Assembly: GCA_965200315.1 (NCBI GenBank)
Contig: OZ241362.1
Span: forward strand, 1,280,001 to 1,344,000
Length of the DNA: 64,000 bases
DNA from: Candidatus Latescibacterota bacterium
Lineage (GTDB): Bacteria; Latescibacterota; UBA2968; UBA8231
Direction of reading: 5' to 3'
The notes under the pieces are model-generated. The model was not told the DNA's origin and searched no databases. It saw only the letters and a list, made by a program, of their open reading frames with translations. A program made the translations under genes and the position numbers. The stretch's first letter is position 1, and each line of letters opens with the position of its first letter. This document shows positions 1 to 64,000 of this stretch, piece after piece.

Positions 1-1940
1 CAGCCGTTGTTGTTCAAATCAATGCCAAAGAGAAACTCGGGCCGATCGACCTCGTAGCGCAGAAAAGGTTCATCGTAGTCCGGGAAGAAGTTTTGCCGCT
101 CGCCGTTGCTGTTTTGGTTGAAATCGGAAAGGAAATCCCCGTTTTCGTCGTACCCGGGAAAAACCGCTGGATCGGCCACGCCGTTGGCCCGGACCCGAAA
201 CGTCTGCCCCGGAATGGGAATCAAACTGCCCTGAAAGCGGCGCAACTGATCGGGGTGCCGGTCGTTGTCGTCGTTGTCATCGACAAAATCGTAGGACTGG
301 ATGATGGCTTCGGGCGAGTAGTCGACCAAGCCGCGGCCATCCACCGGCCGCACGTTGGTGCTGTATCCGTCGTCCATGCCGAAGCCTTCGAGAAAAAAGT
401 GCCAAGGGCCGATACTCCGCGCCAAGTTGACCATGTAGGCCACGTCGTGTTGGTCTCCGACAATGCCGGCAATGGCTTTGTGCTTCTTTAGGGTCGTCGT
501 GGGATACTTGCGATAGCGGGTGCTGATGTTGAACTCTCCATAAAAGTCAAACCCAAACCAATCGCGCATCTCAGCAGTAACGCCGTATATCTGGCTCGCG
601 GTAGGCAACCCGTAGTCAAAGGCCACCTTTTGTTGGTTGAGGCGGTTCTTGATGTTGCCCGCTGCTCGTGCGACCAGTAGAAATTGCGGCTGATCCACCG
701 GATTGGTCTGCCGATCAGACGCCACCTCCACCCGGTAGTCGTTGGCCAGAATGAGCCGGAAGCGCACCTTCTTGATCGCGGTCACCGCATCCTCGGCCTC
801 GGCCAAGCTCATTCCCAAGCTCTGCTGCAATAGCAGGCGCAAGGTCCCAGCTTCGTCATCCCCGTCTTCGACCGCCAGCGGATATTTGAGCGTTATGCTC
901 TCGGACCCGTCGGCCGTGAGGAAGCCGTCGCGCACCTTGCCCCCTTCGCGCAATGGTCGGTAGCCAATGCTGCTGCCGGTGATGACCGTATCCCGCGGCA
1001 CCAACGCCACGCTGTCGCCTGCGGCCACCTCGCGCATCAGGGTCGTGGTGATCTCCACGTCATCGCTGAAGAGCACGGCCCCTCCCTCGCCGTCTTCAGG
1101 CGAATCGTCGGACAGCCTCACCACCAGTAATTCGAGCCGCCGGTCTAACTGGCCCGAGGTCAGCAAGCCCGTAAAGGGGCTCTCTTGAAAGCTCTCCAAG
1201 GCTCCGTTGTTGCTGTGGGAATTGACAAAGGTCGTGCCCAGAGTTAGGTGATCGCCGATATCGGCCTCAAAGCGAAGTGCGGATAGATTCGTCGCGTTTT
1301 CTAGCTGTCGGGTCGGAAAATCCGCGCTAATGTCGATGATCGGCGACGAGATTCGCGAAAACAGCCCGGTCGCCCGCAAGCGCTGGGTAGCCAAACTAGT
1401 CACCACACCATTGAAACCCGTCTTGCGGAAAGTCAGGGGCGTCAGCGTCGTAAAAAGCTCGTCCCCGACTACAATCGAATAGCTGTAGTCGCCACTGGTA
1501 TCCGAGGAGATGATGAGGCGGTTGAACCAGCTTAGGTACTCGCCGCGCTTGGTAACTTGATTGCTGGCACTGGTCAGCGGCTGGGTCTGCCGCCAATCGT
1601 AGATGAGCCAGCCTCGGGTGATCAAATCGCCGTAGGGATCGTAAAAATAGAACCCCTCTTGGCTACGCGACACGTAGCGGAGAAAAGGCTCCCGCGCATA
1701 GTTGGTGTACTGCCACTGGCGGCGGCCGTACTCGGTGAACAACTCCTGCGGCAAGTACCAGCGCTGAATGGTAGGGTCCAGCGCGTCAATGAGCACCGAC
1801 CGGCCCGCGGCTGAGAACACGCGGCGCTCGTCGACCCGGCGGCCGAGGCGATTGCCGTAGTCTATCTGGGCACCAACCTCAAGGGCACACACAACCACTG
1901 CACCCAAGAGCAACGCGTACTTAGCCTGCAGCGCACCCAT
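1..1940 (-). CDS. Large secreted/outer-membrane hypothetical protein, paralog of 1940-4723; 3' end runs off the window (missing from ORF track)
   Basis: ATG at 1940 overlaps the upstream stop (TAATG). My manual translation MGALQAKYALLLGAVVVCALEVGAQIDYGNRLGRR...LDPTIQRWYLPQELFTEYGRRQWQYTNY...FPDYDEPFLRYEVDRPEFLFGIDLNNNG stays open to the edge and is colinear with the 927-aa protein. Confidence 0.85.
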   Translation of the reverse strand, partial: MGALQAKYALLLGAVVVCALEVGAQIDYGNRLGRRVDERRVFSAAGRSVLIDALDPTIQRWYLPQELFTEYGRRQWQYTNYAREPFLRYVSRSQEGFYFYDPYGDLITRGWLIYDWRQTQPLTSASNQVTKRGEYLSWFNRLIISSDTSGDYSYSIVVGDELFTTLTPLTFRKTGFNGVVTSLATQRLRATGLFSRISSPIIDISADFPTRQLENATNLSALRFEADIGDHLTLGTTFVNSHSNNGALESFQESPFTGLLTSGQLDRRLELLVVRLSDDSPEDGEGGAVLFSDDVEITTTLMREVAAGDSVALVPRDTVITGSSIGYRPLREGGKVRDGFLTADGSESITLKYPLAVEDGDDEAGTLRLLLQQSLGMSLAEAEDAVTAIKKVRFRLILANDYRVEVASDRQTNPVDQPQFLLVARAAGNIKNRLNQQKVAFDYGLPTASQIYGVTAEMRDWFGFDFYGEFNISTRYRKYPTTTLKKHKAIAGIVGDQHDVAYMVNLARSIGPWHFFLEGFGMDDGYSTNVRPVDGRGLVDYSPEAIIQSYDFVDDNDDNDRHPDQLRRFQGSLIPIPGQTFRVRANGVADPAVFPGYDENGDFLSDFNQNSNGERQNFFPDYDEPFLRYEVDRPEFLFGIDLNNNG

Positions 1941-4723
1941 TACTGAATTCCGGCGTACACGGTGATGAAGCTAGTCGTCGAATTGCTGCTCTCGCTGCCC
2001 TTGGCAAAGCCGCTGTCGTCCTCTAGCACCAGTTCGGTCTGGGTGCGCCCGTAGCGCAGACCAATCTGCGTCGTCAGGCGATACCCCATGTAATCCGAGG
2101 AATTGGATAGCTGCACCGCTACGTTTACACTGCTCAAGTCGCCCGTTTCCATAGTGATGCCTTTGGCGACCATTTCATCCTCATCGCTCATCAAATCCCT
2201 CAGCAGCTGCTGCTCTACCCCCCCCATCAGCACAGTGTGCTTCAGCATCGGCAGCCGGGCCAGCAGCACAAAGCTGCCGGTCCACTCCTTGCGCTCATCC
2301 TCTTGGACCAAAAACGGCGTACGCCGCAAGTATTCGCTCTTGAACTTGGGCTGCAGGCTGAAGCGGCCTACATCGTAGGTGTAGTCGAATTTGTTGATCA
2401 AGCCGAAGAAGCTCGTGTTGGCCCGCAGGCGGCGCCCGTCTATATCGCGTGGGTCGTTTTGGTTTTGGCGATAGAATTCGTACTTGAACTTGTTGATGAT
2501 GTTGAGCCGGTCGATGCCCGCGTAGTCGAACCCGAGAAACAGCGCATTGACCCAAGTGTCTTGGGCTGGCAGAATGTCCGGGACGAGGGGCTGGATGGCC
2601 GGGGCATCGACATAAGGCGTGGGGGCGCGCCGGTCGTCGGGGATGGTATCGGCGACCTTTTTCAGCGCGTCAAAAACCTGCAAGCGGCCTACGCCGGGCA
2701 CGTCGCGGTCAAAGGTAAAGAGCGCGTACTGGACGCGGCTCGAGCGATCGGCCGAAATCATCTGCTCGTCCGCCTGCCCCAAGGTCAACCGCGTCCCTGG
2801 TACGAGCTCGGCCCCGGCGAACACATTGTAGCCTTGCCGGTCGGTCTTGTAGGGGTAATCCGGCAAGTCGTCGTCTTCAAAGCGGTCGATCCAATCGTTG
2901 TTGTTCAGATCGATGCCAAAGAGGAATTCGGGCCGATCAACCGCATAGCGCAAAAAAGGCTCGTCATAGTCGGGAATGAAGTTGTTGACCGTGCCATTGT
3001 CGTTTTGGTTGAAATCCGAGATAAAATCGTTGTTCTCGTCCCACCCGGGAAAGATGAGCCGGTCGTTGGCCGAACCCGCGCGGATCCAGTCGGGATATTG
3101 GTCTTGATCGTCGTTATCCTCGACGAACTCGTAGAAGTTGCGCTGGGAATTGTCGTATTGAATGTCGCCATTGGTATCTACCAAAAAAGCTGTGGTCGAA
3201 TACGCGTCGTCCATCGCATAGACCTCGCCGAAGAAGAACCACGGATGGAACTGACGGGAGAGGTTAAAAAACCAAGCGTCGGACTGCTCGGTGGAAATTT
3301 TGTGGTTCTTGCCCGCCGTAAACAGCGCGGCGTTGGGATACTGATAGTAGCGCTTGTTACGGTCCCACTCTCCGTAGAAGTCAACCCCCCACAGCCCCTT
3401 ACCCTCCACTGTAAATCCACCCACTAGGTTGCCCGTCGGCAGGCCGTAGTCAAATTTGACGAGCTGGAGATTGGAAATGTCCTTCACGTTGCCTTCGGCT
3501 CGCCGCAGGGTAATCAGCGCTGGCTCGGTGGCGTCTATGGTTTCCGCACTCAGGGGCGCAGAAGGCATGGCGCGGCGGCCCGTCTGCCGGTCAGACCACA
3601 TCTCCACCTTGAAGTCATTGCCCAAGACATATTCAAATTCCACGGCCACGATCGAGGTGGGGTCTGGGCCGATGTACGCCGGGTCGTTGAAGTCGTAATT
3701 AAGCACGATGCGCTCGTACCCGTCGGCGGCCGTGTACCCTTGGCGCTCAAAACCGCCGAATTTAATCGGCCACTCCGCGCCGGCACGGACGACCTCTTCC
3801 GCCTCGAAAACCTGCTCTTTGTTCGTCTCGAAGTCGCGGCTGATGATGCGCACCTTGTCGCGGAACAAAGCTGCGCCTCCCTCGCCATCCTCGGGCGTGT
3901 CGTCGCTGAGAATGATGGCAATGGCCGTCAGCGGGGTGCTGCTCTGGCCGGAAGTGAGGCTGCCAGCGATCAAATCGCCGCTGAACAGGTCGAGCGTGGT
4001 ATTGGTATTGCGGGCATCAACTACGGTCGCGCCCACCTCAATGAAGTCGCCGATCTGGACCGTGCCGCGGCCGCCGAACATGGTAGTGGTATTGGTGCGG
4101 GTTTCCGGCTCTCTGGTCTCGCCCAAGATCGGGTCGCTGATCCGCGAGGCGAGGATCGTGCCGGCGTATTTGTCGGCCATGAAGTCGATCTGGACGCCAT
4201 TGTAACGGGGTCTAGAGAAGGTCATGGGCGTGAGGGTCGTGCGTAGCAGATTGCCCACTGTAATGGAATAGTAGTATTGGCTCTGCGAGTCGCCGCCAAT
4301 GGTGACCCCGTTGAACCAAGAGTCGAAGCGGGCGTTTTGGAAGATGCTGCTGCCGAGCTGCCCGGGCTGATTTTGGCTCCAGTCGTAGATCAGCCAGCCG
4401 CGGCCGATGAAGTTGCCGTAGAAGTCGTAGAAGTAATCGCCTTCGCGGTGGATGTTGACGTAGCGCCTAAACTCATCCTTAGCGTAGTTGGAGTATTCCC
4501 ACTGCCGCCAGCCGTATTCATTAAAAAGCTCTTGGGGAATGTACCATTTCTTGACTGCTGGATCGAGCGCGCCAAACAGGACCCCGGGGCCGCGCGGCTC
4601 AAAGCTGACTGCCCCGCCGCGCTGGCGACCCAAGCGGTTGCCGTACTCTTGGGCTTCAGCCGTTCCGACCGCCAGCACCAACGCGGCCCAACCAATCAGC
4701 CCCCACATTCTAAACACTTGCAA
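1940..4723 (-). CDS. 927-aa secreted hypothetical protein, probable outer-membrane beta-barrel with acidic Ca-binding-like loops
   Basis: Signal peptide (..GTAEA|QEY); alternating-pattern beta-strand-like segments; C-terminus FITVYAGIQ; DNDDQD, DENNDF and DLNNNDWID motifs. Confidence 0.75.
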   Translation of the reverse strand: MQVFRMWGLIGWAALVLAVGTAEAQEYGNRLGRQRGGAVSFEPRGPGVLFGALDPAVKKWYIPQELFNEYGWRQWEYSNYAKDEFRRYVNIHREGDYFYDFYGNFIGRGWLIYDWSQNQPGQLGSSIFQNARFDSWFNGVTIGGDSQSQYYYSITVGNLLRTTLTPMTFSRPRYNGVQIDFMADKYAGTILASRISDPILGETREPETRTNTTTMFGGRGTVQIGDFIEVGATVVDARNTNTTLDLFSGDLIAGSLTSGQSSTPLTAIAIILSDDTPEDGEGGAALFRDKVRIISRDFETNKEQVFEAEEVVRAGAEWPIKFGGFERQGYTAADGYERIVLNYDFNDPAYIGPDPTSIVAVEFEYVLGNDFKVEMWSDRQTGRRAMPSAPLSAETIDATEPALITLRRAEGNVKDISNLQLVKFDYGLPTGNLVGGFTVEGKGLWGVDFYGEWDRNKRYYQYPNAALFTAGKNHKISTEQSDAWFFNLSRQFHPWFFFGEVYAMDDAYSTTAFLVDTNGDIQYDNSQRNFYEFVEDNDDQDQYPDWIRAGSANDRLIFPGWDENNDFISDFNQNDNGTVNNFIPDYDEPFLRYAVDRPEFLFGIDLNNNDWIDRFEDDDLPDYPYKTDRQGYNVFAGAELVPGTRLTLGQADEQMISADRSSRVQYALFTFDRDVPGVGRLQVFDALKKVADTIPDDRRAPTPYVDAPAIQPLVPDILPAQDTWVNALFLGFDYAGIDRLNIINKFKYEFYRQNQNDPRDIDGRRLRANTSFFGLINKFDYTYDVGRFSLQPKFKSEYLRRTPFLVQEDERKEWTGSFVLLARLPMLKHTVLMGGVEQQLLRDLMSDEDEMVAKGITMETGDLSSVNVAVQLSNSSDYMGYRLTTQIGLRYGRTQTELVLEDDSGFAKGSESSNSTTSFITVYAGIQ

Positions 4724-4752
4724 ATCATCTCTCCCTAAAATTTGTTGAGCAA

Positions 4753-7008
4753 TTAGTACGCCACCCCAACAACCCCGATTTCCCTCACTTGGCCCGTACC
4801 TGCTTGCAGGGAGACGCTAAAAGCATAGTGCCCCGGTGGCACGTACACGCCGTCGTCGTCCCGCCCATCCCAAGGCTGGGCAAAGCGGCCGCTGATGGCC
4901 TCGCTATCGACTAAGGCCCGGACCAGGCGGCCGGACAGATCGAAAATCGAGACTTCCACCGGCGAGGGCCGCGCGATATTGGTGATGTCGTACTGGATGA
5001 GAACGCGGTCGTTGGCCCCGTCGCCGTTGGGCGTAAATACGGGCGAATTCACGGCCACATTGGCCAAGAGTTCTTTGCTGATGGGCACGGCCACCGAAAG
5101 GTTTTCATCTATCGGCGTACCCACCGGCTGGAGGTCGGAGTCGGCAAAGCCAGACAGGCTCAAGTCGGCCGCATTGCCGGCCACAACGCCCTGCCCGATG
5201 GTCGTTTCGACCGAGCGGTTGAAGGCGCGGCCAACAAAGGTCGTGCCAAAGCGCAGCACCCCATTGTCAAACTCCACCTCCAAGACCGTCCCGTCCTCTT
5301 CTATGAGCGGAAAAGAAATGACAAAGCGGTCATCGTGTACTTCATCGATAGAGATGCTATTGCTGGCTTGGGGCAAATTTGCCAACGACGCGCCGGAAAA
5401 ATCCGCCTCTTGCACCGCGCCGCCGGGCCGCTGGATCCGCACGCGCCCGATGGCCTCGACGCGCAAAGGGGTCTCTATCTCAAAGGCGTCAAACCCGCGC
5501 TGCTGACCAGAGGACTTGTTGAGTACCGCGTACAGAAACCGAGTGTTCTTCCCCACGGCCGCCGAGCGCGGCGAGATCTCGGCAATCAACTCTTGGGCAA
5601 AGGGCGGCGAAATCACGTCAAAAGCCAAGCCGCCAACAACGGCTGCGGACTCAAAGTCGTCGCTAAAAAAATCAATGGAAAACTGGAAGTAGCGCCGGGG
5701 GCCAGGCGAGGTAATGGGGACGCCAGCACCGTCTATTGAGATCTGGTCTTGGCCGACGATGCCGGCCGCCAAATAGGGAGGTGACCAGCCGCTCCAGTTG
5801 TTGACATCGTCGCGGATACCCCCTTTGTCCTCGCCCCGCAGCGCGCTGTAACCGGCCTCGTCGAGGGTGACGAGAGCTTGCTGGTCCAGCGGCAAATCCT
5901 TGAACACCCCAAGTGCCTCGCGCACATCTACTTCGTCGTTGTCCAGCACGTCTTCGACCAAGGTTTTTAGAGCCTCATCGTCTACATCCTCGGCCCTCTT
6001 CCACGGCACCTCCACATTGGCCGTCGAGGTGCCGGACCGATTGCCGGCTTGGGCACCGCCGCCCACGCGGAAGATGCGCTCGCCCGGGCGGACCTTGTTG
6101 AATTCGACCGGGTTGGAATCCACGCCCGTGCGTGTGCGAATCTGCAAGCTAGACAGGTTTGCGTCGCCTTCCGCGTCTTGGATCCAACGCAAATTGCCGA
6201 ACAGGGCCAAGTCGCCAAAGTCGAAAATGTTGGACACATAGCTCGCTTCGGGCACAAAGCCCGTGCCGAAAATCTGGAACTCGGCCATGTCGAAACCGGC
6301 CGCAGTCAGAACCTTCAGCCGCACGAACCGCACGTATTGCGGCGGGATGCGCACGTCCACCACGGATAAGTCGTTTTGGGTCTCGACCGCGACAGTTTGC
6401 AAAATCGGTACGCCTTCAAAGGAGTTTTCCGGCGTACCGTCATTGATAAAAATCTCATATCCCCGCAAAAATTCGTTTTGGAAGGGAAATTCTACCGAGG
6501 GAAAACCTGGGTCGCCGTTGCGCGGAAAGAATTTGAAGCGGTTGAGGCCAAAGCGAGCGCCGAGATCCAAGTCGATGATCAGTCCCAGTACTCGGGCGCT
6601 TTGGGTGCCCCCAGAAGCGCGCATGTCCAAAGCCGTGTCGCCATCGTCGTCGATCAAATTGGCCAAAGCCGCGCTAATGGAGCGATTGTTCGGCGACTCA
6701 ATGCTGCCGCCGCGCAACGGCGAGTTAATGCCGACCGCTATGTTGCGGGTGGTATCGGCGCGCTGGGGCGCGATGAAGTGGGGCCGGTTCTCGGGATCAA
6801 AGTCGATAACGCCTCCAGGGGCGTTGGTTTTTTCGATCGCCGTCGCGCTGCGGATGACCACGGCTGGGAGATCGCCTCCACCGCTTTCCCAACTCAAGCC
6901 CTCTTCACCGCCAATGATTAAGACTTCCGCAACCGCTAATTTTCCCATCGCGAAAGCGGCGAGCAAGACGCCGCCTACGAAGCAAGCAAATCGAGAAGCT
7001 GTTCGCAT
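4753..7008 (-). CDS. Secreted protein with discoidin-like region and C-terminal FlgD-Ig/T9SS type B-like domain
   Basis: Signal peptide; IDLDLGARFGLNRFKFFPR; C-terminal VFTPNGDGAND...IFDLSGRLVR...WDGRDDDG..VPPGHY. Confidence 0.8.
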   Translation of the reverse strand: MRTASRFACFVGGVLLAAFAMGKLAVAEVLIIGGEEGLSWESGGGDLPAVVIRSATAIEKTNAPGGVIDFDPENRPHFIAPQRADTTRNIAVGINSPLRGGSIESPNNRSISAALANLIDDDGDTALDMRASGGTQSARVLGLIIDLDLGARFGLNRFKFFPRNGDPGFPSVEFPFQNEFLRGYEIFINDGTPENSFEGVPILQTVAVETQNDLSVVDVRIPPQYVRFVRLKVLTAAGFDMAEFQIFGTGFVPEASYVSNIFDFGDLALFGNLRWIQDAEGDANLSSLQIRTRTGVDSNPVEFNKVRPGERIFRVGGGAQAGNRSGTSTANVEVPWKRAEDVDDEALKTLVEDVLDNDEVDVREALGVFKDLPLDQQALVTLDEAGYSALRGEDKGGIRDDVNNWSGWSPPYLAAGIVGQDQISIDGAGVPITSPGPRRYFQFSIDFFSDDFESAAVVGGLAFDVISPPFAQELIAEISPRSAAVGKNTRFLYAVLNKSSGQQRGFDAFEIETPLRVEAIGRVRIQRPGGAVQEADFSGASLANLPQASNSISIDEVHDDRFVISFPLIEEDGTVLEVEFDNGVLRFGTTFVGRAFNRSVETTIGQGVVAGNAADLSLSGFADSDLQPVGTPIDENLSVAVPISKELLANVAVNSPVFTPNGDGANDRVLIQYDITNIARPSPVEVSIFDLSGRLVRALVDSEAISGRFAQPWDGRDDDGVYVPPGHYAFSVSLQAGTGQVREIGVVGVAY

Positions 7009-7148
7009 AAACCAACTCTAATAGGGTAGTGAACGTAGAGCATTCCACAGCACTAACGCCCGCTGCATTGTTGCCCAAAAATCCGTCAAATCCTACATTA
7101 ACTGCCCGTTAAATAAGCGAATAGTACCCACTAGAGCAAGAATTTTCA

Positions 7149-8840
7149 ATGACCGCGACCCAGCCTTTTATCCGCCCGTTCCTGTGTCTCGCAGCCCTTT
7201 TCCTCGCGTCCTGCACCAGCCAACCCGACCAGCCCGAAGCGCGCGATGTCGTCTTGGCGACCGTAGCCGGCAGCCCCATCACCCTCGCCGCCTTCACCGA
7301 GTTTAGCGCACTCATCCCAGCGGGCATGAAAAAGGGCGATACCCCGCTCGCCAAGAACCGCCAAGTCCTCAACAGCTTGATCGACAAGCGACTTTTGCTC
7401 ACCGAGGCCGAGGCCCTTCAGCTAGCCGCCGACCCCGCGCTCCAAGCCGAGCTGGCCTTTTTCACCCAAAACCTCTTGCTCGACTTGTACACCCATCGCG
7501 AAATTTCCCAAAAGATTGCAGTGTCAGACGAAGAGCTGGAAGCGCACTATCGCGCCACGCACCGCGACCGCGCCCTCCGCTTTAGCGGCATCATGCTAGA
7601 GACCCGCGAAGAAGCCGAGGAAGTTTTGCAGGCCGTGGCCGACGGGGCCCAGTTCATGGAGCTGGCCAAGGGGCGTTCTCTGCACCGCGACAGCGGCGAG
7701 CAGGGCGGCGACGTGGGGGGCTACAAGCTCAAGGACAAGGTCCTGCCGGCCATTGCCGAAGCGATCTTCCCCCTCGCCGTGGGCGAGGTATCCGAACCCA
7801 TTCGCTTCCAGTTTGCCGGCAAGCCCCACTACACGGTCTTTCAGGTCACCGATGAGATGCCGCTGCCCCTTGCCGCTTCCGAGCACAAGGTGCGGGAGGA
7901 AGTTTTTGGCCGCAAGCGGGCCGCCCGCTACCAAGCCCTCCTCGACTCGCTCAAAGGGGCGTACGGCCCCGAGCTACGCCCCGAGCCGATCCGCGCCCTC
8001 AACCAGCACAGCCGGCAGGCCGAAGGCGATCTGTACGCCCTGCCGGCCGCAGTGCGCGACGAGCCGCTCGTCTCCTTTCGCGGCGGCCAAATCAGTGGCC
8101 ACGAGTTCATGCAGATGGCGCGGCAAATGCGCGCCGGCCGGCCGGAACTGGCCGACTCCGCTCGCGTCGTCTTTCTCCTCGAAACCGCGATCATTCCGGC
8201 CTTCCTCTTTGCCGCCGAGGCCCGGGGCCACGGCCTAGAACAAGACCCCCACCTCCAGCAGCGCGTCCGCGACAAGCGAGACGACCTGCTCCTCAACGCC
8301 CTGCGGCAGCGCTACGTCGATCAGCACATCACAGCCACCCCAGAAGAAGCCCGCGCCTTCTACGACAGGCACCCGGAAAAATTCACCGCGCCGCTGACGA
8401 CCGAAGTGGTAGAAATTCTCGCGTCTTCCGACTCGTTGGCCCAGCGGCTCAAGCGCACACTCCTCGCCGGGGCCGACCCCGCGCCTTTGGCTCGCGCCCA
8501 CACCCTCCGCCCCGGGGCCGACCACCACGACGGGCACCTGACCCTCAGCCCCTACACCAAGGCGTACTATCAGGGCATCTACGACTTGGCGCATTCTCTG
8601 CCCGTCGGCCAAGTCGGCGGCCCCGTGCAGGTGCAGGGTGGATACTCGGTCTTCAAGGTCCTCGACCGCCATCAGAAAAAGCATCCCTACGACGCCACAT
8701 CCCGTCGCCGCGCCACGGCTTACATCAAGATCGACAAGTCCAAGCGCGGCTACGTGCGCTATGTGCGCGGCCTGCGCGAGCAGCACCCGGTTGAGGAGTT
8801 TGCAGACGCAATAGAACGCGCCCTCGGCGCACCTAATTGA
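7149..8840 (+). CDS. PpiC-type peptidyl-prolyl isomerase lipoprotein (SurA/PrsA-like, two rotamase-like domains)
   Basis: Lipobox FLASC; LNSLIDKRLLL SurA-N-like helix; FMELAKGRSLHRDSGEQGGDVG; second GQVGGPVQVQGGYSVFKV. Confidence 0.8.
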   Translation: MTATQPFIRPFLCLAALFLASCTSQPDQPEARDVVLATVAGSPITLAAFTEFSALIPAGMKKGDTPLAKNRQVLNSLIDKRLLLTEAEALQLAADPALQAELAFFTQNLLLDLYTHREISQKIAVSDEELEAHYRATHRDRALRFSGIMLETREEAEEVLQAVADGAQFMELAKGRSLHRDSGEQGGDVGGYKLKDKVLPAIAEAIFPLAVGEVSEPIRFQFAGKPHYTVFQVTDEMPLPLAASEHKVREEVFGRKRAARYQALLDSLKGAYGPELRPEPIRALNQHSRQAEGDLYALPAAVRDEPLVSFRGGQISGHEFMQMARQMRAGRPELADSARVVFLLETAIIPAFLFAAEARGHGLEQDPHLQQRVRDKRDDLLLNALRQRYVDQHITATPEEARAFYDRHPEKFTAPLTTEVVEILASSDSLAQRLKRTLLAGADPAPLARAHTLRPGADHHDGHLTLSPYTKAYYQGIYDLAHSLPVGQVGGPVQVQGGYSVFKVLDRHQKKHPYDATSRRRATAYIKIDKSKRGYVRYVRGLREQHPVEEFADAIERALGAPN

Positions 8841-10291
8841 AATTGCGCTGGGCCGTGCTCCTGCTCTTGTTGCTCGCTTGGGGCTGCGCCCGCGACGACC
8901 TCCTTCTCGCCGAGGGCCAGCAGCACTTCTACAATCGAGAGTACCAAGCCGCGATTGAGGTCTTGCAGCGAGCCGTACAACGCCCGTCTCCATCGCGAGT
9001 CGCCTATCGCTATCTAGGACGTTGCTACCTCCAAGTCGGTCAGTACGAACAAGCGCGGAAAACAGTGCGCACCGGCCTAGCCCTATCCCCCAACGACCCG
9101 GAACTCTACGACCTGCTCGGTGCCATTGAGATGACCCGCGCATTCGCCGAGGCCCGCTACAGCGATACCGACGCGGCCCTGCACGCCTTCCAACGGGCCA
9201 TTGAACTCGACCCGCATCGCGCCACCACCCACTACAACCTCGGCCTCGTGTATAGCTACCGCGACAGCGCACACCGCGCCGAGCGCACGTATCTGGCCGC
9301 CTTGCGGGTGGATTCCACACTCGCGCCAGCCCACAAGAAGCTGGGCCTGTACTACCGACGACAAGGTGCTTTAGAACAAGCCCTAAGTCACCTACAACGC
9401 GCCGTGCAGTACGCGCCAGAAGACGCCGAAGCGCATTTCCACCGCGGCTTGCTGCTCCGCGCTCAAGGGCACTACGACCAAGCCGTAGAGGCCCTAGAGC
9501 GGGCCGCCGCGCTCAACCCCTATTCGCCCCAAGTCCACTTCAATCTGTCCCAACTCTATTTGCGCACCGGGCAGCGCGAACAGGGAAAAAGAGCCTTGGC
9601 GCGCTCGGAAATCCTCCGTCAGCACCACCGGGGCATCGGCTCGGAGCAATCCCCGCCCGAGGTGGGCGCGGTGGCCATCGGCTCGGCCACGGCCCGCTAC
9701 AACCTCGCCCTGCATCTCGCCCTGCAAGGCCATTACGACCAAGCCATCCTCGAATATCAAAACGCCCTCGCCATCAACCCGGAACTAAAAGACGCGCACA
9801 GCAGCCTAGGCGTCCTCTTCACCTATCAGGGCGATCTAGTCGCCGCAGCCGCGAGCTTTCGCCAAGCCCTCGCCCTCGACAAAGAAGACCCGCTCAGCCA
9901 CGCTCGGCTGGGAATGACTCTCCTCAAGCAGCAACTCTATGAGGAGGCTCGGGCCAGCCTTTGGCGCGCCGCCGCACTCGACTCTAGCTTGCACGAGGCC
10001 GCCTACGGACTCGGCTTGGCCGCGGCTCGCACGGGCGATTTGGCCGCGGCTATCGTCCACTTTGACGAGGCGGCCCGGCTCAGCCCCACTAGCGCCTCAG
10101 CCCAGTTAAACCTCGGGGTGGCATACGCGAAATTGGACAAATTCGACGAGGCCGCCCGCGCCTATGCCCGTGCCGTCGAGTTGGATCCAGCCAATGACCG
10201 CGCCCATCTCTACCTCAGCGACGCATACCAACAATTGGGACACCTGCAAAAAAGCCGAGCACACCGCGAAAAGGCGCGGCAGCTACCGTAG
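8837..10291 (+). CDS. TPR-repeat lipoprotein
   Basis: LAWGC lipobox-like sequence; many TPR units (HYNLGLVY, AHFHRGLLL, AQLNLGVAY); start overlaps upstream stop. Confidence 0.9.
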   Translation: MKLRWAVLLLLLLAWGCARDDLLLAEGQQHFYNREYQAAIEVLQRAVQRPSPSRVAYRYLGRCYLQVGQYEQARKTVRTGLALSPNDPELYDLLGAIEMTRAFAEARYSDTDAALHAFQRAIELDPHRATTHYNLGLVYSYRDSAHRAERTYLAALRVDSTLAPAHKKLGLYYRRQGALEQALSHLQRAVQYAPEDAEAHFHRGLLLRAQGHYDQAVEALERAAALNPYSPQVHFNLSQLYLRTGQREQGKRALARSEILRQHHRGIGSEQSPPEVGAVAIGSATARYNLALHLALQGHYDQAILEYQNALAINPELKDAHSSLGVLFTYQGDLVAAAASFRQALALDKEDPLSHARLGMTLLKQQLYEEARASLWRAAALDSSLHEAAYGLGLAAARTGDLAAAIVHFDEAARLSPTSASAQLNLGVAYAKLDKFDEAARAYARAVELDPANDRAHLYLSDAYQQLGHLQKSRAHREKARQLP

Positions 10292-10295
10292 TCCC

Positions 10296-12200
10296 GTGTC
10301 GTATCAATGCACCCTCTACTGGGCGGCCTGCTACCTTGCGATGGCCCTCCCAGCTCACGCGCTCACCATCTATCGCATCGGCGGGGCCGACTTGCCCAAA
10401 CCGGAGTTGGAAGCCGAGTACGAATTCGTGCAGCTATCGTGGGAAGCCGTCGATCCCAACCAGCACGGCTTGGCCCAATGGATCGCGCTGCAGCCAGAAC
10501 GCATCGGTCCATTGTCGCTAACGCCCTCGGTCAACTTGGCACCACTCGTGGAGTCCCTCGGTGGCCGCATCCTCATCTTAGAGTGGAACGGCTGGCGGGA
10601 GTGGTACGAAGACGACATCCTGATCTTCGACGGCGACCCGGAAACCGCTTATCTGGGAGATGGGCGCTATCTCCGCGTCGTCGGCTATGGGCCCCAGCGC
10701 AAGTACTGGGTCTTCGACTTTGGGGGGCGGTTTTTCGTCGATCGCGTACGCTTTTACCCGCGCCCGCGCTTTGCGGCGACCCGCTTTGTCGAGAGCTTCA
10801 TCTTGGGTACCAGCGACGGGGATCCCCTCACTGACGGCACCCGCGAGTACGCGGTTAGCTGGCGCAACAGCACACTCGACTTCGACATCGTCCACCGCGT
10901 ACGCGAGAACACCCAAGCTGTCATGGAGTTGGCCCTGCCCGATGAACCCATTCAGCAGGTGTTCATCGAGCTACCCGAAAACAGCCGCGGCATCTGGGAA
11001 ATCGCCGAGTTCGAGATCTACGGCACCGGACCGGCCGCCTTTTCCCGCTACACATCCAATATCATCGACTTGGGCCGACCGGCCGCCTTGGGCGCATTGA
11101 CTTGGGACGGCCACGTCGACGCTGAGGCCCGCATTGAGCTAAGTGTACGCACGGGCGACGACGACGACCCCAACACCTATTGGCGACGTACGTTCCGCGG
11201 CACTGAGCTTACCCGCTTCGACGCCGCTGGCCAGCCGCTTACCTTGGGGACGTACAACCGCCTACAAAAGGGCGAGCAGGCCGGCCTTTCCCCAGACATT
11301 GAGGACTGGAACTTCTGGAACGCGCCCTTTGCCTTTGCCGCAGGTCGCGGGCCAATGCCGGTCGATCAGCTGCGCCGCTACGCGCAATTTAGGGCCGAAT
11401 TCCACTCGACCGCCGAGGCCACCGGCCACCTCGCGTACTTGCAATTCAGTGCGTCCATCCCACCACCGGCCTCCCAAGCCCTCGGGCAAATCCACCCGCT
11501 GCAAGTCCCCGCCCTGACCCCGACACTCTTTACCTTCTGCCTAGAGCCGCATATCGCAGCCGACGACCTCGGATTCGACCACCTAGCCATCGCCACCACC
11601 GCACAGGTGCAGGCCGTGCAGGCCGTGCGGGTCGGCGGGGTGGATGTCGCCTATACTATCGCACAGCACCCGGCCGAGGGGTTTGAAGTCGCGCTGCCGC
11701 GCATGGACCAGCAGCGGACCAGCGAGCAGGTCGAGGTCGATTTCCGCGCCGAGGTATTCGCGTACAGCACTCGCTTTGCAGGGCGAATCCGCGACAGCAC
11801 CCGCCCGTTTGAAGTCGCCCAGCCCGTAACCCCAAAGGCGACCAACAGCCTGCAGGTGGCTTTACTCAGCCTAGACCAGCCACTCATCGGCCGCCTCACC
11901 CTGCACCCGGCGATATTCACCCCCAACGGCGACGGCCGCAACGACGCCGTGCGGATTGAATACGACCTCCTGTATATAGTGGATGCGATTCAAGTGGAAC
12001 TTGTGGTCTTCGACCTCGCCGGCCGCACGGTGGGGGTCATCCACGCCGGGCCTGCCACTAGTGGCCGCTTTGTGGTCGAGTGGGACGGCCGCACCCCCAG
12101 CGGGCACCTCGTGCCGCCGGGGTCCTACCTCGTCCGCCTCATCGCAGAAACCGACCGCGGCCAACAGCAACGCCAAAGCCTCGTCTCGGTCGTCTATTGA
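10296..12200 (+). CDS. Secreted FlgD-Ig/T9SS type B-like CTD protein, paralog of 4753-7008
   Basis: Likely GTG start just after the TPR stop, giving a signal peptide (LPAHA|LTIY); shares FDFGGRFFVDRVRFYPR, AEFEIYGTG, SNIIDLG and IFTPNGDGRND...WDGR..VPPGSY with the paralog. Confidence 0.8.
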   Translation: MSYQCTLYWAACYLAMALPAHALTIYRIGGADLPKPELEAEYEFVQLSWEAVDPNQHGLAQWIALQPERIGPLSLTPSVNLAPLVESLGGRILILEWNGWREWYEDDILIFDGDPETAYLGDGRYLRVVGYGPQRKYWVFDFGGRFFVDRVRFYPRPRFAATRFVESFILGTSDGDPLTDGTREYAVSWRNSTLDFDIVHRVRENTQAVMELALPDEPIQQVFIELPENSRGIWEIAEFEIYGTGPAAFSRYTSNIIDLGRPAALGALTWDGHVDAEARIELSVRTGDDDDPNTYWRRTFRGTELTRFDAAGQPLTLGTYNRLQKGEQAGLSPDIEDWNFWNAPFAFAAGRGPMPVDQLRRYAQFRAEFHSTAEATGHLAYLQFSASIPPPASQALGQIHPLQVPALTPTLFTFCLEPHIAADDLGFDHLAIATTAQVQAVQAVRVGGVDVAYTIAQHPAEGFEVALPRMDQQRTSEQVEVDFRAEVFAYSTRFAGRIRDSTRPFEVAQPVTPKATNSLQVALLSLDQPLIGRLTLHPAIFTPNGDGRNDAVRIEYDLLYIVDAIQVELVVFDLAGRTVGVIHAGPATSGRFVVEWDGRTPSGHLVPPGSYLVRLIAETDRGQQQRQSLVSVVY

Positions 12201-13838
12201 CGCGGCTCCACGACGGTCAGGACCTGGTCGGCGGCAAGGTCGCTGAGCACCTGAACCGCGCCGCTGGGCCAGCGCACTTCGAGCCGGTCCACGCGCTCGG
12301 CCCGGCCCAGGCCAAAGTGCAGCCGCAAATCGCTGTGCGACAAATAGCTTCCCCCGCTTTGCACCTCGGCGTGCTGACTCTGCCCGCCGGCCCTAACGAT
12401 CACCCGCGCACCAATCCCGTCGCGGTTGCTCGCCGTGCCCACCGCACACACCAACAGGTAGTGATTGCCGTGGCCGCCGTCGTTGCGCAAGAGGGCTGGC
12501 GGGCCGTTGAGATTGAGGACGAATAAGTCGATGTCGCCATCGCTGTCGTAGTCGGCAAAACTGGTACCGCGACTGACGCGGCGCAAGGCAAAGCCCGGAC
12601 CAGCTTCGGCCGATACCTCCACCAGCCGCCCGCCCCTATTTTCAAACAGGGAGTTGGCTTGTTTGTAGCTGGAATTGACCCTCGGCAGGTCAGCCTGCGG
12701 GTACGTGTGGCCGTTGGCCGCGAAAAGATCGCGGTCGCCGTCGTTGTCGTAGTCGAAAAAGCCCGTGCCCCACGAGACCAATTCGGCCGGTGCCGCCCCG
12801 ATCCCGGCGGCAAAAGACACATCGGCAAAAAAGCCTCCGCCCTCGTTCCTGTACAGCGCGTTGTACTCATCGGCGAAATTGGTGACGAAAAGGTCGAATA
12901 AGCCGTCGTTGTCGTAATCGCCCCAAGCGGCCCCCATGCAGCCTTGCGTCACTCCTTCCCCGCTGTACGCCACCCCGGCCATGAGTGCCTCCTCGGCAAA
13001 GCGACCGTCCCGGCGATTGCGAAAAAGCAGGTTGGGCGTGGAGTCGTTGGCCACGATCACGTCGGGCCACCCGTCGTTGTCAAAGTCGCCGAACAGGGCA
13101 CTCATGCCGTAGAACTTTTCGCCCTGCAGCCCGGCCTGTTGCGTCCACTCGGAGAACGTCCCGTCGCCGTTGTTGCGGTAAAACACATCGGCGGCCGGCA
13201 GCAGGCCCACCGGCCCACAGTACACCTTCACGTTCTTCCACAGGCAGGGGATTGGGGATTCGTAGTCGCGGGAAAAATCTACGTAATTGGCCACGTACAA
13301 ATCCACGTCGCCGTCGCGGTCGTAATCCCCAAAGCTCGCGCCCGTGCCCCACCCGGTATCGCCCACGCCAGCCTCCGTGGTCACATCGGCAAAACGACCC
13401 GCACCGCGATTGCGATATAAAGTATTGCGGCCAAAGTTGGTAACGTACAGGTCTGTGTGCCCGTCGTTGTCGTAATCGGCGGCCGCGCAGCCCATTGACC
13501 AGCTCGTATCGCCCACGCCAGCGGCAACCGTCACATCGGCAAAGCGACCGTTGTCGTTGCGGTAGAGCTGGTTGGCCGGATGCTCGCCCGCGGCAAAGCC
13601 GGCAAAGGAAGAGCCATTGGCCACGTACAAATCCACGTCGCCATCGCGGTCGTAATCGAAAAAGGCGGCACCGCCCATCATCCCCTCGACTATGTAGCTT
13701 TGGTCCGTACCCGAGACATTGGGCTGCATCAGACCAGCGGCCGCCGCCCGATCGACGAATTGCACCGCGAGCGGCTCGCTCCACCCGCTAGCCGCCCCGA
13801 CGAGGCACCCGACCGCGCACCATATCAACGCGCCCACT
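12194..13838 (-). CDS. CRTAC1 family protein (FG-GAP repeats + ASPIC/UnbV domain)
   Basis: Repeated DYDxDGDxDL motifs; C-terminal NRDGIGARV...GGSYLSHSDLRLHFGLG...VRWPSG; start approximate (ORF track extends to 13909). Confidence 0.9.
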
Positions 13839-15654
13839 ACTCCTGCTCCACCACCAAGACCCGATCGACCGGCTCGTTGCGCCGCGCTTGCACACTGCCG
13901 TCGGGCCAAGTGATTTCGATTCGCTCCACCAGTGCGCAGTCGCCCAAGCCAAAGTGCAACCGGCTGTCGCTCGCCGACAAATAGGACCCCCCGCCAATCC
14001 GCTGGCGCGTTTGCACCGCACCGCCGCAGAACACCCGCACCCGCGCCCCAACCGCATCACGGTTTGCCCGCGTCCCCACCAACCGCAGGGACAGCCAGTG
14101 ATGTCTCGACTGCAGTTCGTTGCGGTACAGCCGCGCCGCGCCATCGACGTTGGTCACCAGCACGTCCAAGTCGCCGTCGTTGTCGCAATCGCCATAAGCA
14201 GCCCCGCGCGACACCGCGGACAGCTCAAAGGCCGGGCCGCTGTGGGCCGACACATCGGCGAAAATTCCGCGACCCTTGTTGGCGAAAAGCTGGTTGGGCT
14301 GGGCGTGGCTCAACGCTGAGTCCTGTAAGGCGATGCGGTCGAGGACGTGGCCGTTGGCCACGAACAAATCCACATCGGCGTCGTTGTCGACGTCGGCAAA
14401 AAACGCGCCAAACCCCAGCGGCAGCAAGGTCGGACCGCGCAGGCCAGCTACCTCCGTCGCATCGGCAAAGCGACCGGCGCCCTCGTTGCGGTACAGCGTG
14501 TTGCTCTCGCGGGAAAAGTTGGTCACCAACAGGTCGGCATCCCCATCGGCATCCCCATCGCCGACCGCGATTCCCATGCCGGCCTCGGCTCGGCCGTCGC
14601 CATTGTACGCAGCCCCGGCCGCCAACCCGGACTCGGCAAACGTGCCGTTGCCGCGATTGCGATAGAAAAAATTGCGCGTACCATCATTGGCCACGTACAC
14701 ATCGAGGTGCCCATCGGAGTCGAAATCAGCGGCCGCGACCCCAAGCCCCTTGCCAAAGGGACTAAAGACTCCGCTGGCCTGCGTCACCTCGAAAAAATGC
14801 CCGTCGCCCTCGTTGCGAAATAGCGCGTCTGGCGCGCCGTTGTAGCGCCTCGGGCTGCAATAGGTCCGCTGGCCAGCCGGAACGCGCAAAGAAACTCCGC
14901 TGCTGGCGACCGCGCCGCCGCACAAGCGGTTCGTGTCCGGCGTCAAGTCGAGGTAGTTAGCCACATATAGGTCGAGATCGCCGTCGTTGTCGTAGTCGAA
15001 AAAGGCCGCGCTCGTGCTCCAGTGGAGGTCGGCCACGCCCGCCGCCTGCGCCCGCTCGGCAAAGGTGCCGTCCTCCTGATTGCGATAGAAGGCATTGCGG
15101 CCATAGTTGGTCACATAGAGATCCGAGCGACCGTCGTTGTCGTAATCGCCGACCGCGCACCCCATGCCGTAGCCCAAATCGCCAGTCCCCGTTCGCTCGG
15201 TGACCTCGCGGAAGGCCTGGCCCGTATTTTGGTAGAGGCGATTTTGCGTCTGGCCTACGCCAGGAGCCTGGCGCAACGCCAACACCGAAGTATCCACTCG
15301 GCCGTCGTAGCGCAGGGGCGGCCGGAAGTCCTCGACGACCCAAGTACCCGTCGAATCCCCAGCCACCAGATTAACGGGCACCAAGCGCTCGCGCCATGGC
15401 GACAGGTCAAAACCATCCACTAAATACACGTCCAGCCAGCCGTCGTCGTCGTAGTCGAAAAAGGCCGCGCCAGCCCCCATCGTCTCAATCAGAAAGTAAT
15501 CGCCGCTGGCGCCGCTGGTGTGGCGGAAATCTAGCCCGGCCTCGGTAGCTACCTCGACGAAAAAGGCCGAGCGCTCGGGCGTGGCGCAGCCGCAGCACAG
15601 GAGAAAACAAACCAAAGGCAGGCACAAAGTGGATGGATGGACGTAGCTGTTCAC
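13837..15654 (-). CDS. CRTAC1 family protein (FG-GAP repeats + ASPIC/UnbV), probable lipoprotein
   Basis: DYDNDG motifs; GGGSYLSASDSRLHFGLG; N-terminal LLCCGC. Confidence 0.9.
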   Translation of the reverse strand: MNSYVHPSTLCLPLVCFLLCCGCATPERSAFFVEVATEAGLDFRHTSGASGDYFLIETMGAGAAFFDYDDDGWLDVYLVDGFDLSPWRERLVPVNLVAGDSTGTWVVEDFRPPLRYDGRVDTSVLALRQAPGVGQTQNRLYQNTGQAFREVTERTGTGDLGYGMGCAVGDYDNDGRSDLYVTNYGRNAFYRNQEDGTFAERAQAAGVADLHWSTSAAFFDYDNDGDLDLYVANYLDLTPDTNRLCGGAVASSGVSLRVPAGQRTYCSPRRYNGAPDALFRNEGDGHFFEVTQASGVFSPFGKGLGVAAADFDSDGHLDVYVANDGTRNFFYRNRGNGTFAESGLAAGAAYNGDGRAEAGMGIAVGDGDADGDADLLVTNFSRESNTLYRNEGAGRFADATEVAGLRGPTLLPLGFGAFFADVDNDADVDLFVANGHVLDRIALQDSALSHAQPNQLFANKGRGIFADVSAHSGPAFELSAVSRGAAYGDCDNDGDLDVLVTNVDGAARLYRNELQSRHHWLSLRLVGTRANRDAVGARVRVFCGGAVQTRQRIGGGSYLSASDSRLHFGLGDCALVERIEITWPDGSVQARRNEPVDRVLVVEQE

Positions 15655-15700
15655 TGCAAAAAAATAAGTCTCACCCTAAGTACCCGACAGTAGGGTATTT

Positions 15701-15735
15701 CCTGGGATCGCGGGCAGGATGCCCGCGATCCCAGG
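15701..15735. repeat. Perfect 16-bp inverted repeat (REP-like hairpin)
   Basis: cctgggatcgcgggca-gga-tgcccgcgatcccagg; a second weaker hairpin lies at 15678-15700. Confidence 0.8.
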
Positions 15736-15785
15736 GCGATACCAATAGAGCCAAGTGGATAGTGTCCAGTGTCGAGCCCCGCAGT

Positions 15786-16110
15786 GCGGCCGGATACGAA
15801 ACCGCGCTGATTGGCCGCATGCACTTTGTCGGCCTCGATCAGCGCCACGGCTTTGAGCACCGGCCCATCGGCGAATACAGCGGACGACATAGGGGAATGG
15901 AACGACTTGGGCAACGCTCGCGCCTGCGCCGCCGTGCGGCAAAATTTGCTCAACCAACTCTACGCGGATTGGGATCCCGAGCAGGTGGCCCAGCGCAGCG
16001 CGGAACTGACGCGAGATGCACAAGTGCTGACGGCGTGGGGGCGGGCGGTGCAGCCCCTGCACGAAGACACCCTGCCCGTCGAAGCTGTCGAGGATGTGGT
16101 GCGCTGTTGA
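15786..16110 (+). pseudogene. Internally deleted sulfatase (choline-sulfatase-like) relic
   Basis: One frame gives AAGYETALIGRMHFVGLDQRHGFEHRP (sulfatase N-region). At ~15880 a second frame gives DDIGEWNDLG...LLNQLYADWDPEQV (sulfatase C-terminus). Confidence 0.7.
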
Positions 16111-16120
16111 GGGGCTTGCC

Positions 16121-19100
16121 TCACATATACGACAGAAAGTGCCCGGTCTCGCCCAGTACGCCGTCGATACACAGCCACAATCCGGCCGCGGTCGCCTCGC
16201 CCAAAATCAACCCTAAGAAGAAGGGCTTGGCCCGCTCGTAGAGCGGCATCCCACCCCACTTGACAATGACCAGCTTGAGCGCCCACGCGATGAACACCGA
16301 AAACCACACCTGATTAGCCAGCCAGCCCACGCTGACGATAAACCCCAGCGGGTGCAGCGGCCACCAGTAAAACCGATGATGTCCCCACAACAGCACGGCC
16401 TCGACGAGGCCACCGATGCCAGTAAACAACCAACCGCGCCCGTCGGCTGGCAGCGGATCGACGATCGGCCGCGCCATGTCGGTAAACGTGCGCGTGGCCT
16501 GATGGGTCATAAAAAACGGATGCAAATTGATCCCACCGTACTCATAGCACACCTGAAAAATGATCCACGTCGCCCCGGCCAAACTCACCACCAACGCCAG
16601 CGCCATCCCCCAAAACAGCCGCCTTTTAGAGCCAACCACCGCCTCGGCCAGCTTGAGCGAATTGGCCGCGGCAATCAGCGGAAAGAGCCGCATCTCGGAC
16701 TGCCAGACGTAGGTAAAGGTCAGGGCCGTCAGCCCCTTGGCCCCAATCACCGGTGCGCCAACAGCGGAAATGACGAAAAACGCCGCCACCATCGGCGAGC
16801 GCGCCGTCGCTAGCCCGGCCGTGGCCACCGCCCGCGTGACGAACACGTAGAAGATCAAGCACACCAGCAAAAACAGCGGCAAAACCGCCAGCGGCACCCC
16901 GGACGCCCACAGCCAGACGCCCACGAAGAGCAGGCTGGCCAAAAAGCCAAAGACCGCCACCCGATAGGAAAGCATTTCCCCGGCATCATCCACCGCTGGG
17001 TCGCCGCGCCACGCCTTGCGCCACACCGCCCCTAGATGACGCCGCCCCATCCACAAGGTGTAGCCGACAAAAATCAGACAGGCCCCCATCACCTCGTGCG
17101 TCAGGTCCGCAGTCTGCGAGTAGGAGTAGAGACTCAGCTTTTCGCGGCTGGCAATGCCCAACGAGGCAAATAGCCCCTCTTGCGCCTTGTTGAAGACGTA
17201 GAAAAACCAAATCGAAAAGGAAATGTCGAGGTTGACCAAATAGAAAAAGCCGATCCACGAATACACCCAAGTCAAATGCAGGGACGTCCCTTGGCCGATC
17301 CACGACAGGACCCCAGCCGACTGGATCGGCTTAGGCACCGCCGGGAAGTAGTAGTGCAGCCCCTTGAGCGACAGCAACGCGAACGGCACTGCGAAGCCGA
17401 TCCACAACAGCCGCTGCTTAAAAAGCGGCGTCAGCTTAAACCCCGGCCGGCCCTCCTCCACCATCTTGAGCGGCAGTTGCACCATGGGATAGGCCAGCCG
17501 CTCGTGCTGCGACCACTGCCGGTGCAGAATGGAACTCATGCAGAGCATCATAAAGCTCAGCACCAAAAAGAACACGTACCAATAGCTCAGCGTCTCGGTC
17601 CAAGCCCCCCACGGAATGCCCTCCCCAAGCGGCAGCCCCTCGTGCAAATCGACAATGGCCTGCCGGTCCTGCGGCACCAGCCACGGCGTCACGTGCGAAA
17701 AGAAAATTTCGGCCCAGTTGTTTTCCGGGGTCGCGTAGTAGTACAGCCCGCTGATGATCGGAATTAGGTAGCCGACAAACGCCTGCGTTGGCACGGCCGA
17801 CGCCAACAGCATCATCGCATAAATGAGCACTAAATCGGCCCGCCCCAAGGCGAGGCCGCGGCCCAGTGCCCGCAGCAGGGTATTGACCACCACCACCAAA
17901 ACGAAAAACAGAAAGATCGCCCCGGGCGACGAGCTGTTGAGTGCCATGTACGACCCTTGCAGCATAATTATCGCGTAGGGTGCGCCCACGCCGATGCCCA
18001 AGGCCAACAGGCCCCCCACGGCAAATCCCCGCCAAGTAAAGGACGCGGCCTGTTCCACTGCCGACTGCTCCTCTGTGCGCTCCGCGGTCTGCTCGGCCGC
18101 CAGTGCGCGCGCCGACTCCACGTGCTGGACGCGCTCGGACTCACGCAGCGCGTACCAAATCAACATCTGCTTCCGCAGAGCCTCCACCAGCCGCAGGTTG
18201 AGCCGCTGCCAGTAGTGATGCTCGCCGCTTAACCGGCGCAGCCTGACTCCCATCGCCCGCGCCCGCTGTCCAGCCGGCGCGAACTCCACGACCACCTCTT
18301 GGCTCACCCCCAAGTCGAACGGGGCCAGCCACAGCGCAAACGAGAGGCGATAGCCGTCGGCCTGCGTAACGTGCATATCTTCGACGTAAAAATCCCCCAG
18401 CGTCGCCCGGCCAAAGGCCCCAAAGTAGTTGGCCAAAAAGCCGCACACCCCCTCGACCTCTCCCTCGCCGAGCATGAAGGGGAACTCAAACAACCACTCG
18501 TCGCCGCTGGGCGGGTCCGGCCGCCAGCGCCGTACCACGTCTGGCACGGCCTGCCGCGCCGCCTGCCGCGCCGGATAGATCGTCGATAGCAACACCACCC
18601 CCATCACCGCCAGCGCAGCCCCAATCGCCGCCAGCGACGAGTAGTTCAAGGTAATGCCCTGCAACAGCCCCAACGCCAACAGCACCCGCCCCAACCCCTG
18701 GCCCAGCAAGTAGCCCAACGTCGTCCCCAGCACCGCATAGACGCAGGCTTCGGCCACAAACAGCAGCGCGATGTGCAAGGGGGCCAGCCCCACCGAAGAG
18801 TAGATGCCAATCTCGCGCAGGCGTTCGTACACCGCCCCCATCATCGCATTGAGCACAATGAGCGCGGCCACCAGCGCGGGAATCGCCAGCGCCCCCAGCC
18901 CTTTCACGGCCGTCAGCCCCACTGAACTCAGAGCGGTCACCCTCCCGTCCGGCGAGCCGACAAACAAGGTGGCCGCCACCCTCGTCAGATAATCCTCGAC
19001 CAGCCCCTGCCCGTCGGTCGCCCCCGGAAAGCGCACGGCCACCGAGCGCAAGCTGCCCCCGGCCTCGGCCAGCGTTTGATAGGGCACGAGGACCACGTGG

Positions 19101-22100
19101 TGTGGCTCTAGGTGGATGAAGGGCCGGAGTTCGCGTGGATCCTCCTCGCCGGCAATATCCACGTCCTGCGCCGCCCCTAGCTGGAGCACCTCTGCGCCCG
19201 ATAGGACAAAATCGGCCGGCATCAGGCTCTCGTCGTCGAGGTCGCGCAGTTCACCCAACTGCTCTGGATCGGCAATCCCGCGCACCTCCAGCGCACGTCC
19301 AAACACCTCGATCCGGTCCCCAACCCCAATACCCAAAGCCGCGGCCATGTCCAACGGCAGGATGCAGGTAGCCTCGTCATCCGCGGTAAAAAACGATCCG
19401 GCCACCAAACTCTTATCTACCGCGGTGATTTGCGCTTCCTCCGGCGTCAGGCCCAACAAGCCCGTAGCCCGCACCGCCTTCCCCGCCGCGGCCACCGCAA
19501 TCCAGCTCCCCTTGCCGCCTTCGGCCGCGTACCAACCGCGCCGCCCCATCCAGCCGCTGCCGCCAAAGTGCGATTCGGCGTAGTCGAGCGCTTCCGGCGT
19601 CAGGCGCTCCCAGCCGCGATCGCGGATGAGGATCCCAGGGTACGCCCCGGCGTGGGGCAGCCGGAAACTCGCGTAGCGGATTTGCTGTTCAAACGAGGTA
19701 AACGAGAGCAGGGTAAACGTCAAAAGCGTCAGGGTCGCCAGCGTCAGACCAGTGCGCAACGGCCGCCGCCGCATGTTGGAAATCCCCAGCATGAAGGCCG
19801 CATAACTCGCGCTCAAGCGGCTCAGATCCTCGGCGTGGACCCGTGTCTGCTGGCTCTGGTGCTGGGCCATGACGCGGTTGAACCGACCTACCAGCATACA
19901 GAGCACCAAGGCCGCCATCGCCATGATAGCAAACGCCAACAGCACCACCAGCGGCTCGGCCAGCTCAAAGGCCGGATGCACCTGCGCCAAAATCAGCCAA
20001 ATCGCCAGCAATAACAGCCCAAAGCCAGCGAGCTGCCGGCGAATATCGGCCGCGGCAAACAAGAGCCGCTCCCCTAAAAAGGCGGCCGGCAACAACAGCG
20101 CCATAAAGAAAATCACCCCTTCGAGGACGTCGTTGAGCGTCGCCAAGACCTCTGGATAGGCCCGCGTCTCCAAGCCCAGCGCCTTGCGGCTCCACGCCAC
20201 GTACTCATCCCACTTTAGCTGCTCGGCCGCTGATTCCGCTTCGGCTATGGCCGCGGCCGCCTGCTCGTGTAGGCGCGTCAACCGCTGATTTTCAATGCCG
20301 TGCTCCTTGAGCATCCCCAGCCGCACCTCATCCAAGTTCCACACGTCTCGCGCCGCCTGTAGCGTCGCAGCCCCAAATCCCTCTTCGGTCAGCAAAAACC
20401 CCGCACCCCGCGCCTCGCTCTCGCTTTGGCTGCCCTCGCTGTTGAGCAGCAAAAGTTGGCCGTCCAAAATCACTTTGACGCGATCGTCGGCCGCAGCATC
20501 AGCCGGCCCGTAGATTACCCCCACCGAGCCGATGCTGCTCTTACCTAAGGAGTACCCGTACTGACCCGGTTCGCCCTCGTCCGCCGACAGCACTTTTACT
20601 TTGGTCAACGCGCGTAAAAAGCGCGGCTCGACCAAGCCGTACAAGGGCCGACCCACTCCGGGAAAGAGCACGGCGATCTGCTCGTTTTGCAGCCAGCGCA
20701 CATTCTTGGCCAAGCGGCCATCTGACCTCGGTTTCCCGTGGTGCGCTTGCGCACGGGTGCTCAAATCCACGACGTGGGTAATCGCCCCCCGCTCGGCGTC
20801 TAGCGCCGCCACCGCCAGTGGATACGTCCCCTGCACCAGCCCGGGGACCCGCGCCACCCCGATGGCATCCGTGAGAAAGTAGCGCGTGTTACGCACTCCT
20901 TTGCGCTCTTCCTCCTCCACCTGTACCGCCACCAGCGCCCCAGCCACCGGCCGGTCTGGCACCTGACTGCGCCGGGGGAAGGTCCGCGCTTTGACCCGCA
21001 AATCCCGCAGCCGATCTTCCAACGCCGCCGCGAGCCGCTCGCGCCCAGCCAACAGCACTGTATCGGCCAACGCATAAGCCAGCAGATCGGCCACCAACGC
21101 CGCCTGCTTCTCCACATTATCCCACGCCACGCGCTCGCCCGTGTCCTGCGGCAAATCCAGCGCAAAACGGGCGTCGCCTACCGTAGCCAGCGTCAGCGAC
21201 GGGAATCCCGCTTCGAGCACCAACTCCCCGTCCGCGGCCAAACCCCCGGGCATGTAGCTATCCCAATCCATCCCCCGAATTGGGCTGATGCCATTGGCCA
21301 CGGCCTCGGCGCGGCCTAGTGCCTCCGCGTACTCGGCAAAGCGACGGCCAAAGGGCACGAAAAACCGCTTGAGCGCGTAGCTATCCGTGTTGTTCCACAG
21401 CACCACCCGCTCGCCGTGGCTGGACAAATCGAGACCAATGAACAGGCCGATATCCAGCGGCTCGGCGAGCCGGGCCGCGTAGTGCTCTTGGCGGCGAGCG
21501 TGCCGGTCGAGAAAGGCGACCATGCCCTGCCGCCCCAAGAAGTGGGCCCCTAGCGCGGCGAGTACCACCGTGTGCGCTGGCGGGTTCGCTTGCAAGCGAG
21601 CAGCCACCTCCAACAGCACCGCTACACTCACGGCCGCCTCGGCTCCTGGTGCCCGCGCTGGCACCACGGATGGCGCGTCGTAATACGCATGGACGAGCAC
21701 GGTCTCGTCCCGCAAAGTCCCCGCATGCCGCCCCGGCACCACGGCCCACACGTTGTACGCCATCCGCTCCTGCCAATCCATCCGCCCCCACAGCTCCACC
21801 TCCACTTCTCCACCCACCAACCGCCGCCGCAACCGCTCTCCAGCGGTCCTCTCCACCCAAAACCGCGGCACATCCAACGGCGCCCGCACGTACTTGCCCT
21901 GCGCCTGCTGCGTGGTAGCTGAATCCGCCGCCACAAACACCACCGCCCGTGCTCCCAACGACGCGGCCTTCAGCCAATTGTCCCCACTGGCAAAGTCCAG
22001 CAGCACCACCCGCCCAGCCACCTCCTGCCCATTAAAATCGCCCCAATCCCCATCGCCGCCCCAAATCGCCGGGATCCGCAACCCCTCCGGCGGCACGGTC

Positions 22101-22393
22101 GAAGTCCGCACCCCATTCGGCCACACCGCGTACAAGGCGACCGACTCATCTTCCCATTCCAACCGCCCACCCTTGTCGATGGGCACCACCACCGCAAAGG
22201 AGTCGCGTCGCGTCGCTAGCCCCAACGCCTGCAACTGCCCCTCCACGTATTCCGCTGCTTGATTGCTCCCCGGATAGCCGGCCACCCGCGACCCTAGCGA
22301 GGACAAATGCTCCACGACCGCTCGCGGCCCGGCCGAAGCCGCCCCCGGGGTCATGGCAACGGCATATAACAAGGCTATAATCAGCGCAGTCAT
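16121..22393 (-). CDS. Giant fusion: PA + degenerate M28/nicastrin-like domain, FtsX/MacB-type permease, DUF6785/6784-like multi-TM transporter
   Basis: Likely start MTALIIALL with signal peptide; SRVAGYPG and AYYD..APGAE (M28-like); VYERLREIGIYSSVGLAP and LSTIYPARQAA (FtsX); QWSQHERLAYP and WWPLHPLG..PFFLGLILGE (DUF6785/6784-like). Confidence 0.8.
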   Translation of the reverse strand: MTALIIALLYAVAMTPGAASAGPRAVVEHLSSLGSRVAGYPGSNQAAEYVEGQLQALGLATRRDSFAVVVPIDKGGRLEWEDESVALYAVWPNGVRTSTVPPEGLRIPAIWGGDGDWGDFNGQEVAGRVVLLDFASGDNWLKAASLGARAVVFVAADSATTQQAQGKYVRAPLDVPRFWVERTAGERLRRRLVGGEVEVELWGRMDWQERMAYNVWAVVPGRHAGTLRDETVLVHAYYDAPSVVPARAPGAEAAVSVAVLLEVAARLQANPPAHTVVLAALGAHFLGRQGMVAFLDRHARRQEHYAARLAEPLDIGLFIGLDLSSHGERVVLWNNTDSYALKRFFVPFGRRFAEYAEALGRAEAVANGISPIRGMDWDSYMPGGLAADGELVLEAGFPSLTLATVGDARFALDLPQDTGERVAWDNVEKQAALVADLLAYALADTVLLAGRERLAAALEDRLRDLRVKARTFPRRSQVPDRPVAGALVAVQVEEEERKGVRNTRYFLTDAIGVARVPGLVQGTYPLAVAALDAERGAITHVVDLSTRAQAHHGKPRSDGRLAKNVRWLQNEQIAVLFPGVGRPLYGLVEPRFLRALTKVKVLSADEGEPGQYGYSLGKSSIGSVGVIYGPADAAADDRVKVILDGQLLLLNSEGSQSESEARGAGFLLTEEGFGAATLQAARDVWNLDEVRLGMLKEHGIENQRLTRLHEQAAAAIAEAESAAEQLKWDEYVAWSRKALGLETRAYPEVLATLNDVLEGVIFFMALLLPAAFLGERLLFAAADIRRQLAGFGLLLLAIWLILAQVHPAFELAEPLVVLLAFAIMAMAALVLCMLVGRFNRVMAQHQSQQTRVHAEDLSRLSASYAAFMLGISNMRRRPLRTGLTLATLTLLTFTLLSFTSFEQQIRYASFRLPHAGAYPGILIRDRGWERLTPEALDYAESHFGGSGWMGRRGWYAAEGGKGSWIAVAAAGKAVRATGLLGLTPEEAQITAVDKSLVAGSFFTADDEATCILPLDMAAALGIGVGDRIEVFGRALEVRGIADPEQLGELRDLDDESLMPADFVLSGAEVLQLGAAQDVDIAGEEDPRELRPFIHLEPHHVVLVPYQTLAEAGGSLRSVAVRFPGATDGQGLVEDYLTRVAATLFVGSPDGRVTALSSVGLTAVKGLGALAIPALVAALIVLNAMMGAVYERLREIGIYSSVGLAPLHIALLFVAEACVYAVLGTTLGYLLGQGLGRVLLALGLLQGITLNYSSLAAIGAALAVMGVVLLSTIYPARQAARQAVPDVVRRWRPDPPSGDEWLFEFPFMLGEGEVEGVCGFLANYFGAFGRATLGDFYVEDMHVTQADGYRLSFALWLAPFDLGVSQEVVVEFAPAGQRARAMGVRLRRLSGEHHYWQRLNLRLVEALRKQMLIWYALRESERVQHVESARALAAEQTAERTEEQSAVEQAASFTWRGFAVGGLLALGIGVGAPYAIIMLQGSYMALNSSSPGAIFLFFVLVVVVNTLLRALGRGLALGRADLVLIYAMMLLASAVPTQAFVGYLIPIISGLYYYATPENNWAEIFFSHVTPWLVPQDRQAIVDLHEGLPLGEGIPWGAWTETLSYWYVFFLVLSFMMLCMSSILHRQWSQHERLAYPMVQLPLKMVEEGRPGFKLTPLFKQRLLWIGFAVPFALLSLKGLHYYFPAVPKPIQSAGVLSWIGQGTSLHLTWVYSWIGFFYLVNLDISFSIWFFYVFNKAQEGLFASLGIASREKLSLYSYSQTADLTHEVMGACLIFVGYTLWMGRRHLGAVWRKAWRGDPAVDDAGEMLSYRVAVFGFLASLLFVGVWLWASGVPLAVLPLFLLVCLIFYVFVTRAVATAGLATARSPMVAAFFVISAVGAPVIGAKGLTALTFTYVWQSEMRLFPLIAAANSLKLAEAVVGSKRRLFWGMALALVVSLAGATWIIFQVCYEYGGINLHPFFMTHQATRTFTDMARPIVDPLPADGRGWLFTGIGGLVEAVLLWGHHRFYWWPLHPLGFIVSVGWLANQVWFSVFIAWALKLVIVKWGGMPLYERAKPFFLGLILGEATAAGLWLCIDGVLGETGHFLSYM

Positions 22394-22555
22394 AGCGTCC
22401 CAATATCGGCACCCAGCATTCCGTCTAGCAAGCAAACCAACGCGGCTTTGCCGGGGGCGGAACACTTCCGCGGCAATCACCTTGTCACGCCCCTTCTGTA
22501 ACTGATGTTACGCACAGGTATGGGGTGAGGGAGGCTTCGACGCCGCGTTGCGGCA

Positions 22556-22618
22556 CTCAGCATGACAGGGCACGGGAAAAAGCCTACCCTTGTCATGCTG
22601 AGCAAAGCGAAGCATCTC
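22556..22618. repeat. REP-like palindromic element
   Basis: ctcagcatgaca (22556-67) and tgtcatgctgag (22591-602) are inverted; followed by caaagcgaagcatctc, typical of TGTCATGCTGAG-type intergenic repeats. Confidence 0.65.
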
Positions 22619-22706
22619 AGACCCAAGGCTTATGCGTAACGACACTTCTGTACGTGGAACTTCAGCTATCGGCGAGATGTTCAAACGCAATTATAAGGAG
22701 GGCTTC

Positions 22707-23936
22707 ATGCTGTACCGCATCGCCGCTATCGGCTTCATTTTTGCCTGCACGAGTGTCGCTTGGATCATCTTGGCCGAGGTCGTCTCGCACCGCACCCACC
22801 AGCAAGACACCAAGCTCAAAGCCGCCGTGGGCCAACTGTGGGGCACTTCCCAATCCCAGCGCGCCCCACTGCTGTACTGGACCACCGAGGAACAAACCCC
22901 TGACGGCCAAGAGACAGAACACTCCAAAGAGCAGCGTCACTTCCTGCCCCTAGAGGCCAGCCGCCTACAAGTCGATCTACACCTTGAACACCGCCGCAAG
23001 GGGCTGCTGTGGCACGCCACCTACCAAGTGGCACTGGACGCCGCCTATACTGCGACCAACGCGACCGACCGTCCCCTCGACCTGACCTTCGATCTGGCCC
23101 TGCCTACTTCCCAAGCGGTGTACGATGATTTCACCCTGTCGATCGACGGCCAACCCATCGCTGCGCTGCCGCTGGCCGAAGGGCACTTGCAACAGCCGTT
23201 GCATTTAGCGCCGGGCCAGAGCCGCCAAATTCGCCTTTCCTACCAATCGCAGGGTTTAGACGAATGGTGGTATCGCTTCGGCGACCACGTCGCGCAAGTC
23301 TCCGATTTCGAGCTAATCATGTACACTGATTTCGACGCCATCGACTTCCCGCACGAAAGCCTGTCGCCCACCCACAAGGAGCGCACTGCCGATGGCTGGC
23401 GGCTCACTTGGCAGTACGACCGGCTGCTCACTGGAGCCTCCCTCGGCATGGTCATGCCCGCCCGCCGCAATCCAGGTCCTTGGGTACAAGACGTAACCCT
23501 AGCCGCGCCCATATCCCTCTTTCTCTTTTTCTTTGTTCTCTTTGTTTTTGCCGCAGTCAAAGGCATCGATATCCATCCGATGAATTACTTCTTCATCGGC
23601 GCGGCTTTTTTCAGCTTTCACTTGCTGTTGGCCTATCTGGCCGACCACTTGCTCATCCACTACGCCTTTTTGCTGGCCGCGGCCGTGTCTGTTTTCTTGG
23701 TCGTCTCCTACATGCGGCTCGTGGTCGGCCTGCGGTTGGCCTTGGTGGAGATAGGCTTAGCCCAATTCATTTACTTGGTGCTCTTCTCCTACACCTTCTT
23801 CTTCGTCGGCTATACCGGCTTGGCCATTACCATCCTGTGCATTATCACGCTCTTCGCCGCCATGCAGTTTACCGGCCGGATGGACTGGTCGGCCGTGTTT
23901 GCCCGGCCGCCAGCCACTCCTCCAAAGTCCGCCTAG
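22707..23936 (+). CDS. CreD-like inner membrane protein
   Basis: AAGGAG RBS; N-terminal TM, periplasmic domain, then IHPMNYFFIGAAFFSFHLLLAYLADH and several C-terminal TMs. Confidence 0.7.
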   Translation: MLYRIAAIGFIFACTSVAWIILAEVVSHRTHQQDTKLKAAVGQLWGTSQSQRAPLLYWTTEEQTPDGQETEHSKEQRHFLPLEASRLQVDLHLEHRRKGLLWHATYQVALDAAYTATNATDRPLDLTFDLALPTSQAVYDDFTLSIDGQPIAALPLAEGHLQQPLHLAPGQSRQIRLSYQSQGLDEWWYRFGDHVAQVSDFELIMYTDFDAIDFPHESLSPTHKERTADGWRLTWQYDRLLTGASLGMVMPARRNPGPWVQDVTLAAPISLFLFFFVLFVFAAVKGIDIHPMNYFFIGAAFFSFHLLLAYLADHLLIHYAFLLAAAVSVFLVVSYMRLVVGLRLALVEIGLAQFIYLVLFSYTFFFVGYTGLAITILCIITLFAAMQFTGRMDWSAVFARPPATPPKSA

Positions 23937-24814
23937 TACCCCTGCAGCCGCGCCGGTACTCCCACCGGCTCCCCATGGCGACACACCACCGGAAAGTGCG
24001 GGCCGGCCGCGGCCATCGGCGCATGGTCGGGCAAATCGACGAACTGCTTCATCAGGTGCTCGCCGCTTTGGTCGAAGCGCGCTGCGCCGGTCATATAGTG
24101 GATGGCAATGGCGCGCCGGGGCCGCGGCGACCGATTGAAGGGCGAGCCGTGCCAAGTCAGGGAATGGTGGAAAGAAACCTCCCCGCGCATCACCGGACAC
24201 GGCCGCGCTTCCACCGTGCGGATCTCGGCGTCGGCTGGCGGGGTAAAGCCCTGTAAGTCCTTGAAGTTTTCCAACAGCGACAAATCCCCCTGCGTACGCA
24301 AAAATGCAATCTGATTGCCCCACTTGTGGCTGCCGGGCACCATCCACATGCAGCCATTTTCCTCGGTCGCATCGTCCAAGGGGATCCACGCCGAGACCGG
24401 CGTCATCGGCTTGATAATCGGCCACAAGGGGGCATCTTGGTGCCAGTGAGTCGAGCCGCCGTAGCGTGCGGGTTTGTACTGAATCTGGTCGTGCCAAACT
24501 TGGAGGTCGGCATGGCCGGTAAGCTGGCTGATACCCCGTACGATAGCTGAGTGGTACATCAGCCGCTCCCAAGCGGGTGCAGCCTCCCAGATATTGACGA
24601 TCTGCCACACGGGATGCTCGCTGACGTTGCCCCCGCCGGCTAGGTCGCGGAAGGATACCGGCTGCGGCTCGCCAGGGGCAAAGCCGTCCGGGCCTTTGGC
24701 CAAAATTTCGTCGAGCGCGGCGCTCAATTCGCCGAGCGCGTCGTCGGAGAGCACGCGGCCGCCGTTGAGAAAGCCGTTGCGGTGGAATTCGTCGATCTGT
24801 GCCTCTGTAAGCAT
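23933..24814 (-). CDS. Phytanoyl-CoA dioxygenase (PhyH) family protein
   Basis: WHQD facial motif, AWIPLDDATEENGCMWMVPGSH, FHHSLTWHGS. Confidence 0.9.
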   Translation of the reverse strand: MLTEAQIDEFHRNGFLNGGRVLSDDALGELSAALDEILAKGPDGFAPGEPQPVSFRDLAGGGNVSEHPVWQIVNIWEAAPAWERLMYHSAIVRGISQLTGHADLQVWHDQIQYKPARYGGSTHWHQDAPLWPIIKPMTPVSAWIPLDDATEENGCMWMVPGSHKWGNQIAFLRTQGDLSLLENFKDLQGFTPPADAEIRTVEARPCPVMRGEVSFHHSLTWHGSPFNRSPRPRRAIAIHYMTGAARFDQSGEHLMKQFVDLPDHAPMAAAGPHFPVVCRHGEPVGVPARLQGY

Positions 24815-24888
24815 TGTCTATCCTTTCACCAACCGTTGGGCAGCGAGTAAAACGTTACACCGACCTGCGGTCGGCGGGCATAGCACTC

Positions 24889-27369
24889 CTACTGCATGCG
24901 CCGGAGCAACTCGCCGCGCGCCTCGTTGAACAGGCCAATCAGCCGCTGGCGGATCGCCTCGTCGCGGAAGACGCCGATCCTTTCGGCCCAAGCAATACCA
25001 CCCTCCATGTGCGTCAGCAGATAATGGCCCTCGGCCGGCGCAAACGCGCAGCGCCGCCCCACGTCGATATAGACCGGCGAAGAATGGGCCATCACCGGCC
25101 CGGCGTCCGTGTAATGCGGACCCCAGCAACGGGCCGCGACCCAGCAGGAAGACTCGGCCCTGAGCTTGAACTTCAGTTCGATCTGCTGGGCACCGGGCGC
25201 GGCGAGCTCGCGCGCAACCGACTCGCCATTGCAAATAAGCTCCAGCCCAGTAAGCGGCCAGACGCTTTCCGCGTTTGCCACCACCTCGACCGTGCCGCCA
25301 TTGCCGGGCAGGTGGATTTCCTCGCCCATCTCCCGCCCCTCGACCTTTAGGTCGATCATCGCGCCGGTGCTGGCAAACGTCTGGCCGCGCCGCACAGCTT
25401 GGCACCAATTGTCAAAGGTAAACTCCTCGCCGTCGCGCAGCTTGACATAGGTGCGCGAGCCGCCCAAAATGCGGCCGTTGGACATCTTGTCGGTGCCGCC
25501 GACAATCGGCAGCTTTTGGCCCACGTTGAGCCAGCGGTAGTAGCCCCGCTCGGCCGAACTGATCGGCTCGCCCTCCCAAATCCAGCACATCTCGCCAGCG
25601 TCGGCGTGGCCCAAGACGATGTTGGCCGCGTTCTCAAAGTCGGGCAGCGGCAGATGCGGCATAATGACCAGCCCGCCCTGTTTTTTGCACTCCTCGGCCC
25701 AGTCGGCCATCAGCGCATCCACCGAGCCGCCGACCCAATCCTCATTGGCCCCGCCGGTACACATAGGCGCGACCAGTTCCTTGAGGCCGAGCAAGCTGAT
25801 GTGCCCGAGCACGTGCTGCCGGTTCTCCTGGCTGACCCAAACCAAGTGCTCGGCGCTGCTGGTCGGTGCCAAGCCGCCGGTAAACTCCTCCCACGAGGTA
25901 AACAGCCGACCCCACTGGCTGGCCAACAAATGCACCACATTGAGGTCTTCGCCAGCGGCCTCTAGGTGGGACGACTGGGAGGAAAGAAAATGCACGTGGG
26001 TATCCCCCGAATAGTAGCCGCGCTGCTTCATGTCAAAGGCGCGTTTGACCTTGAGGGTTAGCGCGTTCTGTCCGGGCTTGATTTCAACTTGCTGGCGCAA
26101 TGGCTGGTACTCAAAGCCGCGCACCACCTCGGCGTACACCGGGCCGATGGGCAAGTCGATCTGGCAGGTGCCGTCGATATATGCGTAGGGCACACCTCCG
26201 GTCTTGCAGTCGCCGCCCATGTCCTCAAACCAAGCAATGTTGACGTCGGCTTGGTGGCCGTGCGGCGCTAGATAGGCTCCGTGCTCAGTGCGAAAGTGGA
26301 CGCGGGTTCCCACGGGCAGGCCAGTATCCGCGTCCTCAACCCGCACGTGGACCCACTGCTTGCCAGCCGGCGCGACGACCTCGATTTGTACCTTGCCTTG
26401 AGCGACCTTCTTCTTGTTGAGCACATCGCCCCAACAAATGCGCTCTTCGTCGTCGCCCGTCTTAATGGCGAGTTGCCCTTGGGTTGATCCGTGGATTTCC
26501 AGATAGCCACCGGCGACCGTCTCTTGGCCACCGCGGCCCCAGCCCGCTTCCTCGGAGGTGAGGAAATCTGCACTCGGCACCCAGAGCTGATCTTGGCGCA
26601 CAATTTCGCCGCGCTCCATTGCCACTTCGGGCGTTCCTGCGGCATCAACCCGCAGCACCACCTCCTGCCGCGCCGGCCAAGCAAAGGGGTCGCGCTCCTC
26701 GTGGCAGAGCGTAATGCCAGCCAACGCCAGTGCCGTAGGGCCAGCCGCCGACACCGCAATCGCCGCAATCTCCTGGTCGGGCGCGGGATTTTCCCAGTCG
26801 TAGAGCCACCAACCCTCGAGGTCGCTGCCCTCGCACGTGAAGGCCCCGGTCTGCACCATGCCATAGCTGTACTCCCGGCTTTCTAGCGGCACCGAGTAGA
26901 AATGGCGGCAGTTGCGACAGAGAAAGGGATGATGCCCCCAAGGCACCTGCACATCGTGGATTTCAAAGCGGCGGCGCAGCGGCTGCTCAACCGAGCTGCC
27001 GTCGGCATAGAGGACGCGATAGGTTCCTATCTCCTCGCCCGTGCCTTCAACCGTGGCCCATTCCCCCGGCACCGGCGCACAAGCGTGGGCATAGAGGATG
27101 CGCCGCGCCGTGGCATTTATCGCAATCTCCGCCGATGCGCTCACCCTAGCCTCTTGCGCCACCAGCACCACGGCCCGGTCAGCACCTGTGGCCGCCAAAC
27201 TAAAGGGCACACCCCAAAACTGCTGCTCGCCCCAAGGCAGCCCCACGAGCGGCGTATTGTCGGGCGCGTCGTCGGGCGCTGGCCAGAGCTTGCCGCCTTC
27301 GGACTCAACATTGCCGGTACTGGCGTTATAGGCCGCGCTCAAATCTAACGGCACAAATGGATTGCTCAT
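24889..27369 (-). CDS. CehA/McbA-like metallohydrolase (PHP-like C-terminal domain)
   Basis: GDTHVHFL, QENRQHVLGHI, GGTDKMS, AHSSPVY. Confidence 0.75.
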   Translation of the reverse strand: MSNPFVPLDLSAAYNASTGNVESEGGKLWPAPDDAPDNTPLVGLPWGEQQFWGVPFSLAATGADRAVVLVAQEARVSASAEIAINATARRILYAHACAPVPGEWATVEGTGEEIGTYRVLYADGSSVEQPLRRRFEIHDVQVPWGHHPFLCRNCRHFYSVPLESREYSYGMVQTGAFTCEGSDLEGWWLYDWENPAPDQEIAAIAVSAAGPTALALAGITLCHEERDPFAWPARQEVVLRVDAAGTPEVAMERGEIVRQDQLWVPSADFLTSEEAGWGRGGQETVAGGYLEIHGSTQGQLAIKTGDDEERICWGDVLNKKKVAQGKVQIEVVAPAGKQWVHVRVEDADTGLPVGTRVHFRTEHGAYLAPHGHQADVNIAWFEDMGGDCKTGGVPYAYIDGTCQIDLPIGPVYAEVVRGFEYQPLRQQVEIKPGQNALTLKVKRAFDMKQRGYYSGDTHVHFLSSQSSHLEAAGEDLNVVHLLASQWGRLFTSWEEFTGGLAPTSSAEHLVWVSQENRQHVLGHISLLGLKELVAPMCTGGANEDWVGGSVDALMADWAEECKKQGGLVIMPHLPLPDFENAANIVLGHADAGEMCWIWEGEPISSAERGYYRWLNVGQKLPIVGGTDKMSNGRILGGSRTYVKLRDGEEFTFDNWCQAVRRGQTFASTGAMIDLKVEGREMGEEIHLPGNGGTVEVVANAESVWPLTGLELICNGESVARELAAPGAQQIELKFKLRAESSCWVAARCWGPHYTDAGPVMAHSSPVYIDVGRRCAFAPAEGHYLLTHMEGGIAWAERIGVFRDEAIRQRLIGLFNEARGELLRRMQ

Positions 27370-27438
27370 TGCAGCTTCCTTTCTACGGTGAATGGCCGCT
27401 CAATATATCCTGAGCCAGAATCTCTGAACAAGGCGGCC

Positions 27439-29922
27439 TTAGTGCGGCACGCCCAACTGGTGCATCCGGCGATGGATCGCCTCTCGCGCTTGCAGGAAGG
27501 GCCGCTCCAGATAGGCGAGGTGATCCGCCTCGCCGTGGTGGTGCGTAATGTCGTCGCGCAGATGCTGGCGGCTATTGTGGCGGATGTAGTGCAGCGAGCC
27601 ATCCACCAAGGTCAGCATGTACTGCGCTGTCTCCTCGTTGAACATCCACCACTGTCCGCCGCAGGCCAGATACACCGGCGAGGTGTGCGCCATGATCCCC
27701 CGGCCCCAACCATCAAAGTGCGGCACACTTTGCTCGTAGCCCGGCCCGCTGCACCGCGCCGCCAGCCACGAGTGGCCCTCCACTTTTACCGCGGCCTTCA
27801 GGCGCAACTTGCGCGTCCCCTTGGCCTCTTCGACAGAGGCCACCACCCTCCCTTCCTGCACCACTTCCAGCGTATGGATCGGCACCACCGACTCGGCCTC
27901 GGCGACCACCTCCACCGTGCCGCCATTGCCCGGTAACTGCATCGTGTCTCCTACTTCGTGGCCATCAACGCTGAAGCGGATCAGCGGGCCGCCGCTGTGG
28001 AAGGTGCGGCCCGCGGCCATGTACTTGCACCAGTTGTCGTAGGTGAACGGCTCGTCCTTGGGAATCTGCACGTAGGTGCGATAGATCCCCACCGGCACAT
28101 CGCTACTCATTTTGTCGGTGCCGCCGACCAGCGGCAGCTTGTACCCGCAATTGAGGTAGCGGTAGTACTCGCCGTGCATGTACGTGCCGTGTCGGAGCAT
28201 CTCCACAGCGTCGGCGCGCCCGGTGGCGATCAGGGCGGCTGGCTCGCCGTTGGGGTTGGGCAAATGCGGGATCACCACGCTGCCGCCCTGCGCCCGGCAG
28301 CGGTCAGCCCACTCGGCCATGGGCACTTCAAGCGTCCCGCCCAGCTCGGCTTCGCCTGGGCCGTCCGAACACCACGGCATCACCGGCTCCTTCAGCCCCA
28401 TGAGGATCAGATGCCCCAAAAAGTGCTGCCTGTTCTCTTGGGACACATAGACAATGTGATCGCCGTTGGCCGTGGCCATCTCGCCACCGGTAAATTCCTC
28501 GGTATTGGTAAACAGCCCACCCCACTGGGATTGCAGCAGATTGACTACGTTCAAGTCCTCGCCCTGCGCCTCGGTGAGGCTGCCCTGCGCCGACAGGAAA
28601 TGCACGTGCGAGTCGCCGCTGTACCAGCCTTCCTCGTTCATCTGCCGCCAGCGCTTCAGCCGGAGATCCAAGGTGCGCTGGCCTGGCGCAATCTCTACTT
28701 TGGCGCGCAGCGGCTCGTATTCGTAGCCACGCGCCACATCCACGATCACTTCGCCGCGCGGCAGCCAGCCTTGGCAGGTGCCGTCGATGTACGCATAGGT
28801 GATCTGCCCCAAGCGCACATCGCCGCCCACATCGAAGTGCCAAGTCCCCATGTTGGAGTTGACGTGGGCGTGGTGGCCGTGCGGGGCGTAGGGAATGCCC
28901 TCTGGCGAGCGGAAGTGGACGCGGCAGGGCACGGGTTTCCCAGTGGCGTCGTCAATGACCTTGGTATGCACCCAGTTGCGCCCGCGCTCCACCACTTCTA
29001 GCTGCACTCGCGGCGAAGCCTCTACGCGGCCCTGCTGCCGCACCTGTTCCCAGCGGGCCTCGCCCAACACTTCCCCGTCGCGCTTGACCTGCACAGTGGC
29101 CGAAGGATTGGCGGCAATTTCCACGTATGAAGGGCTGCTGCCCTCGTTTTGAGCTTCGCCCCAGCCTTTGCGTCCGCTGAGGAAATCCTCGGCCGTTGAC
29201 TCCGGCAATGGGTAGGGATAGGTCGCAACGCCGCGATCGACTTCCACTTCAAGAGCGGCGGACTGGCGTGCGTCCTCCGCTTGCGGCAAGGTGATGATGA
29301 CCTCGCGCGTACCCTCGCGGCAGATCGGCTCTTCATCCAAGTCGCTCAGGGTGATCCCGCCGATGACAAAGGCCGGCCCCGCGGCCTCGATGGCGATTTT
29401 CTTCAAGCTCTTGTCCGGGCGCGGATTCGGCCACGCCCAGAGCACGAAGTGCTGCGCCCGCCCGCCATTGACCTCGGTCTGGCGACGCCCGGCCATGTCC
29501 CACGGACCTTCGCTACGCGGCAAGAGCTGATCGCCCGTATCTGGCACCGCCACAAACGGCGTGCCGCCATAGGACGCCGGCACCGTCGAGATTTCAAAGC
29601 GATCGCGCACTGGCACCTTGAGCACATCGCCGTCCTCGTAGTGCAGAGCGTATTCAGCTACCAGCGTTGCCAGCGGCCCATTGTCGGCGATCTGCGATTC
29701 CAACAGGCGATGCGCCACAATCATCCAAGTCGCCCGCCGGCCGAGCGGGATTTCCACGCCGGACCGCTCCCCATCGCAGGCGATCAGGCAGCACTCAGCA
29801 TTGCTGCCGAGCACAAACGGCAAGCCGCGAAAGCTTTGTGCGCCGAGCGGCCCTTGGCCTCCCAAGCCGTCCAATCCGGCGTTGTACAGGGCATTCAAAT
29901 CCAGCGGAGTGTAGGTGCCCAT
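27439..29922 (-). CDS. CehA/McbA-like metallohydrolase, paralog of 24889-27369
   Basis: GDSHVHFL, QENRQHFLGHL, GGTDKMS, AHTSPVY; AGGAGG RBS. Confidence 0.75.
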   Translation of the reverse strand: MGTYTPLDLNALYNAGLDGLGGQGPLGAQSFRGLPFVLGSNAECCLIACDGERSGVEIPLGRRATWMIVAHRLLESQIADNGPLATLVAEYALHYEDGDVLKVPVRDRFEISTVPASYGGTPFVAVPDTGDQLLPRSEGPWDMAGRRQTEVNGGRAQHFVLWAWPNPRPDKSLKKIAIEAAGPAFVIGGITLSDLDEEPICREGTREVIITLPQAEDARQSAALEVEVDRGVATYPYPLPESTAEDFLSGRKGWGEAQNEGSSPSYVEIAANPSATVQVKRDGEVLGEARWEQVRQQGRVEASPRVQLEVVERGRNWVHTKVIDDATGKPVPCRVHFRSPEGIPYAPHGHHAHVNSNMGTWHFDVGGDVRLGQITYAYIDGTCQGWLPRGEVIVDVARGYEYEPLRAKVEIAPGQRTLDLRLKRWRQMNEEGWYSGDSHVHFLSAQGSLTEAQGEDLNVVNLLQSQWGGLFTNTEEFTGGEMATANGDHIVYVSQENRQHFLGHLILMGLKEPVMPWCSDGPGEAELGGTLEVPMAEWADRCRAQGGSVVIPHLPNPNGEPAALIATGRADAVEMLRHGTYMHGEYYRYLNCGYKLPLVGGTDKMSSDVPVGIYRTYVQIPKDEPFTYDNWCKYMAAGRTFHSGGPLIRFSVDGHEVGDTMQLPGNGGTVEVVAEAESVVPIHTLEVVQEGRVVASVEEAKGTRKLRLKAAVKVEGHSWLAARCSGPGYEQSVPHFDGWGRGIMAHTSPVYLACGGQWWMFNEETAQYMLTLVDGSLHYIRHNSRQHLRDDITHHHGEADHLAYLERPFLQAREAIHRRMHQLGVPH

Positions 29923-30078
29923 GGTTTCCTCCTTTGAAGTGGTCTTGCGTTTGGGCTGATAAAATGGCTTGAAGGACCGGCTTGTGCAAAAAAAGCAGTC
30001 ATACGGCTAGACGAATCTCGCCCGTACACCAAGGGACGGACGCAGGGATAAAACAGGGCAACCCTTTACCCAACCGCC

Positions 30079-30105
30079 GTAGGAGTCGTCTCTTGTGGCG
30101 ACCCG
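30079..30105 (+). repeat. GTAG-type REP-like hairpin
   Basis: gtaggagtcgtctcttgtggcgacccg: GTAG followed by an imperfect stem-loop, intergenic. Confidence 0.4.
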
Positions 30106-30234
30106 CAGACTCACCCAGACAGACCGCTTCTAATCTTGCTCATGTTGATTAGCGAGCATAGACTTCTCTTTAGATTGAAAGGGTTGCGACCCTTCACAGA
30201 TTCGCCTTTAACCGCCGACTCGGAAGGATGGCAT

Positions 30235-30450
30235 ATGCCTAGAAAGTTGCGCGAGGTGCGGCGGGATTACATGCAAGCCGGGTTCATCGAACATAGAGGC
30301 AAGGGTAAGGGGAGCCACAGAAAGTATATCCATCCACTTGGCGTCGTGGCCACGGTGTGTGGCAAGGACAGTGCAGATGCCCATGCGTACCAAGAAAATC
30401 AGCTCAAGAAGAAGTTAGCTGAAGTCCAAAACAGGGAGAAACACCAATGA
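30235..30450 (+). CDS. hicA: HicA family toxin
   Basis: MPRKLRE...AGF...KGKGSHRKYIHP; overlaps next gene (ATGA). Confidence 0.85.
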   Translation: MPRKLREVRRDYMQAGFIEHRGKGKGSHRKYIHPLGVVATVCGKDSADAHAYQENQLKKKLAEVQNREKHQ

Positions 30451-30743
30451 CTGCTCCGATAGATTATAAGAAAATCGCCCATGAGTTTCCGCAGGTGCCT
30501 GAGTGGACTAAGGTCGTGAAGTGGTCACCCGAAGATGGCTCCTACGTGGGCTACATCGAAGGCCCTCTAGGGCCGTGCTGTCACGGCGATGAACCGGAGG
30601 CCGTGCGCGAAGAGCTCGTCGAAATTGAGCGCGAATGGCGGGCCTTACTTGGCATGCCCGAGGTGCCTCGTGCGAGTACTGCTCTCAGCACTTTTTCTGA
30701 ATTCAAGCGGAAACGCAACCAAAGAAATGAATCCCAGATTTAG
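30447..30743 (+). CDS. hicB: HicB-like antitoxin
   Basis: VKWSPEDGSYVG...CCHGDEPEAVREEL; downstream of hicA. Confidence 0.75.
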   Translation: MTAPIDYKKIAHEFPQVPEWTKVVKWSPEDGSYVGYIEGPLGPCCHGDEPEAVREELVEIEREWRALLGMPEVPRASTALSTFSEFKRKRNQRNESQI

Positions 30744-31045
30744 ATTTCCACCAATCCACAAGACCCATCTTACGCCTCCAGATGATTTAGAATATGTGGA
30801 CACCTATATCGTAACTAAAGGTGATACTTACAATCTCCAAGTTTGGAATCGAAATCCAGCATCCGACTCTATCCAAGTTGAATACAATTCCGGTGAGACC
30901 TTATCGTCGAAGGATGTCCGATTCGTTTTTCTGCGTGTTGACCCACAGACTCAGACAATAAGCTCAATTCTCATCCTAACTCCAGAGTATATCGAGAATA
31001 GATTCGGACGCTTTGGCAAGCCGACGATTAAACACCAAATTATTA
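30727..31045 (+). pseudogene. AT-rich fragment, probably a type II restriction endonuclease
   Basis: Low GC; EYVDTYIVTKGDTYNLQVWNRNPASDS...FGKPTIKHQ; abuts a convergent MTase fragment; family call is from recollection only. Confidence 0.45.
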
Positions 31046-31175
31046 GTGTATTATCTGGCAGTGAGTTAGCTAAGGCGACTAGTAGTTCTCCAGCGCCACA
31101 GGCCGGATCCAAAACCCTTAGTTCAGGGAGCTGACGAAAATCCGCTTCGGCGACCAATCTCTCTGCGAGAAAGCT
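31045..31175 (-). pseudogene. N6-adenine DNA methyltransferase N-terminal fragment
   Basis: FLAERLVA...LRVLDPACGAGELLVAL is SAM-binding motif I; no NPPY motif and no proper start. Confidence 0.7.
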
Positions 31176-31246
31176 TGCGCCTCCTCTCCCACGCCCGTAC
31201 CTTGGCCGCCAACCGCCTTCCCCGCCCATGCAAGGAGTCTCCCAAG

Positions 31247-32482
31247 ATGAAAATCACCGACATCGAAGTCATCCCCATCTTTCCCAAGCTGGCCAGCCGC
31301 TACGCCGAGCGCCGCGTCGATCTCTACGGCATCGACTGCCGAGTCGTGTACAAAGTCCACACCGACGCCGGTATCACCGGCTACGGCGATATGCGGGTGC
31401 GGCCCTACGCCAAACCATCCCGCGACACCGTCGCCCAATTTATCGGCCTCAGCCCCTTTGACTTCATCAACGACCATCGCTCCGCCGTCCCCTCGGGCCT
31501 GCTCTGCGCCCTGTACGACGCAATGGGCAAACACCTCGACCTGCCCGTTCACAAACTCCTCGGCCAGAAAAAGCGCAACGCCATTGCCGTGGCCGCCTGG
31601 ACCCGACCCGCCTCTCCAGAGATCTTTCGCGACGAGATCAAACGCGCTGCCGCCGAGGGCTACCGCGTCTTCAAAATCCACACCTGCACCTACCACGACG
31701 TCTTCGAGCAGACTCGGCTAGCCACAGAAGTCGCCCCAGAGAGCTTCCGCATCCACTACGACTTCAACCACAACCGCAGCCTCGGCAGCGCCCTGCCGAT
31801 CATCGCCGAACTCGAAAGGAATTTCCCCATCGTCGGCTACATCGAAGACCCGTTCGACAAAAAGGACATCGACGGCTGGAAGCGCCTGCGCCAGCAGACC
31901 AGTCTACCGCTAATCATGCACGGTACGCCCTTGGGCGGGGTCCAAGAGCTGATCTACGGCCTCGCCGATATGTACATGATCGGCGGCACCCTCGAAGACA
32001 CCATGGCCGCCGGCTGGGCCTGTGGCCGGGCCAATGTGCAAGTTCTGCTGCAATTTGAAGGAGGTACTCTAGGCAAGGCTATGGCCATGCACCTGGCCTC
32101 GGTGCTGCCGACCCACACCGCCCACTCGATCAACCTCGACGACCAATACGCCGAAGACTACACCACCGAAACCATTCCCGTCGTCGATGGAGCTTCTCCT
32201 GTACCCAACGGACCGGGCTTGGGCTTTACAGTCGATGAGAACGCGCTGGAGCGGCTAGCGTCCCAATCGCTAGTCGAGCGTCCAACCCACATCGGCGTCT
32301 TGCAGATGCCCGGCGGGCACACGTACTACGGCCCGTCCTACATCTCCCCCACCAGCATTACCGGCCATCAGGAGGGCGTTGACCGCGGCTTCCGCTCCTC
32401 GATTTGGGAAGACGACGGATCGGCCGAATTCGCCAAAATCCACGACCGCGTCAAAAAGGAAGGCGTCTTGCGCGCCAACTGA
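31247..32482 (+). CDS. Mandelate racemase/muconate lactonizing enzyme family protein
   Basis: AAGGAG RBS; MKITDIEVIP, YDAMGKHLDLPVHKLLG, YIEDP, PNGPGLG. Confidence 0.85.
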   Translation: MKITDIEVIPIFPKLASRYAERRVDLYGIDCRVVYKVHTDAGITGYGDMRVRPYAKPSRDTVAQFIGLSPFDFINDHRSAVPSGLLCALYDAMGKHLDLPVHKLLGQKKRNAIAVAAWTRPASPEIFRDEIKRAAAEGYRVFKIHTCTYHDVFEQTRLATEVAPESFRIHYDFNHNRSLGSALPIIAELERNFPIVGYIEDPFDKKDIDGWKRLRQQTSLPLIMHGTPLGGVQELIYGLADMYMIGGTLEDTMAAGWACGRANVQVLLQFEGGTLGKAMAMHLASVLPTHTAHSINLDDQYAEDYTTETIPVVDGASPVPNGPGLGFTVDENALERLASQSLVERPTHIGVLQMPGGHTYYGPSYISPTSITGHQEGVDRGFRSSIWEDDGSAEFAKIHDRVKKEGVLRAN

Positions 32483-32637
32483 CGCGGAGCATTGCAGACC
32501 CCAACCCCAAGATCGCCGCAATAATTTGCGCCTTCTCGGATAGCAATTGAATCGCTAAAAACTAGCAACATTATAAACCGCATAATTATCCTACATAATG
32601 GATGGTTATCGTCCGTCTAGTACCCAACGCACCGGAG

Positions 32638-33450
32638 TTAAACGTCCTGCACCCGCCGCCAGCGGTCATAGTATCCCTGCATCCGCGCGGGTAGCCCGGC
32701 CCGCACATTGTCGGCCAATTGCCAGCGGAAGCGCTCGTCGAGGGCTTCGCGCTGGTCTTCCTCGTGTTTGACTAACGCACCCGTCAAGGTCAGCCGCTCG
32801 GTCGCGCCAGCGGGCAGGCGGCCCCGGTGAACGGTATTGCCGGTCCAGAAAATGGTCTGCCCCTTTTGCAGCACTATTTGTTGGGCATTGGGCACGTCGC
32901 CTTTGCGGTTGTTGATCAACACTTCGCGCTCCTGCTCGGTGCGGTAGCGGCGCTGGCTGCCCGGCACCAGCCACAGACAGGCGTCGTCGGCCAAGGCCAA
33001 GTGCCACTTGACCAGACTCTTGCGGTAGCGGCTCAGAATCTCCAGCTCCACCTCCCGGCTGCCGTCGCGCTCCTCTTGGCCAAAGTCGCGGTGCCAACCC
33101 GTGTCGTAGTCCGTCGGGCCACACAGGACAATCAGCCCCACCCAGCCCAAGCGCAACGGGCCGCCCACCAAGGCATGCACGTAGGTCTCCACCGGCTCGG
33201 ACATGAGGTATTCGGCAAAGATCGGCTCGCCAAACTCGGGGGCGATCAAGCCCAAGATGTGGCGCGGTTCCACGCCCGGGCCGCCGGTGCTGATCCGCTC
33301 GGGCGCAACCACCACTGCGCCGGAGCGCACCTTTTCCACTGCGCGCCGCGCCCCGGCTTCCAAGGCCGCTAGCATGTCCGGGGCGACCGCGTCGTCGGCG
33401 ATGAAATAACCCTGCTCGCGATATTGCTCAACCTGCCCTAGCGTCGCCAT
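32638..33450 (-). CDS. PhyH family dioxygenase
   Basis: QYREQGY, GWHRD, LWLVPGSQRR, VHRG. Confidence 0.8.
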   Translation of the reverse strand: MATLGQVEQYREQGYFIADDAVAPDMLAALEAGARRAVEKVRSGAVVVAPERISTGGPGVEPRHILGLIAPEFGEPIFAEYLMSEPVETYVHALVGGPLRLGWVGLIVLCGPTDYDTGWHRDFGQEERDGSREVELEILSRYRKSLVKWHLALADDACLWLVPGSQRRYRTEQEREVLINNRKGDVPNAQQIVLQKGQTIFWTGNTVHRGRLPAGATERLTLTGALVKHEEDQREALDERFRWQLADNVRAGLPARMQGYYDRWRRVQDV

Positions 33451-33468
33451 GCAACCCTCCCGTCGCTC

Positions 33469-34380
33469 TTAGGGCCGATACGGCTCGCCTGTGCGCCGCA
33501 GTTTCTTGGTCACCGCAATCTGACAGGTCGCGTACCCACCCATATAGCCAGTGGCAAAGCCCGGGCGGGCGTCCCCAATGGTGCCGACGATCATGTTGGC
33601 GTATTCGTACGTGGTGTCGTAGCGGTCGCAAATCAGGGCCACCATTTCGAGCCACGCCGCTTTGAGCGCGTCACCCCACTCTTCCGCACGCGCGCTGGTG
33701 AGATATTCCTCGGCGTCTTCCACAACCCTAGTGGTCTCGACCACCGGGCTGCTGTTGGGGAACCCGGGCGAGCGATCCACCTTGAGCGTGATGGCCGAGT
33801 CAATTTCGACCCCAGCCCCAGTCAACTCGCCGTCGCCCATGCGCGCGTGGACATCGCCCAGCGAGAGCAGCCCCCCGGGCTTTTGTGCGCGGATGTGGAC
33901 GGTGCTGCCGGGCTGGATGGCATTGAAATCCATGTTGCCGCCGTGATCTATGGCGTTGGGTGCCCACGATTCGAGCTGGACGACCCCGATCATGGGCCGC
34001 ACCGGCACCACAAAATCCGGCGGAAAGTGGATCAGCCCGTCGCGCACCGGCGCCACGCAGCGCCAATTGCCCCAATTGGGACCGCCGTTGCGATAGAAGC
34101 CGTAAGGGCCGACCTCGATATCGATGATCTCAATGGCCACCCAATCGTCCGGCTCAATGCCCTCGATGAGAAAGGGGCCGCCGGGGCGGGCGTAGCGGCG
34201 ATGGCTCTCCCCAGAAGTAATCATGCCGGCGCGGGTCTCCCCGGCTGCTTCAAAGTCGTTGTCCGCGCCGCCAATGGTCTCGATGACGACGGTTTCTCCG
34301 AGTGCCAAAGTGCCGCGCACTTGGCCGATTTGCGGGTCGTCCGGCCCGCTGTAATGGGGGGTGCGAGTAAAGCGATTCAT
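33469..34380 (-). CDS. Acetamidase/formamidase family protein
   Basis: RPMIGVV, HGGNMD, GLLSLGDVHARMGDGELTG.GVEI. Confidence 0.85.
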   Translation of the reverse strand: MNRFTRTPHYSGPDDPQIGQVRGTLALGETVVIETIGGADNDFEAAGETRAGMITSGESHRRYARPGGPFLIEGIEPDDWVAIEIIDIEVGPYGFYRNGGPNWGNWRCVAPVRDGLIHFPPDFVVPVRPMIGVVQLESWAPNAIDHGGNMDFNAIQPGSTVHIRAQKPGGLLSLGDVHARMGDGELTGAGVEIDSAITLKVDRSPGFPNSSPVVETTRVVEDAEEYLTSARAEEWGDALKAAWLEMVALICDRYDTTYEYANMIVGTIGDARPGFATGYMGGYATCQIAVTKKLRRTGEPYRP

Positions 34381-34412
34381 AAGCGTTCTCCTTTTCTTGT
34401 GATGTTAAAATC

Positions 34413-35252
34413 CTAGCGTCCTTCGGCAAACGGAAAGGTCCCGTTGTACCCGAGCGCGGCAATGGCCGGCAGCGGCGAGCTGACAAAGGGAATCCCCGGG
34501 AACATGGGCGTCTGCTGGTAGTGCAGCACCACGTTGCAGCGAATGGGCGCGTCGGCATCTTCCTTTAGCTTCGCGCCCTGGTGAGGGATATGACTGAAGA
34601 ACACCACCGCGTCGCCGGTCATGGGGTGCAGATGGATGAGCTCCTGCCGCTCGCACCACTGGTAAAAGGGGTTATCGGAATTGTACCCGCCTAGATGGCG
34701 AATTTCTTCCGGCAGGGCGTTGTGGCAAAAGTTGTTGATGAAGGTCAAGCGCCCGGTCTCCGGCGCGTTGTCCGTCAGGTAAAACGTGGTATTTATGCAG
34801 AGCGGTCGCAGCGCGTGCCGCGCCTCGTCGGGCGCGTCCCAATAATAGCCAAAGTCCTTGTGCCACTCTTGGGTATAAGCGCCCGGATTGATGTGCGCCC
34901 GAAAGCTCCGCAACTGGCATTGCCGGCCGAGCATGGCCTGCAAATACGGCGCGACCGAGGGGTGGCCGACCAAGGGCCGCGCCAGCTCGGATTCCTGCTC
35001 CAACAGGTGGTCAAAAGCCACATTGCCGACCTCGTTGCTAATGTCCCATTCTTCGCGCTCGTACTTCCGCACCAAGCACGCCCGCCACGCCAGCACCGTT
35101 TCCTCGTCCAGTGCATTCCGCACCAAGAGAAAGCCGTGTCGGTCGAGCGCGTCGAGTTGGGCGGCGAAGTCGGGGATTTGGGCGGTATCGGCGATGATTT
35201 CGCTCATCATTCGCTCCTCGTTTGCTGTTTCATAGTGAGTGATTTTCGTCAT
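34413..35252 (-). CDS. PhyH family dioxygenase
   Basis: LDRHGFLLVRNAL, EWHKD, FYLTD, GDAVVF..HIPHQG. Confidence 0.8.
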   Translation of the reverse strand: MTKITHYETANEERMMSEIIADTAQIPDFAAQLDALDRHGFLLVRNALDEETVLAWRACLVRKYEREEWDISNEVGNVAFDHLLEQESELARPLVGHPSVAPYLQAMLGRQCQLRSFRAHINPGAYTQEWHKDFGYYWDAPDEARHALRPLCINTTFYLTDNAPETGRLTFINNFCHNALPEEIRHLGGYNSDNPFYQWCERQELIHLHPMTGDAVVFFSHIPHQGAKLKEDADAPIRCNVVLHYQQTPMFPGIPFVSSPLPAIAALGYNGTFPFAEGR

Positions 35253-35254
35253 AA

Positions 35255-35418
35255 ATTTCCTGTAGCTTCCGCACCGGGCGAACGCCTCGTGGAGGGCCTT
35301 CTCAAACTCGTCGATTCTCTCGTCTTCAACCTCGACTGCGATGTCGCACCTTCGTCTCTATATCCCTTGCGTCTTGCCGATCTTGCCGAGGCCGGGTAAG
35401 GACGTAAATGATGGACAT
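35255..35418 (-). pseudogene. T5orf172/GIY-YIG-like nuclease relic
   Basis: Successive frames read MSIIYVLT / PGLGKIGKT / RDIETK / CDIAVEVEDERIDEFEKALHEAF, matching T5orf172 motifs separated by small deletions. Confidence 0.65.
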
Positions 35419-35468
35419 CGCGTCACCGCCATAGTTGTCGTTTGTCGTTCTTGCGCTGCTACCCGACG

Positions 35469-36182
35469 CTAGGTTCTCCGCGCAAAATACCGCTCCCAGC
35501 GCTCGGTCGGCTCAAAGCCCAAGATGCGCCGCGCCTTATCCACATTGTACTTGCCGTGCCCCTCCCAGCTAAGCAAGTTGAATTCCTGAAAGCAGTCCGG
35601 CACCTGTGGAATTTCCAACGCCAGCCGACACGCCTGCTGCAAATCCTCCCACACCACCGTAAACGGCGGAAAGTCGCCCACCTGTTGAGTCGTCGGGCGC
35701 GGCCCCAAGCCATTGAAGACAAAACTGATCGTCTGAATGCGATATGCCCGCGCGTACGCCCGGCAAATCTCGCTCGCCAAGCCCTTGGTCAGGCAGTAAT
35801 AGCCCGTAGTCAAAACCGGCGGCACATCCGCAATGTCAAAGTCGTGGTCATACGTGCGGCGGACGAACTGCGGGCCGGTGTGAATCACCTTTTTGATCTC
35901 GTGCTCAGCCGCGGCCTGCATCACATTGAGCGCCCCGCGCATGTTGACGTGAAAGCTCTGCTCGGGATGATCGCGTACGACCGTGAAATTCATGATCGCA
36001 TCCATGCCCGCAGCCGCGGCCCGCACCTGCTCCCGCGACGACACATCGCAATGCACGATGGGCTTGCCGTCCGGGTGCGGAGTAATATCGGCCAGCGTCA
36101 GATCGTACGTATCTTCGAGACCGGGCAGCAGATTGGGGGCGATCATCCCCGAGGACCCTAACAGCAATACCTTTTTCTTCAC
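35469..36182 (-). CDS. NAD-dependent epimerase/dehydratase (uronate dehydrogenase-like)
   Basis: VLLLGSSGMIA, VNMRGALNVMQAA, YCLTK. Confidence 0.8.
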   Translation of the reverse strand: MKKKVLLLGSSGMIAPNLLPGLEDTYDLTLADITPHPDGKPIVHCDVSSREQVRAAAAGMDAIMNFTVVRDHPEQSFHVNMRGALNVMQAAAEHEIKKVIHTGPQFVRRTYDHDFDIADVPPVLTTGYYCLTKGLASEICRAYARAYRIQTISFVFNGLGPRPTTQQVGDFPPFTVVWEDLQQACRLALEIPQVPDCFQEFNLLSWEGHGKYNVDKARRILGFEPTERWERYFARRT

Positions 36183-36901
36183 GCCTTGGCTCCGCGAAAT
36201 TCGCGCTGCGGCCGATAACCCATGGACTTAGCTTGGTTGAGCAAAAACTTGGGATGGGCAAGAGGCGCGGCAATGTGGTACACGGCCCAGCGCGGCACCC
36301 AATCCAAAGACGCGCTCGCGTCTCGCGCCAACGCCGCGCAAAACGCCTGCGCCGCATCCCGAATATCGACCCACATCAAATCGCGTTCCAGCCCGGCGAC
36401 CTCCTCCTCCCTCACCAGCTTGCCGAGGCGCAACGCCGTAGCTGTGATGGGGTACTCGCGCACAAATTCGCGGCACGTCAGCTCGCCCAAATACCGAGCC
36501 AAAGGCACCAAGTCCGGCGGCGGCAGCGGCTTGTACAGCTCGGTGATATACACTGTGTCGGGGTATGCGCGAAACACTTCCAGCGTACTGCCGTACACAA
36601 ACCGCTTGACGCCGGCCGCCACGGCCGCCTGCAACAGCACGTGCGTACCGCGCGTCGCCCGGTCGAGCAGGACCTCCTCGCTTGCGGCCGGCGGCGGTTC
36701 GCCCGTGTGGACGACGGCATCCACGCCGCGCACGGCCTGCCGCACCGCGTCCGCATCGACCAAGCAGCCCGCCACCCACTCGCCAGCACACCGCTCGGCC
36801 GGGCAGTCGTCGAATAAGCGCAACTCCATATCGGCCGCTGTTAAAGTCGCAGCCACCGCCTGGCCCAATGCACTCGCCGCACCCGTAATCAGTACGCTCA
36901 A
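36179..36901 (-). CDS. NAD-dependent epimerase/dehydratase family protein
   Basis: Likely TTG start MSVLITGAASALG; GVDAVVH, GVKRFVYGST; the longer ORF-track N-terminus is probably spurious. Confidence 0.75.
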   Translation of the reverse strand: MSVLITGAASALGQAVAATLTAADMELRLFDDCPAERCAGEWVAGCLVDADAVRQAVRGVDAVVHTGEPPPAASEEVLLDRATRGTHVLLQAAVAAGVKRFVYGSTLEVFRAYPDTVYITELYKPLPPPDLVPLARYLGELTCREFVREYPITATALRLGKLVREEEVAGLERDLMWVDIRDAAQAFCAALARDASASLDWVPRWAVYHIAAPLAHPKFLLNQAKSMGYRPQREFRGAKA

Positions 36902-37086
36902 TTCTCGACGCGCTTCCAGCCGCTGGCGTGTTGCAGGGTCAAGATGTGCTGAAAGCCGGGCGGGCTGACGGCGTGTTCGCTGCGGGCCCGGCCGCCTTGG
37001 TAATGCGCCTCGGTGATGCTCCAGCCTTCGGCGAGTAGCGGTCCAGCCGCCAGCAGAAAACATATTCTGGTGCGGGGCTTGGTCAT
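36898..37086 (-). CDS. Small hypothetical protein or truncated gene
   Basis: 62-aa ORF with AAGGAG RBS; stop overlaps next start; no recognised motif. Confidence 0.3.
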   Translation of the reverse strand: MTKPRTRICFLLAAGPLLAEGWSITEAHYQGGRARSEHAVSPPGFQHILTLQHASGWKRVEN

Positions 37087-37221
37087 CGTCTAATCTCCTT
37101 GCGCGGTGGTAGGTTGTGGTCCGTCCGGTTGGGAAGTCAGTCGGTGGGTCCAACGTCCGCTGTTTAGGGAGCGCGCAACGTGTTGCTGATAATCGCCAAC
37201 AGCGGCGGGCCGTATGCAGCT

Positions 37222-38352
37222 TTAGCGGAACCAATCGTACATCAGCGCCAAGCTGCGGTCGGCCAGCGGCAATTCCACGCGCTCGCCGCCCCGCGCTGCC
37301 GACAGCTTCAGCCCCAGCTCCACTTCCAGCGCAACAGCGACCCGCCGCCCGGAATTTTTCGGCTCGTCCAACCGCCCCTCCATGCAGGCGATCAGGTCGT
37401 CGAGGCAGTACACAGTCCGCATACCCGACAAAAACTGCGGCGCGGGCCACGGCATTTCCACCCGCCCGGCCGCCGGCGTCTCCACGTCTTGACAGAGCCG
37501 CCACTGATTGCGATCAAAGACCATCTCCCCCCGGCTCCCCGAAATCCGCACCTCGGGCGCACCAGCGCGGATGTGGACCACCAAGCCATCGCTACACGCG
37601 ATCATTCCCTGCCCCATGAACTCGGTGCTGCCGCGCTCCCGACGCGGCTGATCACCCGTGCCGCACACCCAAACCGGGTCGCCAGGCAAAAAATAGCTCC
37701 AGTCCTGATGCTGAGCGAGAACCGGGACGCGCGCTTCAAGCGACTGCACCTTGCCAATCGCCCCCTTCTGCACCAGCGACTTAGCCCGCGCAAACGACGG
37801 ATGCGAAACGCTCGTCGCCCCGCCCACCAGCGGCACCCCGGCCTCGGCGCACGCGCCGACCATGGAGTCGGCTTCGGCCAGCGAGAACACCATAGGCTTA
37901 TCGACCAACACGCCCCGCACCCCAGCGGCGACCGCCGCCATCGTCAGTGCAGACCGCCCCTTGGTGTTCGTCGCAATCGCCACGATGTCCAGCCGTTCTT
38001 CGTCCAGCATCGCCAGCGCATCCGCGTACAAGGCTTCAATGCCATAGCACTCTCCGAACATGGCCCGCCGCCGCGGATCCCGGTCGGCCCCAGCCACCAA
38101 TTCCACTTCGGGCCGGTCGAAAAAAGCCGCAGCATACGAAGTAGCCAGCCCCTCCCGCCCGGGGTGATCGTAGAGGTGAAACGTCCGCTTGACATCGAGC
38201 CCGTCCGGCAGGGGCCGGTCGGCACTTTCGACATCGTATATCGGTGCCTGATACGACCCGCCAATGCGCTCGTAATCCCGCTTCCCCAAGTCGTAGAGAA
38301 ACCCCATCCACCCCAAGCCGATGATGCCGGCGCGATATTTTTGTCGTTCCAT
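37222..38352 (-). CDS. Gfo/Idh/MocA family oxidoreductase
   Basis: RAGIIGLGWMG, LDIVAIAT, VLVDKPM. Confidence 0.85.
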   Translation of the reverse strand: MERQKYRAGIIGLGWMGFLYDLGKRDYERIGGSYQAPIYDVESADRPLPDGLDVKRTFHLYDHPGREGLATSYAAAFFDRPEVELVAGADRDPRRRAMFGECYGIEALYADALAMLDEERLDIVAIATNTKGRSALTMAAVAAGVRGVLVDKPMVFSLAEADSMVGACAEAGVPLVGGATSVSHPSFARAKSLVQKGAIGKVQSLEARVPVLAQHQDWSYFLPGDPVWVCGTGDQPRRERGSTEFMGQGMIACSDGLVVHIRAGAPEVRISGSRGEMVFDRNQWRLCQDVETPAAGRVEMPWPAPQFLSGMRTVYCLDDLIACMEGRLDEPKNSGRRVAVALEVELGLKLSAARGGERVELPLADRSLALMYDWFR

Positions 38353-38355
38353 GGT

Positions 38356-39321
38356 CTAACCCCCTCGTCCCGCTCGTCGCCTGCTCGCTACGCGGCGGAT
38401 CAACTCGTCGGCAATCACTCCCGCCAAAATCACCGCGCCGATAATGGCAAACTCGAGTTGGGTGGGAATGCCCGAAACATTGATGGCATTGTAGAGCAAC
38501 CGCATGACGGCTGCGCCAATGACGACCCCCAAAATCGACCCTTCGCCGCCGCGCAGCGAACAGCCCCCCAACACGGCTGCGGCAATAGCGTACAGCTCGT
38601 AGAAATTGCCGTGCGCGGCCGGTTGCACTGAGTTGACATCGAGGGCGAAAAGGATGCCGCCCAAGCCAGCGGTGCCCGAGCATAAGACGTACGCCAGCAC
38701 TTTCATCCGCTCAATTTGGATCCCGCTGTAGCGCGCCGCGGTCTCGTTGCGGCCCAGTGCCAACAGGTAGCGGCCCCATATCGTGCGGTTGAGGAAGAGG
38801 GCGGCGAGGCCCCCGGCAAGCACTAAGAGAAAAAACGGAATCGGCAGCGCAAAACCGCCCAGCGCGACCTTGCCAATCGCCAGTTGACGCAGGCCCTCAT
38901 AGGACGAGCCAAAGCCTTGGACTTGGTCGTGGGTAAGCCAGCGGGCAAAGCCGCGGTAGAACAGCAGCCCACACAGCGTGACGACAAACGGCTGCAGCCC
39001 CAAGCGCGTAATCAGCAAGCCGTGCATCAACCCAATGGCCAGCGACAAAACCACTACGGCCAGCAGCGCAATGACAGGCGGATAGCCAGCGGCCAAGAGC
39101 ATGGGCAGCAGACACCCCACCAAGCCGATCAACGAGCCGATTGACAAGTCAATACCGCCCGTGATGATAACAAAGGCCACGCCAATGGAAATGATGCCAA
39201 ACAGCGAGGTCCAGCGGATGATGTTTTGCAGGTTATAGGCGCTGACGAACTTGGGTTCGACAATCCAAGTGACCACAAAAACCGCCAGCAACAAACCGAG
39301 GATACCCACTATTTTCTTCAT
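38356..39321 (-). CDS. Sugar ABC transporter permease (RbsC-like)
   Basis: GGIDLSIGS, GRNETAARYSGI, YELYAIAAAVLGGCSLRGGEG. Confidence 0.92.
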   Translation of the reverse strand: MKKIVGILGLLLAVFVVTWIVEPKFVSAYNLQNIIRWTSLFGIISIGVAFVIITGGIDLSIGSLIGLVGCLLPMLLAAGYPPVIALLAVVVLSLAIGLMHGLLITRLGLQPFVVTLCGLLFYRGFARWLTHDQVQGFGSSYEGLRQLAIGKVALGGFALPIPFFLLVLAGGLAALFLNRTIWGRYLLALGRNETAARYSGIQIERMKVLAYVLCSGTAGLGGILFALDVNSVQPAAHGNFYELYAIAAAVLGGCSLRGGEGSILGVVIGAAVMRLLYNAINVSGIPTQLEFAIIGAVILAGVIADELIRRVASRRRAGRGG

Positions 39322-39324
39322 GCT

Positions 39325-40815
39325 CTAAGCCGCCTTCCCCGTCGCTAAGCTCATAATCGCTTCCTCGCTGAGCGCATCCCTCTGGAGTTGACCAGTAATG
39401 CGGCCCTCGTGCATGACTAACACCGCATCGGCCATCCCCAGAATTTCCTCTAACTCACTCGACGCAAACAGCACGGCCACGCCGCTGGCGGCCAACTCTT
39501 CCATCAGACGGTAAATCGCTTGTTTGGCCCCCACGTCGATGCCGCGGGTTGGTTCGTCGAGCAGCAACACGCGGGGCGCGAGCGCCAGCCACTTGCCCAG
39601 CACCACCTTTTGCTGATTGCCGCCGGATAGGTACTGGACGATTTGGGTCGGGCCGGGTGTGCGGATGGCGAGGCGATCTATCATCTGATCGGCGTCCGCA
39701 GCTTGTCGGGCAAAATTGACCCAACCGGCAACGCGCTGATAGCGCCCCAAGCCGGGCAGGCCGATGTTGTCGCGCAAGGCCATTTCGAGAATCAGGCCCT
39801 GTTGCTTGCGGTCTTCGGGCACGAGGGCCAAGCCAGCGCGAATGGCATCGACCGGCGAGCGAATCACGTGCGGTGCGCCGTTGATGAGGACGCGGCCGGC
39901 GAGCGCAGGGACGAGGCCAAAGAGCACCTGCAACAGCTCGGTGCGCCCTGCGCCGACGAGACCGGCAATGCCGACGAGTTGACCGCGCCGCACCGCGAAG
40001 TTGAGCCGGTGCTCGGGCCAAGCAGGAAGGACCAAATCCTCGGCTTGGAGGGCGATGTCGCCGGCCGGCTGGGGTTGGTGCGCGTAGTATTGGGCCACAT
40101 CGCGGCCGACCATCTTCGCCACCATAGCATCGTGGCTAATCTCCGTGCGGGTCAGCTCACCGGCGTTTTGCCCGTCGCAGAGGACCAAGACGCGGTCCGC
40201 TAGCGCTTCGACCTCGCCGAGGCGGTGGGAGATATAGACGATGGCCACGCCGCGCTCGCGCAGTTCGTTAATAACCGCGAATAGAGCCTCGGCCTCTTGG
40301 TTGGTGAGGCTGGAGGTCGGCTCGTCCATAATCAGCACTCGTGCCTCGGTCGCCAGCGCCTTGGCGATTTCGACGAGCTGCTGATGGCCAATGGGCAAGT
40401 CGCCCATCAGGGCGTCCGGCGATACCTCAAGCTCAAGTTGCGCGAGGGCTTGGACCGCCCCTTCGCGAATGGCGGCGCGGTCGATCAGCCCCCAATTTTG
40501 CGGCTCGCGGCCGAGATAGAGATTGGCAGCGACCGAGAGGTTGGCGCAAAAGTTGAGTTCTTGGTGGATCAGGGCGATGCCGAGCTCAGCGGCGCGGCGC
40601 GGCGAGTCGATAATCACCGCCACTCCATCGCGCACAATCTGGCCGCTGTCTGGGGTCTCAATACCGGCGAGGATTTTCATCAGGGTGGATTTGCCAGCCC
40701 CGTTTTCGCCGATGACGGCGAGGACTTCTCCAGCCTCCACCGCCATATCCACCGCGTCGAGCGCAAGAACCCCCGGAAAACGCTTGCTAATGCCGCGGGC
40801 AGCCAACAGGGCCAT
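39325..40815 (-). CDS. Sugar ABC transporter ATP-binding protein (RbsA-like)
   Basis: GENGAGKST, MDEPT, LSGGNQQKV; ATG overlaps upstream TAA. Confidence 0.92.
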   Translation of the reverse strand: MALLAARGISKRFPGVLALDAVDMAVEAGEVLAVIGENGAGKSTLMKILAGIETPDSGQIVRDGVAVIIDSPRRAAELGIALIHQELNFCANLSVAANLYLGREPQNWGLIDRAAIREGAVQALAQLELEVSPDALMGDLPIGHQQLVEIAKALATEARVLIMDEPTSSLTNQEAEALFAVINELRERGVAIVYISHRLGEVEALADRVLVLCDGQNAGELTRTEISHDAMVAKMVGRDVAQYYAHQPQPAGDIALQAEDLVLPAWPEHRLNFAVRRGQLVGIAGLVGAGRTELLQVLFGLVPALAGRVLINGAPHVIRSPVDAIRAGLALVPEDRKQQGLILEMALRDNIGLPGLGRYQRVAGWVNFARQAADADQMIDRLAIRTPGPTQIVQYLSGGNQQKVVLGKWLALAPRVLLLDEPTRGIDVGAKQAIYRLMEELAASGVAVLFASSELEEILGMADAVLVMHEGRITGQLQRDALSEEAIMSLATGKAA

Positions 40816-41807
40816 TAGGGAGTGCCGGTCAGGGTTTTCAGTTCGTCCCAAAAGGCTTCGACATTGTCGCGGCGGATGGACCGCGCCGGCACGTCGAGCA
40901 CTCCCCCCTCGGGCAAAACCGAGCGGTCGCCGCGAGCGAGGGCGGCGAGGATGCGCACCGACTCGTACCCGTAGCGGTACGGGTTTTGCACCACCGTGCC
41001 GTAGATGTGGCCGTCGATAATGCCTTGGAGGGTGGGAGCTTCCTCGTCAAAAGCGATGATTTGGATCTGGCCGGTCTTGCCGGCTTCCTTGATCGCTTCG
41101 AGACACATCGGCGGATTGTAGGCAAATAGGCCGACGACGCCGTGGAGGTCCGGGTACTTGGCCATGGCGTCTTCGACTTGGGCCTTGGCTTTAGCGTAAT
41201 CGAACTGGTCGGTGCGGGTGTCGAGAATGGTGTATTGGTCGCCGGTGATCGGGCCGCTGTTGGGGTCGCGGCGCGTCGGGTCAAAGGAGCGGTCGAGCAG
41301 TTCGTCAATGAGGCCCTGGCGGCGCTGGCGGGCGTTGAGCTGTTCGAGGCGGCCGACGAAGATCATGATATTGCCGCCATCGGGCAGGGCTTCTTTGACC
41401 AATGCCCCACAGGCGCGGCCGGCCGAGTAGTTGTCGATGCCAATAAAGCAAAGGCGGTTGCTCTTTGGAGCATCCGAGTCGTGGGTGAGCAGGTGGGTGT
41501 GCGCGGCGGCCTCGTTGAGCAAGTTGGTTTGATTGTCCGGGTCAATAGGGCTTATGGCCATGCCGTCGATGCCACGGGCCAGCAGGGCTTGGACGATGCG
41601 CTTCTGATCGGCGACTCCTTCGCCAGGCATTTGCACCTCCGCGGCGGCGGCAAATTCGGCCGCCGCCGCTTCAACTCCTTTGGCGGCAATGGTCCAAAAG
41701 GGACCAACGCCATTGGTTACAAAGGCGATTTGGGGGTTGGCCGCCGGTTGCGGCGCGTCGCTACAGGCGAACAAAAGCAAGGCGAGGAGCAAAAGGGGCG
41801 TTTTCAT
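40815..41807 (-). CDS. Sugar ABC transporter substrate-binding lipoprotein
   Basis: MKTPLLLL..LFAC lipobox; periplasmic-binding motifs (FWT, THDSD, VVQNPYRYG). Confidence 0.88.
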   Translation of the reverse strand: MKTPLLLLALLLFACSDAPQPAANPQIAFVTNGVGPFWTIAAKGVEAAAAEFAAAAEVQMPGEGVADQKRIVQALLARGIDGMAISPIDPDNQTNLLNEAAAHTHLLTHDSDAPKSNRLCFIGIDNYSAGRACGALVKEALPDGGNIMIFVGRLEQLNARQRRQGLIDELLDRSFDPTRRDPNSGPITGDQYTILDTRTDQFDYAKAKAQVEDAMAKYPDLHGVVGLFAYNPPMCLEAIKEAGKTGQIQIIAFDEEAPTLQGIIDGHIYGTVVQNPYRYGYESVRILAALARGDRSVLPEGGVLDVPARSIRRDNVEAFWDELKTLTGTP

Positions 41808-41959
41808 AATGTATCTCGCTAGAGAGTTTAAGGGACGACGCCTTCGACGGGGACAGGATACCCGCAGAAGCAACGCTCGTGGTTGCCCCTGCAACTGCGG
41901 AATGCCTATGTTACGTCCGGCAAAAAGGAAGCGCAAGCACAACAACCCAAGGAGGGGCC

Positions 41960-43054
41960 ATGCAAAAACCCAGTTCAATAGTACTGGCGGTCGCCTTGGC
42001 TGCCACCGCAGGAGAGGCTAACGTGAGCAAAGACCGCTTTGGAACGACCGCGGCGGGACAGCCCGTCGATCGCTATACCCTCACAAACGACCGCGGCACC
42101 ATCGCCCGCGTCATCACCTATGGCGGGATCATCACCGAACTCCTCGTGCGCGATCGCGCCGGAACGCTGGGCGACGTGGTGCTGGGCTTTGACCGCTTGG
42201 AGCAGTACGAGAAGGAGAATCCGTACTTCGGCTGTATCACCGGGCGGGTCGCCAACCGCATCGCCGGCGGCAAATTCTCCCTCGATGGCCAAGAGTACAA
42301 GCTCGCCGTCAACAACGGCCCCAATCACCTGCACGGCGGGCTTGTGGGCTTCGACAAAGTCGTCTGGAACGCCGAGGTCGTGGATGATAAACGCGGACCG
42401 GCCGTGCGCCTACATTACGTGAGTCCAGACGGCGAGGAGGGCTATCCGGGCACCGTGCCGGTGAGCGTGACGTACATCTTGACCCCCGACGACGAACTAG
42501 TCATCGCATACGAGGCGACCACGGACCAGCCCACGCCGATCAACCTGACCAACCACTCCTATTTCAACTTGGCCGGCAGCGGCTCCGTCCTCGGGCACAT
42601 CCTCACGCTCCACGCCCGCTACTACACAGAGCCGGACGCCAACCAAGTCCCCACGGGGCGCATCTTGCCGGTGGCGGGCACCCCCCTCGACTTTGGCAAA
42701 CCATCCGCCATTGGCGGGCGGATCGGGCAGCTTGCCATCGGCGGCTACGACCACAACTACGTGCTCGACAATGGGGGGCGGGCTGAGCCGGGGCTGGCCG
42801 CCGCGGTGTACGAACCGGAGAGCGGGCGGGTGATGGAGCTGTACACCACCGAGCCGGGCGTACAGTTTTACTCGGCCATCCACCTCGACGGCGTACTGGG
42901 CAAGGACGAGACGCGCTACGATCAGTACCACGGCCTGTGCTTAGAGACCCAGCACTATCCCGACTCGATCAACCAGCCGGGCTTCCCGTCGGTGGTGCTG
43001 CGTCCGGGAGAAACCTACCGGACGGTTACCATACACAAGTTTTCGACGCGATAA
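41960..43054 (+). CDS. galM: Aldose 1-epimerase (galactose mutarotase) with short signal-like N-terminus
   Basis: GRVANRI, NHLHGG, NLTNHSYFNL, GYDHNY, CLETQHYPDS; AAGGAGG RBS. Confidence 0.92.
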   Translation: MQKPSSIVLAVALAATAGEANVSKDRFGTTAAGQPVDRYTLTNDRGTIARVITYGGIITELLVRDRAGTLGDVVLGFDRLEQYEKENPYFGCITGRVANRIAGGKFSLDGQEYKLAVNNGPNHLHGGLVGFDKVVWNAEVVDDKRGPAVRLHYVSPDGEEGYPGTVPVSVTYILTPDDELVIAYEATTDQPTPINLTNHSYFNLAGSGSVLGHILTLHARYYTEPDANQVPTGRILPVAGTPLDFGKPSAIGGRIGQLAIGGYDHNYVLDNGGRAEPGLAAAVYEPESGRVMELYTTEPGVQFYSAIHLDGVLGKDETRYDQYHGLCLETQHYPDSINQPGFPSVVLRPGETYRTVTIHKFSTR

Positions 43055-43063
43055 AGAGCCACC

Positions 43064-43822
43064 TTAGCCCGTCCAAGGCTCGGGATCGGCGAACAGGCAG
43101 CGGGCGGCCGGGCGCAAGCGCCGCTCGGCGGCCGGGCTGAGGGCACTGGAAAAGACCATGTACGGGTCGTCGCGACGGCAGAAAAAACTGGTGAGGCTGA
43201 GGCGACGGCTAGTGCTGCGGTTGCCGGTGGTGCCGTGCCAGACGTGGCTGTTAAAGACAGCAACCGTGCCAGCCGCACCGAGCAACAGCTTTTGCCGCGG
43301 GTGGTCCGCGGCGGCATCCTCCAGCCCCTCTTTGGGCTCTTGACCACTCCGATGAGTGCCGGGAATCACGCGCGTGGCTCCGTTTTCCGGCGTGAATTCC
43401 GTCAGCATCCACAGCGAGTTGCACACGGCGTAGTATTCCGCTTGGGGCGCGGGGCCGTTGTAATCGACGTGTAGGGCCTGCTGTTCACCACCGGGCGGAT
43501 GGGGCCGGCCGTGTACGCCAAAGGACTTAATAGTGCCGTCCAAGACGTGGCAGATGGCGGCCAGAACGCGCGGATGGGTAAAGCAGATGTCGAGACCGGC
43601 GACTTTGTTCTGCATGTAGCTAGATTCGGCCGGGCCATCCTTTTGCCCCGTGCCCTCGGCCGCGTACACCGCGTCCATCGCCCGGCCTATCGCGGTGATC
43701 TGCGCGGCCGAGAGGATATTCGGCAGGAGCACATAGCCCTCGCGATCCAAGTGCGTTTTCTCGGCTTCGGAGAGCGTGTCGTCGCGCACCCCCAACTCGT
43801 ATAAGGCTTCCTGTAGCGTCAT
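43064..43822 (-). CDS. PhyH family dioxygenase
   Basis: QALHVD, FTPENGATRVIPGTH, VWHG. Confidence 0.88.
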   Translation of the reverse strand: MTLQEALYELGVRDDTLSEAEKTHLDREGYVLLPNILSAAQITAIGRAMDAVYAAEGTGQKDGPAESSYMQNKVAGLDICFTHPRVLAAICHVLDGTIKSFGVHGRPHPPGGEQQALHVDYNGPAPQAEYYAVCNSLWMLTEFTPENGATRVIPGTHRSGQEPKEGLEDAAADHPRQKLLLGAAGTVAVFNSHVWHGTTGNRSTSRRLSLTSFFCRRDDPYMVFSSALSPAAERRLRPAARCLFADPEPWTG

Positions 43823-44004
43823 CCTCGACTCCTTCGTTGCAGGCGGTAGCCTTCTTTAATAGTCCTAAACGGGTGAGACGCCCGCGCACCCCGCCAGCCC
43901 GCGCAGGCTTCCCACTGAGTCCAGCCCCGATGCTAAGGAGACGACGCGGGTCATGGCTAGAGCCGCCAAAGCATCAGCACTATTGCGCCGATAAAGGTGA
44001 AATT

Positions 44005-44135
44005 GGGCAGCGATGTCCGTTTGCCGCGGCTCAAGCAGGCGGCAAAGTCCAAAACGGCGAGGATGTCCTGCGCCTCAAGATCGCCTCGACGGGAACCGCA
44101 GGCTGCAAATGCCGGGTACGGCGCGATTCGCCGGC
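44005..44135 (-). pseudogene. DUF433 (antitoxin-like) relic
   Basis: PGIC..LRFP / (V)EAIL followed by DLEAQDILAVLDFAACLSRGKRT; middle deleted. Confidence 0.55.
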
Positions 44136-44141
44136 AAACCG

Positions 44142-45149
44142 TCAAGCGATTGCGTCCTGTTTCAAACACCCGACCACCTCGTACAGGGTAGTGCAAACGC
44201 GCTCGCCGGCCGCCGTACAAAGCCGCCAAACCGTACCGTCGCTGTCGTGGATGACCTCGACGCACGTCGGCGCGCTGTCCGCCACGCGAAAACCGGCCCG
44301 TGCCAACGCACGCGTCGTCCACAGGACAGGAAGCCCTTCGCCCACTAAGCCGACGGCCCCTTCCGGCTCTTGCGCCAGATGGAAAGAGCCAATGGCCGGG
44401 TCGAATTCCACGTCCGCAAACGTCCGCTGAAAAGCTCCGCTCAACACCAAGTCCTCCGGTGCCCCGGTTTGCAAAGGGCCATCCAGCGGCAGCAGCCAGA
44501 GGCGGTCGGCGCAGCGCAAGGCCAAGTCCAAATCGTGCGTGGAAAGCAAGACGGCACGAGCGCGAGCGCCGGCCAAACGGCGCAACAACTGCACGATTTC
44601 GACGCGCCGCGGCAAATCCAAAAAGGCCGTCGGCTCGTCGAGGAGCAGCACGGCTGGTTCCTGCGCCAAAGCGCGGGCAATCATCACCTTTTGCCGCTCG
44701 CCATCGCTCAGTTCGCCAACGCTGCGCCCGGCCAAGTCCCTAGCCCCCACCGCGTCAATAGCCCAGCGCACCACCTCTTCGTCGGCAGCAGCAAGACGGC
44801 CGTCCCAACCCGTGTACGGATAGCGGCCCAGCGCCACGAGTGCATAGGCCGACAAGTTGCCCACTTCTACCCGCTCGGTCAGGACTAAGCCCAACAGCCG
44901 CGCCCGCTCGCGCTCGCTCAGCCCGTGCAAGTCGCGGCCCTCAAGGAGCACCTCGCCAGCCAGCGGCTTTTGCAGGCCAGCCAAAGTGCGCATGAGCGTG
45001 GATTTGCCCGCCCCATTAGGACCCAACAAGCAGACCAGTTCCCCCTTGAGTAATTCCAAGCCAAGGTTCGCGGCCACGGCGATGCGCGGGCGGCGCTTGG
45101 GCGCGTAGCCAATGCACAGACCGCGCGTTTGTAGAATGGTCGCGGCCAC
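44142..45149 (-). CDS. Cobalamin/Fe-siderophore ABC ATPase (BtuD-like)
   Basis: GPNGAGKST, LSDGERQKVMIARALAQEP, STHDL; likely GTG start. Confidence 0.88.
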   Translation of the reverse strand: MAATILQTRGLCIGYAPKRRPRIAVAANLGLELLKGELVCLLGPNGAGKSTLMRTLAGLQKPLAGEVLLEGRDLHGLSERERARLLGLVLTERVEVGNLSAYALVALGRYPYTGWDGRLAAADEEVVRWAIDAVGARDLAGRSVGELSDGERQKVMIARALAQEPAVLLLDEPTAFLDLPRRVEIVQLLRRLAGARARAVLLSTHDLDLALRCADRLWLLPLDGPLQTGAPEDLVLSGAFQRTFADVEFDPAIGSFHLAQEPEGAVGLVGEGLPVLWTTRALARAGFRVADSAPTCVEVIHDSDGTVWRLCTAAGERVCTTLYEVVGCLKQDAIA

Positions 45150-45154
45150 GGCAC

Positions 45155-46243
45155 TCAGGCGGCAAAGGCCGGCCGCAAGGTGCGGCGGCGCAGGATGATC
45201 CAAGTGACCACGGGCGCACCGATCAGAGCGGTGACCGCGTTGAGCGGCAGGGTGGCCTCGCTGCCGGGCAAACGGGCCACTAAGTCCGCAGTTAGGGCCA
45301 AAATGCCGCCCAAGAGCACACTGGCCGGCAGCAGTACGCGGTAATCCGAAGTGTTGAAGAGGGCGCGGCACAAATGCGGCACGGCCACACCCAAAAACCC
45401 AATGGGACCGCAATAGGCCGTGACTGCGCCAGCGAGCAACGCGGCGCTCGCAATGATCCACAATCGCGCCCGTCGCGCCCCCAAGCCCATGCTGCGTGCA
45501 TAGGTTTCGCCGAGCAGCAAGGCGTTGAGCGGCTTAACGAGCAGTCCGGCAATCCCTAAACCCACCAGCACCACCGGCGCTAAAAAGGTGAGTTGACCCC
45601 AAGCGACCGCGCCAAAGCTGCCAAAGGTCCACAGGACATAAGTCTGTACCTGTTCGGGGATGCTGAAGTAGAGCAACACGCTGACTATGGCACTGGTCAG
45701 ATAGCCGAACATGAGGCCGAGGATGAGCAAGGTCATGGTATGTTGCACGCGCCGCCCCACGAAAAGCACCAAGCCCAACACCGCCGCGGCCCCGGCCACG
45801 GCGGCGGCCACCACGCCAACTTGGCCCAAAAGCCCCAGACCGGCCAACAACCCAGCCCCACTGACGCCCGTGCCCAAGACGACCAACGCCACACCCAGAC
45901 TGGCGCCGGCGCTAATGCCGAGGATGAAGGGGTCGGCGAGGGGATTGCGGAACAGGGTCTGCATCTGCAAACCACTGGCGCTCAGGGCCGCGCCGGCCAA
46001 CAGCGCGGTCAGCGCACGCGGCAGGCGGATCGCGTAGATGATATGGCTCCAACTCGGCTTTTGGCCGGCTTCACCCCACAGGATGGCGACCACCGCATCG
46101 AGGGGAATGGCCACCGACCCCACGCCCAAACTGATGGCAAAAAAGCCGCACAAGGCCGCGGCCATCCCAAAGAAGAGTCCCCAGCGCGGCCCCAACCGGG
46201 GCCAAGGGGTGCGCTGTGCATCGGTGGTAGAAGCAGGCACCAC
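45155..46243 (-). CDS. FecCD/BtuC-family permease
   Basis: IRLPRALTALLAGAAL, QTLFRNPLADP, GPIGFLGVAVPHL. Confidence 0.92.
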   Translation of the reverse strand: MVPASTTDAQRTPWPRLGPRWGLFFGMAAALCGFFAISLGVGSVAIPLDAVVAILWGEAGQKPSWSHIIYAIRLPRALTALLAGAALSASGLQMQTLFRNPLADPFILGISAGASLGVALVVLGTGVSGAGLLAGLGLLGQVGVVAAAVAGAAAVLGLVLFVGRRVQHTMTLLILGLMFGYLTSAIVSVLLYFSIPEQVQTYVLWTFGSFGAVAWGQLTFLAPVVLVGLGIAGLLVKPLNALLLGETYARSMGLGARRARLWIIASAALLAGAVTAYCGPIGFLGVAVPHLCRALFNTSDYRVLLPASVLLGGILALTADLVARLPGSEATLPLNAVTALIGAPVVTWIILRRRTLRPAFAA

Positions 46244-46249
46244 GGCGTC

Positions 46250-47440
46250 TCAGTCTAGCTTTTGATAGAATTTGAGCGCGTGCTCCGGCAGGCGGTCGGG
46301 ATGCAGAATCTTTATCAAATCGGCCAGCACGATATGGGGTTCGATAAGGCCGCTTTCCCAGTAGTCGTTGCCGCCGTGCGCGTTGAGCCGGGCATTGGCA
46401 TTGTACACTCGGCCGCTGTCAAACGCGGCAAACGCCGCGTAGCGCTCGTCCGCGGCCTGCACGTCGGCCAGCGAATGCCATTCGTTGAGCATGGTCAGCC
46501 ACACGTCGGCCGCGTGGGCCTTTTCGTACACGGCCTCAAAGTCCAAAGGCAAGCTCCCGGCGGAACCGTCGTCGGCCCATGGGTACGCACCGCCGGCCGC
46601 GGCGATCAATTGCGCCGCATAGCTCTTGCCGCCGGCGACGTGCCAAGTGTCGCGCCAGAGGGAGCCGCCAAACACCGTGGGGCGTTGGGGCGTTGGCACC
46701 TCCTGCACCAAAGCCGCGTATTGCCGGTACTGAGCCGCAATATCCGCAAAGCGTTTTTCCGCCAAAGCCTCGGCGTTGAAAAAGGCCGCGGTGAACTTGA
46801 GCCATTCCGTGCGGCCCAACAGCGCCGGCTCTGTGTACTCGGCGTTGATGGCCACGGCCACGCCGGCTTGCTGCAAAACCGGGTGGGCGTTGTACTGGGA
46901 TTGGGCCGCGGCCACAGTCATTACTACGTCAATCTCCAATTCCAGCACTAATTCGAGATTGACCCCGGCACCGTGGCCAATTTCGGCGATTTTGCCGGCC
47001 GCAAAGCGCTGGTTGATGTTAGGCGAATGCACCATTCCAACGTCGCTGACTGCCACTAGGTTTTCGAGCGCGTCGAGCAATTCGAGGTGCGGCAATTGGG
47101 TCGTCGATAGGGCCGCGAGGCGACGAATGGGCACGGTGATGCGCTGCACGCCGTCGTATCCGGCGGGTGCGGGAGTGCCGCACTGGACCAATAGGTACTG
47201 GACGGCTTCTTGCGCCCCGGGCCACGGAGTATGCACGGTGACCACTTTGTAGTTGTCGAAGTATTCAATCGCAAAGCTCTCGGCGTATTGCAGTTCGACC
47301 TTGTGGGGAAAATAGTCCTGCGCCGGATCGTAGGTATCGACGCAATCGGCCCCGTTCGCCGCCGCCGCGCCAAAAGCCAGCCACGCCCCAAAACACACGC
47401 CGCCGCGAAAAATCGCCCCGACCAAAATCCACTTACGCAT
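46250..47440 (-). CDS. Cobalamin-binding periplasmic protein (BtuF-like)
   Basis: Signal peptide; LGRTEWLKF, GGNDYWESG..EPHIVLADLIKILHP; operon context. Confidence 0.85.
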   Translation of the reverse strand: MRKWILVGAIFRGGVCFGAWLAFGAAAANGADCVDTYDPAQDYFPHKVELQYAESFAIEYFDNYKVVTVHTPWPGAQEAVQYLLVQCGTPAPAGYDGVQRITVPIRRLAALSTTQLPHLELLDALENLVAVSDVGMVHSPNINQRFAAGKIAEIGHGAGVNLELVLELEIDVVMTVAAAQSQYNAHPVLQQAGVAVAINAEYTEPALLGRTEWLKFTAAFFNAEALAEKRFADIAAQYRQYAALVQEVPTPQRPTVFGGSLWRDTWHVAGGKSYAAQLIAAAGGAYPWADDGSAGSLPLDFEAVYEKAHAADVWLTMLNEWHSLADVQAADERYAAFAAFDSGRVYNANARLNAHGGNDYWESGLIEPHIVLADLIKILHPDRLPEHALKFYQKLD

Positions 47441-47999
47441 CGTCTGCGCCCTCCCCCGGCTTCCACAACACATCCGCTTCCCCGCCATCGTTGGCGGCCC
47501 GTGCCATCGCGAACAGCAAGTCGGAGAGCCGGTTGAGATACAGCAGAACCGGCTCTCCGACTTGCTCTTGTTCCGCGAGTTGCCAAGCGGCACGCTCAGC
47601 GCGCCGACACACCGTCCGCGCCAAGTGGAGCCAAGCAGCGGGAAGCCGTCCCCCAGGCAAGATAAAGCTCCGCAAAGGGGCCAAATTTCGCGTGAGATCG
47701 TCAATTTGCTGCTCTAGGAAAAGGACTTGCTGCGGCTGTACGCGCAGACGCTCCTCTTCGCCAGCCGCCTGCGGGACGCACAAATCGGCCCCCAAGTCGA
47801 AAAGATCGTTTTGCACCCGAGCGAGCACATCGTCGTGTTTTCCACCGCTGGCCCGGGCCAACCCGATCACCGAGTTCAGCTCATCTACGCACCCATAAGC
47901 GGCGATGCGAGCACTCGTCTTGGGCACTTGCGACATATCGCCCAGCCGCGTCATCCCACCATCGCCCGTCTTGGTGTAGAGCTTAGATAGCGTAACCAT
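47433..47999 (-). CDS. pduO: PduO-type cob(I)alamin adenosyltransferase
   Basis: KLYTKTGDGG, AYGCVDELNS, FILPGG, RTVCRRAER, YLNRLSDLLF. Confidence 0.92.
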   Translation of the reverse strand: MVTLSKLYTKTGDGGMTRLGDMSQVPKTSARIAAYGCVDELNSVIGLARASGGKHDDVLARVQNDLFDLGADLCVPQAAGEEERLRVQPQQVLFLEQQIDDLTRNLAPLRSFILPGGRLPAAWLHLARTVCRRAERAAWQLAEQEQVGEPVLLYLNRLSDLLFAMARAANDGGEADVLWKPGEGADDA

Positions 48000-48078
48000 G
48001 CCTGTTGCCTTTCCCTCGTTTATTTATCCTTGTTCAGCTTCGGCCGTCCTAGACACAACCGTCATCGGCGCGACCCGC

Positions 48079-49488
48079 TCATTTAATCAACATCACCTTG
48101 CCCACCGCCCGTTGACTGCCAGCGCGCAACTGCACCAGATACGCGCCATTGCCCACCGGCTCACCTGCGGCATTGCGACCGTCCCAGTGGAGAAGGTGTC
48201 TCCCGGCGTTCATCGGGCCGGAAGTCAGGGTGCGGACGGTGCGGCCCAAGACATCGTGGACTGTTAATTCGACCGGGGTATTGGTCCGCCAGACCGCAAA
48301 GGGAATCTGCACCGAAGCATTGAAGGGATTGGGATAGGCCGCTTCCAAGGCGAACTCCCGCGGCAAGCCATCGGCAGCGGTCTCCTCCACAGCCGTGGGA
48401 ACGGCCGCATCTCCCAAGACCACAATATCCTGCGGCGGCAAGCCGGTATCGATGGGGCCGCGCAGAAACGCGCCGGTAGCCGCGTCGTAGAATTTGAGCC
48501 CGGCCGCATCCGGGGCGGCAAAACTGCCGCGATCGGCGACTATCAGGCGATCGCCATCTACGGCCAAGCTGGAGATAAAACCGCCGCTAATATGTTCCAA
48601 CGGTGCCCCCACAGTGCCACTAGAGAGTTCAAAAGGCCGGACGCTGTTGGCGAAATTCTCGTCCGCGACTATGGCATAGCCCCGGTTTTGCGCGACGAGC
48701 ACCATGGACGTAATATCGCCGCCCAAGTCCTCTTCACTGACGGCCAATCCAAGGCTGCGGTTGGTGGCCGTATCGACGATTTCCACGCCGCCAGCGCGGT
48801 CGCCAAAACCGGCCACTGCGCCCACGACAATCCGCTCGCCGGCGACGGCCATGCTGTTAGGATTGGCAACACTCAGCGCGATGCCTTGCACTCCCTCGGC
48901 GTCGAGGTCCACATCAACCAAAGTATCCGTCGCTATATCGACGACGATCAAGTAGCTGACGTCAGCCGGTCCCCAGCCACCGTTGCGGTCGAGGCGCTGG
49001 CAGCTCAGGTAGAGCCGCTCGCCCACGCGGACGATTTGCGACACTTCGGGCAGGCCATCCGCGTCGGCGAAAGCACTCAGATCAATCTCGCCCAATTCCG
49101 CGCCGTCTTGGGGATTGACGATCAGCAGGGACGCCGTGTCGTAGCGCGTCACATACGCTTTGTCGGGTGCGACGATCTCTATGTCGTGCGGATTGGCACC
49201 ATTGCCCACCGAAAACTGAGTCAGCGGAGTGTGCAAATCCATCGCGTCCAAGACCAAGATATTGTCCTGCCCGAAGCGGTTGACGATATAGACGCGGCCG
49301 TTGTGGTAGTGCCCCACTGCGTCCGAGTGGATGCCCAACAGATTCACTTCGGCCTCGGCCGCATTCGCGGCCAAAAAAGCCGTGCTGCCGGTGGAAAAGT
49401 CCGTAGTGATGACGAAGAGGTCGCTCTGCGCCGACGACGAGTTCGCCAGCAGCAAGACAGAGACAGCCAAAATGTAAATGCGATACAC
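48079..49488 (-). CDS. YncE-like beta-propeller with C-terminal FlgD/T9SS type A-like domain (putative surface B12-binding protein)
   Basis: Signal peptide; ANPHDI, KAYVTRY, GEIDLS propeller-like blades; AYPNPFN...HDVLGRTVRTL...WDGRN. Confidence 0.75.
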   Translation of the reverse strand: MYRIYILAVSVLLLANSSSAQSDLFVITTDFSTGSTAFLAANAAEAEVNLLGIHSDAVGHYHNGRVYIVNRFGQDNILVLDAMDLHTPLTQFSVGNGANPHDIEIVAPDKAYVTRYDTASLLIVNPQDGAELGEIDLSAFADADGLPEVSQIVRVGERLYLSCQRLDRNGGWGPADVSYLIVVDIATDTLVDVDLDAEGVQGIALSVANPNSMAVAGERIVVGAVAGFGDRAGGVEIVDTATNRSLGLAVSEEDLGGDITSMVLVAQNRGYAIVADENFANSVRPFELSSGTVGAPLEHISGGFISSLAVDGDRLIVADRGSFAAPDAAGLKFYDAATGAFLRGPIDTGLPPQDIVVLGDAAVPTAVEETAADGLPREFALEAAYPNPFNASVQIPFAVWRTNTPVELTVHDVLGRTVRTLTSGPMNAGRHLLHWDGRNAAGEPVGNGAYLVQLRAGSQRAVGKVMLIK

Positions 49489-49539
49489 GAAAATTCTCCT
49501 CAGTTAGTGGTTAGTAGAAGCGTCCCACGAGGGTTGCCC

Positions 49540-51804
49540 CTACGGGTGTGCAGCATAGTGAATGGAAAGCCCATACGAGCGCCCCGGTAGCGGGTAGCCC
49601 CACAGATCGGCTACTTGATTGTCGGTCAGGTTGTGCAACTCCCAAGACAAGGAGACGTCCGCGACTAACGGCACAGTGCCACCGAGATTGTACAGGGCGC
49701 GGACAGGCACGGTGCGCAGATTGGCCCGGTCGAGAAAATGCCGGCTTTCGCGGCTGAATTCTCCGTAGAGCTCCGCACGGCCCGAGTCGAGAGAGACACG
49801 CACATTGAGCCGATGGCGCGGCGCATTGGGCAGGTCATTGCCCCGTTCAAAAGAGAACGGAGTGCGGTTTTTGGTGCGCTGGTACGCGTAATTGCCGCCG
49901 AGCACCAGCCTTGGCAACAACCGCGCCTCGGCCCGCGTTTCCACGCCGCGCAGCAAGGCCCGGCCCATATTGTGGGGCCGCGACACCCGCTGCGAGTTTT
50001 GTATAAAGCGAATGAGGTCTTCGACGCGATTGCGGTAGTACACGACCTCGGCCAAGGCCAGACCCGCGCCATCGGCGGGCCTACGGAAGACCAAGCCCAA
50101 ATCCCAGTTGTTCCCTTCTTCGCAGACGAGGTTGGTATTGCCAATTACCGCGCCTCGATCGCCGAAGAGTTCAAAGAAATTGGGTGCGCGCTGATAGCGG
50201 CCATTGTGGGCCTTGAGGGCCAAGCCAGCACCTAAGTCCAAGGCCGCACCCATGCGATAGCCCCACAGGATTTCGCCGTTATCGCGGCTCGGCAACACCT
50301 CGCTAGGCGCGAAGTTCTTCCGGTCAAAAAAGTGGTCGTCGAGCCCTTCTGCCTGCGTACCGGCATGGAAAATCAAGCGCGGCCCCAACGGCACCTCCAC
50401 CTCGGTGCCGACGGCCAAGGCCCGGCGGCGACTGCGCAAAAACCGGCTGTCGGGCCGCAGCAAATCCTCGGGCGCAAAGGTCTCGCGCCGAGCCGCGACA
50501 AAAGCAGTCAGCAGGGGCTGGCCGGGCAACAGGGCATTCACCTCGCCGCGCAGGCCCAAGCGCTGGGTGATATTGCGGTCGTGCTGGCGGCCTAAGCCCA
50601 CTTCGCCGTGCCGATCCTGGTACTCGCCTTTTTCGCGGGCGTGATGGGCTTTGAGCCGGTATCCGGCGCGGCCGTGCCCCAGCGGACCGAAAAGCACCGC
50701 TTCGGCGATGTGACGCCACGTATCGTAGCGAGTGTGCAGAGACTGGTTGTTACCAAGGCCGGGAATGCCTTTGTAGCTCAAATCAAAGGTATTGTGAATC
50801 TGCAAGCGGCTAGCACCCAAGCTGCGCCCGATTTTGGCCAAACCGCGCAAGCCGCGAAAATCGCTGTTGAGCCGCCGCGCCCAGCCGTCGTCTTGGGCGT
50901 TGTACTCGGTGCCGTTGTCGTCCCAAAAGCGGAAGTCGTTGCGGCTGGCTTGGTAGTTGACCAACCCCAAGTACTCCCAGCCCTTATAGGGGCCGCTGAG
51001 CGAGGCACCCAGTCGGCGGGTACCGTGCGAACCAGAAGCCGTGTGTAAGCGCGTGCGGACTTTGCCGCCGAGCGGCTGCGTGCGAATGTGGACCACGCCC
51101 CCGAGGCTGTTGCCACCAAAGCGCGCTGGCGCCGCGCCCCGATAGACATCGACGCTTTCGACGCCGCCGATGGGCAAGCCGCCTAGATCCACACCGCCGC
51201 CAACAGCCGAGTTGAGCGGCACTCCATCGAGGAAAACTTGGACCTGTTCGGCGGTGGACCCGCGAATGGAAAGGGTGCTAAAACTGCCCAACCCACCGTA
51301 GCGGCGGATGTTGACGCCGGTAGCGCGGTCGAGCGTCTGGGCTAAGTCCGCGCTGGGAGCGCGCTGGTTGCCCAAGACAATGGTTTCGACGAAAGAGGCA
51401 ACGTGCTTGCCCTCGGGGTGGCGGCGGGCGCGGACCACCAACTCGTCCATGAGCATGGGCAGAGATTGCAGGTGCAACTCGACTGCGGTGAGGGTTGCGC
51501 CGATCTGGACGTGGCCGTGCAGGGGCCGGTAGCCCAGCCGTTCCACGCGCAAATCCCAAGTGCCTGTTGATAGATTTTCGAGGCGGAAGGAGCCGCTCGT
51601 ATCGCTGCGAACGGAATGGATTGAGCCGGATGGGGCACTCAGCGTCAATACGGCACCGGACACGGGGCGTCCCGCATCCTGATCGAGCAGCCGGCCCTGC
51701 AGCACCCCGGCCAAGAGAGCTTCGGGATGCAGGGCCAGCAAGAAGAAAACAATAAAAAAGCCCGCCCTCGAATGAGTGCGGGTCTGGGTGCTTGTACTAG
51801 GCAC
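49540..51804 (-). CDS. btuB: TonB-dependent receptor (BtuB-like)
   Basis: N-terminal carboxypeptidase-regulatory-like domain; plug GGLGSFSTLSIRGS..QVQVFLDGVPL; NLTD..GYPLPGRSY; first gene after the riboswitch. Confidence 0.85.
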   Translation of the reverse strand: MPSTSTQTRTHSRAGFFIVFFLLALHPEALLAGVLQGRLLDQDAGRPVSGAVLTLSAPSGSIHSVRSDTSGSFRLENLSTGTWDLRVERLGYRPLHGHVQIGATLTAVELHLQSLPMLMDELVVRARRHPEGKHVASFVETIVLGNQRAPSADLAQTLDRATGVNIRRYGGLGSFSTLSIRGSTAEQVQVFLDGVPLNSAVGGGVDLGGLPIGGVESVDVYRGAAPARFGGNSLGGVVHIRTQPLGGKVRTRLHTASGSHGTRRLGASLSGPYKGWEYLGLVNYQASRNDFRFWDDNGTEYNAQDDGWARRLNSDFRGLRGLAKIGRSLGASRLQIHNTFDLSYKGIPGLGNNQSLHTRYDTWRHIAEAVLFGPLGHGRAGYRLKAHHAREKGEYQDRHGEVGLGRQHDRNITQRLGLRGEVNALLPGQPLLTAFVAARRETFAPEDLLRPDSRFLRSRRRALAVGTEVEVPLGPRLIFHAGTQAEGLDDHFFDRKNFAPSEVLPSRDNGEILWGYRMGAALDLGAGLALKAHNGRYQRAPNFFELFGDRGAVIGNTNLVCEEGNNWDLGLVFRRPADGAGLALAEVVYYRNRVEDLIRFIQNSQRVSRPHNMGRALLRGVETRAEARLLPRLVLGGNYAYQRTKNRTPFSFERGNDLPNAPRHRLNVRVSLDSGRAELYGEFSRESRHFLDRANLRTVPVRALYNLGGTVPLVADVSLSWELHNLTDNQVADLWGYPLPGRSYGLSIHYAAHP

Positions 51805-51847
51805 CGGTGGACCAACCTTTCTACCGAAGGGTGTCGTTGACCTCGGT

Positions 51848-52035
51848 CGCAGGCAGGTCTCCTGACTTCCGGTTATGTGCCGCCCGACTCCTTCCCGATC
51901 CTCTTGGGAATCAGTGGCTGACGTCGGGGACGCGACGGCTGGTGGGCCGCCAACCGGTCACAGTGGCGGGACCGCGGCAGATTTGCACTGCCTTCCCTAT
52001 TCTTCCGCTGCGTCTAACAGCGGACACCTGCGCCG
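51848..52035 (-). promoter_or_regulatory. Cobalamin riboswitch
   Basis: Minus strand reads AGGTG...AATAGGGAA GGCAGTGCAAATCTGCCGCGGTCCCGCCACTGTGA...CCACTG...GGGAAGG...AGTCAGGAGACCTGCC (B12 box). Confidence 0.93.
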
Positions 52036-52050
52036 TTATTTGATGGGGCT

Positions 52051-52079
52051 ATTAAAAGGGCCGCGTTGAGAGCTGTCAA
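52051..52079 (-). promoter_or_regulatory. Sigma70-type promoter of the B12 operon
   Basis: TTGACA-17 bp-TTTAAT immediately upstream of the riboswitch. Confidence 0.7.
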
Positions 52080-52113
52080 GAGTGCGCCGTTCCAAGAGGA
52101 GTTTAGCCAGCAC

Positions 52114-52281
52114 TTATTTCTCTTGCGAAGTCTGTTTTCTGCGGAGTACTCTGGCCCAATACTTCTCGTCCAACTCCCGATAATGGCGGACGAGTTCCTT
52201 CGGATCGTTCCCAACTTCCTCGGATATCTTCCGGCGGATGGCTCGAACTCGATCTATCACATCTTTAGAGTGCTCAGACAT
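52114..52281 (-). CDS. Small protein typically encoded after PIN toxins (putative antitoxin)
   Basis: MSEHSKDVIDRVRAIRRKISEEVGNDPKELVRHY; overlaps the stop of the PIN relic. Confidence 0.55.
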   Translation of the reverse strand: MSEHSKDVIDRVRAIRRKISEEVGNDPKELVRHYRELDEKYWARVLRRKQTSQEK

Positions 52282-52349
52282 CATCCTCACCGCCAAGGAG
52301 TTCCAAAGGGGTCACAAGATTTGTTGGCGTTCGCCAGATGCCGGATTCC
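52275..52349 (-). pseudogene. PIN-domain toxin C-terminal relic
   Basis: RHLANANK followed, after a frame change, by LVTPLELLGGEDDV*. Confidence 0.6.
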
Positions 52350-54270
52350 CCACATCCTCCACCCCAGCCCGCAACAGTTCGGCCACGCTCCACGCCTGGG
52401 CGATGCAGCCACGCGGCGCAAAAGGCGGCTCGGCGTCAAATATCTCCGAGACCGTGCCCAAGCCCGCCTCGTTCAGGTGCGCGGCAAAGCCGTCGAGGAG
52501 GGCGCGGCCGCGCTGGCGACCCACGCGACCGTGACAACGACAGAGGGCGGTGATGTACGGGCCGATGAGCCAGCCCCACACCGTGCCTTGGTGATACGCG
52601 CTGTCGCGCTCCCAAGGGCCGCCCGCATACCGGGGGCAATACGCCGGGTCGCTCGGAGAGAGGCTGCGCAGGCCGCGCGGGGTCAGCAAGTGTTCGTCAA
52701 TCACGGATAAAATTCGCCGCGCCCGCTCGCCTTCGACGAGCGGAAAGGGCAGCGAGAGCGCGAAAACTTGATTGGGGCGGATCGCCCAATCCGGCCCCTC
52801 GGGCGCAACCACGTCACACAAGTACCCCCGCTCTTCACACCAAAACAGGCGCTCAAAAGACGCCTGCACCTCAGCGGCGCGCTGGCCGTAATCGGCGCGT
52901 TGACCTAATGCTTCGGCCAAGTGCTGCAAAATTTTGAGCGCATTGTACCAAAGGGCATTGACCTCCACCGGCTTGCCCGTGCGCGGCGTGACCACCCAAT
53001 CGCCGATCTTGGCGTCCATCCACGTTAGTTGCACCCCCGGCTCGCCAGCCGTGAGCAGACCGTCGGCATCAACCCGGATCTGATAGCGCGTACCGCGTAC
53101 ATGCCAAGCCGCGATGTCCTCTAGCGTTGGCCATAGCTCGTCGGCCAACTCGTAGTCTTGGGTGTATTGCAAATACTGGTAGAGCGCGACAAAAAACCAC
53201 AAGGTCGCGTCAACAGCGCGGTATTCTAAAACCTCTCCCGCGTCGGGAAAACGGTTGGGGATCATGCCCTCGCTGACGTGCTCGGCAAACGCCGCAAAGA
53301 TGCTCCGCGCCTCGGCAAAGCGCCCGGTGACTAAGCACAGGCCGGGCAGGGCGATCATGGTGTCGCGGCCCCAATCCGTGAACCAGTGATAGCCAGCGAC
53401 AAGGGTGTGCAGGCCGTTGCCGCGCCGCACCAGAAACATATTGGCCGCCCTCGCCAGTGACCGCAGCAAAGGATCGGCGCACCAAGGGGCACGCACCGCC
53501 ACCTGCTGGCGGCGCTCGATCTCGCCGGCGAGAAGCGCGAGGGGGTCGCGGAGGGCGGGAAGCTCAGTGGCCGCCAGTACGCCAACGGTGGCTCCGGGGG
53601 AGAGCCGCAGGCGCAGGCGGCCGGGCGTGAACAGGTCTTCGCTGTGGTCGAGGCCGCGCTCTTGTTCGTGCGGATACTGGAAGTTGTAGTACCAGTCCGG
53701 GGCGGCCTCCCAGCACGCGCCCGGGGCGAGGAGGTAGGCGGTGGGCTGCTCCCGATAGGGGCGATAGGCCAGCGTGTCCCCAGCCCAATGGGCCGTTGGC
53801 TCCACTTGATCGTTGGCCTGCACCAAGTGGTGATAGTCCCGGCCGGCGAACAAGGGGCGCAATTCCAAATAAAGCGGACCGGGTGCCTGCACGAGTTCGT
53901 ACGCGACGACTAAGGCCTGCTCACCCGCGAGCAAAGCCAACCGCTTGCGCAACACCCACCCATCCCCCGCGTACGTCCACGTCGGCACCGGCTCAAGCGC
54001 GAAGGCCGTCAGCCATTGGTCGCCCCGTGGGTGAATGACTCCGGGGAAAATACTGCAACTCAGCTCGACGCGGCCAGTGGGCAGGGCCAAGGTCTCGTCG
54101 AGCCGCGAGAGCAACACCACGCGGCCAACCGGCGGACAGGTCGCCACGACCAGCAGGCCGTGGTAGCGCCGGGTGTGCGCACCGCTGACCGTGGAGGAGG
54201 CCCAGCCGCCCAAGCCGTTGGTCTCCAGCCACTCGCTGCCTTGAGGCAGGGCAAAGGCATCGGCCGGCAC
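52312..54270 (-). CDS. Amylo-alpha-1,6-glucosidase (glycogen debranching enzyme)
   Basis: EWLETNGLGG, AGYHWFTDWGRDT, LTWMDAK, AYHQGTVW, AQAWSVAE. Confidence 0.92.
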   Translation of the reverse strand: MPADAFALPQGSEWLETNGLGGWASSTVSGAHTRRYHGLLVVATCPPVGRVVLLSRLDETLALPTGRVELSCSIFPGVIHPRGDQWLTAFALEPVPTWTYAGDGWVLRKRLALLAGEQALVVAYELVQAPGPLYLELRPLFAGRDYHHLVQANDQVEPTAHWAGDTLAYRPYREQPTAYLLAPGACWEAAPDWYYNFQYPHEQERGLDHSEDLFTPGRLRLRLSPGATVGVLAATELPALRDPLALLAGEIERRQQVAVRAPWCADPLLRSLARAANMFLVRRGNGLHTLVAGYHWFTDWGRDTMIALPGLCLVTGRFAEARSIFAAFAEHVSEGMIPNRFPDAGEVLEYRAVDATLWFFVALYQYLQYTQDYELADELWPTLEDIAAWHVRGTRYQIRVDADGLLTAGEPGVQLTWMDAKIGDWVVTPRTGKPVEVNALWYNALKILQHLAEALGQRADYGQRAAEVQASFERLFWCEERGYLCDVVAPEGPDWAIRPNQVFALSLPFPLVEGERARRILSVIDEHLLTPRGLRSLSPSDPAYCPRYAGGPWERDSAYHQGTVWGWLIGPYITALCRCHGRVGRQRGRALLDGFAAHLNEAGLGTVSEIFDAEPPFAPRGCIAQAWSVAELLRAGVEDVGNPASGERQQIL

Positions 54271-54374
54271 TTATCGTTCAGTCTCTTTGCATTGAATTCG
54301 GAGATTAGTGGCCAGTGATCAGTAAGTAGTCCACCCCGCCGGTAGGGGACGAGCGCGGACCAATCACTAACCAC

Positions 54375-56330
54375 CTACTTATTAGCAATAAGCGAGTCCA
54401 CGACCGCTGGGTCGGCCAGCGTCGAGGTGTCGCCGATGGAGTCGGTCTCGTCGGTGGCTATCTTGCGCAGGATGCGGCGCATGATCTTACCCGAGCGCGT
54501 CTTGGGCAGGCCCGGCGCCCAGTGAATGACGTCCGGGGTGGCGATCGGGCCGATGGCCGTCCGCACCTGTTGCTTGAGCTCGTCTTTGAGTGCGTTGGTG
54601 TACTCCTCGCCGGCGTTGAGCGTCACGTAGGCGTAAATGCCCTCGCCCTTGATGTCGTGCGGGAAGCCAACGACGGCAGCCTCGGCCACCTTGGCGTGTA
54701 GCACCAACGCGCTTTCGACCTCGGCCGTGCCCATGCGGTGCCCGGAGACATTGATCACGTCATCAACGCGGCCGGTGATCCAGTAGTATCCATCCTCGTC
54801 GCGCCGACAGCCATCGCCCGTAAAGTAGTAGCCCTTGTACTGCTGGAAATAGGTCTGCTCAAAGCGCTCGTGGTCGCCGTACACGGTGCGCATCTGTCCC
54901 GGCCAAGGAGTGCGCATCGCCAACACGCCGACGACCCCATTCCCTTCCAACTCCGTCCCTTTCTCCGGGTCGAGCACGACCGGCTCAATGCCGAAGAAGG
55001 GGAAGGTGGCCGAGCCGGGCTTGGTGGGGGTCGCCCCAGGCAGCGGCGTGATGAGGACGCCGCCAGTCTCGGTCTGCCACCACGTATCGACGATGGGGCA
55101 GCGGCCCTTGCCGGCGTTTTTGTGATACCAGCGCCAAGCTTCGGGGTTGATCGGCTCGCCGACCGTCCCTAGCAGGCGCAGGGAAGGCATCTCGTATTGG
55201 GCGGGCCACTCCTCGCCGGCTGCGGCAATGGCGCGGATGGCAGTGGGGGCTGTGTAGAACTGATTGACGTTCCACTTCTCAATGGTCTGCCAGTAGCGGT
55301 CCGGGTTGGGATAGGTGGGAATGGCTTCAAACATCACGGTGGTCGCGCCGTTGGCCAGCGGGCCGTATATGATGTACGAGTGGCCAGTGATCCAGCCAAT
55401 GTCGGCCGCGCAAAAGTAGATGTCGCCATCTTGGTAATCGAACACGTACCTGTGAGTGGTGCCCGTATAGACCATGTACCCGCCCACTGTGTGCTGCACG
55501 CCCTTGGGCTTGCCGGTGGAGCCGGAGGTATAGAGGATGAAGAGCGGATCCTCGGCGTCCATGACCTCGCAAGCGCAGTCGGCGTCCGCGTTGGCCATCA
55601 GCTCGTGCCACCAGACATCGCGGCCGGCCTGCATATCCACGGCAAAATCCGCGCGATCGACCACGATGCAGGTCGCGACCTCGGCGTCCATGCGCGCATC
55701 CGCATCGGCCATGGCTTGGTCGGCCACAGGCTTCATCAGGATCGGCTTGTCGCCGCGATGGGTGCCGTTGCAGGTGATGACGGTGGTGCAAGTGGAATCC
55801 ACAATGCGGTCGGCGAGCGCGTCCGCGGAAAAGCCGCCGAACACAATCGAATGGATCGCGCCAATACGGGCGCAGGCCAGCATGGCAATGGCCAGCTCGG
55901 GCACCATCGGCAGGTAGATGGAGACGCGGTCGCCCTTGCTGACGCCGCGCGCCTTGAGCACGTTGGCGAATTTGCCGACCTGTTCGTGCAGCTCTTTATA
56001 GGTCAGCGTGGCATCTTCCCCCGGCTCGTTGCCCTCCCAGATGATGGCGACCTGATCGCCTTTCGCATCGAGGTGCCGGTCGAGGCAATTGTAGGTGATA
56101 TTGGTCTGGCCGCCGGCAAACCACTCAATCGCAATCGGCCCGGCGTCCATGTCGTAGTTGTAAGACCGCACGGTGTCCCACTTCTTGAACCAGTGGAACT
56201 GGGCGGCCTTTGCGGCCCAAAACGCCTCTGGATCGGCGATGGAGCGCGCGTACTCTGACCGATACTCGTCCATGCTTTTGACGTGAGCGCGGTCGCGTAA
56301 ATCAGCATTGGGTGCATAGACTTCAGACAT
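54375..56330 (-). CDS. acs: Acetyl-CoA synthetase
   Basis: [33 protein letters not shown]. Confidence 0.96.
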
Positions 56331-56480
56331 GCGAACTAACTCCTCATTAGGGTGTAAATAGCCATCAATAGCGCAAACTAAAACGACCCTCGCCTACAAG
56401 GGTTTAAGATCAACATCGCATAGCGCGATAGGAAAATAACCCTTGCTTCGCCTAAAGGCGAGTGGTTTAGAAGCCGTCGA

Positions 56481-56684
56481 GAAGGCAGCCGTCGCCGACA
56501 TCAGCAAAGCCGACGGCACGAGCATCAATCAGTTCGCAACCACGGCAATCGCCGAAAAGATCGCCGCCATGAAGACCGCCGAGTTTTTACCGAACGCGGC
56601 ACCGAAGCCGATGTTGAAGCGGCTCGCCGCCTGCTTCGACGCGACGGAGGCCAACCGCCGGAACCCGAGGATCGCCGGCCGTAA
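56481..56684 (+). pseudogene. Frameshifted, N-truncated RHH/HicB-type antitoxin
   Basis: KAAVADISKADGTSINQF..AIAEKIAAMKTAEF; after a frameshift in the T5 run at 56584 it reads TERGTEADVEAARRLLRRDGGQPPEPEDRRP*. Confidence 0.65.
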
Positions 56685-56686
56685 CA

Positions 56687-57472
56687 CTACTTGCCACCAG
56701 CCACCGGCGGCAAGGGCCACTCGTCGCCGGCCATGAAGCCGCCATCGACGTAAATGCACTGCCCGGTGACGTAATCCGAGGCGGGCGCGGCGAGAAAGAC
56801 AGCCGTGCCGACCATGTCTTCGGGCATCCCCAAGCGGTTGAGCGCAACCCGCCCCTCACCCCAAGTACGCATGGTGTCGTCGGCCCACAGCTTCTCACTG
56901 AGCGAGGTAATCACAAAGCCCGGGCAGATGGCGTTGACCTGAATGTTGTGCGGCCCAAACTCAATGGCTTGGCCCTTGGTGAGCTGGCCGACGGCTCCCT
57001 TGGTCGCGGTGTACACCGACACTTTGGCAAGGGCGTAGCCCGTGGTCAGCGAGCCGATGTTGATGATCTTGCCGCCTTGGCCGCGCTCGATCATCTGGCG
57101 GCCGACCTTCTGGCTGAGGAAGTACAGGCCCTTGAGATTGACGGCCATGATCTGGTCGTAGCTTTCCTCCGAGACCTCGACGATGGGCTGGCGGATGTTC
57201 ATGCCGGCATTGTTGAACAGGATGTCTATAGGCCCGCATTGCTCCAAGGCCGCGTCCATGCCCTCTAAGTCGGCCATGTCCAACTCGACCGCGCGGGCCT
57301 TGCCACCGGCAGCTTCAATGGCGGCGACGGCTTCGTCGAGTTGGCTGCGGGTGCGGGCGGCGCAGATAACCGTAGCTCCGGCCTCAGCCATGCCCGCAGC
57401 TACGCCGCGGCCAATGCCGCGACTGGCACCGGTGACGAGGGCGACTTTTCCCGCTAGCGAAAATAGATTCAC
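56687..57472 (-). CDS. SDR family oxidoreductase (KduD/gluconate dehydrogenase-like)
   Basis: VTGASRGIG, NNAG, YTATK, VDGG; AAGGAG RBS. Confidence 0.9.
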   Translation of the reverse strand: MNLFSLAGKVALVTGASRGIGRGVAAGMAEAGATVICAARTRSQLDEAVAAIEAAGGKARAVELDMADLEGMDAALEQCGPIDILFNNAGMNIRQPIVEVSEESYDQIMAVNLKGLYFLSQKVGRQMIERGQGGKIINIGSLTTGYALAKVSVYTATKGAVGQLTKGQAIEFGPHNIQVNAICPGFVITSLSEKLWADDTMRTWGEGRVALNRLGMPEDMVGTAVFLAAPASDYVTGQCIYVDGGFMAGDEWPLPPVAGGK

Positions 57473-57532
57473 AATACACTCCTTTGTTGTTTGTCGTTGC
57501 GTTGATTAATGCTGGCGTTCCAGCAAGGCTTT

Positions 57533-58471
57533 TCAGGTGGGTACGGAAGCGATTAGGTACTCCAGTTTTTCGCCTCCTAACGGCGCGACGTTGCAAGCGC
57601 GGCCGGCCGGTACTAGCGCAGTCGCACCCATGTCCAAGGCGCACTCCCCCACGCGCGCCCGGCCGCGGACGACCGTCAGCGACAGAAACGACTCTTCAGC
57701 CTGATGCTCGGCTTGGCCGCCGTCTAAGCCGCAACCGCGCAGCACAAAGTGCTCGGACTCTACCAGCACTTGGCCCTGCAGCACGGGATGCGGCACCGGG
57801 CCGGGCCGGTGTTGGGCAAAGTCGATGACCTCAAGGGCCTGCTCCCAGTGCAGCTCGCGCGGCCGGCCGTAGTCGTAGATGCGGAAGGTCAGGTCGCTCG
57901 TTTGCTGCACCTCGTACAGGACTACCCCTTGGCACAGGGCGTGTACCGTACCCGGCGGCAAAAAGAGCACGTCCCCTTGTGCAACCCGGTAAAAGCGGAC
58001 GACCTCAGCGACGCGGTTGGCCGCGTGGGCGGCGACGAACTCCGCGCGGCCCACGCCTTCGGCTAGCCCGCAAGCCACGCGGCCGCCATCTGATTGCAGC
58101 ACGTACCAAGCCTCCATCTTGCCGCTATCAACCAACCCCTTGCGCCGGGCGTACTCGTCGTCGGGATGCACTTGGATCGACAAGTCTTGCTGGGCGTCGA
58201 GGATCTTAATAAGCAGGGGAAAGCACCCACCGTAGCGCACCCATACCGCATCGCCCACTAGGTCGGCGCGATGCACGTCCAGCAGCTCGCCCAGCGAGCG
58301 ACCGTCCGCCGCTCGGCTCTCGCGGCCCTCGTACGCCGACAGCTCAAAAGACTCGCCAATGAGCGCGTCGCTTGGCAGGGCTTTGCCGTAGAGCGCAGCT
58401 AAGCGGCGTCCGCCCCACACCATCTCGCGGTAATAGGGCGTCAAGGGAATGACATCCGGCAATCTATCCAT
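57533..58471 (-). CDS. manA: Mannose-6-phosphate isomerase class I
   Basis: VWGGRRL, FPLLIKILDAQQDLSIQVHPDD, GTVHAL, EVQQTSDLTFRIYDY. Confidence 0.9.
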   Translation of the reverse strand: MDRLPDVIPLTPYYREMVWGGRRLAALYGKALPSDALIGESFELSAYEGRESRAADGRSLGELLDVHRADLVGDAVWVRYGGCFPLLIKILDAQQDLSIQVHPDDEYARRKGLVDSGKMEAWYVLQSDGGRVACGLAEGVGRAEFVAAHAANRVAEVVRFYRVAQGDVLFLPPGTVHALCQGVVLYEVQQTSDLTFRIYDYGRPRELHWEQALEVIDFAQHRPGPVPHPVLQGQVLVESEHFVLRGCGLDGGQAEHQAEESFLSLTVVRGRARVGECALDMGATALVPAGRACNVAPLGGEKLEYLIASVPT

Positions 58472-58692
58472 ATATCTATCGCGTTCGTCTTTTTGCTTGC
58501 CATTTGAAAGTATAGGACAACGGGGGCGAGACAATACTTAGGGACGGGATGCCACTTGCTAGCGCACACTCTAATAGGCTTAACGCCCCTATAAGCTTGA
58601 CAGCAAGCGGGCAAACCCTATCAATTGAGACAGTCTCATCGCGCAACGCGGGTCAATTCCACAACCAAGCTGCACCGGCAACCTCAAAATCT

Positions 58693-59220
58693 ATGACACC
58701 TGCTGACCTTGATATTCTCATTCAGCAAGGCGAAGGCACCACGTTTGAGTTCAAAGAGAGCCTCTCGGCGTCGTTCTCACGAGAGCTCGTGGCCATGGCC
58801 AACACAGTCGGAGGCAAGCTCCTGCTCGGGGTGCGCGATGACGGCACTGTGACCGGTGTCAAAGACTCCAATGCCCTGCGAGCTCGCGTCCAAGACATCG
58901 CCCGCAACTGCGACCCTCCGGTGAAGGTGCTGGTGGAGCCGGTAGATGACATATTAGCAGTGCATGTACGGGAGAGCGACGCCAAGCCAGTGCAGTGTAG
59001 CGAGGGCTTCTTCTGGCGTCAGGGTGCGGTGCCCCAGAAGCTCAGCCGCAGCGAAATCCGCGATTTTTTCCGCAGCGAGGGCGTAATTCGGTTCGATCTC
59101 TCGCCCTGCCCCCGTTTCCACTACCCAGAGGACTTTAACCGCGAGAAGTACGAGGCTTGGCTCAAGCTGTCCGGCATCAGTGGACAACCGCCGGTTGAAG
59201 ACGTGCTGGTCAACATCTAA
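58693..59220 (+). pseudogene. Schlafen/AlbA_2-domain protein, C-terminally truncated
   Basis: GEGTTFEFKES, AMANTVGGKLLLGVRDDG; ends abruptly (VLVNI*) at the junction with the RadC relic. Confidence 0.7.
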
Positions 59221-59612
59221 GGTTTCCTCAAGAGCGGCTTTGCAGGATTCGCCAAGCACGAGGTCATTGAGTTGCTGTTGACCTTGGCCATCCCCGTCCG
59301 GGACGTGAAGCCACAAGCCAAGGCACTGCTCGAGCACTTCGGTAGTCTGCGAGGAATTTTGGATGCAACACATCAAGAATTGCAAACCGTAGAAGGCATT
59401 GGCGAGGTCACCGCGACCGCCCTACACATCATTCGGGAAGCGGCGACGCTCTACTTGCAGGAAGCATCGGAGGGAGCGGAAGTGCTGCGCGACCCGGAGC
59501 GGCTCAGCGACTTCTGGCGCATGCTGCTGAGACCGTTGACCTTCAGGTTGTCGACCACCTGATTGTGTCAGCGTCGGAGACTTTCAGCTTCAGGGAGGCA
59601 GGGCTTTTATGA
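59221..59612 (+). pseudogene. radC: RadC relic lacking its start and JAB core
   Basis: FAKHEVIELLLTLAIP.RDVKPQAKALLEHFGSL...VEGIGE; another frame gives AETVDLQVVDHLIVS..FSFREAGLL*. Confidence 0.8.
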
Positions 59613-59714
59613 GCATCCATCCTTTTTATATTTTTTTGCTGGCAAGGCCAAGATAAAGGAAATTGGGCTTTGCACCTTTACCGATAAAGTAGCATCTAAT
59701 CTAAGGAACAGATA

Positions 59715-61598
59715 ATGGCAAAAATCGACATCACTAAGACAGAACTAGTGTGGCCCGGCAAGTACGACGAGGACGGGACACTCAGGGAGGTTCCGCGAGT
59801 TAATTTGCCTTTTCAAGTGATTGAGACGGTCAATGAAAGCCGCGCCACGCACGAAGTGCAAAAAACCAAAGGATTGTCGCTGTTCGATATTTACGAAGGC
59901 AATGAAGGCGACACCTTTGAGGACGGATGGAAGAACAAGCTTATCTGGGGCGACAACCTGTTAGTGATGGGTTCGTTGCTGGAAAAATTTGCTGGGAAGA
60001 TTGACCTGATCTACATCGACCCGCCGTTTGCGACGGGGGCGGATTTTTCATTCATGGCGCAGATTGGAGAGTCGGATAAAAAAATTACAAAGGAGCAATC
60101 CATAATTGAAGAAAAGGCGTATAGAGATACATGGGGAAAAGGTACCGATTCTTTCGTTTCCATGATCTATGAACGATTGGTTTTGATGCGGAATATGCTA
60201 TCTAAAGATGGAAGTATTTATATACATTGTGACTGGCATAAAAGTCACCACTTGCGGCTTATATTAGATGAGATTTTCGGAATAGATAATTTTCTGAACG
60301 AGATAATATGGTATTACACCAATAAAATCCCTGATAAAAGAAAAAGGAAATTTACAAACTCTTCAGATACAATTTTTTCTTATAAAAAAACAGAAGAAAA
60401 CATTTTTACTCATCAATATGAAAAAAGAGATAAACCGATCAAGGTTTCAAAAATGAAAAAGATTGATGGAAAAAAAGTTTACTTAAAAGATGAGAGTGGC
60501 AAAGGATTGTACGATGAACGTACAGAAAGAACCGTTGATAATGTGTGGAATATTCCGCTATTACATGCTCAGCCTGAGATCTTGAATTACCCCACCCAAA
60601 AACCCGAAAAACTACTCGAACGCATCGTCAAAGCCTCTTCCAACGAAAGTAGTCTTGTCGCCGATTTCTTTTGCGGCTCTGGTACCACTCTCGCAGTCGC
60701 CGAAAAACTCGGCCGCCGCTGGATCGGCTGTGATTTAGGCCGCTGGGGCATCCACGTCACCCGCAAGCGCATGCTCGGTATTGAAAACTGTAAGCCATTC
60801 GAGATTCTCAACCTCGGGAAGTACGAACGCCAGTACTGGCAAGGGGTAACGTTTGGCGACGCAAAAAACCAGTCATCGACCGAGCAAGCACTCTACGAAT
60901 ACTTCGCCTTCATTCTCAAGCTATACGGCGCACAGCCACTATCGGGCCTAGCGCATCTGCACGGCAAAAAAGGCCGCGCCATGGTTCACATCGGCGCAGT
61001 AGATGCGCCTGTGACCTTCGACGAAATCGACGACGCTGTAGAAGAATGCGCCAAGCTCAAGCAGAATCAACTGCACATCCTTGGTTGGGAGTGGGAAATG
61101 GGCCTTCAGAATCTCGTGGTTCCAGTAGCGCAGAATAAGGGAGTCAAACTTTCGCTATTACAAATCCCCCGCGAGGTTATGGAAGAGCAGGCAACGGATA
61201 AAGGCGATATCCGTTTCTTTGAGCTAGCCTATCTAAAGGCGACGGTCAAAAAACCAAAGAAACTCACCGTGCAAGTGCAGCTTCAAAATTTCGTCATTCC
61301 CAACTCAGAACTCATCCCGGACGAAGTGCGAGACAAGGTCGCGAAATGGTCGGACTACATCGACTACTGGGCGGTGGATTGGGACTTCCAGAACGACACC
61401 TTCATGCAGGGATGGGTTGCCTATCGAACCCGCAAGGATCGGACGCTCTCGCTCACTTCCGATTCCCACACTTACGAGCAGCCCGGTAAGTACCGAGTGC
61501 TGGTCAAAGTAATCGACATCTTCGGTAACGACACTTCGCAAGCTCTTGATGTTGAGGTGAATCAGTCTGAAGATGCAATTCACAACCACAGACACTGA
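59715..61598 (+). CDS. Site-specific adenine DNA methyltransferase, type III Mod-like (beta class)
   Basis: NKLIWGDNL, IYIDPPF, YPTQKPEKLLERI, DFFCGSGTT; followed by a Res-like remnant. Confidence 0.9.
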   Translation: MAKIDITKTELVWPGKYDEDGTLREVPRVNLPFQVIETVNESRATHEVQKTKGLSLFDIYEGNEGDTFEDGWKNKLIWGDNLLVMGSLLEKFAGKIDLIYIDPPFATGADFSFMAQIGESDKKITKEQSIIEEKAYRDTWGKGTDSFVSMIYERLVLMRNMLSKDGSIYIHCDWHKSHHLRLILDEIFGIDNFLNEIIWYYTNKIPDKRKRKFTNSSDTIFSYKKTEENIFTHQYEKRDKPIKVSKMKKIDGKKVYLKDESGKGLYDERTERTVDNVWNIPLLHAQPEILNYPTQKPEKLLERIVKASSNESSLVADFFCGSGTTLAVAEKLGRRWIGCDLGRWGIHVTRKRMLGIENCKPFEILNLGKYERQYWQGVTFGDAKNQSSTEQALYEYFAFILKLYGAQPLSGLAHLHGKKGRAMVHIGAVDAPVTFDEIDDAVEECAKLKQNQLHILGWEWEMGLQNLVVPVAQNKGVKLSLLQIPREVMEEQATDKGDIRFFELAYLKATVKKPKKLTVQVQLQNFVIPNSELIPDEVRDKVAKWSDYIDYWAVDWDFQNDTFMQGWVAYRTRKDRTLSLTSDSHTYEQPGKYRVLVKVIDIFGNDTSQALDVEVNQSEDAIHNHRH

Positions 61599-62340
61599 GG
61601 TCATTGCTGTGGAGCCGCGGCCCGCGCAAGAACTGCTGGCGAGCATTGCCAACAAGGCCGCTAATCATGCCAAGCTAACCAACTGCTTTGCAGAGATATA
61701 CCCGATTGTACAGGACTACGTCATAAACCGCTGTTTCGGGCGAAAAATCGAACTGGTCGATAAAAACGTCCGCTCTCGTCTCGAGCAACCAAATTTGCAG
61801 GAGGGCATTGCCAAATACATGGCCCGTGAGATCGCTGCACTTATCATTGAGCGGCGCACTGTCGAGTTTGAGCAAGAGAATGCTCGTCTATCTCTGACAA
61901 ACCCCTTTAGCTGGCGGCGCAACTTGCCACCATTGGAGGCGAAGAAGACCATCTTCAACTTTGTGGCCACCTACAACGACTTTGAGCGCAGCTTTGCCGA
62001 ATTCCTCGACAAAGCCCAAGACATCCTTCGCTTTGCGGCACTTGGAACGACAGAACAGGGCGCATCTGGAACCGTGTTCCGCATCGACTATCTAAAGCCT
62101 AGCGGGGCCATCGGCTTCTATTGGCATTTTGACGCCTGTCTGATTCAGCTTGCAGACGAGTTTTCATTGTCCGAGGACACCGAACGCGACGAAGTGGCGG
62201 TACTGGACCTTGCACAACGCCACAACCTGACGATATATGACGCCAGCTATTTGGAAACAGCTATCCGCCGCAAGGCCAAGCTGGCGACCTTCGACCAAAA
62301 ACTCGCCGCTGGGGAAAACATCGGTAACCCGGCGGCGTGA
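61573..62340 (+). pseudogene. Chimeric relic: type III Res C-terminal fragment fused in frame to a VapC/PIN C-terminus
   Basis: NDFERSFAEFLD...FRIDYLKPSGAIGFY, cut before the expected PD catalytic motif, then LDLAQRHNLTIYDASYLETAIRRKAKLATFDQKL. Confidence 0.7.
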
Positions 62341-62385
62341 TTGGATTTCGCAACGTAAAAGTGGGATGGCACCTCTCCCGCTGGG

Positions 62386-64000
62386 TCAGCTAACCCCCAC
62401 CTCCGTCCCCTGTGCCAACTTCTCGCCCTCGAGCAAGTACTCCTCCCGCACCTCGGGCGCAATCGTCCGCCAGACCAAAAACCGCTTGCGCAGCACGTTG
62501 AGGAAGCTGGTGTTGAGCCGCTGCCAGCTCACCACATCGCCGCTTATGCGCTGCAAGTGCATCTCGATGCGGTAAATGCCTGGGATGTCGTCGGTCGGCA
62601 AAGTGCGCAGGAAAACTCGCTGGCTCACTCCCAAGTCGTAGGGCGCGAGCCACACCATCAGTTCCAGCAAATAGACCGGCTGCGCACCGCCCTTCTCCAA
62701 GTGGAAATCCACGCCCTCGGTCATAAAGTCGCCCACCGATCCCTCGCCATACGACGAGAAGACCCGGTGCAGGTACGCGCACGAGCCTAAAGCATCGCCC
62801 TTGCCCAGCGTAAAGGGAAAGTCAAAACGCCAATCGTCGCCATCGGGCGGGGGGAACTCCCAGCGCCGCGTCACGTCGGGCACGGCCATGGCCGCGGCCT
62901 TGCGCGCCGGATACAGGGTCGAGAGCACCACCACCACCATCACCACCAAGGTCGAGAAAATCGCCGACAGCGACGAGTAGTTGAGGAACATCCCGCCCAA
63001 CAGCGCGTAGTGCGCCAAAAGCAGCGTCGTCGTCTGCCCTACCAAATAGCCCAGCACCGCGCCGACGATGGCAAACACGAGGGCCTCGGCGATGAAGAGC
63101 GCGGCAATGTGGCTCGGTGCCAGCCCCACCGACGAATACACCCCGATCTCGCCGGAGCGCTCGTACACGGCCCCGAGCATGGTGTTGAGCACAATAAGTG
63201 AGGCGATCAACAAGGGCACGAAGAGATTGCCAATCCCGGCCAAGGAAGCCGATCCCATAGACGTGTACACCCGCACGCGGTCGCCGGCCCCGACAAAGAG
63301 CGGCACGGCCACCCGCGACACGAACTCCTCCACCTCGGCTAGCAAGGTCTCCCGGTCGGCGAATCCAGCGATGGCAACCGAGCGCAGCGTACCGCCCAAA
63401 TCGACGACCTGCTGGTAGGGCAAGAACGCCACGTTGTTGGCCATCAGATGGGTAAAGGTCTCAATCGCGGCCGTGTCCATCAGGCGCGGGTCCAAGTCGG
63501 CCATTTGCTCCATCTTCTTGGCCTCGGCGACCGTGTCCACCGGCATCGGACTCTCGTTGTCCAAGTCGCGCAGTCCGTCGATTACCTCGCCGTCGATTAG
63601 GCCAATGACCCGATAGGAACGCCCCATCAGCCATATCCGGGCCGCGCCCACATCCGCCGGGCCAATGCCCAAAATCTCCGCCATGGCCGCCGGCAGGATG
63701 CACACATCGCGCTCGCCGTCCGCAAACCAGCGGCTCTCCGGCCCCACCAACAGCTCTTCTAATCCCATCAGCGCACCCTCGCCCGCGGTCACCCCGAGGA
63801 GGGCTGAGGCAAAGCTCTTCTTCTGCGCCGGCTTGTGCTCAATGTCGATATAGGCCCGCTCGCCAATGACCTTGGACGTAATCCACGATCTCGGCAGTAC
63901 CTGCGCTTGGTCGCCAAACGCGCTTTTTGCATAGTCGAGCACGGATAGCTGCAAGCCCTTCCAGCCGCGATCGCGCAGCAGCGCACCCTCGTAGCTGGGC
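62386..64000 (-). CDS. FtsX/MacB-type permease, paralog of the central part of 16121-22393; 5' end off window
   Basis: YEGALLRDRGW, VYERSGEIGVYSSVGLAP, LNYSSLSA, AVPDVTRRW, WLAPYDLGVSQ; stops without a DUF6785-like domain. Confidence 0.85.
   Translation of the reverse strand, partial: PSYEGALLRDRGWKGLQLSVLDYAKSAFGDQAQVLPRSWITSKVIGERAYIDIEHKPAQKKSFASALLGVTAGEGALMGLEELLVGPESRWFADGERDVCILPAAMAEILGIGPADVGAARIWLMGRSYRVIGLIDGEVIDGLRDLDNESPMPVDTVAEAKKMEQMADLDPRLMDTAAIETFTHLMANNVAFLPYQQVVDLGGTLRSVAIAGFADRETLLAEVEEFVSRVAVPLFVGAGDRVRVYTSMGSASLAGIGNLFVPLLIASLIVLNTMLGAVYERSGEIGVYSSVGLAPSHIAALFIAEALVFAIVGAVLGYLVGQTTTLLLAHYALLGGMFLNYSSLSAIFSTLVVMVVVVLSTLYPARKAAAMAVPDVTRRWEFPPPDGDDWRFDFPFTLGKGDALGSCAYLHRVFSSYGEGSVGDFMTEGVDFHLEKGGAQPVYLLELMVWLAPYDLGVSQRVFLRTLPTDDIPGIYRIEMHLQRISGDVVSWQRLNTSFLNVLRKRFLVWRTIAPEVREEYLLEGEKLAQGTEVGVS

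Follow-up and report, generated by a model that had tools for sequence, protein, structure and literature searches.

A putative multi-copy cell-envelope gene set combining giant predicted outer-membrane barrels with secreted CTD proteins in MAGs labelled Latescibacterota and Gemmatimonadota

In the T9SS, the barrel protein SprA has 36 strands and is encoded by a single gene per genome, and SprE is a TPR lipoprotein. Type B CTD proteins are bound by adjacent cognate PorP/SprF barrels (excerpts of PMC9143113 and PMC12618676), and the T9SS may occur in further FCB phyla, Gemmatimonadetes included (excerpt of PMC11285876). The locus described here lies at the start of the window, which is the whole 64,000-nucleotide stretch of DNA that was analysed (Table 1). 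It is tentatively read as belonging to a conserved set of cell-envelope genes that recurs in several copies in MAGs labelled Latescibacterota and Gemmatimonadota, a set that appears to be so far undescribed.

Table 1. Positions of the barrel, cargo-family, and helper genes and of their neighbors in the window
Feature	Position	Strand	Basis or remark
Barrel paralog B2, first 646 aa	3..1940	-	Gene continues past window start
Barrel paralog B1, 927 aa	1940..4723	-	Barrel of ~28 strands in AlphaFold2 model
Cargo-family protein C1, 751 aa	4753..7008	-	Type upstream of barrel; FlgD_ig/CHU_C C-terminus
Divergent intergenic region, C1-B1-B2 (-) versus PpiC-TPR-C (+)	7009..7148	.	ORF map
PpiC/SurA-like peptidyl-prolyl isomerase lipoprotein, 563 aa	7149..8840	+	Rotamase domains, lipobox LASC
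TPR lipoprotein, 484 aa	8837..10291	+	TPR models, lipobox AWGC
Second cargo-family protein, 634 aa	10296..12200	+	Similarity to C1; FlgD_ig/CHU_C-like C-terminal domain
Two FG-GAP/ASPIC-UnbV proteins	12194-13909, 13837-15654 (span 12194..15654)	-	Pfam
Membrane protein, 2119 aa, FtsX-like permease + DUF6785 + DUF6784	16121..22480	-	Pfam

Pairwise alignment of B1 and B2 gave 275 identities in 656 aligned positions (42%; E 2e-152) and contained all six blocks from which an earlier note on this DNA had proposed a coupled pair of paralogs (YGNRLGR, LDPxxxxWYxPQELFxEYG, RGWLIYDW, LSDDxPEDGEGGA, FDYGLPT, and PDYDEPFLRYxVDRPEFLFGIDLNNN). The B1 stop and B2 start share one base (TAATG at 1940), and the same one-base overlap was found in orthologous loci, e.g., L002 (10001-12784 / 12784-15735), in which the full-length B2 ortholog has 983 aa (L002:12784-15735). 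Both paralogs carry a signal peptide. The earlier statement that they belong to no assignable family held: B1 had no match in Pfam, NCBIfam, or PDB sequence searches, and B2 had none in Pfam or NCBIfam. Scans of both paralogs with Pfam and NCBIfam revealed no Plug domain, recognizable TonB box, SLH domain, or coiled coil, and a PDB search with a B1-family profile (E ≤ 10) retrieved no SlpA chain. The Pfam model SlpA_C was matched below threshold by 11 of 38 distant family members (top score, 30.2 bits; cut-off, 35), the matches mapping onto barrel strands at about residues 410 to 515 of the window protein.

The AlphaFold2 model of B1 (pLDDT 80.9; pTM 0.78; 369 residues at pLDDT ≥ 90) contains a barrel of about 28 long strands, and every listed Foldseek match of the model at E ≤ 0.001 was an outer-membrane barrel. 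B1, earlier called barrel-like from its letters, is accordingly modeled as a predicted outer-membrane beta-barrel. The top match was SlpA (8ae1_A; E 4.4e-7; TM 0.25), and further matches included LptD, the ushers FimD and PapC, MtrB, and SprA (8gl8_A; E 2e-4; TM 0.25; chain length 2290). With query-normalized TM values of 0.25 or below, these matches reflect no more than generic barrel similarity. Residues 20 to 92 had low model confidence despite their conservation. Residues from about 536 to 628 form a D/N-rich insertion, and in the barrel family some Asp and Asn residues across positions 536 to 628 are invariant.

C1 begins with a signal peptide, and its C-terminus reads ...VFTPNGDGANDRV...QPWDGRDDDG.... 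A domain spanning about residues 657 to 751 scored 32.0 bits for FlgD_ig and 30.2 bits for CHU_C (Pfam; gathering score, 27), which agrees with the FTPNGDG-type secreted protein reported directly upstream of the barrels. The second cargo-family protein was 27% identical to C1 (E 1e-42) and scored 38.5 bits for FlgD_ig and 26.6 bits for CHU_C; its ORF is open from 10164, but GTG 10296, 4 nt past the TPR stop at 10291, is the likeliest start codon. Judged by sequence, the similarities of B1 to B2 and of C1 to the second cargo-family protein exceed chance by far. Among 39 cargo-family proteins scanned, FlgD_ig was found in all 39 and CHU_C in 36, and at E ≤ 1e-3 TIGR04131 (type B) was matched by 28, the C-terminal part of the PorU sortase model (positions ~1000 to 1080) by 16, and TIGR04183 (type A) by 6. 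The earlier type B assignment stood in part, as Pfam CHU_C was reached but the window CTDs (23.9 and 18.5 bits) missed the cut-off of 35 of the curated TIGR04131 model. A cargo CTD profile matched FlgD in the PDB at 5.9e-9 and the PorU CTD only at 0.1. By these profile comparisons the cargo CTDs are at least as similar to FlgD Ig domains as to T9SS CTDs; the domain may be described as a T9SS-like Ig-fold domain that leans towards type B.

Stacked beta-sandwich domains, one of them discoidin-like, make up the AlphaFold2 model of C1 (pLDDT 88.3), and its Foldseek matches were to the discoidin-bearing galactose oxidase and to Ig/Fn3 arrays, with ScpA, RbmA, and alpha-2-macroglobulin among the proteins matched. 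In an ESM Atlas cluster with a score of 0.94 to the query partner protein, 70% of members had F5_F8_type_C, which was found at E ≤ 1e-3 in 1 of the 39 scanned cargo-family proteins. The discoidin-like domain is probably sugar-binding. No catalytic domain was detected in the cargo-family partner proteins.

The barrel family is large, with 902 relatives in one search and 743 cluster representatives in another. Gene order was compared across 78 fetched loci (the best 80 of 489 matches), which come from 43 assemblies of MAGs labelled Latescibacterota and Gemmatimonadota, are mutually related, and are biased to close relatives of B1; the gene-order counts leave out distant barrel relatives (24 to 27% identity). 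Up to 6 loci per assembly were present among those kept. In presence counts, for which the 79 sources are these 78 loci and the window, the barrel family was found in 79/79 and the cargo family in 78/79. Of 75 first or single barrel genes preceded by 2.5 kb or more of sequence, 64 had a same-strand cargo-family gene as their immediate upstream neighbor (median gap, 17.5 nt). Co-occurrence with FlgD/CHU_C-CTD genes was strongly conserved, as the proposal in the earlier note requires. Cargo proteins encoded upstream of barrels grouped together in one clade (29 rows; one change; support, 99). First-gene and second-gene barrels separated into two deep clades, each with support 99, whose sub-trees mirror each other; window B2 fell inside the second-gene clade (support 99), and barrel position labels needed 4 and 3 changes versus shuffled means of 16.8 and 19.6. 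B1 and B2 are, on these trees, ancient paralogs in constant order. Three or four cargo-family paralogs were present per locus, in fixed positions. The label "cargo" given in the earlier note therefore holds insofar as a secreted CTD family is present, but not in the sense of varied clients; a single family in fixed positions makes fixed subunits of one surface complex likelier than clients of a secretion pore.

The divergently encoded PpiC lipoprotein, TPR lipoprotein, and second cargo-family protein were all recovered in their proposed places. The intergenic region between the two arms contains one promoter-like site (- strand, 7149-7121), in a scan whose total equaled chance (3 versus a shuffle mean of 3.0). 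Pfam matches of the PpiC lipoprotein were Rotamase_2 (1.2e-22), Rotamase (4.3e-14), and, below threshold, SurA_N_3 (0.0084); its family was present in 61/79 loci. The TPR gene overlaps the 3' end of the PpiC gene by 4 nt and encodes a protein matching TPR_11 (4.8e-64) plus many further Pfam TPR models, of a type (T1) found in 24/79 loci.

The system was also wider than first seen, including a secreted protein of about 310 aa from a family without a name (49/79 loci), membrane TPR proteins, one type of which has a PMT_2 glycosyltransferase domain, and DUF6785/DUF6784 membrane proteins. The 2119-aa protein of the window (DUF6785, 1.5e-121; DUF6784, 2.6e-28; FtsX, 1.2e-12) represents this last family, an occasional neighbor (20/79 loci) whose belonging to the system is uncertain. 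The two FG-GAP proteins (FG-GAP_3, 7.5e-56 and 1.5e-51; UnbV_ASPIC, 2.5e-25 and 5.4e-21) belong to a frequent but not universal neighbor family (26/79 loci).

The explanation that we tentatively favor is a surface complex specific to this lineage, with the barrels serving T9SS-like CTD lectin proteins as cognate partners in the membrane and with a SurA-like foldase and TPR proteins as helpers; we infer the partner role of the barrels toward the CTD proteins from gene order and analogy. The complex would comprise one or two giant barrels of about 28 strands and three or four secreted CTD proteins, helped by the PpiC lipoprotein, TPR lipoproteins, membrane TPR proteins, and the ~310-aa secreted protein. 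Because signal peptides and lipoboxes are present in the sequences, all parts would be exported by Sec. In the periplasm, PpiC and TPR proteins may hold the huge barrels and multi-domain proteins assembly-competent, by analogy with SurA/BamD and with PPI/SprE of the T9SS translocon. Passage of the CTD proteins across the outer membrane would then depend on the CTD, and the cognate barrel would receive and retain them, as PorP/SprF does type B CTD proteins, yielding a lectin-barrel surface complex. Another window protein (48079-49488) passes TIGR04183, the curated type A sorting domain (29.5 bits; cut-off, 23), which suggests a general T9SS that possibly serves the cargo proteins too; PorP_SprF or other T9SS families were found neither among 45 accessory-cluster representatives nor among 38 window ORFs scanned with Pfam. 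As a counterpoint, the barrels are unrelated to PorP/SprF and about three times as large, which would seem beyond the need of an anchor. Same-family partners in fixed positions are as consistent with a hetero-oligomer of fixed composition, or with a complex for uptake, as with "cargo." The barrel pair may act as translocon, anchor, or receptor, the functions raised in the earlier note.

A glycan capture and import complex, similar to SusCD/RagAB or a polysaccharide utilization locus but TonB-free, is a rather unlikely alternative in which the barrels would form the channel, the discoidin CTD proteins and the ~310-aa protein the binding or lid subunits, and divergent loci would serve different substrates. 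The multiple divergent loci per assembly and the lectin-like partners without a detected catalytic domain are consistent with it, as are a modeled barrel wide enough for a channel, the FG-GAP/ASPIC and DUF6785/6784 neighbors, a sulfatase and sulfatase-modifying enzyme in some locus flanks, and a published genome analysis describing Latescibacteria as polysaccharide degraders (excerpt of PMC4454575). The barrels, however, have no Plug domain or recognizable TonB box, the discoidin signal is weak by sequence, glycoside hydrolases and lyases were absent from the 45 accessory-cluster representatives, and no inner-membrane sugar transporter was conserved in the loci.

The FimD, PapC, and SprA (8gl8_A) fold matches would also suit an autonomous translocon or usher, through which B1 and B2 would export the three or four Ig-domain paralogs via CTD recognition and build a surface structure independently of the T9SS, in the manner of chaperone-usher or two-partner secretion, with PpiC as the periplasmic chaperone and parts that parallel SprA-PPI-SprE. 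The loci have their own PPIase and TPR lipoproteins, where the solved extended T9SS translocon has PPI and SprE (8gl8, entry title), their paralogous subunit sets in fixed positions recall pilus operons, and scans of the window and of locus flanks turned up no T9SS gene. We consider this improbable, given the low TM values of all fold matches, the type A sorting domain pointing to a general T9SS, the lack of an identified energy source or plug domain, and a search, weak as evidence, that found no barrel-subunit fusion or other direct link. A structural porin or envelope scaffold like SlpA/OmpM is very doubtful; on that reading the outer membrane would contain the barrels in abundance as general proteins, and the CTD linkage would reflect a shared envelope-biogenesis operon rather than a specific partnership. 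SlpA is the top fold match, SlpA_C recurs below threshold in distant members, and D-rich insertions occur in both SlpA, whose lumen is lined by metal-binding insertions (excerpt of PMC9388160), and the barrel family. Against this, SLH domain, coiled coil, and profile match to SlpA were all lacking in the searches above, and several divergent copies per genome, each with co-diverging partner genes of its own, point to specific pairs rather than to a housekeeping porin.

A surface complex of barrels and cognate CTD proteins would resemble the type B CTD and PorP/SprF systems (SprB-SprF and PG1035-PorP), in which the gene for a CHU_C/TIGR04131-like CTD protein adjoins an outer-membrane barrel gene (excerpts of PMC9143113 and PMC12618676) and gene-specific pairs occur in several copies per genome. 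Unlike in those systems, the barrels here lie outside the PorP_SprF family, have 927 to 983 aa and about 28 strands, and often occur as a B1-B2 pair; the CTD falls below the TIGR04131 cut-off, and the hosts are Latescibacterota/Gemmatimonadota rather than Bacteroidota. Deinococcus radiodurans SlpA (30-stranded barrel, 8ae1) is likewise a giant barrel of the outer membrane, formed by one chain and bearing long Asp-rich insertions, but the TM is 0.25, its SLH domain and coiled coil are absent from the barrels here, and it is a homotrimeric housekeeping tether (excerpt of PMC9388160), whereas paired paralogs, multi-copy loci, and dedicated partners were found here. The SprA/Sov translocon with PorV, PPI, SkpA, and SprE (8gl8, entry title) shares a very large barrel, CTD substrates, a prolyl isomerase, and a TPR protein; SprA, however, exceeds 2000 aa and has no sequence match to the barrels (TM 0.25), and the PPIase here is a PpiC/SurA-type lipoprotein. 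SusC/SusD (RagAB) systems have multi-copy loci with an outer-membrane barrel and surface glycan-binding proteins, to which the predicted barrels and probable lectins here would correspond, but the barrels here lack a Plug/TonB-dependent receptor signature, and CTD proteins exported by Sec take the place of SusD-like lipoproteins as partners. Chaperone-usher pili (FimD and PapC) similarly have one operon that encodes an outer-membrane barrel, a periplasmic chaperone, and a number of Ig-fold subunits paralogous to each other; here neither the Usher nor the PapD family was matched, a PPIase takes the place of the chaperone, and the subunits are multi-domain proteins of 630 to 750 aa, in contrast to the small chaperone-usher pilins of about 150 aa.

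The ORF map of the window placed two gene groups on opposite strands around a 140-bp divergent intergenic region. One group encoded C1 (a secreted member of the cargo family, whose proteins carry a FlgD_ig/CHU_C C-terminal domain [CTD]) followed by the barrel paralogs B1 and B2, and the other encoded a PpiC-type lipoprotein, a TPR lipoprotein, and a second cargo-family protein (ORF starts are approximate). The B1 stop and B2 start codons overlapped in the sequence TAATG, and the two proteins were 42% identical over 656 aligned positions (E = 2e-152). The gene layout and paralogy described in the earlier note were confirmed by the ORF map, pairwise alignment, and Pfam, and all of the sequence blocks that it quoted were present in the B1-B2 alignment. 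The PpiC protein contained a parvulin domain, scoring above the cut-offs for both Rotamase_2 (81.4 bits) and Rotamase (53.7 bits), and its score against SurA_N_3 (16.4 bits) was under the 27.2 threshold. A scan for promoters and terminators returned matches at chance level only.

Coordinates of features in the window and, where prefixed with a locus identifier, of examples in related loci
Feature	Position	Strand	Details
B2, barrel paralog, 646 aa visible	1940 down to window edge	-	Paralog of B1
B1, barrel paralog, 927 aa	1940-4723	-	29 nt downstream of C1
C1, secreted cargo-family protein, 751 aa	4753-7008	-	ORF map
PpiC-type lipoprotein, 563 aa	7149-8840	+	Rotamase_2, E = 1.2e-22; lipobox LASC
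TPR lipoprotein, 484 aa	8837-10291	+	Lipobox AWGC
Second cargo-family protein	GTG start, probably at 10296	+	4 nt past the TPR stop; 27% identical to C1 (E = 1e-42)
FtsX-like permease region fused to DUF6785 and DUF6784, 2119 aa	16121-22480	-	
PhyH-family (phytanoyl-CoA dioxygenase-like) genes	23933-24814; 32638-33450; 34413-35252; 43064-43822	all -	
Tandem paralogs, 826 and 827 aa	24889-29922	-	C-terminal CehA/McbA-family metallohydrolase domain, E = 6e-44 and 6e-46
CTD protein, 469 aa	48079-49488	-	TIGR04183 (type A), 29.5 bits vs 23; FlgD_ig, E = 1.3e-11
TonB-dependent receptor	49540-51804	-	CarboxypepD_reg and Plug domains
Schlafen/AlbA_2 protein, 627-aa DNA methylase, PIN-domain protein	58549-62340		
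TPR type T3 with PMT_2 domain	L011:569-2374; L020:5725-7617		
Pentapeptide-repeat protein, ~515 aa	L009:4261-5793; L025:767-2317		Pentapeptide_3

Elsewhere in the window, the N-terminal ~430 aa of the tandem metallohydrolase-domain paralogs had no family match. All four PhyH-family genes fell in a 20-kb stretch, scattered among sugar ABC transporter, epimerase, and oxidoreductase genes, and PhyH genes recurred in the flanks of related loci. The G+C content was 0.47 at 60 to 62 kb versus about 0.62 in the rest of the window, and the Schlafen/AlbA_2, methylase, and PIN-domain genes may form an acquired restriction or defense islet.

B1 and B2 had no match in Pfam, NCBIfam, or PDB sequences (phmmer for the PDB), in line with the earlier note, in which they could be assigned to no family. 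The sole PDB sequence-search matches, a nanobody and a restriction enzyme subunit, had E values of >0.03 and were taken as chance. A 57-sequence family profile searched against the PDB returned nothing credible and no SlpA chain, and DUF6029, the Pfam family of the closest family-annotated ESM Atlas cluster (score, 0.89), was a lead only that hmmscan left unconfirmed. Barrel relatives numbered 902 in a word-indexed search; an exhaustive search gave 743 cluster representatives (50% clustering), of which 512 had E values of ≤1e-10. Named relatives were always annotated as "hypothetical protein," and their source labels were Latescibacteria or Gemmatimonadetes, with one distant cluster labeled Ignavibacteria or Bacteroidota. 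No fused form of the barrel was found among proteins of 1624 to 4635 aa, which is weak evidence.

The AlphaFold2 model of B1, built from the 57-sequence alignment (pLDDT, 80.9; pTM, 0.78), contained a signal peptide, a segment at residues 20 to 92 that was conserved yet modeled with low confidence, and about 28 long beta strands between residues 140 and 925 (counted from the DSSP line; range, 26 to 30). A 90-residue Asp/Asn-rich insertion at ~536 to 628 carried most of the invariant residues of the family. Foldseek matches of the model in the PDB were to outer-membrane barrels only, including SlpA (E = 4.4e-7), LptD, the FimD and PapC ushers, MtrB, SprA, and smaller porins, with query-normalized TM-scores of 0.25 or less. 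These matches and scores make the predicted fold class of B1 clear, an outer-membrane barrel without a close structural relative, and so bear out the barrel fold proposed in the earlier note. Two further readings were rejected. An MtrB-like electron conduit had a fold match at rank 20 as its sole pointer, and the loci showed no cytochrome genes; for gliding parts of the myxococcal Glt type, the one link was generic TPR matches to GltE (107 bits versus a cut-off of 225).

When one genome per species was scanned, 489 places with a barrel relative were found, and the best 80 of the 489 yielded 78 loci from 43 assemblies (64 loci labeled Latescibacterota and 14 labeled Gemmatimonadota); a single assembly contributed as many as 6 of the kept loci. 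The barrels of five loci (L001, L002, L004, L019, and L035) were 95 to 96% identical to B1, and that of L003 was 94% identical, which places the window in a Latescibacterota bacterium. ORFs were called and clustered in all loci, giving 79 sources (the 78 loci and the first 25 kb of the window). Barrel ORFs were present in 79/79 sources and cargo-family ORFs in 78/79, so that the neighborhood of barrel and CTD protein noted in the window was kept across metagenome-assembled genomes (MAGs). PpiC proteins followed (61/79), with a ~310-aa secreted protein termed U (49/79), FG-GAP/ASPIC proteins (26/79), and TPR proteins of types T1 (24/79), T2 (15/79), and T3 (12/79). Type T2 had at least five membrane-spanning segments before the TPR part. 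U had no Pfam, NCBIfam, or PDB match, and its 43 relatives were all unnamed.

Among the 75 cases with ≥2.5 kb of upstream sequence, 64 had a same-strand cargo gene immediately upstream of the first or sole barrel, at a median gap of 17.5 nt; the 11 exceptions were mainly loci containing one more barrel or second barrels with a PpiC gene between them and the first. The arrangement of the window type was C-B-B-T2-U-C-C with divergent P, T1, and C (C, cargo; B, barrel; P, PpiC), the part past the window edge being read from L002, and other common arrangements were U-C-C-C-B-B-P and C-B-U-C-P-C.

Several further genes neighbored the barrels. DUF6785/DUF6784, fused to a permease region in the window, occurred in 20 of the 79 sources, where related loci encoded it close to the barrel genes as a free-standing multi-pass membrane protein of ~660 aa. 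Type T3 was a membrane protein in which a PMT_2 (GT-C type glycosyltransferase) domain was fused to TPR repeats, a neighbor that hints at periplasmic glycosylation of parts of the system. The pentapeptide-repeat protein (E = 2e-19 to 1e-35) was a neighbor in one locus type (10/79 loci).

A FastTree phylogeny of the barrels (60 rows, from 139 full-length sequences dereplicated at 85% plus the truncated B2 of the window) contained two deep clades with mirrored subtrees, each with support of 99. One clade held 25 second-gene and 4 singly encoded barrels, and the other held 20 first-gene, 10 single, and 1 second-gene barrel; first- and second-gene labels clustered far better on the tree than in shuffles. 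Judged from these two deep, mirrored clades, the tandem pair is an old duplication whose gene order has stayed fixed, pointing to separate roles for the two copies or to a heteromer. In the tree of 78 cargo proteins (203 sequences dereplicated at 80%), the proteins encoded directly upstream of a barrel formed one clade (29 rows; support, 99). Both trees were made with a fast method, and the loci are interrelated, so that the counts express conservation and not independent events. Loci from MAGs labeled Gemmatimonadota (L005, L006, L022 to L025, and others, one of them labeled Gemmatimonas phototrophica) interleaved with Latescibacterota loci in the barrel tree at 62 to 83% protein identity; either the two phyla share the locus or the labels of some MAGs cannot be relied on.

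The CTD was surveyed in 39 cargo-family members (36 of the type encoded directly upstream of a barrel and 3 others) at E ≤ 1e-3. FlgD_ig was detected in 39/39, CHU_C in 36/39, TIGR04131 (type B) in 28/39, the C-terminal part (positions ~1000 to 1080) of the PorU sortase model in 16/39, and TIGR04183 (type A) in 6/39. Both window proteins exceeded the FlgD_ig gathering score of 27 (C1, 32.0 bits; second cargo protein, 38.5 bits). For CHU_C (gathering score, 27), C1 was above the threshold (30.2 bits) and the second protein below it (26.6 bits), and the two downstream cargo proteins of L002 scored 27.1 bits. Against TIGR04131, the window proteins scored 23.9 and 18.5 bits, below the curated cut-off of 35. 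A cargo-family profile matched FlgD chains in the PDB (E = 5.9e-9). The model counts and sub-cut-off TIGR04131 scores point to an Ig fold that resembles a T9SS CTD, with a lean towards type B but short of strict membership, the window proteins themselves being under the TIGR04131 cut-off. A complex prediction for barrel residues 93 to 927 and C1 residues 640 to 751, both supplied as alignments, scored 0.00 (mark, 0.32) and counts neither way on binding.

The 469-aa protein with a type A CTD was encoded directly downstream of the TonB-dependent receptor, and the two genes are a second kind of barrel and CTD-protein pair in this genome. The passing TIGR04183 score, together with a review-style statement in an excerpt of PMC11285876 that further FCB phyla may have a T9SS, suggests that the organism uses T9SS-type sorting.

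The gene set combined Sec signals, lipoboxes, a predicted barrel fold, an Ig-like CTD, PPIase and TPR domains, and tight, ancient linkage. By analogy, the CTD proteins would have the barrels as their cognate partners in the outer membrane, and the PpiC and TPR proteins may help to assemble both. A cognate receiver or anchor complex of this kind is our tentative preference, held at somewhat less than an even chance. Under the T9SS type B rule, described in excerpts of PMC9143113 and PMC12618676, a CTD protein requires, and binds to, the PorP/SprF barrel encoded beside it. Against a simple substitute for PorP, the partners were a fixed family at fixed positions and not varied cargo, no T9SS component was found in the window or in the 45 accessory clusters scanned, and the barrels were far larger than PorP/SprF and unrelated to it. 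At E ≤ 0.01, the PorP_SprF model had no match in B1, the B2 fragment, or the full-length B2 ortholog (Pfam and NCBIfam), and none in the 45 accessory-cluster representatives. A TonB-independent complex for glycan capture or import is possible but doubtful, and the receiver or anchor reading could hold alongside it. The AlphaFold2 model of C1 (pLDDT, 88.3; pTM, 0.78) was a chain of beta-sandwich domains with no catalytic core evident, and its Foldseek matches were to galactose oxidases (best), the Fn3 region of C5a peptidase, RbmA, and alpha-2-macroglobulins. Galactose oxidase begins with an F5/8 type C (discoidin) domain. F5_F8_type_C was carried by 70% of the members of an Atlas cluster scoring 0.94 to C1; the Pfam model had no match in C1 at E ≤ 0.01 and was found in 1 of the 39 cargo-family members at E ≤ 1e-3 (1.4e-4). 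A TonB-dependent (SusC-like) transporter identity for the barrels was rejected because they lack a Plug domain: neither Plug nor TonB_dep_Rec was found in B1 or B2 (Pfam and NCBIfam), and the true TonB-dependent receptor of the window was readily detected (Plug, E = 1.4e-16).

That the barrels form an autonomous translocon or usher is quite unlikely. SprA and the ushers were among the fold matches of B1; the TM-scores in the comparison with SprA/Sov, LptD, and ushers were 0.14 to 0.25, with no close fold match, and B1 and B2 had no Pfam or NCBIfam match to SprA/Sov, LptD, or fimbrial ushers. A structural porin like SlpA, named in the Foldseek results and in sub-threshold SlpA_C matches in 11 of 38 distant barrel relatives (best, 30.2 bits versus 35), is very unlikely. 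The latter matches mapped onto barrel strands (B1 residues ~410 to 515). SlpA/OmpM proteins are recognized by SlpA_C at ≥35 bits with an N-terminal SLH domain and a coiled coil; the window barrel proteins had no match to SlpA_C or SLH, and SLH domain and coiled coil were absent. A broader proposal, to which we give a small chance, is a previously unrecognized outer-membrane pathway of the FCB superphylum for both secretion and assembly. In it, B1 and B2 would form a heteromeric ~28-stranded pore and platform that recognizes the FlgD/CHU_C-like CTD and exports a fixed set of three or four lectin-like subunits and holds them on the cell surface with its own PPIase, TPR, and glycosyltransferase-TPR helpers, either independently of T9SS or as a cousin of it.

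No description of the gene set was found in the literature on Latescibacter and T9SS or type IX secretion or on FlgD Ig-like C-terminal domains in outer-membrane secretion. In the Latescibacteria genome paper (PMC4454575), supplements aside, the passages matching the search terms do not mention it. A barrel with a cognate CTD-tagged surface protein is a known kind of arrangement; here the barrel class appears new, is much larger, and comes with its own helper set. The barrel family has 743 representatives and, in the loci kept, as many as six copies in one genome. It is nevertheless without a name, a Pfam or NCBIfam model, or a close solved structure. To our knowledge, Latescibacterota have no cultured, genetically tractable member, and their surface biology is therefore known from gene content alone. 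The giant barrels, CTD-tagged lectin-like proteins, and folding factors offer a concrete system for surface display or uptake in these bacteria and for asking how T9SS-type CTDs are used outside Bacteroidota. Should the barrels turn out to be cognate receivers or pores for the CTD proteins, the principle known from PorP/SprF would also apply to a much larger class of barrels unrelated to it.

Among known systems, SlpA of Deinococcus is described in an excerpt of PMC9388160 as a 30-stranded barrel with metal-binding insertions inside the lumen, which the Asp-rich insertion of B1 parallels; its defining features, an SLH domain and a coiled coil, are missing from the barrels here. The nearest precedent for the pairing of barrel and CTD protein is the T9SS type B CTD with PorP/SprF, from which B1 and B2 differ in sequence family and in size. 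The gene set appears to work most like these type B pairs, yet it stands outside PorP/SprF, SlpA, TonB-dependent transporters, SprA, LptD, and ushers.

Follow-up and report, generated by a model that had tools for sequence, protein, structure and literature searches.

The 64-kb window (the whole stretch of 64,000 nucleotides of Candidatus Latescibacterota DNA that was analysed) contains, at positions 16121-22393 of the minus strand, a single continuous open reading frame (ORF) of 2,090 aa plus stop, as read from the ORF list and the translation. The longest form of this ORF (16121..22480) starts from a GTG and encodes 2,119 aa, and the form starting from the ATG at 22393 encodes 2,090 aa. Since the ORFs of two relatives (L002 and L007) begin exactly at the position aligned with residue 1, the ATG start is supported, and residues are numbered from it throughout. 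An initial annotation had claimed one continuous ORF of ~2090 aa, which was confirmed, and the ATG at 22393 fits its coordinates; that annotation did not state the minus strand. Five Pfam domains were recognized in the 2,090-aa protein: a weak Peptidase_M28 match (aa 214-435; E 1.9e-5, 24.9 bits against a cut-off of 21.3), MacB_PCD slightly below its cut-off of 27 (aa 970-1061; E 1.5e-5, 25.8 bits), FtsX (aa 1170-1281; E 1.2e-12), DUF6785 (aa 1453-1953; E 1.5e-121), and DUF6784 (aa 1988-2083; E 2.6e-28). The features are listed below, with the evidence for each in brackets.

16121..22393, minus strand: whole coding sequence, M28-like, MacB-FtsX and DUF6785-DUF6784 (ORF; five Pfam domains; full-length relatives at 48-92% identity)
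22331..22393, minus strand: N-terminal hydrophobic signal or anchor, ~aa 1-21, with Ala-Ser-Ala at its end (hydropathy segment 1-22; translation)
21089..22327, minus strand: extracytoplasmic PA-plus-M28-like domain, ~aa 23-435, lacking the canonical catalytic residues (Pfam M28; family profile)
20150..21088, minus strand: rest of the ectodomain, aa 436-748, with beta-rich and helical parts (conserved in the family alignment)
19868..20149, minus strand: extra three-helix membrane bundle, ~aa 749-842, ahead of the FtsX module (hydropathy; AlphaFold2)
18530..19867, minus strand: MacB/FtsX-type module, aa 843-1288, in the order TM1, periplasmic core domain (~906-1169), TM2-TM4, with an ER..EIG motif at 1188-1196 (Pfam; PDB sequence matches; Foldseek)
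18101..18529, minus strand: cytoplasmic C-terminal alpha/beta domain, aa 1289-1431 (AlphaFold2 secondary structure)
18041..18100, minus strand: acidic Ala/Glu/Gln-rich linker, the fusion joint, aa 1432-1451 (located in the translation)
16124..18040, minus strand: DUF6785 plus DUF6784 polytopic domain with a predicted OPT/Yellow-Stripe-type fold, aa 1452-2090 (Pfam; AlphaFold2; Foldseek)
62386..63999, minus strand: partial unfused paralog with the MacB/FtsX module and C-terminal domain (43% identity to aa 917-1441; Pfam FtsX E 3e-14)

From the translation, we infer that the N-terminal segment may be cleaved after Ala-Ser-Ala. The second part of the ectodomain (aa 436-748) gave no Pfam, NCBIfam or PDB sequence match. 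In the AlphaFold2 model, the helices of the extra bundle span residues 728-778, 784-805, and 814-850, and E775 and H806 within it were invariant in 75/75 family sequences. The C-terminal alpha/beta domain of ~145 aa had no Pfam or NCBIfam match, with Atlas scores below 0.9; unfused relatives and the window paralog share it. The linker, previously placed near 18030-18100, was indeed found at 18041-18100; in the relative P0024, it differs in both length and sequence. The paralog had been said to halt where the linker begins, and it does end inside the linker. Its 5ʹ end is cut off by the window edge, with its upstream side lying beyond, and no OPT-like gene was found downstream of it in the window. 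As also claimed initially, no ABC ATPase lies beside 16121-22393 in the window; the nearest ABC_tran ORFs (39325-40851 and 44142-45461) each have permeases of their own next to them, of sugar or FecCD type.

The gene neighbourhoods analysed are those of the 80 best among at least 550 matches, which are nearly all from Latescibacterota or MAGs labelled Gemmatimonadota and include many close relatives, and fractions out of 80 are to be read as shares of this set, not as independent counts. L026 and L032, in which the DUF part lies in a frame different from that of the M28-FtsX ORF, show that joints in this family can look ambiguous, and might raise the suspicion that the fusion stems from misassembly, a frameshift, a lost stop codon or gene decay. 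However, an intact fused ORF recurred in 11 of the best 80 loci, from 11 separate records or assemblies (7 of them chromosome-level), and this recurrence refutes the artefact reading, leaving it a negligible chance. All 35 DUF6785-matching proteins longer than 1,120 aa that were found, each a separate protein cluster, also carried Pfam FtsX, and P0273-P0280 were colinear over ~2,100 aa at 48-51% identity. In a quick tree, the fused DUF domains formed one clade of 12 rows (SH-aLRT 100). That the fused gene is genuine is thus almost certain. At least five chromosomes carry a fused and an unfused system together.

The three modules named in the initial annotation, a pseudo-peptidase, an FtsX/MacB permease and a DUF6785-like transporter, all stood up to closer analysis. 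For the first, the profile built from this protein family matched the PA-containing aminopeptidases 2ek8 (E 2.4e-19) and 6hc6 (E 1e-17), as well as nicalin (1e-7), transferrin receptor (7e-5), and nicastrin (1.5e-4). An M28 active site contains the co-catalytic zinc ligands His, Asp, Glu, Asp, and His, together with a catalytic Glu. We placed these positions by alignment to 2ek8 and 2anp, leaving out the Asp179-equivalent, and counted residues in 75 family members. The canonical His, Asp and Glu-Glu positions were replaced: the His97-equivalent was Tyr in 62 members, Pro in 6, Phe in 5, and His in 2; the Glu151-equivalent was His in 69 and Asp in 6; the Glu152-equivalent was Phe in 50, His in 13, Ser in 6, Tyr in 5, and Gly in 1; and the bridging Asp position aligned to a gap or Ala. 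The fifth ligand (His256-equivalent) appeared as Asp, in a region where the alignment is weak. With zinc ligands and catalytic Glu replaced family-wide, the M28 domain looks inactive by sequence. The substitutes are conserved in their turn (D239 and D417 in 75/75) and could still bind a metal and catalyse something.

The permease module was recognized by Pfam, by PDB sequence matches (MacB, YtrF, LolC, and LolF), and by Foldseek matches to MacB (5gko, E 1.6e-14), LolCDE, HrtBA, and YtrEF, with BceAB and BceABS also matched. Its AlphaFold2 model was moderate (pLDDT 74.4, pTM 0.45), and the periplasmic core domain between TM1 and TM2 matched the MacB periplasmic domain 3ftj in Foldseek (TMt 0.60, rmsd 3.5). 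After TM2, the coupling-helix motif ER..EIG (aa 1188-1196) aligned with YtrF and MacB, and its residues E1190, R1191, and I1195 were present in 75/75 sequences. This motif contacts the nucleotide-binding domain (NBD) in known type VII systems. A cognate ABC ATPase fused to or beside the permease was not found as a feature of the family, either in the window or in the 10 kb around the best 80 loci, of which just 10 had an ABC NBD-like ORF within that distance. Only three of these (L034, L041, and L042) were plausibly co-oriented; in each, a LolD/FtsE-type NBD precedes the DUF gene by 0.6-0.8 kb, on that gene's strand.

The transporter call rests on Pfam DUF6785 and DUF6784, which the protein matches in that order with scores over the gathering threshold; both models were also matched by 63/63 relatives tested. 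The AlphaFold2 model of this part was of high quality (pLDDT 95.8, pTM 0.95), and its sole significant PDB matches in Foldseek were two structures of barley Yellow Stripe 1 (YS1), 7wsr and 7wst (E 3.9e-7 and 5.1e-7, probability 1.00, TMq 0.65, TMt 0.68); the next match had an E of 0.04 and a TM of 0.09. Because the model matches barley YS1 only, we assign DUF6785/6784 to an OPT/YSL-type fold, which is very probably correct. The assignment is one of predicted fold: identity to YS1 was 13%, the DUF6785 profile had no match among PDB sequences, and Pfam OPT (PF03169) matched neither the window protein nor any of 63 DUF6785 proteins with E allowed up to 1. Members of an archaeal DUF6785 Atlas cluster did carry Pfam OPT in 11% of cases. 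YS1 is described as a proton-coupled, elevator-type importer and is the only solved structure with this fold (PMC9691689), and a bacterial OPT of P. gingivalis contributes to peptide uptake (PMC8048996).

The Rosetta-stone argument made initially, that the two membrane families act together, was open to two objections, a linker artefact and modules that do not co-occur elsewhere, and neither held: besides the recurrent fusion, another 40 of the best 80 loci had an unfused DUF6785 gene directly adjoining that for M28-FtsX. DUF6785 was thus fused or adjacent in 51/80, and a second protein, C1, a divergent OPT-like protein of ~800 aa, lay directly downstream in 52/80; one or both were present in 75/80. 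Among the best 80, the loci comprised fused genes (11), DUF6785 directly upstream with C1 directly downstream (28), DUF upstream only (8), DUF directly downstream only (3), tandem pairs (1), C1 downstream only (24), a UPF0182 membrane protein downstream (4), and one uninformative locus with flanks of ~300 nt. The separate DUF6785 gene in the commonest unfused layout therefore lies upstream of M28-FtsX, not downstream, and gene order differs between loci (upstream, downstream, fused) while adjacency is kept. Gene starts frequently overlap, as in L010 (DUF 7827-9980, M28-FtsX 9977-14404). C1 was weakly linked to the DUF6785 profile (hhalign probability 74%, E 2.8e-5, 200 columns); Pfam OPT matched 2/27 C1 proteins, and the C1 profile had no PDB sequence match. 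Since relatives nearly always keep the parts as neighbouring genes, these probably work together, and from such sequence evidence we regard a functional partnership of the modules as highly probable. The DUF6785 family as a whole has 5,227 representatives, almost all stand-alone, and may mostly work without an FtsX partner.

Around the 11 fused loci, CehA/McbA-like hydrolase and PhyH genes were found upstream in 7 and FG-GAP/ASPIC genes downstream in 10; in L027, these genes are co-directional with short gaps. None of the 30 commonest flanking gene clusters had a Pfam match to a membrane-fusion or outer-membrane-channel family (4/30 had no Pfam match at all). One HisKA/HATPase cluster occurred in 8 of the best 80 loci, ~7.7 kb away, and no histidine kinase or response regulator was consistently adjacent.

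We propose that the protein unites in a single chain what is a conserved membrane system encoded by several genes in Latescibacterota and in a few neighbouring uncultured phyla; no published description of this system was found in the literature. Its core would be the M28-FtsX protein, consisting of a signal peptide, a PA-plus-M28-like ectodomain with replaced zinc ligands and catalytic Glu, three extra helices, a MacB-type module, and a 145-aa cytoplasmic domain. Its partners would be one or two OPT/Yellow-Stripe-fold secondary transporters: DUF6785/6784, fused C-terminally here, and in most relatives C1. The partnership is strongly supported, and the mechanism is what we infer from it. The inactive peptidase ectodomain may serve as a receptor, tethered outside the cytoplasm, for a ligand that is peptide-like or another small organic compound; the MacB-type periplasmic domain and stalk would hold this ligand and present it at the membrane surface, and the OPT-like elevator transporter would then bring it into the cell on the proton gradient. 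Since the NBD-docking motif never varies, power for the MacB-type module, if any, might come from a LolD/FtsE-type ATPase whose gene lies elsewhere. Nutrient acquisition fits the several paralogous systems per genome and the hydrolase and dioxygenase genes, cytoplasmic by their look, that are conserved nearby. Import is the direction towards which our analysis leans slightly, while the receptor hand-off with a peptide-like substrate is rather doubtful; as a whole, the statement that this is an uptake complex for peptide-like solutes, with a pseudo-peptidase receptor on a MacB-type scaffold feeding OPT-like importers, has somewhat less than an even chance of being right. Against it stands an invariant NBD-docking motif in a family that usually has no ATPase nearby.

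The substrates of MacB-type pumps and LolCDE lie in the periplasm or the outer leaflet, and the system might instead export in two steps, the OPT-like protein moving a compound out of the cytoplasm and the MacB-type module pushing it clear of the inner membrane or expelling it from the periplasm, with the ectodomain docking on a cell-envelope partner. The fold matches to MacB, LolCDE, and HrtBA, all of them machines for outward action or membrane extraction, the invariant docking motif, and the three upstream LolD/FtsE-type NBDs are in its favour. However, the 30 commonest flanking clusters gave no membrane-fusion or outer-membrane-channel match, the paralogous systems beside hydrolase and dioxygenase genes resemble catabolic loci, and the sole solved structure with the OPT fold is an importer (PMC9691689), so we consider export improbable. 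Unlikely to a similar degree is a regulatory role, in which M28-FtsX would handle no substrate but would gate the OPT-like transporter, sensing either how active that transporter is or a ligand outside the cell. The BceAB and BceABS matches, the large, conserved, non-catalytic ectodomain pocket, and the cytoplasmic domain adjoining the fusion joint would suit sensing, but the lack of a consistently adjacent kinase or regulator and the size of 1,430 aa, large for a gate, argue against it. The comparison here is with BceAB-type FtsX permeases, which act as flux sensors.

The scarcity of ATPases would be met if the OPT-like partner were itself the motor, its proton- or substrate-driven elevator movements replacing ATP hydrolysis in driving MacB-type work outside the membrane; an OPT-like gene is adjacent or fused in 75 of the best 80 loci, compared with an ATPase within 10 kb in 10. 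We know of no precedent for such a motor, the ER..EIG motif is invariant, and ATPase genes for such systems can sit elsewhere in the genome, which makes this very unlikely. A hybrid machine, in which a MacB/FtsX mechanotransducer is mechanically coupled to an OPT-fold secondary transporter and not to an ABC ATPase, is a long shot. If true, it would be a new class of transport machine, with proton-driven elevator movements powering extracytoplasmic work by a dead-peptidase ectodomain; in the alternative form, an OPT-type importer would have, in the ectodomain and MacB module, a tethered "binding protein", the first one known.

Among known systems, the type VII ABC transporters or mechanotransducers (MacB, LolCDE, FtsEX, HrtBA, YtrEF, YbbAP, and BceAB) share the four-helix FtsX-type domain and the periplasmic core domain between TM1 and TM2, and the N-terminal NMRRRxLRT and the ER..EIG motifs align with YtrF and MacB. 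Unlike these systems, the present protein has no fused ATPase and usually none nearby (10 of the best 80 loci have one), adds an N-terminal ectodomain of ~720 aa, three membrane helices and a 145-aa C-terminal cytoplasmic domain, and is partnered with, or fused to, a secondary-transporter fold in a conserved manner. The DUF6785/6784 part shares the overall fold of OPT/Yellow Stripe-like transporters, but is recognized neither by Pfam OPT nor by profile-versus-PDB sequence search, and is here linked to a MacB-type protein, whereas YS1 homodimerises on its own (PMC9691689). By profile search, the PA-plus-M28 architecture is shared with PA-domain M28 aminopeptidases (2ek8; B. subtilis YwaD, 6hc6), nicastrin, nicalin, and transferrin receptor. 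Because the catalytic Glu and zinc ligands are replaced across the family, the domain resembles the last three, non-catalytic receptors, in logic, but in sequence it is no closer to them than to true peptidases. In FtsEX-EnvC, an FtsX permease controls EnvC, a catalytically dead metallopeptidase-fold regulator; EnvC, whose fold is LytM (M23), is not part of the permease chain and works in cell division with the FtsE ATPase. The shared logic is an FtsX-type module combined with an inactive metallopeptidase-like extracytoplasmic domain, whereas the dead domain described here is M28-like in fold and part of the same polypeptide, has several paralogous copies in a genome, and goes together with transporters.

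The initial annotation had described 16121..22393 as one continuous three-module open reading frame (ORF), and the ORF list and translation bore this out, placing the gene on the minus strand with five Pfam domains. The longest ORF, 16121..22480, starts from GTG and encodes 2,119 aa, and the ATG at 22393 gives a protein of 2,090 aa. Because the ORFs of two relatives (loci L002 and L007) begin exactly opposite residue 1 of the ATG-started protein, the sequence comparison favours the ATG as the start, and residues are numbered from it.

Pfam domains and linker of the fused protein
Peptidase_M28: aa 214-435, E 1.9e-5, above its own cut-off
MacB_PCD: aa 970-1061, E 1.5e-5, 25.8 bits, slightly below the cut-off of 27
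FtsX: aa 1170-1281, E 1.2e-12
Linker: aa 1432-1451, window 18041-18100
DUF6785: aa 1453-1953, E 1.5e-121
DUF6784: aa 1988-2083, E 2.6e-28

The partial paralog at 62386-63999 (minus strand), which had been said to stop where the linker begins, is 43% identical to aa 917-1441 of the fused protein and indeed ends within the linker. Directly downstream of the paralog, 58549-62340 has a low GC content (0.47-0.57 versus about 0.62 elsewhere), encodes Schlafen/AlbA_2 (58549-59220), a PKD-domain-containing DNA methylase (59715-61598) and a PIN-like protein (61573-62340), and occupies the position of the C1 gene (a partner family described below) in many relatives; it resembles a mobile or defence islet that has been inserted. 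At the 3ʹ end of the fused gene, an overlapping 202-aa ORF on the opposite strand (15633-16241, plus) matches choline-sulfatase over 27 residues (E 3.7e-7); it probably arose by chance or is a remnant. A 15-nt inverted repeat with one mismatch and a 17-nt spacer (22556-22602), occurring once in the window, sits in the divergent intergenic region between the fused gene and a CreD-like gene (22632-23936) and may form a hairpin or bind a regulator.

When the entire protein was used in a word-indexed search, it retrieved full-length relatives of 2,086-2,143 aa with 55-92% identity and, in greater number, unfused proteins of about 1,466 aa with at most 53% identity. When the DUF6785/6784 part was searched against long proteins only, 35 were returned and all 35 also carried Pfam FtsX; the most distant of them (P0273-P0280) were colinear along some 2,100 residues with 48-51% identity. 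We also scanned a collection of species-representative genomes with an alignment of the unfused ectodomain-plus-FtsX architecture (M28-FtsX), which confirmed at least 550 stretches; the 80 best were retained, each with flanks of 10 kb. These loci form a phylogenetically clustered, top-scoring subset, nearly all from Latescibacterota or from metagenome-assembled genomes labelled Gemmatimonadota, with three from Omnitrophota and one from Nitrospirota. The same fused ORF was present in 11 of the 80 loci, in 11 different records, 7 of them chromosome-level. Given this recurrence and the colinear relatives at 48-51% identity, an assembly or lost-stop artefact, which the initial annotation had named as a possible refutation, was rejected. 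In a quick maximum-likelihood tree of DUF6785 domains (midpoint root), the window and the 11 fused loci formed one clade (SH-aLRT 100), which fits a single old fusion maintained since.

Three loci carry unusual features near the joint. In L026 (9947-16482) and L032 (9904-16530), the ORF of a downstream DUF6785 gene continues without interruption, in a different frame, through the full 4.4 kb of the M28-FtsX gene, and in L021 a 68-aa ORF between the M28-FtsX and DUF6785 genes (14393-14596) matches C1 profile positions 102-148. Frameshift, replacement or recombination at the joint could have left such traces.

The ectodomain (aa 1-699) had no match in the PDB by phmmer. The profile of 75 family members matched the PA-domain M28 aminopeptidases 2ek8 (E 2.4e-19) and YwaD 6hc6 (E 1e-17) and, more weakly, Vibrio-type leucyl aminopeptidases, nicalin, transferrin receptor and nicastrin. 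The alignments showed that the canonical M28 signature positions are substituted; positions follow Vibrio-type leucyl aminopeptidase numbering.

Residues at M28 signature positions in 75 sequences
His97-equivalent (ligand): Tyr 62, Pro 6, Phe 5, His 2
Asp117-equivalent (bridging): gap in the alignment, Ala in the window protein
Glu151-equivalent (catalytic): His 69, Asp 6
Glu152-equivalent (ligand): Phe 50, His 13, Ser 6, Tyr 5, Gly 1
His256-equivalent: Asp 62, Asn 12, Ala 1 (weak alignment here)

The substitutes are themselves conserved, and D239 and D417 were found in 75/75 sequences. Therefore, judged from the alignment, the M28-like pocket looks repurposed, not decayed.

Hydropathy and an AlphaFold2 model of aa 700-1431 (pLDDT 74.4, pTM 0.45) placed in the membrane core, in order, three helices, TM1, a beta-rich periplasmic domain, TM2-TM4 and an alpha/beta domain at about aa 1299-1430. 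Foldseek matched the core to MacB (5gko, E 1.6e-14), LolCDE, HrtBA, YtrEF, YbbAP and BceAB, with low global TM-scores of 0.2-0.4, and the periplasmic domain to that of MacB (3ftj, TMt 0.60). The motif after TM2 aligned to YtrF and MacB, and its residues E1190, R1191 and I1195 were invariant in the 75 sequences. No Pfam or NCBIfam model matched the C-terminal cytoplasmic domain, and its Atlas scores did not exceed 0.86. A complex prediction of aa 1150-1431 (TM2-TM4 and the C-terminal domain) with the DUF6785/6784 part scored 0.01, which weighs neither way.

The DUF6785/6784 part was modelled by AlphaFold2 from an alignment of 105 sequences with pLDDT 95.8 and pTM 0.95. Its sole PDB match by Foldseek was barley Yellow Stripe 1 (YS1), a member of the OPT family (7wsr and 7wst; E 3.9e-7 and 5.1e-7, probability 1.00, TM 0.65/0.68, 13% identity); the next match had an E value of 0.04 and a TM-score of 0.09. 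None of 63 DUF6785 proteins matched Pfam OPT, the DUF6785 profile found no match among PDB sequences, and in the Atlas Pfam OPT was assigned to 11% of the members of one archaeal DUF6785 cluster. The predicted structure thus identifies DUF6785/6784 as having an OPT/Yellow Stripe-type fold, a link missed by sequence methods. YS1 is described as a homodimer that works as a proton-coupled carrier by an elevator-like mechanism (PMC9691689). The DUF6785 family comprised 5,227 representatives at E ≤1e-3, almost always stand-alone; the 150 best included just two fused proteins, P0024 (2,120 aa) and P0122, which is truncated. Weak Pfam UPF0182 matches appeared in 4 of the 63 DUF6785 proteins; UPF0182 was rejected as a relative, since hhalign gave the UPF0182 protein of locus L048 a probability of 0.8% against the DUF6785 profile and 0.1% against C1.

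We then searched all six-frame ORFs of the 80 loci with custom HMMs.

Arrangement of partner genes around M28-FtsX in the 80 loci
Fused: 11
DUF6785 immediately upstream, C1 immediately downstream: 28
Only DUF6785, upstream: 8
Only DUF6785, immediately downstream (L021, L026, L032): 3
Tandem pairs (L058): 1
Only C1, downstream: 24
Only a UPF0182 membrane protein, downstream: 4
No partner gene (L067, flanks about 300 nt long): 1

The association of the two membrane families in the initial annotation thus extends to other genomes: among the best 80 of at least 550 loci, DUF6785 was fused or adjacent in 51, a lower bound because several loci with C1 only have shortened upstream flanks, and DUF6785 or C1 was present in 75. 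The DUF6785, M28-FtsX and C1 genes lie on the same strand, often with overlaps of a few bases (e.g. L010). C1, directly 3ʹ of M28-FtsX in 52 of the 80 loci (e.g. L010:14401-17619), is a polytopic family of about 800 aa (representative L033:4906-7317), some members of which carry a PDZ domain. It matched no Pfam or NCBIfam model as a family, its profile found nothing among PDB sequences, and its proteins matched none of six large window ORFs, four of them without a Pfam match. Two of 27 C1 proteins matched Pfam OPT, and the C1 profile aligned with the DUF6785 profile over 200 columns (74% probability, E 2.8e-5), including an ERLPFP-like motif common to both. With moderate confidence, these profile matches suggest that C1 is a second, divergent OPT-like partner. 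Fused and unfused systems occurred together on at least five chromosomes and are therefore paralogous systems within one genome.

In L048 (14711-17545), L064, L066 and L077, a UPF0182 membrane protein (944 aa, Pfam E 8e-288) directly downstream of M28-FtsX replaces the OPT-like gene. In a 42%-identity clade (L052:17056-21253 and some 13-20 loci like it), a conserved series of genes after C1 encodes a protein of about 335 aa without a Pfam match (20 loci), a PqqD-like protein (13), a 200-aa protein without a Pfam match (15) and a RecD2-type helicase (19), and Hpre_diP_synt_I-like and NusG_II-domain proteins are encoded immediately upstream.

The window has two ABC_tran ORFs (39325-40851 and 44142-45461), which adjoin their own sugar-type and FecCD-type permeases, in keeping with the earlier statement that no ABC ATPase is adjacent. 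The neighbourhood search proposed for an ATPase partner gave an ABC nucleotide-binding domain (NBD)-like ORF within 10 kb in 10 of the 80 loci and none so near in the others. Five of these ten encode a 260-aa protein with best NCBIfam matches to LolD, FtsE, MacB and YbbA, whose gene, in L034, L041 and L042, precedes the DUF6785 gene by 0.6-0.8 kb in the same orientation and, in L037 and L080, comes after a separate small FtsX ORF. By neighbourhood, the M28-FtsX family is an ATPase orphan that retains the NBD-docking motif after TM2, and it is plausible that an ATPase for the MacB-type module is encoded elsewhere.

Upstream of the fused gene, 7 of the 11 fused loci carry genes for CehA/McbA-family metallohydrolases (about 830 aa) and a PhyH-type dioxygenase. 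The window has two tandem metallohydrolase copies (24889-27369 and 27439-29922; 41% mutual identity, the first 72% identical to the copy in L027, a distant fused locus), whose products of about 826 aa combine a C-terminal CehA/McbA-family domain with about 430 N-terminal residues without an assigned family. The PhyH gene (23933-24814) lies next to this pair, and the trio is syntenic with the fused gene in those seven loci. FG-GAP/ASPIC genes lie downstream in 10 of the 11, and in L027 the hydrolase, PhyH and FG-GAP/ASPIC genes and one for a beta-propeller protein with a type IX secretion tail all run in one direction, separated by short gaps. Elsewhere in the window, 4753-7008, 10164-12200 and 48079-49488 encode large secreted proteins with C-terminal FlgD_ig/CHU_C/Por_Secre_tail domains, which are type IX secretion sorting signals and so fit an FCB-group-like secretion system in this genome.

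Since the surroundings of the fused clade look like a substrate-utilisation locus, the gene context favours import. Rival readings of the fused system are export in two steps, a role in sensing or gating, and a motor driven by the transporter. Under the import reading, beyond the observed domain architecture, fold assignments, loss of canonical M28 residues, recurrent adjacency or fusion and absence of nearby ATPases, the dead peptidase ectodomain would act as a tethered receptor, the MacB-type module would present the ligand, and the OPT-like domain would bring it in on the proton gradient; any power for the MacB module would come from a trans-encoded LolD/FtsE-type ATPase. Peptide uptake in Porphyromonas gingivalis has been connected with a bacterial OPT (PMC8048996). 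The proposed multi-copy uptake system may bear on the feeding of uncultured Latescibacterota, and the fused protein offers a natural single-chain construct for structural work.

These proteins are already named M28 family peptidase or FtsX-like permease in databases, and both DUFs are in Pfam. Our searches of open-access text found no paper on DUF6785, DUF6784, PF20581 or PF20580, and, among the papers listed, no relevant one on the combination of FtsX, OPT and M28 in Latescibacteria. DUF6785/DUF6784, whose stand-alone members number in the thousands across bacteria and archaea, gain a fold assignment and a first functional handle, and the unnamed C1 family is tentatively joined to the OPT-like superfamily through a weak match; this fold assignment and the C1 family are new. 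All parts of the system are of known kinds, and the ectodomain profile matches active M28 aminopeptidases as well as their non-catalytic relatives; what is new is that a type VII ABC-like permease, an OPT-fold carrier and a pseudo-peptidase are coupled in a conserved way. To our knowledge, MacB/FtsX-type modules have so far been described only with ABC ATPases as partners, and OPT/YSL transporters only as self-sufficient secondary carriers. Their conserved pairing, sometimes in one polypeptide topped by an inactive peptidase-like receptor, would be a new transporter build.
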